From Nitrospirota bacterium (GTDB lineage Bacteria; Nitrospirota; Thermodesulfovibrionia; UBA6902; DSMQ01): a stretch of DNA of 32,450 bases. Positions within the stretch are counted from its first letter, which is position 1, and the number at the start of each line of letters is the position of its first letter. The notes under the pieces were generated by a model, which was given only the letters and a program-made list of their open reading frames with translations, was not told the DNA's origin and searched no databases. Shown here one piece after another: positions 1-32,450 of this stretch. Made by a program: the position numbers and the translations under genes. Location: the NCBI GenBank assembly GCA_016214355.1, contig JACROO010000005.1:1-32450 (forward strand). Reading direction: 5' to 3'.

Positions 1-41
1 AAATTGCCCCTCTTTGTCAAAGAGGGGAGAGGGGAGATTTT
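1..41. repeat. Family-A G/C-tract palindromic element
   Basis: The sequence aaattgCCCCTCTTTgtcAAAGAGGGGagaggggagattt has a 9-bp stem. Related copies lie at 55-94, 7344-7390, 19191-19231, 19341-19421 and 32285-32326. The window edge may truncate this copy. Confidence 0.8.
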
Positions 42-54
42 TAGATAGATGCTA

Positions 55-94
55 AAAAATCCCCCTTAATCCCCCTTTGCTAAAGGAGGAATTT
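55..94. repeat. Family-A palindromic element, inverted relative to the 1-41 copy
   Basis: aaaaatcccccttaatCCCCCTTTgctAAAGGAGGaattt is the reverse-orientation relative of 1-41. The two copies could pair as a larger hairpin just upstream of the trpG RBS. Confidence 0.75.
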
Positions 95-114
95 GGTAAC
101 AGGAGTTTAGAGTT

Positions 115-684
115 ATGCTTTTAATGATTGACAATTATGATTCTTTTACCTACAACCTCGTTCAGTATCTGGGTGAACTTGGTGCGGATATAAGAGTCTT
201 CAGAAACGATAAAATTACAATCTTTGAAATAGAAAAATTAAATCCTGAGAGAATTGTTATTTCTCCGGGACCGTGCACGCCAAAAGAGGCGGGCATATCA
301 ATAGATGTGATAAAGCATTTCGCAGGAAAAATCCCGATGTTAGGGGTGTGCCTCGGACATCAGTCAATCGGTGCAGCATACGGGGGTGAGATAATAAATG
401 CGCCTACGCTCATGCACGGAAAGACATCAATGATTTATCACGACGGTAAAACCATCTTTGAAGGGCTCCCGAATCCATTTGAGGCAACAAGGTATCATTC
501 GCTGATAATAAAAAAAGAGACCCTGCCTGACTGCCTTGAAATAACAGCATGGACAGAGAGGGATGAAATCATGGGAGTAAGACATAAAGAATTTATAATT
601 GAAGGCGTCCAATTCCATCCGGAGTCAATACTGACAAAGGTGGGGAAAGATTTGCTCGGGAATTTCCTGCGGCTGAAGATCTAA
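115..684 (+). CDS. trpG: Anthranilate / aminodeoxychorismate synthase component II (glutamine amidotransferase, TrpG/PabA type)
   Basis: 189-aa ORF. N-terminus [19 protein letters not shown], catalytic Cys in [10 protein letters not shown], and His/Glu in VQFHPES. AGGAG lies about 9 nt upstream of the ATG. TrpG and PabA cannot be told apart by eye. Confidence 0.9.
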
Positions 685-780
685 CAGGCTAACACTATCT
701 TGTTTGAATAAGGTTTGTTTGCTGGACATAACAGAGCGCAAGCGGGCTGGTTTATAATTTGAAGAAAGACGGGAAATAGC

Positions 781-1482
781 CTATTCGGTCTTCTTCCCAA
801 GATGTGTCAGGACGGCTTTAAGAAGTGAGGCGCTGTGTCCGAGCTGTATATATGCCTCTTCTTTTGTCATATCCCTGTTTTCCTTCTTAAGTGTACGGCC
901 AAGTTTTCTTGCCTGGTTTGCGGTTCTTGCAATTTCTTTTGCAAGGTCATCTTCAAAACTATCACGTCTGAGGTTAATCTGATACATATTCTTCTTTATC
1001 TTTTCAGTATTGCTTAAGACTTCATCCTCAACTATTCCGTCGTTTATTCCGTGATGCGTCTTATTAAAATCGTCGTAAGAAGTGTTATGAAGAGGCTGAG
1101 ATAAATCACCTATATAGTGGGCGCAAAAGGCAATGTGATACTCTGCATATTTGCCCGATATAGTCTGCCCTGTATATTCACGGAGTGAAGATATAATGGC
1201 GCCGTAAAGGTGCCCTGACGGGTCATTAGGGTTATTATATCTTTCAGCCTGCTTAAGAACTATTTCCGGCGTAACTTCATCATTCTCCTGATTATCAAAA
1301 AAATGGTTATACATTTCAATATTGCCAGCCTTTGTTTTAGTGATATCTGCGCCGGCGGCATTGTACCACTTGTAATATCCGGCTGCCTTTGCCACAGAAA
1401 GGTGGGTCTCGTCATGCCACCCAAAAGCCGCTGAGACATGAACCATAAGAAAAAAGAAAATGGATAATAATCTAATGTTCAT
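781..1482 (-). CDS. Secreted zinc-dependent hydrolase of the S1/P1 nuclease / phospholipase C fold
   Basis: 233 aa. Signal peptide MNIRLLSIFFFLMVHVSAA, then W-H at the mature N-terminus (GWHDETH). HYIGDLSQPLHN matches the HxxGDxxQPLH zinc-ligand motif of P1 nuclease, and a later HHGIND fits Hx3D. AAGGAG RBS. Confidence 0.6.
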   Translation of the reverse strand: MNIRLLSIFFFLMVHVSAAFGWHDETHLSVAKAAGYYKWYNAAGADITKTKAGNIEMYNHFFDNQENDEVTPEIVLKQAERYNNPNDPSGHLYGAIISSLREYTGQTISGKYAEYHIAFCAHYIGDLSQPLHNTSYDDFNKTHHGINDGIVEDEVLSNTEKIKKNMYQINLRRDSFEDDLAKEIARTANQARKLGRTLKKENRDMTKEEAYIQLGHSASLLKAVLTHLGKKTE

Positions 1483-1497
1483 ACCAAATCTCCTTGT

Positions 1498-2244
1498 TTA
1501 TTCAATCCTGAGCAATTTACCCGCAGGCATTCTATTAATGAGTTCTTCCACAGCCTTATTCATGGCATTCTCTAATTTTGATTCAACCGTCACCATGACC
1601 TTGTATTCCTGATTGCCCAACACAGGATATGAGCCAATAGCAACATCAGGATTGCCGGCAACCACTTTATTAAGCGCTAAGGCAATCTCCGGTTCATCGA
1701 CAGTCAGGAATAACTTTTTTAGAGAAAAAGATGCCGAGCGAAATCTCTCCTTGACTGCTGTGAATTTGTTTTTAAGATATTCAGGAATTCCGGGGAAGAT
1801 AAAAATGTTTTTGAATATGACAAGGGGGAAAACCTTATCACCTACATCCATAATCTCTGCTCCTTCAGGTATAAAAGCCATCTTCATGACAGCATCGTTG
1901 GCAGAGTCGCCAAATCTCCTGCAAAACCTCTCTGCGAGTTCAGGATGGCGCATCAGCTTCACGCCGAAACCTTCCGCTATCCCTTCCATGGTTACGTCAT
2001 CATGGGTAGGACCAACACCTCCCGAGGTAAAGACATAATCGTAAGTTTTTGAAAAGAAAACTGCCTCTTTCCCGATAATTCCGGGGTCGTCAGGGATAAC
2101 TGAAATACGCATAAGGCTAACACCAAGGGACCACAGCTCAGAGGCGAGATAAGAAGAATTGTAATCCCTTACCTTGCCTGAGAGTATCTCGTTGCCTATG
2201 AGTATGATTCCTGCAGTTTTCTCAGCGGACTGACTATTGTCCAT
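1498..2244 (-). CDS. CinA-like / MoaB-MogA-type molybdopterin-binding (MoCF-BD) domain protein
   Basis: 248 aa. IGNEILSGKVRDYNSSYLASEL ... FTSGGVGPTHDDVT is the typical CinA N-terminal / MoCF-binding signature. It lies 15 nt upstream of the nuclease-like gene on the same strand. Confidence 0.7.
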   Translation of the reverse strand: MDNSQSAEKTAGIILIGNEILSGKVRDYNSSYLASELWSLGVSLMRISVIPDDPGIIGKEAVFFSKTYDYVFTSGGVGPTHDDVTMEGIAEGFGVKLMRHPELAERFCRRFGDSANDAVMKMAFIPEGAEIMDVGDKVFPLVIFKNIFIFPGIPEYLKNKFTAVKERFRSASFSLKKLFLTVDEPEIALALNKVVAGNPDVAIGSYPVLGNQEYKVMVTVESKLENAMNKAVEELINRMPAGKLLRIE

Positions 2245-2348
2245 AAATATACTTTAGCAGAAATTTGAGTTGTTTTCATTTAATTCGCATAGCAGACATA
2301 CATCGTTTAAACTCCTTATATATCCCCGCAATATGATATATTATTTTT

Positions 2349-3967
2349 ATGGAAATTAAAAAGAAACTGGCTCAGGTCCCTTCCTCTCCGGGCATTTACA
2401 CAATGAAAGGGGTAAAAGAAAAGGTAATTTATGTAGGCAAGGCAAAAAACCTGAAAAACAGGCTTAAATCATATTTTCAGAAGTCTTCTTCGCTTGATGC
2501 AAGAAAATCTGCAATGGTCAGGGAAGTCAGGGGTTTTGACTATATTGTCACAGGCAATGAACTTGAGGCGCTCGTGCTTGAATCAAATTTTATAAAGAGG
2601 TTTAAGCCTAAATATAACATTATCCTGAGGGACGATAAGAATTATCCTTATCTCAGGCTCACTATAAATGAAGATTGGCCCCGGCTTGAAACGGCAAGAA
2701 GAATCACAAAAGACGGCTCGCTTTATTTCGGCCCTTTTGTGCCTGCAGGGGTTATGTGGGAAACTTTAAAATTTATAAGACGCACTTTCCCTCTGCGGAC
2801 ATGCAAGTATGACCTTGAAAAACCTTTCAGGCCATGCATACAGTACCAGATGGGAAGATGCCTTGCCCCATGTGCAGATGACCGCAGAAAAGAGACCGAC
2901 CATAAGCGGTATATGGAAACCGTTAATGAAGTAAGGCTTTTTCTTCAGGGAGAAAAAAAAGAACTCCTTTTAACCATGCAAGACAGGATGCAGAAGTTTT
3001 CCGATGAACTCAGATTTGAGGAGGCGGCAGGGCTGAGGGACCGTATAAAAGCACTTGAAAAGGCATGGGAAACACAGAGGGTTATATCGCATGAATTAGG
3101 GGATATTGACGTTATTGGAATCTACAGGGAAAATCAGGAGGCGTCAATATTCATCCTCTTTGTAAGAAACGGCATGGTTATCGGACAAAACGATTTTTTC
3201 CTGAAAAAGCTCAACGGCATAAACAACAGCGAACTGTCAGCAAGTTTTATTGAACTGTTTTATTCAAAGGAGATGTTAATACCGCCTAAGGTTGTCCTTC
3301 CGTTCAAAGGCAATTTTGAGACACAGATACTCTGGCTCAGCGAAAAAAGAGGCAAACCTGTTAAATTTTTATGTGCACCGAAGCGCGCAGATAAAGAAGA
3401 GACTAAAGTGCTTAAAATGGCATCTGAAAACGCTTATCATTCATTTTTAAGGCATAAGGATACAGCAGCTAACGAGGTTATTTCAGAATTAAAAAATCTG
3501 TTGAATTTAAAAACAACTCCGCAGAGGATAGAGGCTATTGATGTCTCCAATATCTCAGGCTCCGAGGCAGTGGGTGCACTTATTGTATGGGAAGAAGGAA
3601 ATTTTATCAAAGATGATTACCGTCTTTTCAAAATAAAAACAGTCAAAGGGATTGATGATTTTGCTATGATAGGAGAGGTGGCAGGGAGGCATTTTAAAAA
3701 TCTTACGGCAGATAAACTGCCTCAGTTAATTCTCATTGACGGAGGGATGGGGCAGCTTGAGTCAGCCCTGAAAGCCATGAAGCCCTTTGAACTGCCGGTA
3801 GAAATTGCAGCAATTGCAAAAGAAAAAGACGGAAAGCCGGACAGGATATTTCTGCCCGAGAAAAACAGTGCGCAATAAGAAAGGCTTCTGTTGAAGAGAT
3901 AGCAACCATTAAGGGGATTAATAAAAAAATTGCAGAGAAAGTGCTTGAAGCGATTAAAAATACATAG
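2349..3967 (+). pseudogene. uvrC: Excinuclease ABC subunit C (uvrC), disrupted by an internal deletion of roughly 200 bp plus a frameshift
   Basis: The 2349-3878 ORF (509 aa) carries GIY-YIG (GIYTMKG...VIYVGKAKNLKNRLKSYF), the UVR domain (FEEAAGLRDRIKALE) and the start of the RNase H-like endonuclease domain (IEAIDVSNISG...LILIDGGMGQL). It stops at ...IFLPEKNSAQ*. The expected LLQRIRDEAHRFAI...GIG segment is absent. The final HhH (AIRKASVEEIATIKGINKKIAEKVLEAIKNT*) is readable at about 3872-3967 in a different frame. Confidence 0.75.
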
Positions 3968-4001
3968 GCATACATGCCATCAAAACCTTAATTGAGCTGT
4001 T

Positions 4002-4056
4002 ATTCCGCACTTGCCTGCCCTCGAAGTCCTTAATCGGGGGATGCGGAATCCAGAAA
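4002..4056. repeat. Family-B element (ATTCCGCA ... TGCGGAATCCAGAAA hairpin)
   Basis: An 8-bp stem attccgca/tgcggaat, followed by the ggaatccagaaa tail also present at 17153-17165. It sits directly upstream of the pfkB-like RBS (AGGAGG). Confidence 0.65.
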
Positions 4057-4068
4057 TAGGAGGACAGC

Positions 4069-5001
4069 ATGAAAATTTATGTCTCAGGTTCTATGGCTTA
4101 CGACAGGATAATGGACTTCCCGGGAAAATTCTCTGACTACATCCTGCCTGACAAGATACACATCCTGAATGTGTGCTTCACTGTCAACGGGATGATTGAA
4201 AAATTCGGCGGGACCGCTGGGAATATCGCTTATTCCCTGAGTCTGCTCAAGACAGACCCTATTATACTTGCAACCATCGGCAAAGACTATAAACGTTATT
4301 ATAAGTGGCTGAAGAAAAATAAACTTTCAGCGGAGGGGATAAAAATAATCAATGAAGATTTTACTGCAGGGGCGTACATCACCACAGACAAGGCTGACAA
4401 CCAGATAACAGGATTTAATCCCGGCTCAATGAAATATCCTTCTGAATACAGGTTTGACAATGTTGACCCCAAAAATTCAATCGCTCTGATTGCACCCGGA
4501 AACCTTCAGGACATGGCTGAATATGCAAAAATATGTAAGAGTAGAAATATCAAATACGTCTGTGACCCCGGTCAGTCTCTCACTGCATGGGAAAAGAATG
4601 CTTTGACAGAGTGGATTGAGGGTTCAATGATTTTAATATCAAACGACTACGAACTTGAGATGATTATGAAGATAACAGGAATAAATAAGAAAGGTTTGTT
4701 AAAGCTGACAGAGATGATTATAACAACATTCGGTGAAAAAGGCTCGCTTATAAGCACCCCTGAATATGATATAAATGTTTCGCCTGCAAAGGTCTCTGAA
4801 GTCCTTGACCCTACAGGCGCAGGCGATGCATACAGGGCAGGACTGCTTAAAGGTATCGTTATGGGGAAGGACATTGAGACCTCTGCAAAGATGGGGGCCG
4901 TTGCCGCCACTTATGCGATTGAAAAATACGGGACGCAGGAGCATTATTATACATATGAAGAGTTTGTTGAGAGGTACAAGACGAATTTCGGGGAGATGTA
5001 G
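4069..5001 (+). CDS. PfkB-family carbohydrate/nucleoside kinase, resembling mycobacterial-type adenosine kinase
   Basis: 310 aa. The N-terminus IYVSGSMAYDRIMDFPGKFSDYILPDKIH...FGGTAGNIAYSLSLL resembles M. tuberculosis AdoK from memory. PfkB anion-hole motif DPTGAGDAYRAG. AGGAGG RBS. Confidence 0.8.
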   Translation: MKIYVSGSMAYDRIMDFPGKFSDYILPDKIHILNVCFTVNGMIEKFGGTAGNIAYSLSLLKTDPIILATIGKDYKRYYKWLKKNKLSAEGIKIINEDFTAGAYITTDKADNQITGFNPGSMKYPSEYRFDNVDPKNSIALIAPGNLQDMAEYAKICKSRNIKYVCDPGQSLTAWEKNALTEWIEGSMILISNDYELEMIMKITGINKKGLLKLTEMIITTFGEKGSLISTPEYDINVSPAKVSEVLDPTGAGDAYRAGLLKGIVMGKDIETSAKMGAVAATYAIEKYGTQEHYYTYEEFVERYKTNFGEM

Positions 5002-5011
5002 AGATAAATTT

Positions 5012-6085
5012 ATGATTAACGAAGCCGCATTAAAAACATACCTCAGAAAAAAGTTCAAAAATGTCCTCAGTGTGAACATACATAAGCTCGGTTCTGGTGT
5101 GCAGGGCGCGGGTTTTCTTGCTGAAATAAAAACAAAAAAAACAATTAAATCCTATGTGGTAAAAGCCCTCCGCTCTGATGGACTCGGACACGATTACCCT
5201 TCCGACAGGGCAGGAGTGTTTTTGCTTGACCTTGACGAGTTCAGGACGTTGCCGAAGCATGTCAGGGCGCTGGATGTGCTTGCAGAGATGAAAGACGGCT
5301 CGGTAAAATCCATTGGCGGCGGAATTGAATATTATCTCCTGATGGAAAAAGCAGAGGGTAGGCATTATTTCCATGACCTCTCTGAATTTGCGCATAAGAA
5401 AGGGCTTGAATCCTCTGATATTAAAAAAATTAAGGCAATGACATCATATCTTGCAGGGATTCATTCAATAAAAAAAGACTCCCGCCATCTTTACTTTAGA
5501 AAAATAAGAGACACCATCGGGCACGGCGAATGCCTGATGGGAGTCTTTGACACATATCCTGAAGGTGTTATCTCTTCCAAAGAGATGGCAGACATAGAAA
5601 AAAAATGCATTGACTGGAGGGCAAGACTGAAATCTAAAACCCACCGCCTCTGCCAGATACACGGAGACTTTCATCCGGGGAATATTTGGTTTAAAGCAGT
5701 TGACAGTTCACTGTCAACTGTCAACTGTCAACCCGACTTCGTTTTGCTTGACCGCAGTAGGGGTCCGTGGGGGGATGCGGCGGATGATGTGACTGCTCTG
5801 ACAATAAATTACATCTTTTTCTCTATAAATCATTATAGTAAACTTCATGGCACATATCTTGAGGCGATAAAATTATTTTTTGAGGATTACATTGAAAAAA
5901 CCGGAGATACCGAACTTTATGAAGTTGTTGCACCCTTCTTTGCATTCAGGGGCGTAGTCGTGGGAAATCCTGTCTTTTATCCAAAAGTATCGCATAAAAA
6001 CAGGCGCAGGATTTTTAACTTTGTGCACGGAGTGCTGGAGGATGAGTCATTCAGGATTGAAAGGGTGAATGAGTATATCTTATGA
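5012..6085 (+). CDS. Aminoglycoside-phosphotransferase-fold (protein-kinase-like) small-molecule kinase, substrate unknown
   Basis: Catalytic loop IHGDFHPGNIW and downstream LLDRSRG (compare APH(3') HGDLGDSNIF...IDLGRSG). The track ORF begins at 4775 inside pfkB. ATG 5012 (MINEAALKTYL) is the first start after the pfkB stop. Confidence 0.7.
   Translation: MINEAALKTYLRKKFKNVLSVNIHKLGSGVQGAGFLAEIKTKKTIKSYVVKALRSDGLGHDYPSDRAGVFLLDLDEFRTLPKHVRALDVLAEMKDGSVKSIGGGIEYYLLMEKAEGRHYFHDLSEFAHKKGLESSDIKKIKAMTSYLAGIHSIKKDSRHLYFRKIRDTIGHGECLMGVFDTYPEGVISSKEMADIEKKCIDWRARLKSKTHRLCQIHGDFHPGNIWFKAVDSSLSTVNCQPDFVLLDRSRGPWGDAADDVTALTINYIFFSINHYSKLHGTYLEAIKLFFEDYIEKTGDTELYEVVAPFFAFRGVVVGNPVFYPKVSHKNRRRIFNFVHGVLEDESFRIERVNEYIL
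5699..5732. repeat. CTGTCAA-type heptamer array inside the kinase CDS
   Basis: gttgacagttcactgtcaactgtcaactgtcaac is partly self-complementary. The same unit recurs at 7451-7485. Confidence 0.85.
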
Positions 6086-6113
6086 AAATTGGTAGGGAGA
6101 TTTTAAGAAAACT

Positions 6114-6899
6114 ATGGACATTAAAATTTTAAGAAAAATTGGCAAGCGTCTGAGACAGGAAATCCCTACTCTTGCGGAGAAGCTTCGCGGAAGCAGCCCC
6201 ATTGGAAAGGGCGCAAGCGGCGACCTGACATATCCGCTTGATAAAAAAGCTGAGGATATAATCTTTGAAGAATTAGAAAAACTCAACAAACCTCTTACCA
6301 TTGTGTCAGAAGAATACGGATTTAAGGATATAAAAGGCGGGGGGATAAAATTTTTAATAGACCCCATAGACGGAAGTAAGAATGCACTTTCCGGCCTGCC
6401 TTTTTTTTCAACTTCAATTGCAGTCGTAGAAGGCGACACTATTGAACACACTTCAACAGGCTATGTCATAAATTTAATAAACGGAAACGAGTTCTGGGCG
6501 GTAAAGAAAGGCGGTAGTTTTTTTAATGGAGTGCCTGTAAGGGTACAGCAGGATGATATTTTTCATGTTATTGCATATGAGGCGCAGACGCCGAAGATTG
6601 ATATTCCGAAAATTCTGCCCCTGCTCTCCCTGTTTCGCAGGACAAGATGCCTCGGCTCAACAGCCCTTGATATGGCACTTCTTGCACAGGGCGTTGTCAG
6701 TATGTTTATAACCCCTGCACCATCAAGAAGTTTTGATTTTGCCTCAGGATACTTGCTTATTAAAGAAGCTGGAGGGATTGTTACTGACCTGAATGGTAAA
6801 AAGTTAGATAAGACTCCTGTAGGAATTCAAAAGGCGTCTCCGCTTCTTGCCTCGGCAAATGAATCGCTCCATGAAAAAGCTATTGAAACATTAAAATAA
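6114..6899 (+). CDS. Inositol monophosphatase / fructose-1,6-bisphosphatase family protein (archaeal MJ0109-like type)
   Basis: 261 aa. Motifs SEE(Y)G ... LIDPIDGSKN ... FDFASGYLLIKEAGGIVTD. The layout resembles bifunctional IMPase/FBPase. Confidence 0.85.
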   Translation: MDIKILRKIGKRLRQEIPTLAEKLRGSSPIGKGASGDLTYPLDKKAEDIIFEELEKLNKPLTIVSEEYGFKDIKGGGIKFLIDPIDGSKNALSGLPFFSTSIAVVEGDTIEHTSTGYVINLINGNEFWAVKKGGSFFNGVPVRVQQDDIFHVIAYEAQTPKIDIPKILPLLSLFRRTRCLGSTALDMALLAQGVVSMFITPAPSRSFDFASGYLLIKEAGGIVTDLNGKKLDKTPVGIQKASPLLASANESLHEKAIETLK

Positions 6900-6901
6900 A
6901 G

Positions 6902-7025
6902 AAAACCACAGAGGGCACAGAGACACAATTCATTGTAAATTTATCAATACAAATTTTACATTTAAAATTTAAACTGATAAATGCTAATTTTTCAATGTAT
7001 GTTTTTCTCCGTGTTCTCTGTGGTT
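6902..7025. terminator. Long-range inverted CACAGAG-type repeat pair filling the convergent suhB-like / mqnA gap; possible bidirectional terminator hairpin
   Basis: AACCACAGAG (6904-6913) pairs perfectly with CTCTGTGGTT (7016-7025). Weaker pairing continues inward (ggcacagaga / tctccgtgtt), and the loop is about 75 nt and AT-rich. The right arm overlaps the mqnA stop codon. Confidence 0.4.
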
Positions 7026-7968
7026 AATCCCTTTTCTTAAAATCAGCAAACACATACTTCTCAAACAGCTTCAAACCTTCCATATGCCTCTCGGTAAAGT
7101 CGTATGATATGCCTTTCCAGTAAGTAACAAGCTCTTTTCCACTTAACCACTTTCTCTGCAGTGCATATCGGGATATCAAAGAAAAATTTTTATGTGCAAA
7201 CTTTTTTGCAGCAATTAAATCAGAAGAAAGACTTTTAAGAGGCTCTTTCTTCTCTAAGAGTGTTTCGTTTCGCACAATCCAGAGGGCAAAAACAAAAGGC
7301 AGTCCGGTGTGCTTGAACCATAAATCTCCAAGATCGTAAATATAAAATCCCCCCTCACCCCCCTTTGACAAAGGGGGGAAGGGGGGATTTGAGTGATGAG
7401 TGATGAGTGATGAGTGAGATGTCAAAAAACAGCCGTCAGCGGTTTTTTTATTGACTGACAACTGTGAACTGTCAACTGTCAACTGTTTTTTCGCTTTCAT
7501 CGCATCATCCCCTATAAACAGGCAGGCAGGGAAGTCAGAAAGCAGCCTTTTGAGAGAGCCGCTCTTTACTGTTACAAACCTGCATTTTAATGAATAAAAA
7601 TCCCTGAGAATAATCTTAAGAAGCACCACTGACGTCTCTGACTGCGATGATACTGCAATGCTTTTTTTATTGAGTGATTCCAGCGGATATTTTGAAAACA
7701 GGAATATACTGCGGATAGGTCCTTCTGAACTTATAGAAAGCCATGGGATAATTGAGTACTTTTTCCTGCGCCTCAAAAATTCAATGGATGATGACGGACT
7801 CAGGTCAATCTTTCCGTCCCTCAACATCTTATTCAGCGAGGAAGGCACGCCATTAATGAACTTATATTTTGAGTGGTCGCATTTATTTTCCAGATAATAG
7901 TAAATGGGAAATAAATTGGCGTATGAGATTTTGCCTATTCTGAGTAAAAGATTGTTTTTGTCCGGCAT
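7024..7968 (-). CDS. mqnA: Chorismate dehydratase MqnA (futalosine menaquinone pathway) carrying an in-frame repeat-derived insertion of about 47 aa
   Basis: 314 aa. RIGKISYANLFPIYYYL start, then IGDDAM ... YDLGDLWFKHTGLPFVFALWIV, typical of the MqnA/MqnD periplasmic-binding-like family. Residues QLTVDSSQLSVNKKTADGCFLTSHSSLITHHSNPPFPPLSKGGEGGF are encoded by repeat DNA. Confidence 0.75.
   Translation of the reverse strand: MPDKNNLLLRIGKISYANLFPIYYYLENKCDHSKYKFINGVPSSLNKMLRDGKIDLSPSSSIEFLRRRKKYSIIPWLSISSEGPIRSIFLFSKYPLESLNKKSIAVSSQSETSVVLLKIILRDFYSLKCRFVTVKSGSLKRLLSDFPACLFIGDDAMKAKKQLTVDSSQLSVNKKTADGCFLTSHSSLITHHSNPPFPPLSKGGEGGFYIYDLGDLWFKHTGLPFVFALWIVRNETLLEKKEPLKSLSSDLIAAKKFAHKNFSLISRYALQRKWLSGKELVTYWKGISYDFTERHMEGLKLFEKYVFADFKKRD
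7344..7485. repeat. Composite repeat block inside mqnA: family-A palindrome, GAGTGAT heptamers, an A/T-flanked hairpin, and CTGTCAA heptamers
   Basis: 7344-7390 is aaaatcccccctcaccccccTTTGaCAAAggggggaaggggggattt, a near-perfect 47-nt palindrome. 7391-7421 is gagtgat x3 plus a partial unit. 7421-7455 is gtcaaaaaacagccgtcagcggtttttttattgac. 7451-7485 is ttgactgacaactgtgaactgtcaactgtcaactg. Confidence 0.9.
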
Positions 7969-8019
7969 TCAATAATTTTAGCACAAAACTTGTTTTTGTT
8001 GCGGAGACATTTTTGCCGT

Positions 8020-8049
8020 CTTGCATCCTGCAACTTGCATCTTGTATCC
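8020..8049. repeat. CTTGCAT-type heptamer array
   Basis: cttgcat cctgcaa cttgcat cttgtat cc, in the divergent mqnA / DUF401-like intergenic region. It is related to 14090-14118. Confidence 0.8.
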
Positions 8050-8057
8050 TTATTTTT

Positions 8058-9251
8058 ATGATTGACCTTCTCAAAATCACATCGGTATTCATAATCATAG
8101 TCTTCCTCTTAAAAAGGCGCTGGAACCTCGGGCTTGTAATGGCACTGTCTTCCGTAATCCTATCAATTTTCTATCTGCTCACCCCCGAGGATTTTTTCAA
8201 TGCCGTTTTAAAGGCATCTACTGACAAAACGACCATTGTCCTGATCGTCGCCCTGACACTTATCAGGGTATTTGAAAACATCATGAGAAAGAGGGGGATA
8301 ATGCAGGAGATGATGGACTCATTCAGGGGAATGGTTATGGACAGGAGGGTCTTAATGGCGTCAATGCCTGCCTTAATCGGGCTTTTGCCCTCAATGGGCG
8401 GTGCGCTTTTTTCAGCACCGATGGTAGAAGAGGCATCAAAAGGGATTAAAATATCGCCTGAAAAAAAAGCATTTATAAATTACTGGTTCAGGCATCCGTG
8501 GGAGTTTACGCTTCCGCTTTATCCGGGAGTTGTCCTCGCATCTGCGATAGGCGGCTTTCATCTGAGGGATTTGATAATTGCCAATCTGCCTTATGCAATA
8601 TGTCTGGTAGTGGCAGGGATTCTCTGGGGACTCAGAGGAATCGGAATTCACAGAGAAGGATTTAAAAAAATCACTGCACGCGGGCTTTTGAGTTTTCTGC
8701 CTCTGACGCTGATTCTTCTGATGGTAATTGTCTTTCATCTTGACCTGTCAATCAGCCTCGGCGTTGCTATTTTAGGCTTACTGGCAGTTTTCAGATATTC
8801 TTTCAGGGATATTGCTGAAACAATCAAAGAAGGGCTTTCTTTGGAGATTTTTGCAATCATCTTAGGCGTAATGACATTCAAAGCGGTCCTTAATAGTTCA
8901 GGCGCGGTCTCCAATATAAGCACTTTTTTTTCAAATGAAGGCATTCCTGTACTGCCTGTCCTTTTTATCATCCCTTTTATCTCCGGTCTTCTTACAGGAC
9001 TAACAGTAGGTTTTATAGGAAGCACATTCCCAATTATCTTAGGGCTTGAAGACACACAGAATATAGCCGCTATCTCATTTGCCTTTGCATCAGGTTATGC
9101 AGGTGTCCTGCTCTCGCCGGTTCATTTATGTCTTGTGCTTACAAGGGAGTATTTCAAGGCTAACATGGCAGGTGTTTACAGCCTGATAATCAGGGGAGTG
9201 GTGTTGATTATGCTGGTAGCGCTGGTGGGGTATTTTGTCAGGGCGTTGTAG
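8058..9251 (+). CDS. Polytopic inner-membrane protein, probably DUF401 family (unknown transporter)
   Basis: At least 10 hydrophobic segments. The motif LPSMGGALFSAPMV ... NYWFRHPWEFTLPLYPG matches my recollection of DUF401. The track start at 8013 (TTG) would translate the heptamer array, so ATG 8058 (MIDLLKITSVF) is preferred. Confidence 0.5.
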   Translation: MIDLLKITSVFIIIVFLLKRRWNLGLVMALSSVILSIFYLLTPEDFFNAVLKASTDKTTIVLIVALTLIRVFENIMRKRGIMQEMMDSFRGMVMDRRVLMASMPALIGLLPSMGGALFSAPMVEEASKGIKISPEKKAFINYWFRHPWEFTLPLYPGVVLASAIGGFHLRDLIIANLPYAICLVVAGILWGLRGIGIHREGFKKITARGLLSFLPLTLILLMVIVFHLDLSISLGVAILGLLAVFRYSFRDIAETIKEGLSLEIFAIILGVMTFKAVLNSSGAVSNISTFFSNEGIPVLPVLFIIPFISGLLTGLTVGFIGSTFPIILGLEDTQNIAAISFAFASGYAGVLLSPVHLCLVLTREYFKANMAGVYSLIIRGVVLIMLVALVGYFVRAL

Positions 9252-9350
9252 CTGCAAAGACTTTAATATAGAAATAACAGGACTGCAAAAACAATTAACT
9301 ATAGTGCTGTAATCGCCCGGGGCGTACTGCCGACTGAAATCAAGAATCCC

Positions 9351-9379
9351 TTGCAGGATAAAACTAATACTATTACAAT
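9351..9379 (+). promoter_or_regulatory. Candidate sigma-70 promoter (TTGCAG-17-TACAAT)
   Basis: -35 TTGCAG at 9351-9356, an exact 17-nt spacer, and -10 TACAAT at 9374-9379. It would start a transcript about 20 nt before the 9406-9561 hairpin and about 210 nt before xerC. Confidence 0.35.
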
Positions 9380-9405
9380 AAAGACAACCTAAGAAATACA
9401 GGAGT

Positions 9406-9561
9406 GGCTTGAGCGGCATCAGAGATTTTTCGGTAATAGTTCTTAGCGAATTGGAGCGGTCACAACCTCAAGTGTTTGAGTCCCGACGTGTCGGGGCGAG
9501 TTTTGAGGCTGTAGCGGAAAGAGCTTAGAACTGTCGAAAAATATCGTAGTAAGCGAAAGCC
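9406..9561 (+). ncRNA. 156-nt imperfect hairpin with a large internal loop: candidate structured RNA (6S-like architecture), xerC-hslVU leader, or palindromic repeat
   Basis: Hand pairing: GGCUU/AAGCC closing stem; GAUUUUUCG/CGAAAAAU(A)UC; GUUCUUAGC/GCUUAGAAC; an asymmetric internal loop of about 18 and 14 nt; CCUCAA/UUGAGG; apical CCCGA-cgug-UCGGG. The strand is not determinable from the symmetry. Confidence 0.25.
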
Positions 9562-9595
9562 AGCCCTGATTACTAAAAATTGTGAGAATTGGAAT

Positions 9596-10498
9596 TTGAA
9601 CAAATTCATTGAACAATTCACTGATTCATTAAAGGCAGAGCGTGATGTGTCTCCTCATACGCTCAGGGCATACACAAAAGACCTGACAGAGTTTTTTTTA
9701 TTTATAGATAAAAAACTAAAGGAAATTGACAACCTTGATATAAGGAGTTTCCTCGCATCGCTTTACAGCAGGAAACTCAAGAAATCATCCATCGCAAGAA
9801 AGCTCGCAACCATCAGGTCATTTCTGAAATACCTAAACAGGGAAGGCTATGTGAAAAATAACCCTGCAAAACTCGTCTCAAGCCCCAAATTGCAAAAGGC
9901 ACTGCCAAGGTTTCTTACCATTGATGAAGTATTTTCCCTTATTGATGCCCCCAAGGGTGATACTTTCAGTGCGTCAAGGGACAAGGCAATCCTTGAACTC
10001 CTTTACTCCTCAGGGCTGAGAGTTTCTGAATTAACAAACATTGATATGGGTGATTTTGACATAAAAGAATCCCTTGTCAGGGTAAAAGGCAAAGGCAAGA
10101 AAGAAAGAATAGTGCCCATCGGCTCAAAGGCAGTGGAGGCGATTAAAAACTACCTTCCCGAAAGGATACTCCTGAAGAAAAAGTCTCAGGCACTGTTTCT
10201 CAATAACCGCGGGGAGCGGTTGACAGAAAGGAGTGTCAGACGTATAGTAGTTAAATACAGCAGGATGATTGCCCTTAAGGACCGGCTTGGTCCGCACACT
10301 CTAAGGCATACATGTGCAACACATCTTCTTCACAGCGGTGCAGACCTGAGGTCAATTCAGGAATTGTTAGGGCATTCATCACTTTCAACAACCCAGAAAT
10401 ATACCCATGTGGATATTGCCCATATTATGGAGGTTTATGATAAGGCGCATCCGATGGCTAAAAATAGTGAACAGTTAAAAGTGAAGAGTGAAAAGTGA
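9596..10498 (+). CDS. xerC: Tyrosine recombinase XerC/XerD
   Basis: 300 aa with a TTG start. [12 protein letters not shown] (core-binding domain), and catalytic region GLRVSEL ... [12 protein letters not shown] ... [16 protein letters not shown]. Conserved xerC-hslV-hslU synteny. Confidence 0.9.
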
Positions 10499-10500
10499 AG
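10463..10500. repeat. AGTGAAN-type heptamer array at the xerC/hslV junction
   Basis: aatagtg aacagtt aaaagtg aagagtg aaaagtg aag. It encodes the XerC tail [11 protein letters not shown] and its TGA stop. Same family as 28573-28609 and 30165-30196. Confidence 0.85.
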
Positions 10501-10509
10501 GAGCAGGAA

Positions 10510-11040
10510 ATGTTTCACGGAACAACGATACTCTGCGTAAGAAAAAATGGTAAAGTCGCTATTGCAGGAGACGGTCAGGTCACACTCGGGCAGACTGTGC
10601 TTAAACACAATGCAAAAAAAATCCGCAGGATGTATAACGACAATATAATCGCAGGTTTTTCAGGGGCAACTGCCGATGCCCTCACACTCTTTGAAAAATT
10701 TGAGGCAAAGATTGAAACCTACAGGGGAAATATAACAAGGGCAGCAGTAGAGCTTGCCAAAGACTGGAGGACTGATAAAATTTTGAGGCGTCTTGAGGCG
10801 CTACTCATCGTTGCCGATAAAGAGCATACCTTTATAATATCAGGCAACGGAGATGTACTTGAGCCTGAGGACGGCATTGCTGCAATAGGCTCAGGCGGTC
10901 CCTATGCTCAGGCAGCGGCAAAGGCGCTTATACTGCACACAAATCTGGAGCCAAAAGAGATTACTAAAGAGGCAATGAACATCACGTCAAAAATTTGCAT
11001 TTATACAAATGAACAAATTTCCATAGAGGAGCTGAACTGA
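10510..11040 (+). CDS. hslV: ATP-dependent protease subunit HslV (ClpQ)
   Basis: [25 protein letters not shown] has the N-terminal Thr nucleophile context, and GSGG is present. AGGAG lies 6 nt upstream of ATG 10510. The track start at 10495 lies within the repeat. Confidence 0.95.
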
Positions 11041-12399
11041 ATGGACAACCTTACACCGCGAAAAATCGTAGAAGAACTTAATAAATACATCATCGGTCAG
11101 GATAAGGCAAAAAAGGCAGTTGCAATTGCCCTGAGAAACCGCTGGCGAAGGCAAAGACTTTCTCCGGATTTAAAGGACGAGGTCCTTCCGAAAAATATAC
11201 TCATGATAGGCCCTACCGGCGTCGGCAAGACAGAGATAGCAAGAAGGCTCGCAAAATTAGTGGGGGCACCGTTTATAAAGGTAGAGGCATCAAAATTTAC
11301 CGAAGTCGGTTATGTAGGCAGGGATGTTGAGTCAATGATACGGGATTTAACAGGGCTGGCTGTAACCATGGTAAAGGCAGAATACATGGAAAGGGTTTAC
11401 GCTAAGGCACAGACCCTCTCAGAGGAAAGGCTCCTTGACCTTTTACTGCCTCTTCCAAAATTAAACAGGAAATTAGCATCCGCTGAGGCACTCTCAAAGA
11501 TTGACGAGGAAAAAGAAAGCTACAGCGAGACACGCGAAAAATTAAGGGCACAGCTTAGGGAAGGAAAACTTGACAACAGATATGTTGACCTTGATGTCCG
11601 CGAAAAGGTCGTGCCTTTCGGCATTGTTTCAAACATCGGCATGGATGAAATTGAGATGAATCTGAAAGAGATGCTCGGAAATTTTCTTCCGCAAAAGGCA
11701 AGGAGGAAAAAGGTCAGCATCCCTGAGGCATTGAGCCTCATTGCGCAGGAAGAGGCAAACAAACTGATTGATATGGACAAGGTGGTAAAAGAAGCAATAG
11801 AAAGAACCGAACAAAACGGGATAGTCTTTTTAGATGAGATTGATAAAATAGCAAGCAAAGGACAATCTTACGGCCCTGATGTATCAAGGGAAGGGGTGCA
11901 GAGAGACCTCCTTCCGATTGTTGAAGGCTCAACCGTCTCAACAAAACACGGTACTGTAAAAACAGACCATATCCTTTTCATAGCCGCAGGAGCCTTCAAT
12001 GTGGCAAAGCCGTCTGACCTCATCCCTGAACTTCAGGGAAGGTTCCCGATAAGGGTTGAACTTGATGCACTCGGCAAGAACGAATTTTTAAGGATACTGC
12101 AGGAGCCTCAGAATGCACTTATAAAGCAGTATGTAGCCCTGCTTGGAACAGAAGGCTTAAAGATAAAATTTGAAAAGGAGTCAATATCAGAGATTGCTGG
12201 GATTGCAGAGGAGGTAAATGAAAAGACTGAAAACATAGGTGCAAGAAGGCTCCATACGATTCTTGAAAAACTGCTTGAGGACATATCATTTGAGGCGCCT
12301 GAAAGGAAAAACGGAGACCTTATAATAAATGCCAAATATGTAAAAGATAAATTGGGTGATATAGTAAAGAATGAAGACCTGAGCAGATATATTCTGTGA
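11041..12399 (+). CDS. hslU: ATP-dependent protease ATPase subunit HslU (ClpY)
   Basis: 452 aa. [33 protein letters not shown], Walker [16 protein letters not shown], Walker [11 protein letters not shown], and C-terminal [20 protein letters not shown]. Confidence 0.95.
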
Positions 12400-12561
12400 T
12401 AAAAGGCATCCTGTACAAGCCTGCTTTTCATATCTTCCTGATTATCATTTTTGGTCTGCTTTCATACTCCAACACATTCAATTGCTTTTTTTCATCTTGA
12501 TGACGTGGATAATAATGTAACATCAAACTTCAACAAAAAGCTTGACATTAAAGCGAGGTAA
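12396..12561 (+). pseudogene. Stub of about 55 codons (N-terminus only, one frameshift) resembling the start of TPR/DUF1736-type membrane proteins
   Basis: The GTG overlaps the hslU stop (ctGTGAta). It reads [32 protein letters not shown], then after a 1-nt slip in the T7 run (12486-12492) continues HLDDVDNNVTSNFNKKLDIKAR*. The YSN..F..DD pattern is typical of that family's N-terminus. No gene body follows. Confidence 0.35.
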
Positions 12562-12571
12562 ATTTTATCCT
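12542..12571 (+). promoter_or_regulatory. Candidate promoter of the rnf operon (TTGACA-18-TATCCT)
   Basis: A perfect -35 TTGACA at 12542-12547 and a weak -10-like TATCCT at 12566-12571, about 85 nt upstream of the rnfC ATG. Confidence 0.3.
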
Positions 12572-12653
12572 TTTATGTTTTATTTTTCTTTCATAAAAAC
12601 CTCGTTAATAAAAAATATGAGGATATTCTTGCATCAGGGGCATATAAAGATAA

Positions 12654-13994
12654 ATGCTGAAACTTGCTACCTTTGAAAGGGGAATACATCCCGAAGAAGT
12701 CAAGGAATTAACTGAAGCGAGCCCTATCGTAAAGGCTGCCCTGCCTAAAAGAGTCGTAATCCCTTTAAGCCAGCATACAGGCGCACCTGCAAAACCTGAA
12801 GTCGTAATAGGAGACCTTGTTAAAAGAAATCAGCTTATAGGCTCCGGACAGGGTTTTGTTTCAGCATCTGTGCATGCATCTATATCCGGCAAGGTTATCG
12901 CTATTGGCAGCTTCCCCCATCCTTCAGGAAGAATGATACAATCAATAGTTATTGAGGGCGATGGGAAAGACGAGGAGATGTCTCTAAAAGAAACTCCTGA
13001 TTATCTAAATCTCAGCGCTGATGAGATTAAAGCCCTTATAAAAGATGCCGGAATAGTCGGACTCGGAGGAGCGGCTTTTCCCACAAATGTAAAACTCTCT
13101 CCGCCAAAAGAAAAGCCAATAGATACAGTCATCCTTAATGGTGCAGAATGCGAGCCCTATCTCACTGCTGACCACAGGCTGATGTTAGAGCAGCCTGAGG
13201 GGATTGTTGCCGGCTTAAAGATTATTATGAAGACGCTTGGCGTAACCAAAGGCTATATCGGCATAGAAAATAATAAGCCTGATGCTATAGAGGCAATGAA
13301 AAAGGCAGTAAGCAGTGAAGAAAGTGCTTACTCCTTACTGCCTACTCCTTACTCCATTGAAGTTTATCCCTTGAAAGTAAAGTACCCGCAGGGCGCTGAA
13401 AAGATGCTTATAAATGCAATTAAAGACAGGGAGGTTCCATCAAGAGGACTACCGATGGATGTCGGCGTTGTTGTCCAGAATGTCGGGACTGCCTTTGCTG
13501 TTTATGAAGCTGTGCGCTACGGCAAACCGCTTATTGAAAGGATTGTTACTGTCACCGGCAGGGGGATAAAAGAACCTAAAAACATGATGGTGCGGATTGG
13601 AACGCTTATGTCAGAGCTTATAGAACAGTGCGGCGGTTTTACTGACGGCGCAGTTAAGGTCATAGCCGGCGGACCGATGATGGGATTTGCACAGTGGAGC
13701 CTTGATATCCCTGTGCTGAAAGGCACCTCAGGAATTCTGGTTTTAACAGAAAAAGATTATGTCTCTTCAGAAGAGTATCTTCCCTGCATAAGGTGCGGAA
13801 ACTGCATAGATATATGCCCGATGGGGCTTAATCCGTCAATGCTCAGCATCCTTTCTGAGAAAGGACGCTATGAGGAGGCAAAGGAATATAACCTGTTTGA
13901 CTGCTTTGAGTGCGGCTCATGCGCATACGTCTGCCCCTCAAACAGGCCAATAGTGCAGTTTATGAGACTGGCAAAGTCTATGGTGAAACCATGA
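12654..13994 (+). CDS. rnfC: Rnf electron-transport complex subunit C
   Basis: 446 aa. FERGIHPEE start, NGAECEPYLTADHRLM, and two 4Fe-4S motifs CIRCGNCIDICP and CFECGSCAYVCP. Confidence 0.92.
   Translation: MLKLATFERGIHPEEVKELTEASPIVKAALPKRVVIPLSQHTGAPAKPEVVIGDLVKRNQLIGSGQGFVSASVHASISGKVIAIGSFPHPSGRMIQSIVIEGDGKDEEMSLKETPDYLNLSADEIKALIKDAGIVGLGGAAFPTNVKLSPPKEKPIDTVILNGAECEPYLTADHRLMLEQPEGIVAGLKIIMKTLGVTKGYIGIENNKPDAIEAMKKAVSSEESAYSLLPTPYSIEVYPLKVKYPQGAEKMLINAIKDREVPSRGLPMDVGVVVQNVGTAFAVYEAVRYGKPLIERIVTVTGRGIKEPKNMMVRIGTLMSELIEQCGGFTDGAVKVIAGGPMMGFAQWSLDIPVLKGTSGILVLTEKDYVSSEEYLPCIRCGNCIDICPMGLNPSMLSILSEKGRYEEAKEYNLFDCFECGSCAYVCPSNRPIVQFMRLAKSMVKP
13327..13355. repeat. CTTACTN heptamer array inside rnfC
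   Basis: cttactc cttactg cctactc cttactc c, translated in frame as (A)YSLLPTPYS. Same unit family as 25857-25902. Confidence 0.8.
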
Positions 13995-13999
13995 AAATA

Positions 14000-14163
14000 A
14001 AGGATTCAAGGAGTCAAGGGATCAAGGATTCAAGTGAACATAACTGGATACAGGATTCACGATTCATGATACATGATATTTATTTTTTTGTATCGTGTAT
14101 CTTGCATCTTGTATCGTGCCGTTTTGCACTCGAACCCTCGAATCCTTGAATCCTGGAACCCTT
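14000..14163. repeat. Nested inverted arrays (8-mer AAGGATTC outer, 7-mer ATGATAC/GTATCTT inner) between rnfC and rnfD
   Basis: Left outer: aaggattc aaggagtc aagggatc aaggattc aag (14000-14034). Right outer: ctcgaacc ctcgaatc cttgaatc ctggaacc ctt (14129-14163). Inner arms 14051-14078 and 14090-14118 are about 80% complementary by eye. Confidence 0.9.
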
Positions 14164-14213
14164 ATTACTAACTAATCAGAAGATGAACTTATTTTTTACG
14201 GGTGGAGGGTTAA

Positions 14214-15221
14214 TTGGTTGAGAAAAAAGAACACGAACTTATAGTCTCAGTCAGCCCGCATATTAAAGGCGAGGAATCAGTCAGCCGCATAATGTGGTCG
14301 GTCAATCTTGCCCTCCTGCCAGCGTTCCTCATGTCCCTTTATTATTTTGGTCCAAGGGCTCTGCTTGTAACACTCCTTTGCATTGGAGCCGCTGTAGCTT
14401 CTGAGTATATCATCCAGAAATCACTTAAAAAGGATGTCACCGTAAGCGATGGAAGCGCATTTCTGACCGGTCTTCTGCTCGGCATGAACCTCCCGCCGGG
14501 TGTGCCGTTTTACATCCCCATAGTAGGTTCTGTTGTAGCCATTGTTATAACAAAACAGCTTTTTGGGGGTCTCGGATACAATATTTTCAATCCTGCACTT
14601 ATAGGCAGGGCATTTTTGTTAATCTCGTGGCCTAAGGCAATGACCATATGGTCAGAGTCAACTGCTGCATTTGTCGGGCTTGATGCAAAAACCACGGCTA
14701 CCCCCCTTGGCATCTTAAAAGAGGAAGGATTAGGAAAACTTATTGAAATGTTCGGCGATAAGATTAATCTTTATACGCAGCTGTTTGTTGGAAACAGGGC
14801 AGGTTCACTTGGGGAAACATCGGTAATAGCCTTACTGCTCGGCGCTGCCTATCTTCTATACAGGGGATATATCACATGGCACATCCCGCTCTCATTTCTT
14901 GCCACTGTCGGAGTGCTTGCATGGATATTCGGAGGTAAAAGCGGACTTTTTACAGGTGACCCCCTTATACATCTTTTAAGCGGAGGCCTTATGCTCGGTG
15001 CATTCTTTATGGCAACAGATTATGTCACCTGCCCCACTGTGAGAAAAGGGCAGATAATCTTTGGAATCGGATGCGGAGCAATCACCATACTCATAAGATT
15101 AAAGGGCGGTTTTCCCGAAGGTGTGATGTTTGCAATACTGCTTATGAACTGCTTTGCACCGATGATAGACAGAAGCGTGAAAACAAAACAGTTTGGAGCG
15201 ATTAAGGAAACGAAAAAATGA
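14214..15221 (+). CDS. rnfD: Rnf complex subunit D
   Basis: 335 aa, polytopic. SVSPHIKGEESVSRIMW start and FFMATDYVTCP near the FMN-attachment region. TTG start 5 nt after GGAGGG. Confidence 0.9.
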   Translation: MVEKKEHELIVSVSPHIKGEESVSRIMWSVNLALLPAFLMSLYYFGPRALLVTLLCIGAAVASEYIIQKSLKKDVTVSDGSAFLTGLLLGMNLPPGVPFYIPIVGSVVAIVITKQLFGGLGYNIFNPALIGRAFLLISWPKAMTIWSESTAAFVGLDAKTTATPLGILKEEGLGKLIEMFGDKINLYTQLFVGNRAGSLGETSVIALLLGAAYLLYRGYITWHIPLSFLATVGVLAWIFGGKSGLFTGDPLIHLLSGGLMLGAFFMATDYVTCPTVRKGQIIFGIGCGAITILIRLKGGFPEGVMFAILLMNCFAPMIDRSVKTKQFGAIKETKK

Positions 15222-15826
15222 CTGCAAAAGACATGGCAAAAATAACCGTTAACCTTGTCGTAATTTATATCATCGGCGGGCTGATTCTCGCCTTTATATA
15301 TGCAAAGGCATCCCCAATAATGTATAAGAAGGCAAAAGAGGAAAAAGAGACCGCACTTAAGACAATGATGCCGGAGGCAGAAAAGATAGAAAAACTGGGA
15401 GACTGGGAGCCTCATCATAAACATGCAGAGTATTATGCCGCTAAAAAAGGCGCCGAGGATATCGGATATATCGTTGAAGGTTTCGGCAAAGGTTATTCAA
15501 GCTATATAAATATTCTCGTATCTGTTAATAAAAATTTTGTCGTAAAAAAAATAAAAGTTCTCCATCACGCAGAAACACCCGGATTGGGAGACGAGATAGA
15601 AAAGGACTATTTTCTCAGCCAGTTTGCCAATAAAAGTGCTGACAACCTTGTCGTAATAAAAGGGGAAACTACAGATAAGATACAGGCGGTATCAGGCGCT
15701 ACAATCTCCAGCCGTGCCGTAACCGAAGATGCCGTGAAAAACGGTGTTAAGATGCTGGCAGAGAAACTTTCAGGCAGTATCCCCCATGGTCAGGAGGTAA
15801 AACATGAGCCACATTCATCGCACTAA
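15218..15826 (+). CDS. rnfG: Rnf complex subunit G (FMN-binding)
   Basis: 202 aa. N-terminal TM helix and the FMN-binding domain motif AVSGATISSRAV. ATGA overlap with rnfD. Confidence 0.9.
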   Translation: MTAKDMAKITVNLVVIYIIGGLILAFIYAKASPIMYKKAKEEKETALKTMMPEAEKIEKLGDWEPHHKHAEYYAAKKGAEDIGYIVEGFGKGYSSYINILVSVNKNFVVKKIKVLHHAETPGLGDEIEKDYFLSQFANKSADNLVVIKGETTDKIQAVSGATISSRAVTEDAVKNGVKMLAEKLSGSIPHGQEVKHEPHSSH

Positions 15827-16430
15827 CTGGGAATTAATAAAAAACGGGGTGTTCAGCGAGAACACCATTTTCAGGATGGCTATAAGTCTTTGTCCCTCTA
15901 TTGCTGTTACGAATAATTTAAAAAATGGCTTTATGATGGGCATATCAGTATTATTCGTTCAGGTAATGGTAAATATAACTGTCTCATTAATTAGAAATTT
16001 TATCAACCCGAAGATTCGCATCCCCATATTTATGCTTATTATCGCAGGCTGGGTCAGCATTATAGATATGACCATGGCCGCTTTTGCAAGGACAATATAT
16101 AAAGATATAAGTCTTTATATTCAGCTTATAGTTGCATTTGCATCAATCTTTGCAAGGGCTGAGGTCTTTGCAAGCAAAAATAAGCTTGTCCCTTCACTTA
16201 TGGACGGTATCGGGATGGGAACAGGATTTTTCCTCGCTATGATTGTAATCAGCTTTTTCAGGGAGCTTCTCGGAAAAGGCACCCTGTGGGGACTGCCTAT
16301 TGTGGCAGGAAAACCTTTGCTCATAATGATCCTGCCGGCAGGGGGATTTTTTGCCGTGGGAATACTCATGGGATTTTTCAACTGGATTGACATAAGATTT
16401 TATGGAGGCAAGGGAGCTTCCGGGGCTTAA
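15804..16430 (+). CDS. rnfE: Rnf complex subunit E
   Basis: 208 aa, polytopic. ISLCPSIAVTNNLKNG is typical of RnfE/NqrD. It overlaps the rnfG end by 23 nt. Confidence 0.88.
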   Translation: MSHIHRTNWELIKNGVFSENTIFRMAISLCPSIAVTNNLKNGFMMGISVLFVQVMVNITVSLIRNFINPKIRIPIFMLIIAGWVSIIDMTMAAFARTIYKDISLYIQLIVAFASIFARAEVFASKNKLVPSLMDGIGMGTGFFLAMIVISFFRELLGKGTLWGLPIVAGKPLLIMILPAGGFFAVGILMGFFNWIDIRFYGGKGASGA

Positions 16431-16437
16431 CAAGCAA

Positions 16438-16471
16438 GTTTGAACAGTTTAAACTGTTCAAACCGTTTTTT
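16438..16471 (+). terminator. Intrinsic-terminator-like hairpin plus T-run inside the rnf operon (rnfE/rnfA gap)
   Basis: GTTTGAACAG-tttaaa-CTGTTCAAAC is a perfect 10-bp stem (4 G:C pairs), followed by cgTTTTTTc. The rnfA RBS GGAGG follows 8 nt later. Confidence 0.4.
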
Positions 16472-16489
16472 CTATATGGAGGATAATTA

Positions 16490-17077
16490 ATGGATTTTAA
16501 CAAGCTTTTTGAACTGGTAGTATCGGCTTCTTTGATAAACAACTTTGTTTTCACAAGATTCCTGGGGCTCTGCATCTTCTTTGGCGTCACAAGAAAAATG
16601 GAAACCGCTATTGGCATGAGCATAACCTTTGTCTCCGTCATGGTAATAAGTGCAACTCTAAGCTGGCTGGTTTTTGAAAACATAATGATTCCCCTTGATA
16701 TAACATTTCTTAAAATTATTGTGTTTATCGGCATAATAGCAACATTTGTGCAGTCTGCCGATACGATTATGAAGAAAGTAAGCCCTACAATGTATTATAA
16801 ACTCGGCGTCTATCTTGCGCTTATCACGACGAACTGCATAACACTTGCGGTTCCGTTGATACATGCCGGCGAAGGATATACCCTCATAGAGAGCATTGCA
16901 TTTGGACTTGGTTCAGGATTAGGTTTTGCGCTTGCACTCGTCATAATGGCAAGTATCAGGGAGAAACTGGAGTTAGCCGAAGTGCCTGCACCGTTTAAGG
17001 GTCTTCCGATATCCTTTATTGTTGCAGGGCTTATAGCGCTTGCATTTACCGGATTTTCGGGTTTGATAACGCTGTGA
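16490..17077 (+). CDS. rnfA: Rnf complex subunit A
   Basis: 195 aa, 6 TM. NNFVFTRFLGLC ... ALITTNC is typical of RnfA/NqrE. GGAGG RBS. Confidence 0.9.
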   Translation: MDFNKLFELVVSASLINNFVFTRFLGLCIFFGVTRKMETAIGMSITFVSVMVISATLSWLVFENIMIPLDITFLKIIVFIGIIATFVQSADTIMKKVSPTMYYKLGVYLALITTNCITLAVPLIHAGEGYTLIESIAFGLGSGLGFALALVIMASIREKLELAEVPAPFKGLPISFIVAGLIALAFTGFSGLITL

Positions 17078-17082
17078 AAAAT

Positions 17083-17113
17083 AGTGCGATAGAGCGGAAG
17101 TGCGGTAGTGCAG
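17083..17113. repeat. AGTGCGNN 8-mer array
   Basis: agtgcgat agagcgga agtgcggt agtgcag, immediately after the rnfA stop. Confidence 0.75.
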
Positions 17114-17135
17114 AAAAATAAAACTGGTTTAATTT

Positions 17136-17204
17136 GTCATTCCCACGAAAGTGGGAATCCAGAAAGAAGAAAATATGGATTCCTGCTTCCGCAGGAATGA
17201 CAGG
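17136..17204. repeat. Family-B double-hairpin element
   Basis: gtcATTCCCACgaaaGTGGGAATccag ... ggATTCCTGCttccGCAGGAATgac has two 8-bp stems. The outer gtcattcc/ggaatgac arms are complementary. Confidence 0.85.
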
Positions 17205-17350
17205 AAAAAAGTAGAAAGCATATGTTTAATATTTCGATAATAAAAAAGACGTCAATATTTACTACTACCATATTGCTCTGCACATCTCCCCTTTATGCTG
17301 GTGTCGGCGCCGGGGTTGAAGCACGCGAATCCGTCAATCTTATTGAAGTG

Positions 17351-18400
17351 ATGAAGTTTACTGCGATTTTTTTAGCCGGGATCAGCGCTGTATTTGGCAT
17401 AGGGCTTGCCTTTGCTGCCAGAAAATTCGCCGTCCAGACCGACCCCCGTGTTGAACAGGTCTTAGATGTCCTTGCGCATGCACACTGCGGTGCCTGCGGT
17501 TACGCAGGTTGCCAGCAATACGCAGAGGCAGTTGTCTTAAAACCCGAGGTTCCGCCCAATTTATGCACACCCGGAAGGGCTCCGACTGCCGAAGCAGTAG
17601 GGAAAATCACAGGCAAGTCTGCAGGGGCCGTAGAGCCTAAAATTGCACGGATATTCTGCCAGGGCGGTTTATCAAGGTCTGCAAGAAAATTCAAATATGA
17701 AGGCATAGAGGACTGCAGGGCTGCCATACTTGCAGGCGGAGGCGACAAGACATGTACTTACGGGTGTCTTGGTTACGGGACATGCTCCAGTGTTTGCCAA
17801 TTCGGTGCAATAACCATGAGTGACGACCACCTGCCGGTGGTTAACCCTGTAAAATGTACCGCCTGCGGAAAATGCGCCCAGGCATGCCCCACCAAGGTCA
17901 TTGAGATTCTGCCGTCAGCAAAAGAGGTCATTATAAGGTGTCATTCAAAAGACAAAGGTGCAGATACAAGAAAGAACTGTCAGACAGGATGTATTGCCTG
18001 CGGGATATGCGTAAAGGTCTGTCCTTATAACGCACCTGTGATAGAAAACAATCTCGCAAGGATTAATCTTGATAAGTGCAGGGTCTGCGGTTTATGCGTA
18101 GCAAAATGCCCTACAAAAGCAATTATGGACTACATACCGCACAGGCCAAAGGCATTTATTACCGATAAATGCAACGGCTGTGCAATCTGTTCCAAGGTAT
18201 GCCCTGTGAATGCAATATCAGGCGAGCACAAAAAACTTCATATTGTAAACCATAACAGATGTATTGGCTGCGGCATATGCACATCCAGATGCCCTGTGGT
18301 TGCCATCACAGGAACGTTCAACTACATGGAAATTGCTCAGGCTGCGGCTACCAAAAAGGCTGCTGCAAAGACCAAGGAAACAGAAGCTGCTGCCTACTAA
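17351..18400 (+). CDS. rnfB: Rnf complex subunit B, long polyferredoxin form
   Basis: From ATG 17351, MKFTAIFLAGISAVFGIGLAFAARKFAV...HCGACGYAGCQQYAEA aligns with the E. coli RsxB N-terminus. There are five CxxCxxCxxxCP motifs plus further Cys clusters, and an Ala/Lys-rich C-terminal tail. The track start at 17222 adds 43 unsupported residues. Confidence 0.88.
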   Translation: MKFTAIFLAGISAVFGIGLAFAARKFAVQTDPRVEQVLDVLAHAHCGACGYAGCQQYAEAVVLKPEVPPNLCTPGRAPTAEAVGKITGKSAGAVEPKIARIFCQGGLSRSARKFKYEGIEDCRAAILAGGGDKTCTYGCLGYGTCSSVCQFGAITMSDDHLPVVNPVKCTACGKCAQACPTKVIEILPSAKEVIIRCHSKDKGADTRKNCQTGCIACGICVKVCPYNAPVIENNLARINLDKCRVCGLCVAKCPTKAIMDYIPHRPKAFITDKCNGCAICSKVCPVNAISGEHKKLHIVNHNRCIGCGICTSRCPVVAITGTFNYMEIAQAAATKKAAAKTKETEAAAY

Positions 18401-18617
18401 AAAACTGATTGGTTATTAAAATTTTTATGATTGAGCTGAAACGCACAACCAATTCATTAACCGATTACGCCGAAGGGCAATACACAAAGTCAGGGGTTCA
18501 GTTTTGCGGCTTTCAGCAAAATTATTAAGCCGCATTCAAAATCAAAATACCATGTTGACTTAATATGTAAAATTTTGTTAGTTTATAACTTTATATCTTT
18601 ATAAATGAGGTTTAAAT

Positions 18618-19163
18618 ATGGCAAAGAAAAAAACTAAAAAAACAATAGCAAAAAAGGCAACAAAAAAAGGCAAGAAACAAACTCCAAAAGCGCCTAAAAA
18701 ACAGGTGAAACCAAAAAAAGTTGTAAAAGAAACCAAAAAAATAGACGTTAAGAAACCAGCAGCTAAGAAAACAGAAACCAAAAAAATAGGCAAAGTCTCC
18801 CCAAGGGAAAAGAAAATACTTGAGATTAAGAAAAGTCTCTTGTCTCAGAAAGAAATGCTGCTTAAAGAAGCTGAAGAGGCGTTAAACAGCCTGCCCGGTG
18901 AGATAAACTTTCCTGATATGGGGGACCAGGCCACCGCAGAAACTGACAGGAATTTCATGCTCAGGTTAAGGGACAGGGAGCGTATGCTTCTGAAAAAGAT
19001 TGACGAAACGCTTGAGCAGATTGACAGCGCAACTTATGGCATCTGCAGTGAATGCGGCAATGGAATAGACATCAAGCGTCTGGAGGCAAGACCTGTCACT
19101 ACCTTATGCATAGACTGCAAGGTTCGTCAGGAAGAAGAAGAACGGATAGCAGAAGGCAGATAA
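18618..19163 (+). CDS. dksA: DksA-type RNA-polymerase-binding zinc-finger protein with a lysine-rich N-terminal extension of about 60 aa
   Basis: The C-terminal 120 aa parallel E. coli DksA: tip DMGDQA (DxxDxA), LRLRDRERMLLKKIDETLEQI, and C4 finger CSECGNGIDIKRLEARPVTTLCIDC. The N-terminus is MAKKKTKKTIAKKATKKGKKQTPKAPKKQVKPKK... GAGG RBS. Confidence 0.85.
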   Translation: MAKKKTKKTIAKKATKKGKKQTPKAPKKQVKPKKVVKETKKIDVKKPAAKKTETKKIGKVSPREKKILEIKKSLLSQKEMLLKEAEEALNSLPGEINFPDMGDQATAETDRNFMLRLRDRERMLLKKIDETLEQIDSATYGICSECGNGIDIKRLEARPVTTLCIDCKVRQEEEERIAEGR

Positions 19164-19190
19164 TTAAAACAACGTAATAAATCAATTTGC

Positions 19191-19421
19191 AAAATCCCCC
19201 TACATCCCCCTTTTCCAAAGGGGGAATTTTTCTGCGGGTTCAGGTTTGTAACCTGAACCCAATATTCAATCCGTTGTCAACCCATATTTATCAAATAAAC
19301 GGGATAAACGGGTTCAATTTTGTAAATTGAACCCGCAAGAAGGGGAATTTTCCCCTCTATCAAGAGGGGATTAAGGGGTGTGTTTCCCCTCTTTAGTAAA
19401 GAGGGGTTAGGGGAGATTTTA
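19191..19421. repeat. 231-bp nested cluster: three family-A palindromes flanking two GGGTTCA hairpins
   Basis: Family-A copies at 19191-19231, 19341-19378 and 19383-19421. Hairpins GGGTTCAGGTT-tgt-AACCTGAACCC (19236-19260) and CGGGTTCAATTT-tgt-AAATTGAACCCG (19309-19335, a perfect 12-bp stem) are arranged symmetrically. Confidence 0.9.
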
Positions 19422-19431
19422 GAAACAGACT

Positions 19432-20232
19432 CTATTTAATCGTATAGTCCATCTTGTCTCTTAACGCGTCTCCGGCTATATTAAAACAGACAGTTGCAAT
19501 AAATATAGCACCGCCTGCAAACACCACCATCCACGGCGAAGACAATATATAAACCCTGTTAAGGCTAATCATTGAGCCCCATGTCGGCATTGGAGGCTGT
19601 GCCCCAAGCCCCAGGAAACTCAGGGCTGACTCCGTAAGCAGATAACCTCCTAATTTAAGCCCTAACACAACAAGACTAAGAGGCAGGCAGTTGGGGAAAA
19701 TATGCCTGATGATAATCCTTGCATCCGAGCATCCAATTGTCCGCGCAGCATCAATATAAGGTGATTCCTTGAGACTCAGTACATGCCCTCTGATAAGCCT
19801 TGCAAAAGATGACCAGCCGACAGCCGCAATAGCTATCACAACTGTAAAAATACCCGGGGGAAAGATTACAGAAATTCCTATCGCAAGCAAAAGTGAGGGA
19901 AATGAGAGTATAAGGTCAACAAACATCATAACAGCCATATCTATCCTGCCGCCGTAATAACCCGACATAAGACCCACTGCAAGCCCTATACAGACGGAAA
20001 TAATACCTGCCACTAATGCAATACCAACTGAATACCTCCCTCCGTAAAGGACACGGCTTAAAATATCCCTGCCCTTATTGTCAGTCCCGAATGGATGCTT
20101 GAGACTTGGAGGCTCTTTAAGGTTATCAAGGTCTATTTTCAAAGGGTCATACGGCGTAAGCACAGGGGCAAATACCGAGCATAATACCAAAATAATCAGG
20201 ATTGCGAGTGCTGTTTTACTTATAAGACTCAC
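19432..20232 (-). CDS. ABC transporter permease, OppC/DppC (peptide/nickel) family
   Basis: 266 aa with a GTG start. PFGTDNKGRDILSRVLYGGR is typical of DppC. It has the EAA-loop region and overlaps the upstream permease by 17 nt. Confidence 0.85.
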   Translation of the reverse strand: MSLISKTALAILIILVLCSVFAPVLTPYDPLKIDLDNLKEPPSLKHPFGTDNKGRDILSRVLYGGRYSVGIALVAGIISVCIGLAVGLMSGYYGGRIDMAVMMFVDLILSFPSLLLAIGISVIFPPGIFTVVIAIAAVGWSSFARLIRGHVLSLKESPYIDAARTIGCSDARIIIRHIFPNCLPLSLVVLGLKLGGYLLTESALSFLGLGAQPPMPTWGSMISLNRVYILSSPWMVVFAGGAIFIATVCFNIAGDALRDKMDYTIK

Positions 20233-21166
20233 CTATTCTCACCCTCGGGTCAAGATAATGATATAAAATGTCAACGATGATGTTTATCAATACAAATACA
20301 GTCGTGCCGATTAAAAGACAGCCCATCACGACCGGATAATCCCTTTTGATGATACCTTCCATAGTAAATCTCCCGATGCCGTCCCATCCAAAGATTGTCT
20401 CAGTGAGTACCGCACCGTTAAGATAACTTCCGAAATCAAGCCCTATTATTGTGACAAGCGGTATCATTGCGTTTTTAAGCACATGCCTGAACATTATCGC
20501 CCTCTCCTTAAGCCCCTTAGCCCTTGCAGTCTTTATGAAAGGCTGTCCAATTATTTCAAGTATTATGGTTCTTGAGACCCTTGCAATAGAGGCGCATGCG
20601 GGAAGAGAAAGCGTGACTGCAGGCAGGATGAGAAAGCTTAAATCGCCTGTTCCTGAAGGCGGCAACCATTTTAAATAAAGAGAAAAGATATACATCAAAA
20701 TAAGCCCAATCCAGAAGACAGGCAGGCTGATGCCTCCGATTGAAATAAGGGAAATAAACTCCCCTAAAAATCTTTTTTTGTTTGTGCCTGAGACATAGCA
20801 TCTTGCGGAGATAACGCTGAGCACAATGCCGGCAGGAACTGCAATAAGCATGGCAGTAACAGCGAGTTTAATTGTATTGGGAAATTTCTCAATTACATCA
20901 CGTGCAACATCTCTCTGCGTGTAATAAGAACGGCCCAAGTCTCCTCTCATCAGAAGCCCGACATATCCGGCAAACTGCGAGAGGAAATTTTTGTCCGTTC
21001 CGATCTGCTCTTTAATATGCTCTATAGTTTCAGGGCTTGCCCTTTCTCCAACGAGGCTTAAAACAGGGTCCCCGGGCAATGCCTTTATAAGGGCAAAGGT
21101 TATAAAAGTAATGCCGAGAAGAAGGGGAATTAATAAAAAAAGCCTTTTAAGGATGTATATTTTAAT
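20216..21166 (-). CDS. ABC transporter permease, OppB/DppB family, apparent ATT start codon
   Basis: The reading frame is open up to 21166. (I)KIYILKRLFLLIPLLLGITFITFALIKALPGDPV aligns residue for residue with the DppB N-terminus MLQFILRRL...PGDPV. There is no ATG/GTG/TTG in that stretch. AGGAGG lies 6 nt upstream of the ATT. The track start at 21079 is an internal Leu. Confidence 0.8.
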   Translation of the reverse strand: MKIYILKRLFLLIPLLLGITFITFALIKALPGDPVLSLVGERASPETIEHIKEQIGTDKNFLSQFAGYVGLLMRGDLGRSYYTQRDVARDVIEKFPNTIKLAVTAMLIAVPAGIVLSVISARCYVSGTNKKRFLGEFISLISIGGISLPVFWIGLILMYIFSLYLKWLPPSGTGDLSFLILPAVTLSLPACASIARVSRTIILEIIGQPFIKTARAKGLKERAIMFRHVLKNAMIPLVTIIGLDFGSYLNGAVLTETIFGWDGIGRFTMEGIIKRDYPVVMGCLLIGTTVFVLINIIVDILYHYLDPRVRIGESYK

Positions 21167-21226
21167 TTGAAACCTCCTTGTATGACACTTTTCTTAAAAA
21201 CCATAGTAATTATACTCTATCCGAAA

Positions 21227-21299
21227 TGGAGGTGAGCGGGATCGAACCGCCGGCCTTCTCGTTGCGAACGAGACGCTCTCCCAACTGAGCTACACCCCC
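21227..21299 (-). tRNA. tRNA-Ala (anticodon CGC)
   Basis: The reverse complement GGGGGTG TA GCTC AGTTGGGA GAGC G TCTCG TTCGCAA CGAGA AGGCC GGCGG TTCGATC CCGCT CACCTCC A forms a full cloverleaf. It has the G3:U70 alanine identity pair. CCA is not encoded. Confidence 0.95.
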
Positions 21300-21332
21300 G
21301 GCAAAAATTTACGAAGCAAATTTTTGAGTTAA

Positions 21333-21361
21333 AAGTGAATAGTATTCAGTAAATAGTAAAA
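21333..21361. repeat. AGTNNNN heptamer array upstream of the tRNA
   Basis: aagtgaat agtattc agtaaat agtaaaa. It is preceded by a perfect 9-bp hairpin CAAAAATTT-acgaagc-AAATTTTTG (21302-21326). Confidence 0.6.
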
Positions 21362-21401
21362 CAAAAAATATATTTTCCGTCAAATCTACAACAATAGTTA
21401 A

Positions 21402-21431
21402 TTGACGCATCTTTTTTTGTTTATGTATTAT
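21402..21431 (+). promoter_or_regulatory. Candidate sigma-70 promoter for tamB-bamA (TTGACG-18-TATTAT)
   Basis: -35 TTGACG at 21402-21407 and -10 TATTAT at 21426-21431. It would give a leader of about 255 nt that contains the MITE-like element. Confidence 0.35.
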
Positions 21432-21469
21432 ACATTAGTGTAATGATAAGATTTTAAAAAAGTTTAACG

Positions 21470-21630
21470 ATTGAGGCTCTTGCAAAAGTCGTCATTCCCG
21501 TGCAAACGGGAATCAAGAAGTTTTTGCAGCATATTGAAAAGACTGGATTCCCACTGGAGTTTACCCTCATGAAAATGGGGGTGAGAATGACAAATTCTTC
21601 TCTTTTTATGACTTTTGCAAGAGACTCAAT
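21470..21630. mobile_element. MITE-like 161-bp element: 23-bp terminal inverted repeats enclosing a family-B double hairpin
   Basis: Left end ATTGAGGCTCTTGCAAAAGTCGTCAT against right end ATGACTTTTGCAAGAGACTCAAT. Inside are gtcattCCCGTgcaaACGGGaatc and ACCCTCATgaaaATGGGGGTgagaatgac. No coding capacity. Confidence 0.6.
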
Positions 21631-21694
21631 TTTAATATAAATTTTTGAATTAATTGGAGTTGCAGTATTAGTAATTTCATAGGCTTATAAAAAA

Positions 21695-24600
21695 ATGGCT
21701 AAATTATTATCCGAGAAAAAATTATTAAGGTATCTTACATTAGTATTTTCAGCAATATTTTTTATAGCACTCATATTTTTTCTTCTGAGAGGTCCATATC
21801 TGTCAAATTCCATAAAGAGGCTTATCCTCCCTGTGCTGGAGAAGGCAACCGGCGAAAGGATACTCATAGACAAGGCTGCTGTTAATCTCTTTCCGTTTTA
21901 CCTGCAGGCAAAAGAATTCAAGGTTTTTGACAAAGACGGGGACAGATTATTAAGAATAACAAAAATTCGAGCCTATATAGATTTCTCAGGATTATTTTTC
22001 AAGGAAATACGGATAAGACGGTTAACTATAAGGGAACCTGAACTGGCTGTGGAAAAAAAAGAATTAGAGAGCGTCATAAATTCAATCAAGCAGTATCTGG
22101 AAAATAAAAAAGATGAAGACATCAGCGTAAGCCTGAAAAGTGCAAAGATAACAGACGGGAAGTTTACCTTGTCGGATGCAGAAACACAGACGACTGTCTC
22201 AGGCAGAGAACTTCGTTCGGAGCTGGCAGTAAAAAATAGTATTACAGCAATGCTGTCACTAAAATATGCAGGTCTGAAATTGCCCAACCTCCCTGAAGTT
22301 AAAGGCAGCCTTGAAGGGACGCTAAAGACAGACGGCAGCAAATTTGAGTTCTCCGGGGTAAAGTTTATCTCCTCGGGCTCTGTAATTAACGCAGCCGGCA
22401 AAATAAATCCTTTTGCAAAAGATAACTCCACGCGGGGAATCTTTTCAGGGGATGCTAACATACTCATCTCCACAATCAGAAAGATTTTTAATCTGCAAAA
22501 AGAAAGGGATGGTGAATTGTCTCTTAATGGCACGTTAGACCTGATTGCTCCGCAGCAGACAGAACGCAGTCAACAGCCCGCACTTAACAAGGGCAATTTA
22601 AACATCAAGCTCAATCTTAAAACAAAAGGCTGGTTTTATCTTGAGACATTAATGGAATTGCTTAAAATAGATGAGAACATCTCCGGGCTTATATCCCTTA
22701 ATGGAAAAATCCAGGGGGTCTATCCTGATTTGTCGGGCGATGCTGACCTAACTTTTAAAAACGGCATGCTGGCAACCCTTCCCATAGACAGTGCAGCAGG
22801 TATCATAAAGTATAAAAACAAACGATTCAGCCTTGAGGATTTTACTGCACATACCTATGAAGGCGAACTCAAAGGCAATGCGTATCTTTACATACCCTCC
22901 GGCAACTATTCTGTAACTGCTGATGTGACGAATATTAACAGCCCTGAATTCTTAAAGTTTATTCAATGGGAGCCGCCATTCCCAAGAGGTAAAATCAGCG
23001 GGAACTTTGAACTAATTAAAGAATATAACGAGGATTTTGATATCAGGGCAGCAGTAAGTTACATAAATACCACAACGGAAGGCACTGAACTAAAAGACAG
23101 ATTAAACCGCATAAAAGGGAACATTGAGTTAGGCAAAGGGATTCTCAGGATTAATCATTCTCAATTTTCAACAGCCCTTTCTGACCTCTTTCTTAACGGC
23201 GATATAGACTTAAATAATAACAAACTTAATCTTGACCTTGAACTCAAGAGCAGGGATGCCGCAGATCTGACATCTCCTCACTATAACGGTTTAAGGGCGC
23301 CTGTCAGGTTCAGGGGAAAAGCCACAGGTTCCACTATGGACCCAGAAATTCCTGGGCATATAGAGATAGGGACGGGCAGCGTCAATTGTGTATCATTCAA
23401 CTCAATATCAGGAGATTTAACCTACAGTATAAAAACTCTTCTGGTTAAATCACTGACGATTGAAGAAGGAAAATCTACTTATGACATCTCGGGGAATATC
23501 AGATTCAAAAAGGCAACTAAACTATTTTCCTTTGACAGCCCTTATTATGATGCTGCAGCCGTTATTAAAAACGGAGATGCCGGTTCACTCCTGACTGCGG
23601 CGAGTTCCCTGACCGCCGAATGCAGACAAATCCCGATAACAGGTTCCATTAACGGCGAGTTAACCTTTAAAGGCGATGCAAGAGATTTCAGCGGAAAAGG
23701 AGAACTCAACCTAAATAACGGTGTTGTTTCCGGTCAAACAGTTGACCATGCGGTTATCAGGGCAGTGCTTACGCCGCAGAAGATAGATTTTCTATCCGTA
23801 GAAGTTATCAGCGGACATTCAAGAGTCAATGCAAAGGGGGCATTATATTTTGATGGAAGAATTGACGCATCAGCCGCATCAGAGAACATTGAGCTAAGAG
23901 ATATAACATCCCTTGCCAATTCCAGTAATTACCTTGCAGCCAATATTAACGGGAAGGTTAGTGCGGACATCAAAGGGTCAGGGACAATTAAAAACCCTGA
24001 GGTAAAATTTTTCCTGAACATTCTTGAAAGCAGCTTCAGGGGCTCAAAGATAGGCAGAGGTGCTGTCAACGGAAAATTAAAAGACAACCGGTTTTTCGTT
24101 AAAGCCGAATTGCTTGAAGGGATAGTTACAGCAGATGCCGCCGGTATTTTTTCCAAGCCGGTGGAATGGGATATGACTGTAATCTTCAAAAAAGGCAATT
24201 ATGATTTCCTTCTGTCAGGTTTGCTGAAAGAGGTGCCGTCACGCAGTGCGGTGACGGTATCATTGGAAGGAATTACAAAATTTGCAGGTCAGGGCAGCAA
24301 AGTCTCAATGGACTCCAAGTTTAGTTTTATGGACTTCAGCCTGTACGGGTACAATCTGAAAAATAAAAAAGACGTTGTTTTAAAATTATCCGAGAATGAA
24401 TTTATGATTAAGTCTTTATCACTTGCAGGGAAAGACGCTGATATTTCTGCCTCAGGAACGGTTAAAATTGGCCAGAATTACAACATAGGGGTAGACGGCA
24501 GGATAAACCTTGAGCCGCTGCGGACAGCAAGTAAAGCCATTGAATCGCTTCAGGGAGAAGGAAATCTCGCAATCGGAATTTCAGGACCATGGGACACCCC

Positions 24601-25765
24601 TGAATTCAGGGGAAAAATAAATATAAAAGACAGCGCCGTGATATTAGCTGGCTTTCCTTACAAAATAGGGCCTGTAAACGGTGATGTATTTTTTAATAAG
24701 GACAGGATTACATTTGAGTCCTTTAACGCTGATTTTGCCAGCGGCAAGGTTGCAATATCAGGGATTGGATATCTGAAGGGGTTAACTCTAAGGGGGCTGT
24801 CAATTTCTCTTGCATATAATGACATTAAGCTCAGACATATTGAAGGAGTTAGTGCCGCCTTTGACGGCAGGCTTTTTTATGATTATTCAGCAAAGGGTCA
24901 GAGTCTTACAGGTGACATATTCATCAAAAAAGCAAAATACGAAAAAAGGACTGAGTGGAAAAGCGGACTGCTTACGCTTAAAGAGGTAAAAACAAAACAG
25001 CCGCCCCAAATACGTGTCGCACCGGCACTTCTGGCAAAAACAAAACTGAATGTGCATATAGCCGGGCAGGATAATATATCCATAGATAATAATCTTGCGA
25101 GGACGCCTGTAAAAATAGATATTACTGTGACAGGAACGGTATCGCAGTACGGGCTTATTGGAAAAGTTGAGGCATCAGGCGGGAGTATATTTTTCAGGGG
25201 CAACGAATTTAAGATTATTAATGGGAATACCGATTTTGTGGAAACTAACAGGGTCACTCCGGTCTTTCATATCCAGGCTGAAACCTTTACAAAAGGATAC
25301 CGTGTAAGACTTAACCTTGACGGCCCGGTAGATAAATTTACTTTATCACTCTTTTCTGACCCGCCCCTGACAGATACGGATATACTCACACTGCTCACAG
25401 TCGGACAGATAAGTAAAGAAGCAAAGGGATTTGAAAGCGGCATTGGAGCCGGTGAGGCAACCGCATTTCTTACCGGAGGACTGCAAGAGGTAATGGAAGA
25501 GAGATTTAAGTATATTACAGGTTTTGAACGTTTTGAGGTTGACCCGCATACTACTTCTACAGGTGCAGTCAGCCCCAAGGTAACAGTCAGTAAACGCTTA
25601 TTCAAAGAAAAGGTCTTTGTAACTTATTCTACATCAATAGGTACAACAGAAGAGAACATCATAAAACTTGAATATAATCTCGGCAGGAATGTCTCGCTCG
25701 TTGGTTCAAGGGATGAGATAGGCAGTCTGGGTGCGGATATTAAATTCAGGTTTGAGTTTAAATAG
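21695..25765 (+). CDS. tamB: TamB / AsmA-like translocation and assembly module protein
   Basis: 1356 aa. A single N-terminal TM anchor (LTLVFSAIFFIALIFFLL), a long beta-rich body, and a C-terminal DUF490-like end (...VGSRDEIGSLGADIKFRFEFK). It lies immediately upstream of bamA. Confidence 0.8.
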   Translation: MAKLLSEKKLLRYLTLVFSAIFFIALIFFLLRGPYLSNSIKRLILPVLEKATGERILIDKAAVNLFPFYLQAKEFKVFDKDGDRLLRITKIRAYIDFSGLFFKEIRIRRLTIREPELAVEKKELESVINSIKQYLENKKDEDISVSLKSAKITDGKFTLSDAETQTTVSGRELRSELAVKNSITAMLSLKYAGLKLPNLPEVKGSLEGTLKTDGSKFEFSGVKFISSGSVINAAGKINPFAKDNSTRGIFSGDANILISTIRKIFNLQKERDGELSLNGTLDLIAPQQTERSQQPALNKGNLNIKLNLKTKGWFYLETLMELLKIDENISGLISLNGKIQGVYPDLSGDADLTFKNGMLATLPIDSAAGIIKYKNKRFSLEDFTAHTYEGELKGNAYLYIPSGNYSVTADVTNINSPEFLKFIQWEPPFPRGKISGNFELIKEYNEDFDIRAAVSYINTTTEGTELKDRLNRIKGNIELGKGILRINHSQFSTALSDLFLNGDIDLNNNKLNLDLELKSRDAADLTSPHYNGLRAPVRFRGKATGSTMDPEIPGHIEIGTGSVNCVSFNSISGDLTYSIKTLLVKSLTIEEGKSTYDISGNIRFKKATKLFSFDSPYYDAAAVIKNGDAGSLLTAASSLTAECRQIPITGSINGELTFKGDARDFSGKGELNLNNGVVSGQTVDHAVIRAVLTPQKIDFLSVEVISGHSRVNAKGALYFDGRIDASAASENIELRDITSLANSSNYLAANINGKVSADIKGSGTIKNPEVKFFLNILESSFRGSKIGRGAVNGKLKDNRFFVKAELLEGIVTADAAGIFSKPVEWDMTVIFKKGNYDFLLSGLLKEVPSRSAVTVSLEGITKFAGQGSKVSMDSKFSFMDFSLYGYNLKNKKDVVLKLSENEFMIKSLSLAGKDADISASGTVKIGQNYNIGVDGRINLEPLRTASKAIESLQGEGNLAIGISGPWDTPEFRGKINIKDSAVILAGFPYKIGPVNGDVFFNKDRITFESFNADFASGKVAISGIGYLKGLTLRGLSISLAYNDIKLRHIEGVSAAFDGRLFYDYSAKGQSLTGDIFIKKAKYEKRTEWKSGLLTLKEVKTKQPPQIRVAPALLAKTKLNVHIAGQDNISIDNNLARTPVKIDITVTGTVSQYGLIGKVEASGGSIFFRGNEFKIINGNTDFVETNRVTPVFHIQAETFTKGYRVRLNLDGPVDKFTLSLFSDPPLTDTDILTLLTVGQISKEAKGFESGIGAGEATAFLTGGLQEVMEERFKYITGFERFEVDPHTTSTGAVSPKVTVSKRLFKEKVFVTYSTSIGTTEENIIKLEYNLGRNVSLVGSRDEIGSLGADIKFRFEFK

Positions 25766-25830
25766 CGCAGATGACCGCAGATGAAAAAACGAGATTAAGA
25801 GCACGGATGAGCACGGATAAAACACAGATA
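25766..25830. repeat. CAGAT/CGGAT-ended degenerate repeat array at the tamB/bamA junction
   Basis: gcgcagat gaccgcagat ... gagcacggat gagcacggat aaaacacagat aaaa. It contains both candidate bamA ATGs (25771 and 25807). Confidence 0.7.
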
Positions 25831-28569
25831 AAATTGAATATAGCAACAGCGTTCTTCTTGCTGCTTACTGTTTACTGCTTACTGCCTACCGCTACTATTT
25901 ACGCCTCGGATTCCGAAAAAGTAATTAAGGCAATTGAGGTGCAAGGGGTCAGGCGCATAAGACCCGAAGAATTAATAGAAATGATATGCCTTGCTGTTGG
26001 AGACCCGCTGGATAAAGATGTACTGCACACAGGCATAAAAAGGGCATTTAAAAAAGGGGTGTTCCTTGACATAAAGGCGGTAACCGAACCTTTACAAGAC
26101 GGGGTAAAATTGAAATATATAGTCAATGAAATACCTGTAATCAACAGAATACTCATTGAAGGTAATAAGTTTATTACTAAAAAAAGGATTAAAGATTTCC
26201 TTGCAAAGGCACCTAAGCATAGTTTGGCAGAAGGCGGGGATTTTATCCTTACAGGGCAGGATGTAAGAGACGCAGAACTCGCACTTTTAAACTTCTACGA
26301 CAAAAAGGGCGTTCCTAAAGTAAAGTTAAAAATTGAGGCAAAAAAAGACAAGACTCCATACAAAATTAACATTCGTATTATGATAGAAGAAGGGAAACCA
26401 ATAATTATTAAAACCGTATCTGCCCCCCCCGAGATTAAAGGTATAATGAAAGTGTCGGAAGGCAGCATCTTTGACAGAGAACTTGTGGATAAGGATATAG
26501 CTGAGATTAAGCAATATTACAGAGAGCAGGGATACATCAACCCCATCGTTGGCCCTTATGAATTCAAAGACGGCGAACTCTCCATCCCCGTTGCTAAGGG
26601 ATTAAAACTTGAAATAGATTTCAAGGGAAATACGATTTTCAGTTCAAAAAGCCTCATAAAAAAAATGCCGTTCATGGAAGACGAAGAGGTGACAGATAAA
26701 TTAATGGACGATGCGGCAAATCTCATTAAACAAATTTACTGGCAGGAGGGATATAATCAGGTTCAGGTTGCCGGCGGCATGGAAACAAAAGGGGATGCTG
26801 TAAAGGTAACTTTTTTTATATTTGAAGACAAAAAAGTTATTCTAAGAGAGATAATATTTGAAGGCATTACTATCCCGGCTCAAACCATAGAAGGAATTAT
26901 CCCGCTGAAAAAACAAAAACCTTTTGATGAAACCATATTAGACAGCAGTATAGAATCCATAATCAGTTTTTACAACGGACTTGGTTATCTTGACGCTGAT
27001 ATCAAAGAAGTGAAGAAAGAATTTAAAAATGACTACAAAGAACTTAAACTCATATTCGCAGTCAATGAAGGAGGACAGACAAAAATTGAAAAGATAAACA
27101 TTTCAGGCAACAAGGACATCAGTTTAAATGATATAAATAAAGTTTTGATATTAAATGAACCCGCTCCATACAATGCTGTTGATATTGAAGATGCAAGATA
27201 CAGGATTTTATCCCTTTACTCGCGTCTCGGTTATGCCGATGCCCGGGTTGAGATAGAAAAAATAATTGAAAACGGCAGGGCATTTGTTACTTTTAAAATA
27301 ACAGAAGGCAGGCGTTTTTCAATAAGAAAAATCGTCATTCGCGGCAATAAAAAGACAAAGGATACGATTATCAGGAGGGAATTTGATATAAAAGAAGGAG
27401 AACCATACAATTACGAGAAACTCTTAAGCGCCAAACAACGACTTTATAAACTCGGACTCTTTACCGAGGTTTCCATTGAGCCAATTGAGACAACTACGCC
27501 TCAACCCAAACGACAGGAGATTAATAAGGATAATTTAAAAGACCTTCTCGTCTCTTTAAAAGAAGGGAATGCCGGGGCGGTTGAAGTCGGCATTGGTTAC
27601 GGCGACTACGAAAGTCTCCGGGGCTTTTTTGATATAAGTTACCGCAACATGGGCGGCTATAATAAACAAATCGGATTAAGGACAGAACTGAGTTCAATAG
27701 AAAAAAGACATGTCTTAAGCTTTAAAGAGCCCCGATTTTTAAACAAGCCTCAATTGCCTCTAAAGATTTTTCTTACACAAGAAAATAAACGGGCAATAAA
27801 TCTGGATACAAAAGATGTGATGTATAAAATAGACAAGACCTCTTTGCTTTTAGGTGTTGATAAAGAATTAACCGAAAGATTAAAGACAAACCTAAACTAT
27901 GAATATTCCATTGTTGATACAAAGGACGTTAAACAAGGGGTAATCCTTAGTAAAGAAGATACAGGAACCCTCGGTATAAGCAGTATTTCGTCTTCTCTGT
28001 TCTACGACACAAGGGATAATCCATTTGACCCTACGGCTGGTTCTCTTAAAGGCATTGTGTTGAAGCTCGCTTCGGGTGCCCTCTTATCTGAGACAGAATT
28101 TATTAAAACAACTGTTCATGGCGCATGGTTTTTTAAGGTACAAAAGGGGCTTGTATTTGCCTTCTCTTTAAGGGGCGGCGGTGCTTACGGCCTGGGCGAA
28201 ACATCTGAACTGCCTCTGATTGAAAGATTTTTCCTCGGAGGCAGAACTACTGTAAGGGGATACAGTCAGGACACCCTCGGACCTAAAGGTGCTGAAGATA
28301 CACCTACAGGCGGTAATGCCTTTGCGATTGCAAATGTAGAACTCAGGATTTATCTCGTAAAAGGCCTGGGGCTGGTAACATTTGTTGACAGCGGGAATGT
28401 ATGGAAAGACACAAATGATATAGATACAGATTTAAAATATACCGCTGGAGGGGGAATAAGATACAATACACCTGTAGGCCCGTTCAGGCTTGATTATGGA
28501 CACAAATTAAATAAAGAAGGGGGTGAAAGCAGGGGTGAACTGCATTTCAGTCTCGGACATGCATTCTAA
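25771..28569 (+). CDS. bamA: Outer-membrane protein assembly factor BamA (Omp85, POTRA repeats plus beta-barrel)
   Basis: 932 aa. POTRA-like repeats (IKAIEVQGVRRI..., INRILIEGNKFI..., LREIIFEGITI..., IEKINISGNKDI..., IRKIVIRGNKKT...). Barrel motifs RFFLGGRTTVRGY and a C-terminal ...GELHFSLGHAF ending in Phe. The start is ambiguous (25771 or 25807). Confidence 0.9.
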   Translation: MTADEKTRLRARMSTDKTQIKLNIATAFFLLLTVYCLLPTATIYASDSEKVIKAIEVQGVRRIRPEELIEMICLAVGDPLDKDVLHTGIKRAFKKGVFLDIKAVTEPLQDGVKLKYIVNEIPVINRILIEGNKFITKKRIKDFLAKAPKHSLAEGGDFILTGQDVRDAELALLNFYDKKGVPKVKLKIEAKKDKTPYKINIRIMIEEGKPIIIKTVSAPPEIKGIMKVSEGSIFDRELVDKDIAEIKQYYREQGYINPIVGPYEFKDGELSIPVAKGLKLEIDFKGNTIFSSKSLIKKMPFMEDEEVTDKLMDDAANLIKQIYWQEGYNQVQVAGGMETKGDAVKVTFFIFEDKKVILREIIFEGITIPAQTIEGIIPLKKQKPFDETILDSSIESIISFYNGLGYLDADIKEVKKEFKNDYKELKLIFAVNEGGQTKIEKINISGNKDISLNDINKVLILNEPAPYNAVDIEDARYRILSLYSRLGYADARVEIEKIIENGRAFVTFKITEGRRFSIRKIVIRGNKKTKDTIIRREFDIKEGEPYNYEKLLSAKQRLYKLGLFTEVSIEPIETTTPQPKRQEINKDNLKDLLVSLKEGNAGAVEVGIGYGDYESLRGFFDISYRNMGGYNKQIGLRTELSSIEKRHVLSFKEPRFLNKPQLPLKIFLTQENKRAINLDTKDVMYKIDKTSLLLGVDKELTERLKTNLNYEYSIVDTKDVKQGVILSKEDTGTLGISSISSSLFYDTRDNPFDPTAGSLKGIVLKLASGALLSETEFIKTTVHGAWFFKVQKGLVFAFSLRGGGAYGLGETSELPLIERFFLGGRTTVRGYSQDTLGPKGAEDTPTGGNAFAIANVELRIYLVKGLGLVTFVDSGNVWKDTNDIDTDLKYTAGGGIRYNTPVGPFRLDYGHKLNKEGGESRGELHFSLGHAF
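25857..25902. repeat. CTTACTG heptamer array encoding the BamA signal-peptide core
   Basis: cttgctg cttactg tttactg cttactg cctaccg ctactat ttac, translated as LLLTVYCLLPTATIY. Confidence 0.85.
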
Positions 28570-29158
28570 AAACAGTGAAAAGTGTAAAGTGAATAGTGAA
28601 CAGTGTAAGAATACACCAACAACAGCGAGGAATATTTTTTCAGTTATAATTCATCATTCATTATTCCTCATATTTTTTCTCATCACTCATCACTCATTAC
28701 TCATCACTGCTGTTAATGCTGAGGTTATTGAACGTATTGTAGCCGTCGTAGATGATGATGCCATCACGCTCAGCGAATTTGATAATGCCCTTCAAACTGC
28801 AGTAAATCCCGAAGCAAAAACAGATGTCCTGAACGGAATGATTAACAGGATTTTACTTTTAAGACAGGCTAAAAAATTCAAACTGGAAGATTCTCAGGCA
28901 GCGGATGACAATGCCCTTATTAACGATTATATAGAAAAAAGGTTAAAGGCACTTATACGGATATCTCCTGAAGAAATTGAGCCGTTTTATGAAAAGAACA
29001 AGAAATCATTCGGTGATAAAGACTTCTATGATGCAAGAAATGAGATAGAGACATATCTGATAGAAAAAGAGTTAAACAGGAAACTGCTTGAACATATAAA
29101 AGAATTAAGAGAAAAATCTTATATAAGGATACAGATGGAAAATGAAAACCCTGATTAA
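28559..29158 (+). CDS. SurA N-terminal-domain-like periplasmic chaperone (no PPIase domain)
   Basis: After a hydrophobic N-terminus, ...AVNA/EVIERIVAVVDDDAITLSEFDNAL resembles the SurA N-domain start (IVAvVnd..It.sE). The ATG at 28559 overlaps the bamA end. A GTG at 28586 is an alternative start. Confidence 0.55.
   Translation: MHSKNSEKCKVNSEQCKNTPTTARNIFSVIIHHSLFLIFFLITHHSLLITAVNAEVIERIVAVVDDDAITLSEFDNALQTAVNPEAKTDVLNGMINRILLLRQAKKFKLEDSQAADDNALINDYIEKRLKALIRISPEEIEPFYEKNKKSFGDKDFYDARNEIETYLIEKELNRKLLEHIKELREKSYIRIQMENENPD
28573..28609. repeat. AGTGAAN heptamer array after the bamA stop
   Basis: cagtgaa aagtgta aagtgaa tagtgaa cagtgta ag. Same family and transcriptional orientation as 10463-10500 and 30165-30196. 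Confidence 0.85.
28650..28709. repeat. TCATCAC / TTCATTA heptamer arrays
   Basis: ttcatca ttcatta ttcctca ... tcatcac tcatcac tcattac tcatcac tg. This is roughly the reverse complement of the AGTGA(T/A)G units, and the same unit occurs at 7391-7421. It is translated as IIHHSLFLIFFLITHHSLLIT. Confidence 0.85.
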
Positions 29159-29167
29159 CCCGAATAC

Positions 29168-29620
29168 TTATAATTCTTTTATCACTGCTATTTCCTCGCA
29201 CTCAGGAAACATCGGGCATTTAAGGCAGTCGCCCCATATCTTTTGCGGAAGGACATTTTTATCTATATATTCAAAGCCGAGTTTTCTGAAAAACTCAGGA
29301 TTATAAGTAAGTGCAAAGACCCTTTTCACCCCGAGCAGCCTTGCCTCCTTCAAACACTGCTCAATAAGTTTTTTGCCTATGCCCTTGCCCTGATACTCCT
29401 CTACTACAGCAACCGACCTTCTCTCTGCAAGGTCTTCCCATAAGATGTGCAGGGCAGCAGTCCCTTTGATTTTACCTTTCTCTGCACAGACAAAAAAATC
29501 CCGTATATTTTCATAAATCTCATTCAAGGAGCGCGGAAGCATCTCGTCTTTTTTTGCGAACTTATTGATAAAGGAATGTATTGTCTTTACATCCTTGACC
29601 TTTCCCTTTCTAATATTCAA
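29168..29620 (-). CDS. GNAT-family N-acetyltransferase (short ArgA-like amino-acid acetyltransferase type)
   Basis: 150 aa. Acetyl-CoA motif VVEEYQGKGIGKKLIEQCL and a C-terminal KIWGDCLKCPMFPECEE tail, as I recall from short NAGS-like GNATs. Confidence 0.7.
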   Translation of the reverse strand: MNIRKGKVKDVKTIHSFINKFAKKDEMLPRSLNEIYENIRDFFVCAEKGKIKGTAALHILWEDLAERRSVAVVEEYQGKGIGKKLIEQCLKEARLLGVKRVFALTYNPEFFRKLGFEYIDKNVLPQKIWGDCLKCPMFPECEEIAVIKEL

Positions 29621-29626
29621 ATTGCT

Positions 29627-30175
29627 TTACCTCCTTAATTCCTGCAAACCTCTCCTCAGTGCAGATTCATTAATCTGTACCGTGTCCTTTTTACGTTCCG
29701 AAATTATCTCCCTTAATGTACTGCAGGCTGTGTCAACATTTATGATACCGGTCCTCCCGATAAGCGCACCGAGAAGCACCATGTTTGCAGCCTGGGGGTT
29801 GCCGAGTTCTCCTGCAACATCAGTAGCCTTTATCCGGATAATTTCTATGTCTGAACGTCCGGGTGAACTTTTAATTAAAGACGCATTCATTATTAAAATG
29901 CCGTCTGGCTTCAACCGCGGGACAAATCTCTGCAGTGAGGCATCATTCATAATCAATAGTGCATCGGGATTCTTTACAACAGGAGAGCCTACCATCTCGT
30001 CCGATATTATCACTGTGCAGTTGGCTGTGCCGCCCCTTATTTCCGCGCCATAAGACGGAAACCATGTCACATCCCTGCCCTCCAGCATCGCAGAATGCGC
30101 GAGCAGCTTTCCGGTAAATAAAATCCCCTGCCCTCCAAATCCTGCGATGATAAGCTGTAAAAAATTACTGTTCAC
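29627..30175 (-). CDS. 2-oxoacid:ferredoxin oxidoreductase gamma subunit
   Basis: 182 aa with a GTG start. IIAGFGGQGILFTGKLLAHSAM ... YGAEIRGGTANCTVIIS is the typical POR/KOR gamma signature. Confidence 0.8.
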   Translation of the reverse strand: MNSNFLQLIIAGFGGQGILFTGKLLAHSAMLEGRDVTWFPSYGAEIRGGTANCTVIISDEMVGSPVVKNPDALLIMNDASLQRFVPRLKPDGILIMNASLIKSSPGRSDIEIIRIKATDVAGELGNPQAANMVLLGALIGRTGIINVDTACSTLREIISERKKDTVQINESALRRGLQELRR

Positions 30176-30196
30176 TATTCACCATTCACTGTTGAC
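30165..30196. repeat. AGTGAAN heptamer array (minus-strand sense) at the korB/korC junction
   Basis: On the minus strand: gtcaa cagtgaa tggtgaa tagtgaa cagtaa. It contains the korB TGA stop (30186-30188) and the korC GTG start (30173-30175). Confidence 0.85.
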
Positions 30197-30950
30197 TATA
30201 TTTATCCTTAATCACGCCGAGCGGGAAAACAGGAATCATGTTCTTCTGCATCCACAATAAAGCCTCATGGGAACTCATCCACCAGTCAGTCGGACAGGGC
30301 GAAAGCACTTCAACAAGGCTGAACCCTTTTTCATCAAGCTGGCACTGAAAGGCTTTTTTAATGGCTTTTTTTGTAATCAAGATGTTTTTAGTGGAATCAA
30401 GAGACGTCCTGCAGATGAAACTTGGTCCTTCAAGCGTACAAAGCATTTCAGATATTTTTATAGGAAAGCCTGCTGTCTTCCCTTCCCTGCCCTGTTTAGT
30501 AGTTGTTGTCTTTTGTCCTATAAGGGTAGTAGGAGCCATCTGCCCGCCTGTCATACCGTATGTAGCGTTATTGACAAAGATAACGCTGAAATTTTCCCCT
30601 CTTGCAGCCGCATGTATTATTTCTGCTGTTCCTATCGCAGCAAGGTCCCCGTCTCCCTGATATGTAAAAACCAGCCTGTCTGGCAAAAGTCGCTTTATCG
30701 CAGTAGCCACAGCAGGGGGCCTCCCGTGAGCGGTCTCAATTACATCAAAATTAAAATAATCATATGCAAAGATAGCACAGCCTACAGGTGCAAAACCAAT
30801 CGTTTTTTCTCTTGCGCCAAGTTCATCAATTATCTCTGCAATGATTTTATGCAGCAGCCCATGCCCGCATCCTGCACAGAAACGAAAAGGAACGGGCTTC
30901 AGGCTTTTTGGTCTTTCGGTTATTTTTTTCACTTTAGTTCTTAGTTCCAA
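30186..30950 (-). CDS. 2-oxoacid:ferredoxin oxidoreductase beta subunit (TPP-binding)
   Basis: FCAGCGHG near the N-terminus and TPP motif GDGDLAAIGTAEIIHAAARGENFSVIFVNNATYGMTGGQ. The TTG start at 30950 lies within the repeat array. GTG at 30932 (MKKITERPK...) is equally plausible. Confidence 0.85.
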   Translation of the reverse strand: MELRTKVKKITERPKSLKPVPFRFCAGCGHGLLHKIIAEIIDELGAREKTIGFAPVGCAIFAYDYFNFDVIETAHGRPPAVATAIKRLLPDRLVFTYQGDGDLAAIGTAEIIHAAARGENFSVIFVNNATYGMTGGQMAPTTLIGQKTTTTKQGREGKTAGFPIKISEMLCTLEGPSFICRTSLDSTKNILITKKAIKKAFQCQLDEKGFSLVEVLSPCPTDWWMSSHEALLWMQKNMIPVFPLGVIKDKYSQQ

Positions 30951-30967
30951 GTTTTAAGTTCTTAGTT
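30933..30967. repeat. AACTAAG heptamer array (minus-strand sense) at the ppx/korB junction
   Basis: Plus strand: tttagtt cttagtt ccaagtt ttaagtt cttagtt. It contains the ppx TAA stop (30962-30964) and the candidate korB TTG start. Confidence 0.85.
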
Positions 30968-31888
30968 ATCTCTTTTTCTGTAGAGGTCAATCAGCATCCC
31001 TTCTCTTAAGCCATAATTGCTTACAATTATCTCCTTAAAGCCAAACATCTCCATCAGCTTAAGAAGTATAAGTGTTCCGGGCACTATAATGTCAAGCCTC
31101 TCCGGCTCAAAAGAATGGTATTTTATCCTTTCTTTTGCGGTTATAGTAGAAATCTTTGAATAGATGTCTCTTGCCTTCTTAATTGTTAACCTGAAATTAT
31201 GAATCTTGCTGTGTTCAAATTTTAAAAGATGTTGTGCCATAGCAGCCAAAGCTGTAACTGTACCAGCGGTTCCAATAAAAACCGTGTCTTCAGAAAACAG
31301 CTTTTTAAAACTTCCGGCTGCGGATAGGATTTTGCGGGAAACAAAATCACCCATTTTAGCTAAATCCTTCTTTCCCGGAGGGTCGTTCCTCATGTATCTG
31401 TCTGCCAAATATACAACCCCGAGATTCAGACTGCGGACTAATTCAGGCTTTCTCCTCCTGACAAATATAAGTTCTGTACTGCCGCCTCCAATGTCAACCA
31501 TCAGTGCAGTTTCAGGCAATTTAATACCTGCCATCATCCCCAAGGCGGTCTCGCTGATGACCTCTATTTTAAGGCCTGCTTCTTCCTTAGCCTTTTTTGA
31601 AAATTCATCCCTGTTTTTTGCATCCCTCAATGCGCTGGTTGCCACAACCGATGTCCTCAGAACATCATGCCGGGAAATTACATCGCTGAATTTTCTAAGG
31701 GCTTCTATTCCTCTTTTTATTGCCCTTTTAGTAATCAAAACCCGGCAGGTAATCCCTTCACCGAGCCTTGTCACGAGCCTTTCAGAATAAATCTTCTCAA
31801 TGCCGTTTTTTTTCACATTCCCGATAAGGAGCCTGAACGTATTAGTGCCGATTTCTATAACAGCAAGGGGTCTGGTCTTATCAGTCAT
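30962..31888 (-). CDS. Ppx/GppA-family phosphatase (short exopolyphosphatase / pppGpp phosphohydrolase form)
   Basis: 308 aa. AVIEIGTNTFRLLIG (phosphate-1), VVATSALRDAKN, and MVDIGGGSTELIF (ASKHA-fold motifs). Confidence 0.85.
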   Translation of the reverse strand: MTDKTRPLAVIEIGTNTFRLLIGNVKKNGIEKIYSERLVTRLGEGITCRVLITKRAIKRGIEALRKFSDVISRHDVLRTSVVATSALRDAKNRDEFSKKAKEEAGLKIEVISETALGMMAGIKLPETALMVDIGGGSTELIFVRRRKPELVRSLNLGVVYLADRYMRNDPPGKKDLAKMGDFVSRKILSAAGSFKKLFSEDTVFIGTAGTVTALAAMAQHLLKFEHSKIHNFRLTIKKARDIYSKISTITAKERIKYHSFEPERLDIIVPGTLILLKLMEMFGFKEIIVSNYGLREGMLIDLYRKRDN

Positions 31889-31997
31889 AAAAGATTATAA
31901 CCCAATAAAAAATTTCTTGACAACATCAGAGGCATAATCAATAATTAAGCCATATAATCCTTAACCTTTCCCGAAGAGGAGACATCGTTATGGGGTA

Positions 31998-32450
31998 GTG
32001 AATGTTTCAAAAGAAAATTCCGGAAAAATAACAGTTACCTTTCCTTACAACATTCAGCTTGTTGAGAAAGTCAAAACAATTGAAGGCAGAAAGTGGCACA
32101 AGGATAAGAAATACTGGAGCTTTTCAAATACTAATGGGACATTAGAAAAGATTTTAAAGGTTTTTGAAGGCGAAGAAATTCATTTAGACCCTTTCTTGCA
32201 AACACGACTGCCTCACCCTGTCATTGCGAGGAGCGAAGCGACGAAGCAATCTCAGGAAAACCCCTCTTTGGCGAAACCTTCTTCTTTATCCCCCTCTTTA
32301 GCAAAGAGGGGCGAGGGGAGATTTTCTGATAAAAAATTATCTGCAACGACCTTTGAATATCTAAAGCGTGAACTCCTTTCAAGAAAATATAATTACAAAA
32401 CCGTCAAAGGTTATCTTTACTACAACAGGGATTTTCTGAAATTCCAAAGC
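31998..32450 (+). CDS. Tyrosine recombinase/integrase, 5' part (runs off the window), with repeat-derived in-frame linker
   Basis: The frame is open from GTG 31998 to the window end (151 codons). The N-domain ITVTFPYNIQLVEKVKTIEGRKWHKDKKYWSF is followed by a SAM-like core-binding start FEYLKRELLSRKYNYKTVKGYLYYNRDFLKF. The start codon is uncertain: the AGGAG-served ATG at 31990 hits TAG after 2 codons. Confidence 0.6.
   Translation, partial: MNVSKENSGKITVTFPYNIQLVEKVKTIEGRKWHKDKKYWSFSNTNGTLEKILKVFEGEEIHLDPFLQTRLPHPVIARSEATKQSQENPSLAKPSSLSPSLAKRGEGRFSDKKLSATTFEYLKRELLSRKYNYKTVKGYLYYNRDFLKFQS
32220..32326. repeat. Family-B-like hairpin plus family-A palindrome inside the recombinase CDS
   Basis: gtcATTGCgaggagcgaagcgacgaaGCAATctcag (32220-32255), then tatCCCCCTCTTTagcAAAGAGGGGcgaggggagatttt (32285-32326). 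Translated as VIARSEATKQSQENPSLAKPSSLSPSLAKRGEGRFS. Confidence 0.85.

Follow-up and report, generated by a model that had tools for sequence, protein, structure and literature searches.

The DNA analysed here, referred to as the window, comprises 32,450 nucleotides (positions 1-32,450, forward strand) of contig JACROO010000005.1 from a Nitrospirota bacterium (assembly GCA_016214355.1; GTDB Thermodesulfovibrionia; UBA6902; DSMQ01). Its minus strand carries mqnA, the gene for chorismate dehydratase of the futalosine pathway, as an intact open reading frame (ORF) of 314 aa at 7024..7968. A Pfam search with this ORF returned VitK2_biosynth/MqnA (PF02621; E = 1.5e-64; 218 bits, exceeding the gathering cut-off of 26), with the match split into two stretches; no NCBIfam family was matched by the protein at E <= 0.01. 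Matches to PDB entries 7ahr and 2nxo were also obtained, and the Pfam and PDB matches together settle the identity of the protein. In the alignment to the structure of the Streptomyces coelicolor chorismate dehydratase, query residues 3-160 correspond to chain residues 3-159 and query residues 203-303 to chain residues 163-263, and owing to the gap at query 160-203 about 42 MqnA residues are without a counterpart. The ligand-binding residues of S. coelicolor MqnA are N17, S86, S109/T111/S112 and G151 (PMC9672406). The residues of the window protein that align to them (N18, S87, S110/T112/S113 and G153) are invariant in our alignment A1, and all 68 invariant columns are retained.

Repeats code for the whole segment Q162-F208 (47 aa; 7345..7485, minus strand). 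A reading of the sequence alone (the sequence-only reading) had placed a composite of repeats at 7338-7492; a repeat block does lie there, those limits being slightly wide for the 47-aa peptide. The spacing of about ten residues that it took as normal for the site was confirmed (9-10 in other MqnA proteins, nine in the outgroups), and relative to an ancestral linker of nine residues the net gain comes to about 42 aa (126 nt). Counted from the I of IGD through to the W of DLGxLW, the window protein has 66 aa, whereas the Geobacter/Desulfuromonadales loci and the shortest Nitrospirota homologues have 24. In a six-frame check over 7345-7485 only one frame, that of mqnA, was open, and the block is in frame and stop-free as had been described.

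In the direction of the gene, the segment begins with an imperfect array of about five CAGTTGA units (7451..7486, minus strand; TRF), which codes for QLTVDSSQLSVN. On the plus strand TRF reported it as ACTGTCA x 4.7 with 88% match (7454-7486). The CTGTCAA dimer was observed four times in the window against 0.01 expected; its second locus (5711-5731) falls in a sister array at 5700..5732 (plus strand), itself in frame (SSLSTVNCQ) within the ORF 4775-6085. The third unit of a perfect CAGTTGA array would give an in-frame TGA, and the window has TCA there. The substitution might seem to prove that selection acted in place, but the argument is weakened because the 5700 copy carries the same TTCA variant avoiding the stop; the variant may have been inherited rather than selected in place.

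The 5' array is followed by a small A/T-flanked hairpin of 30 nt, AAAAAAACCGCTGACGGCTGTTTTTTGACA (coding for KKTADGCFLT; 7420..7449, minus strand), which is private to the lineage and is absent from the related loci L164, L082, L081 and L165. Its 3' arm, CTGTTTTTT in the sense direction, is also complementary to AAAAAACAG, which lies where the insert starts (plus strand 7483-7491), and on the plus strand the hairpin is terminator-like. A fuzzy search of the window and of about 1 Mb of related loci gave no further copies, and the hairpin was dropped as a repeat family for want of a second copy. A 72% match to it at 9673-9711 was taken as chance.

The 3' array consists of four perfect TCACTCA units in the sense direction (7390..7417, minus strand; TRF match 100%), read as TGAGTGA x 4.0 on the plus strand and coding for SHSSLITHHS. 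Direct reading of these units gave no stop in any frame, as had been stated earlier. The GAGTGAT dimer was observed five times in the window (0.00 expected); its second locus, 28682-28702, belongs to a sister array of inverse orientation that occupies the spacer after bamA (28679..28708, minus strand). Orthologous TCACTC(A/G)T arrays are present in the mqnA genes of L011, L086, L103, L149, L164, L082 and L166.

The segment ends in a GC-rich palindrome of 46-47 nt (7344..7390), which on the plus strand reads AAAAT-C6-TCA-C6-TTTGACAAA-G6-AA-G6-ATTT. It codes for NPPFPPLSKGGEGGF (MqnA residues 194-208) and folds as a hairpin with some 21 bp; AUUUUAUAUU comes next in the mRNA, and the arrangement is intrinsic terminator-like on the sense strand. 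The palindrome core has six matches in the window against 0.04 expected, two of them inside ORFs. Further family copies were located at 7-47, 56-94, 19191-19229, 19346-19426 and 32291-32331 (the last of these also inside an ORF), as well as in L004, L006, L054, L081 and L083. Most copies in the window contain three runs of G or C, whereas the one in mqnA contains four and is fully double-armed. At 19163-19432 the palindrome and other motifs are clustered as a mosaic. Both arrays and the palindrome belong to dispersed repeat families, which recur in the window far more often than expected by chance. The earlier description of the insert as a mosaic of several unrelated families holds for the mosaic but only in part for the families: the hairpin belongs to none, and a relationship between the two arrays is probable, both being built of AGT/ACT-core heptamers. 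Pairing between the left and right arrays is good in L082 and L003 and poor in the window, so that a single long array hairpin was rejected for the window copy.

The insert is strongly structured (z-scores of -5.2 as RNA and -6.4 as DNA). Removal or skipping of such a segment, whether as an intron, as an intein or by ribosomal bypassing as in T4 gene 60, would fit this property, and bypassed GC-palindromic inserts ('byp') are known from yeast mitochondrial genes. At Rfam gathering thresholds, however, only tRNA was detected in the window, and no intron, riboswitch or other RNA family overlaps the insert. Moreover, 47 aa is far below the size of an intein, PF02621 is the only Pfam match, with no intein domain, and no stop follows a take-off codon. 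Nothing needs skipping, because the segment is open and in frame; removal or bypass at the RNA level, which had been put forward as speculation, is extremely unlikely here.

AlphaFold predicted a confident MqnA fold for the window protein (pLDDT 85.5, pTM 0.83). Foldseek aligned the model to 7ahr with a target TM-score of 0.88 and an r.m.s.d. of 2.0 Å, and the host protein is predicted to have the Venus-flytrap fold with α-clamp. The insert site is the linker joining helix α6 of lobe 2 to the next β-strand, and in the model the repeat segment is flanked by helix 153-170 and strand 209-212. Its beginning prolongs helix α6, residues 173-205 have pLDDT < 50, and the insert is predicted as a low-confidence surface loop after α6.

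Nearly all Thermodesulfovibrionia MqnA genes carry heptamer-periodic DNA of variable length at the insert site. All 108 parsed homologues are in frame; inserts at this site are present in about 100 homologues, and some lineages have none. The span at the site ranges from 24 to 66 aa, that of the window protein being joint longest, and homologues with spans of 50-66 aa are common. Spans of 24+7k aa were found in 33 of the 108 (expectation about 15, for sequences that are not mutually independent). The loop peptides of the homologues read as the same repeat products, namely QLTVNS/LSTVNCQ, HSSLITH and NPPxPPxxKGGxGG. Across 30 loops the lag-7 identity is 0.50, compared with 0.24 in the flanking mqnA DNA, and the loop sites, which total about 6 kb, contain 18 period-7/14 arrays, whereas the remaining sequence of about 304 kb contains 34. 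The density of such arrays is 16.8 per 100 kb in the related loci and 2.3 in Geobacter-type loci. GC palindromes are nested at the mqnA loop in several lineages.

In L164, L082 and L166, CAGTnnn arrays are orthologous to the 5' array of the window mqnA and share its phase; in L081 and L165 a palindrome occupies the site of the window palindrome, with its asymmetric bulges swapped. In alignment A2 the window version resolves into the arrays (shared with L164, L082 and L166), the palindrome (shared with L081 and L165) and the private 30 nt. The sequence comparisons indicate a hypervariable, heptamer-periodic loop at the mqnA site that is old and extends across the class, with at least three layers in the window, and a single 150-bp insertion event, as first supposed, does not describe it. 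Equivalent segments in homologues of unrelated lineages had been named as grounds for rejecting an insertion; such segments do occur in related lineages, in part with orthologous arrays, but are missing from the outgroups. An assembly artefact would be a chimeric join made through short repeats. Although the region is built of repeats that are present elsewhere in the contig, each of them is 47 nt or less and therefore below read length, both halves of mqnA are in phase and in order, and at precisely this codon position independent ENA, JGI, NCBI and Logan assemblies have either orthologous arrays or the palindrome. An artefact is exceedingly improbable.

Compared with the nearest relative, L081, the dN/dS of the window mqnA is 0.19 overall and 0.13 on either side of the insert. 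Amino-acid identity to this relative is 76% in the C-terminal third of MqnA against 90%, and dS is 0.96 downstream of the insert versus 0.33. The ω of 0.13 on both sides together with the higher downstream dS points to recombination, not relaxation, as the origin of the C-terminal divergence. The length of the insert, joint longest of the 108, and this faster-diverging C-terminal third might suggest a young pseudogene inactivated by the insert. The excess divergence lies in dS, however, spans of similar length are common, there is no stop or frameshift, and the catalytic and invariant residues are intact; nothing was found in support of inactivation by the insert, an outcome that the sequence-only reading had allowed for and that we regard as highly unlikely. 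Tolerance of the loop by the enzyme, the first of the three options it had offered, is favoured by the AlphaFold loop, the dN/dS of 0.13-0.19, the catalytic residues and the inserts in about 100 homologues. As the loop is repeat-built and length-variable throughout the class, an intact gene that tolerates its insert is the most likely case. No same-species strains turned up in scans of genome and metagenome collections, the best full-length MqnA match being 76% at the amino-acid level. The gene looks intact and under constraint and is most likely functional. We infer translation and activity of the protein from the sequence; TADGCFLTSHSSLITHHSNPPFPPLSK is a peptide by which translated MqnA could be sought in metaproteomes.

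A repeat-coded loop that persists at one site across a class could reflect benefit rather than tolerance. The peptide might have been co-opted as a lineage-specific interaction or tethering loop, or the GC hairpin with its U-tract and the array hairpin might act as an mRNA attenuator, pause site or stability element tuning mqnA. Besides the persistence of the inserts, the terminator-like sense-strand hairpin with its AUUUUAUAUU, the strong fold (z-score -5.2) and the modelled extension of helix α6 speak for such a role. However, the parts differ freely between close relatives in sequence, length, order and even orientation, some lineages lack them altogether, and no part is conserved like a functional element; the repeats found in the coding loop also litter intergenic DNA, and the insert has pLDDT < 50. 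Co-option is accordingly judged unlikely.

The housekeeping gene rnfC contains an in-frame heptamer hairpin (13305..13355, plus strand) in which the native GCAGTAAGCAGT is followed by its inverted copy, amplified as CTTACTC x 4, with a gain of 10 aa. The insert lies exactly at the heptamer hairpin and is missing from the 436-aa norm. Growth has been in steps of 21 nt: the window and a relative of about 91% identity have each gained a different 21-nt block in rnfC, and a 190-nt nested-array spacer at 14000-14163 is absent from this relative. To judge from these sites, the repeat process seen in mqnA is also at work elsewhere in the window.

Since seven is not a multiple of three, the gain or loss of one unit could make mqnA a contingency locus that is switched off and on. 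The perfect four-unit array, TGAGTGA x 4, could slip and cause a frameshift in mqnA, and array lengths clearly change over time. Against this, the arrays are short (4-4.7 units) and mostly imperfect, the parsed homologues are in frame without exception, length changes between close relatives are of 21 nt, and mqnA is a housekeeping gene, neither a surface nor a restriction gene; no frameshifted alleles were found in a sample that included no near-identical strains. Switching of this kind is very improbable.

The best reading is that the insert is tolerated selfish or slippage-prone repeat DNA, for which no function need be assumed. We consider it probable that layered, non-essential repeat DNA occupies a permissive surface linker in a functional MqnA, giving a translated and largely disordered loop of about 47 residues. 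An array-forming hairpin would have colonized the linker early in the class, and the arrays would then have turned over by slipped-strand mispairing, with selection passing only frame-keeping, stop-free changes, typically of 21 nt (three heptamers, 7 aa). Transposition or recombination may have brought the REP-like palindrome to the array edge, and the small hairpin may have arisen from GTCAATAAAAAAAC by local inverted duplication (template switch). The repeat block would have doubled as a recombination junction. The insert may carry a cost or a regulatory effect, because the GC hairpin with AUUUUAUAUU resembles an intrinsic terminator.

A wider proposal is tentative, and on balance we doubt it more than we credit it. 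An active, Thermodesulfovibrionia-specific mutational process, possibly driven by a RAYT- or IS200-like nuclease, might copy short native motifs with CAGT/ACTG cores in inverted form into hairpins and amplify them in 7-nt units. Under a frame filter it would remodel surface loops of numerous housekeeping proteins in seven-residue quanta, and the arrays would serve as landing pads for REP-like palindromes and as crossover points for allelic recombination. Of this proteome-wide 'expansion segment' mechanism, the mqnA loop would be the oldest and most heavily used instance.

Tandem repeats with non-triplet units are as a rule kept out of coding DNA or serve as on/off switches. Heptamer arrays and REP-like palindromes here appear to be carried, translated and reshuffled within conserved enzymes of an uncultured, widespread anaerobic lineage. 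For annotation, NPPxPPxxKGGxGG or LSTVNCQ in proteins from metagenome-assembled genomes would be real gene parts in this lineage and not necessarily assembly or gene-calling errors. For protein evolution, one defined MqnA site offers a natural series of loop lengths from 9 to 51 residues, and the 21-nt gains between genomes of about 91% identity are datable repeat events. No change in the pathway of menaquinone biosynthesis is implied.

Among known systems, MITEs are characterized by terminal inverted repeats with target-site duplication, a combination that the palindrome does not show; no target-site duplication was found around it or around the 90-nt difference to L081. REP/BIME/REPIN elements are imperfect palindromes of 20-47 nt, with many copies and a common consensus, and are extragenic by definition (PMC3116915, PMC12306157). 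The window palindrome resembles them in being short, GC-rich, imperfect, A/T-flanked, multi-copy, mosaic-forming and terminator-like, but its mqnA copy is coding. No RAYT (Y1 transposase) was detected among the Pfam-scanned ORFs of the 32-kb window. In 2008 Elhai et al. reportedly described, from Nostoc, tiny mobile elements that form hairpins and land in other repeats; the nested mosaics are alike, the phylum and the sequences different. In yeast mitochondrial genes, GC clusters or 'byp' palindromes are inserted without destroying the gene, and some are skipped by the ribosome. The mqnA insert likewise places a GC palindrome inside a protein gene, but its frame is open and there is no sign of skipping.

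A literature search for such repeats in Thermodesulfovibrio or Nitrospirota returned nothing specific. Mazel et al. are said to have described heptanucleotide tandem repeats (STRR) from cyanobacteria in 1990. The arrays of the window share with STRR and TAACTGA repeats the short dispersed form (2-6 units) of one 7-nt unit, mostly in spacers just before start codons, the head-to-tail arrangement (at several window loci), the AACTG/CAGTT core and a single stop-free orientation (TCAGTTA, read as LSVISYQ, there; CTGTCAA, read as LSTVNCQ, in the window). The window units CTGTCAA and GAGTGAT are not identical to STRR1-3 or TAACTGA, and the units are diverse (CAGTTGA, TGAGTGA, AGTGAAA, CTTACTC and others), often in inverted array pairs. 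TAACTGA repeats occur in Beggiatoaceae, Cyanobacteria and Bacteroidetes, and in a Beggiatoaceae genome most intragenic copies belong to hypothetical ORFs or lie at the ends of proteins (PMC4679880); the window arrays, in contrast, sit mid-enzyme in the conserved MqnA and RnfC. Heptamers are over-represented among long SSRs according to Mrazek (2007), as cited in PMC4679880 and PMC4692102. Thermodesulfovibrionia are not among the reported lineages, and the heptamer-repeat phenomenon of cyanobacteria and Beggiatoaceae is now extended to Nitrospirota.

The parallel with Rickettsia palindromic elements (RPE) drawn by the sequence-only reading proved apt, as in both cases repeats are translated in genes at permissive sites. 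RPE (Ogata et al., 2000), as summarized in PMC10969869, are dispersed palindromic repeats that lie in frame within unrelated housekeeping genes, where read-through yields additional peptide at fold-compatible positions, and also between genes. Each RPE is one unit of some 100-150 bp whose peptide is specific to its family. The mqnA palindrome is similarly dispersed both within and between genes, and the insert is in frame, stop-free and at a predicted surface position compatible with the fold. It differs from RPE in nesting units of at most 47 nt (two heptamer arrays, a hairpin and a 46-nt palindrome), in its Nitrospirota host and in that the mqnA loop has been occupied and remodelled throughout a class rather than hit once.

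The window is a chromosomal fragment (genes including uvrC, xerC, hslVU, rnfCDGEAB, dksA, tamB and bamA) of an uncultured Nitrospirota/Thermodesulfovibrionia bacterium, as judged by the relatives found. Its mqnA gene (7024-7968, minus strand) encodes 314 residues and was matched by Pfam PF02621 (E 1.5e-64) in two separate stretches. The solved chorismate dehydratase of S. coelicolor was aligned to MqnA residues 3-160 and 203-303, its own chain advancing by only 3 residues in between. The extra peptide proposed by the sequence-only reading was recovered as the part unmatched by the solved enzyme, Q162-F208 (7345-7485), and is in frame and stop-free as described: one of the six frames is open over 7345-7485, namely that of mqnA. 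With this frame open, PF02621 as the only Pfam match and no Rfam intron match, an intron, an intein or the earlier suggestion of removal or bypass at the RNA level is unnecessary and has no positive evidence.

In gene sense, the insert consists of CAGTTGA-type heptamers (7454-7486; ACTGTCA × 4.7 on the plus strand), a 30-nt block, AAAAAAACCGCTGACGGCTGTTTTTTGACA, forming an A/T-flanked hairpin (7420-7449), four perfect copies of TCACTCA (7390-7417; TGAGTGA on the plus strand) and a GC palindrome of 46 nt (7344-7390). This repeat content is beyond chance: the palindrome core occurs six times in the window (0.04 expected), the GAGTGAT dimer five times (0.00 expected; second locus 28682-28702) and the CTGTCAA dimer four times (0.01 expected; second locus 5711-5731). 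The insert folds far more stably than shuffled sequences (z-scores of -5.2 as RNA and -6.4 as DNA), the main elements being a palindrome hairpin of ~21 bp and a stem between AAAAAACAG at the insert start and CUGUUUUUU in the 30-nt block. A search of the window and of ~1 Mb from related loci gave no further copy of the hairpin at 7420-7449, which is therefore not a repeat family; its arms appear to be a local inverted duplication of GTCAATAAAAAAAC. The insert is thus a composite of arrays, palindrome and hairpin, as had been claimed, but the hairpin component has no second copy in the loci searched.

The gene appears to be alive by every available sequence criterion. A 32-sequence alignment shows MqnA with every invariant column intact, including N18, S87, S110/T112/S113 and G153, the counterparts of the substrate-binding residues N17, S86, S109/T111/S112 and G151 of the S. 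coelicolor enzyme (PMC9672406). Compared with the nearest relative (locus L081, protein P0002), dN/dS was 0.19 over the whole gene and 0.13 on both the upstream and the downstream side of the insert; together with the intact motifs, the latter value contradicts pseudogenization, which the sequence-only reading had entertained as gene inactivation. The AlphaFold2 model shows a confident MqnA fold (mean pLDDT 85.5, pTM 0.83) and was superposed on the solved MqnA structure 7ahr with a target TM score of 0.88 and an r.m.s.d. of 2.0 Å. Residues 173-205 have a pLDDT of <50 and no secondary structure, and lie between helix 153-170 (α6 of lobe 2, with the ligand-binding Gly at its N-terminus) and strand 209-212. 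Given this position, the modelled insert would exit from the far end of α6, distant from both the active-site cleft and the dimer interface of PMC9672406, in agreement with the surface-loop placement for which a check had been proposed.

The insert is not, however, a single insertion of ~150 bp as first read, since the same site is repeat-built across homologues. On sequence comparison, the mqnA linker emerges as a class-wide, heptamer-built hypervariable loop, which is the main new finding. Among 108 parsed homologues the span from IGD to LW ranges from 24 to 66 residues, the window being joint longest; measured from the Ile of IGD to the Trp of DLGxLW, it is 24 residues in nearly every Geobacter/Desulfuromonadales locus, and also in a few from Nitrospirota. 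The loop peptides are products of like repeats (QLTVNS/QSTVNS or LSTVNCQL, HSSLITH/NSSLVTR, SYELRVKS and RAQSTEH), and NPPxPPxxKGGxGG is present in at least 12 of the sequences. Self-identity of the loop DNA from 30 loci was 0.50 at lag 7 and 0.41 at lag 14, against 0.24-0.26 for flanking mqnA DNA. Thermodesulfovibrionia-like loci carry 18 period-7/14 arrays in ~6 kb of loop sites and 34 in the remaining ~304 kb. Spans of 24 + 7k residues are in excess (33/108 versus ~15 expected, for sequences that are phylogenetically related), which would fit growth by 21-nt (three-heptamer) steps; stepwise nesting is seen inside single clades (KKLTPNSEL to KKLSAVSNQLSTPNSEL to KKLSAVSSQLSPHFNSPIIKGGHRGVNSKLLTPDSEL).

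The layers of the insert can be separated among relatives. Left CAGTnnn and right CACTCnT arrays in the same phase are present in L164 (P0016), L082 (P0009) and L166 (P0047), which lack the palindrome; in L081 and L165 (P0011) the arrays are missing and the palindrome occupies the identical codon position. The window combines both with a private stretch of 30 nt that fills the exact gap between its two arrays, giving a span of 43 + 10 + 15 - 2 = 66 residues. Misassembly of the block is unlikely because independent assemblies agree on these parts and on the codon at which they sit. Save for the central base, the window palindrome (C6-TT-C6...G6-TGA-G6) is the reverse complement of that in L081 (C6-TCA-C6...G6-AA-G6). 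The bulge swap shifts the reading frame through the palindrome centre (NPPSPPFVKGGKGGF versus NPPFPPLSKGGEGGF), and the TGA would be a stop in the frame of L081. Either the element was inverted or re-inserted, or a frameshift arose and was compensated.

One ENA sample supplied both L081 and a further relative, L167, and the two share synteny with the window at ~91-93% nucleotide identity. Within mqnA, nucleotide identity to L081 falls from 90.7% upstream of the insert to 81.9% downstream (7482-8060 and 7055-7395 compared) and dS rises from 0.33 to 0.96 at equal ω, and synteny is lost immediately beyond the 3' end of the gene. For the N-terminal part no other homologue comes near P0002 (90% versus ≤78% for others), which is hardly ahead for the C-terminal part (76% versus 72-73%). 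The simplest reading of these comparisons is a crossover, with its breakpoint probably at or near the repeat block.

Other in-frame repeats were found. Compared with three solved RnfC structures, RnfC of the window is longer by 10 residues, and the extra stretch coincides exactly with a heptamer hairpin (13305-13355, plus strand); a length of 436 residues, without the insert, was found in ~110 of 120 homologues. The inserted DNA opens with the neighbouring native GCAGTAAGCAGT in inverted orientation and goes on as CTTACTC × 4. Nine extra nucleotides are common to the window and the ~91% identical L167, after which each gained a different 21-nt block. The rnfC-rnfD spacer, only 26 nt long in L167, measures 220 nt in the window and is built of nested inverted arrays of 8- and 7-mers, with (AAGGATTC)n (GATACAT)n ... 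(TGTATCG)n (CTCGAACC)n at 14000-14163 forming a long periodic hairpin. In ORF 4775-6085 (no Pfam match; start overlapping the pfkB gene), CTGTCAA × 3 with an upstream inverted half-array (5700-5732, plus strand) is read as SSLSTVNCQ, which falls between two kinase-like motifs, HGDFHPGN and LLD, and probably reflects a 7-residue insert. A partial ORF running off the window end (31998-32450, plus strand; no Pfam match) reads two different hairpin repeats in frame, VIARSEATKQS (32220-32251) and the family-A (GC-rich) palindrome SPSLAKRGEGRF (32291-32331), in the linker of an apparent recombinase N-terminal region. Period-7/14 array density, mqnA loop arrays included, is ~7-fold higher in Thermodesulfovibrionia-like than in Geobacter-type loci.

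Family-A cores (C5-6 TTT NNN AAA G5-6) were also noted in other Nitrospirota loci (L083, 4803-4823; L004, 2011-2060 and 6299-6385), with one or more copies within a called gene (L083, 3921-5123), which makes the family widespread in the phylum. A BIME-like cluster in the dksA-permease gene spacer (19163-19432) comprises at least five palindromes of two families (family A and TGCGGGTTCA...TGAACCC) and is partly missing in L167 (137 versus 41 nt). A further hairpin family, GTCATTCCC(N)GGGAATC / GGATTCC...GGAATGAC, occupies spacers after rnfA and near a tRNA gene (17136-17201 and 21491-21591). DksA has a lysine-rich N-terminal extension of ~70 residues (18618-18830) encoded in tandem repeats of 13 and 15 nt (18650-18681 and 18728-18786). 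Most heptamer arrays of the window (8019-8048, 10466-10499, 25857-25893, 28574-28708, 30171-30189 and 30934-30967) either occupy short spacers directly 5' of start codons or span stop codons, a placement like that of the TAACTGA arrays of Beggiatoaceae; the xerC ORF ends inside an AGTGAAA array directly ahead of hslV.

The data establish where the loop lies, that its parts are layered, that the repeat families are dispersed, that mqnA is under purifying selection and that close relatives differ by 21-nt gains. We propose that native sequence is copied in inverted orientation into hairpins, that arrays start from these copies and grow by slippage, and that REP-like GC palindromes insert into or beside them. 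Selection would let through in-frame, stop-free states only, which would explain the stop-free orientation of TCACTCA and the TCA replacing TGA in the CAGTTGA array; the block would be translated as a disordered loop that MqnA tolerates. The GC hairpin with AUUUUAUAUU is terminator-like, and ribosomes trailing the polymerase would be expected to mask it. Co-option of the loop or RNA structure for a function is disfavoured, as every part varies freely between close relatives, and a phase-variable switch operated by the arrays is not supported because the parsed homologues are all in frame and the arrays are short.

A literature search did not find such repeats described in the host lineage (Thermodesulfovibrio/Nitrospirota). 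The case is a clean, generalizable observation and not a new principle. The parallel drawn earlier with Rickettsia palindromic elements, the classic in-frame repeats within genes (PMC10969869), holds for the way in which the insert works, yet it is not such an element. Dispersed heptamer arrays of cyanobacteria, Xanthomonas and Beggiatoaceae are mostly intergenic, the intragenic ones lying mainly at protein ends (PMC4679880, PMC4692102), whereas those of mqnA lie in the core of a conserved enzyme. REP/BIME are extragenic mosaics (PMC3116915, PMC12306157), whereas the REP-like palindrome of mqnA lies inside enzyme-coding DNA. The present case brings heptamer arrays and REP-like palindromes together within the core of conserved enzymes.
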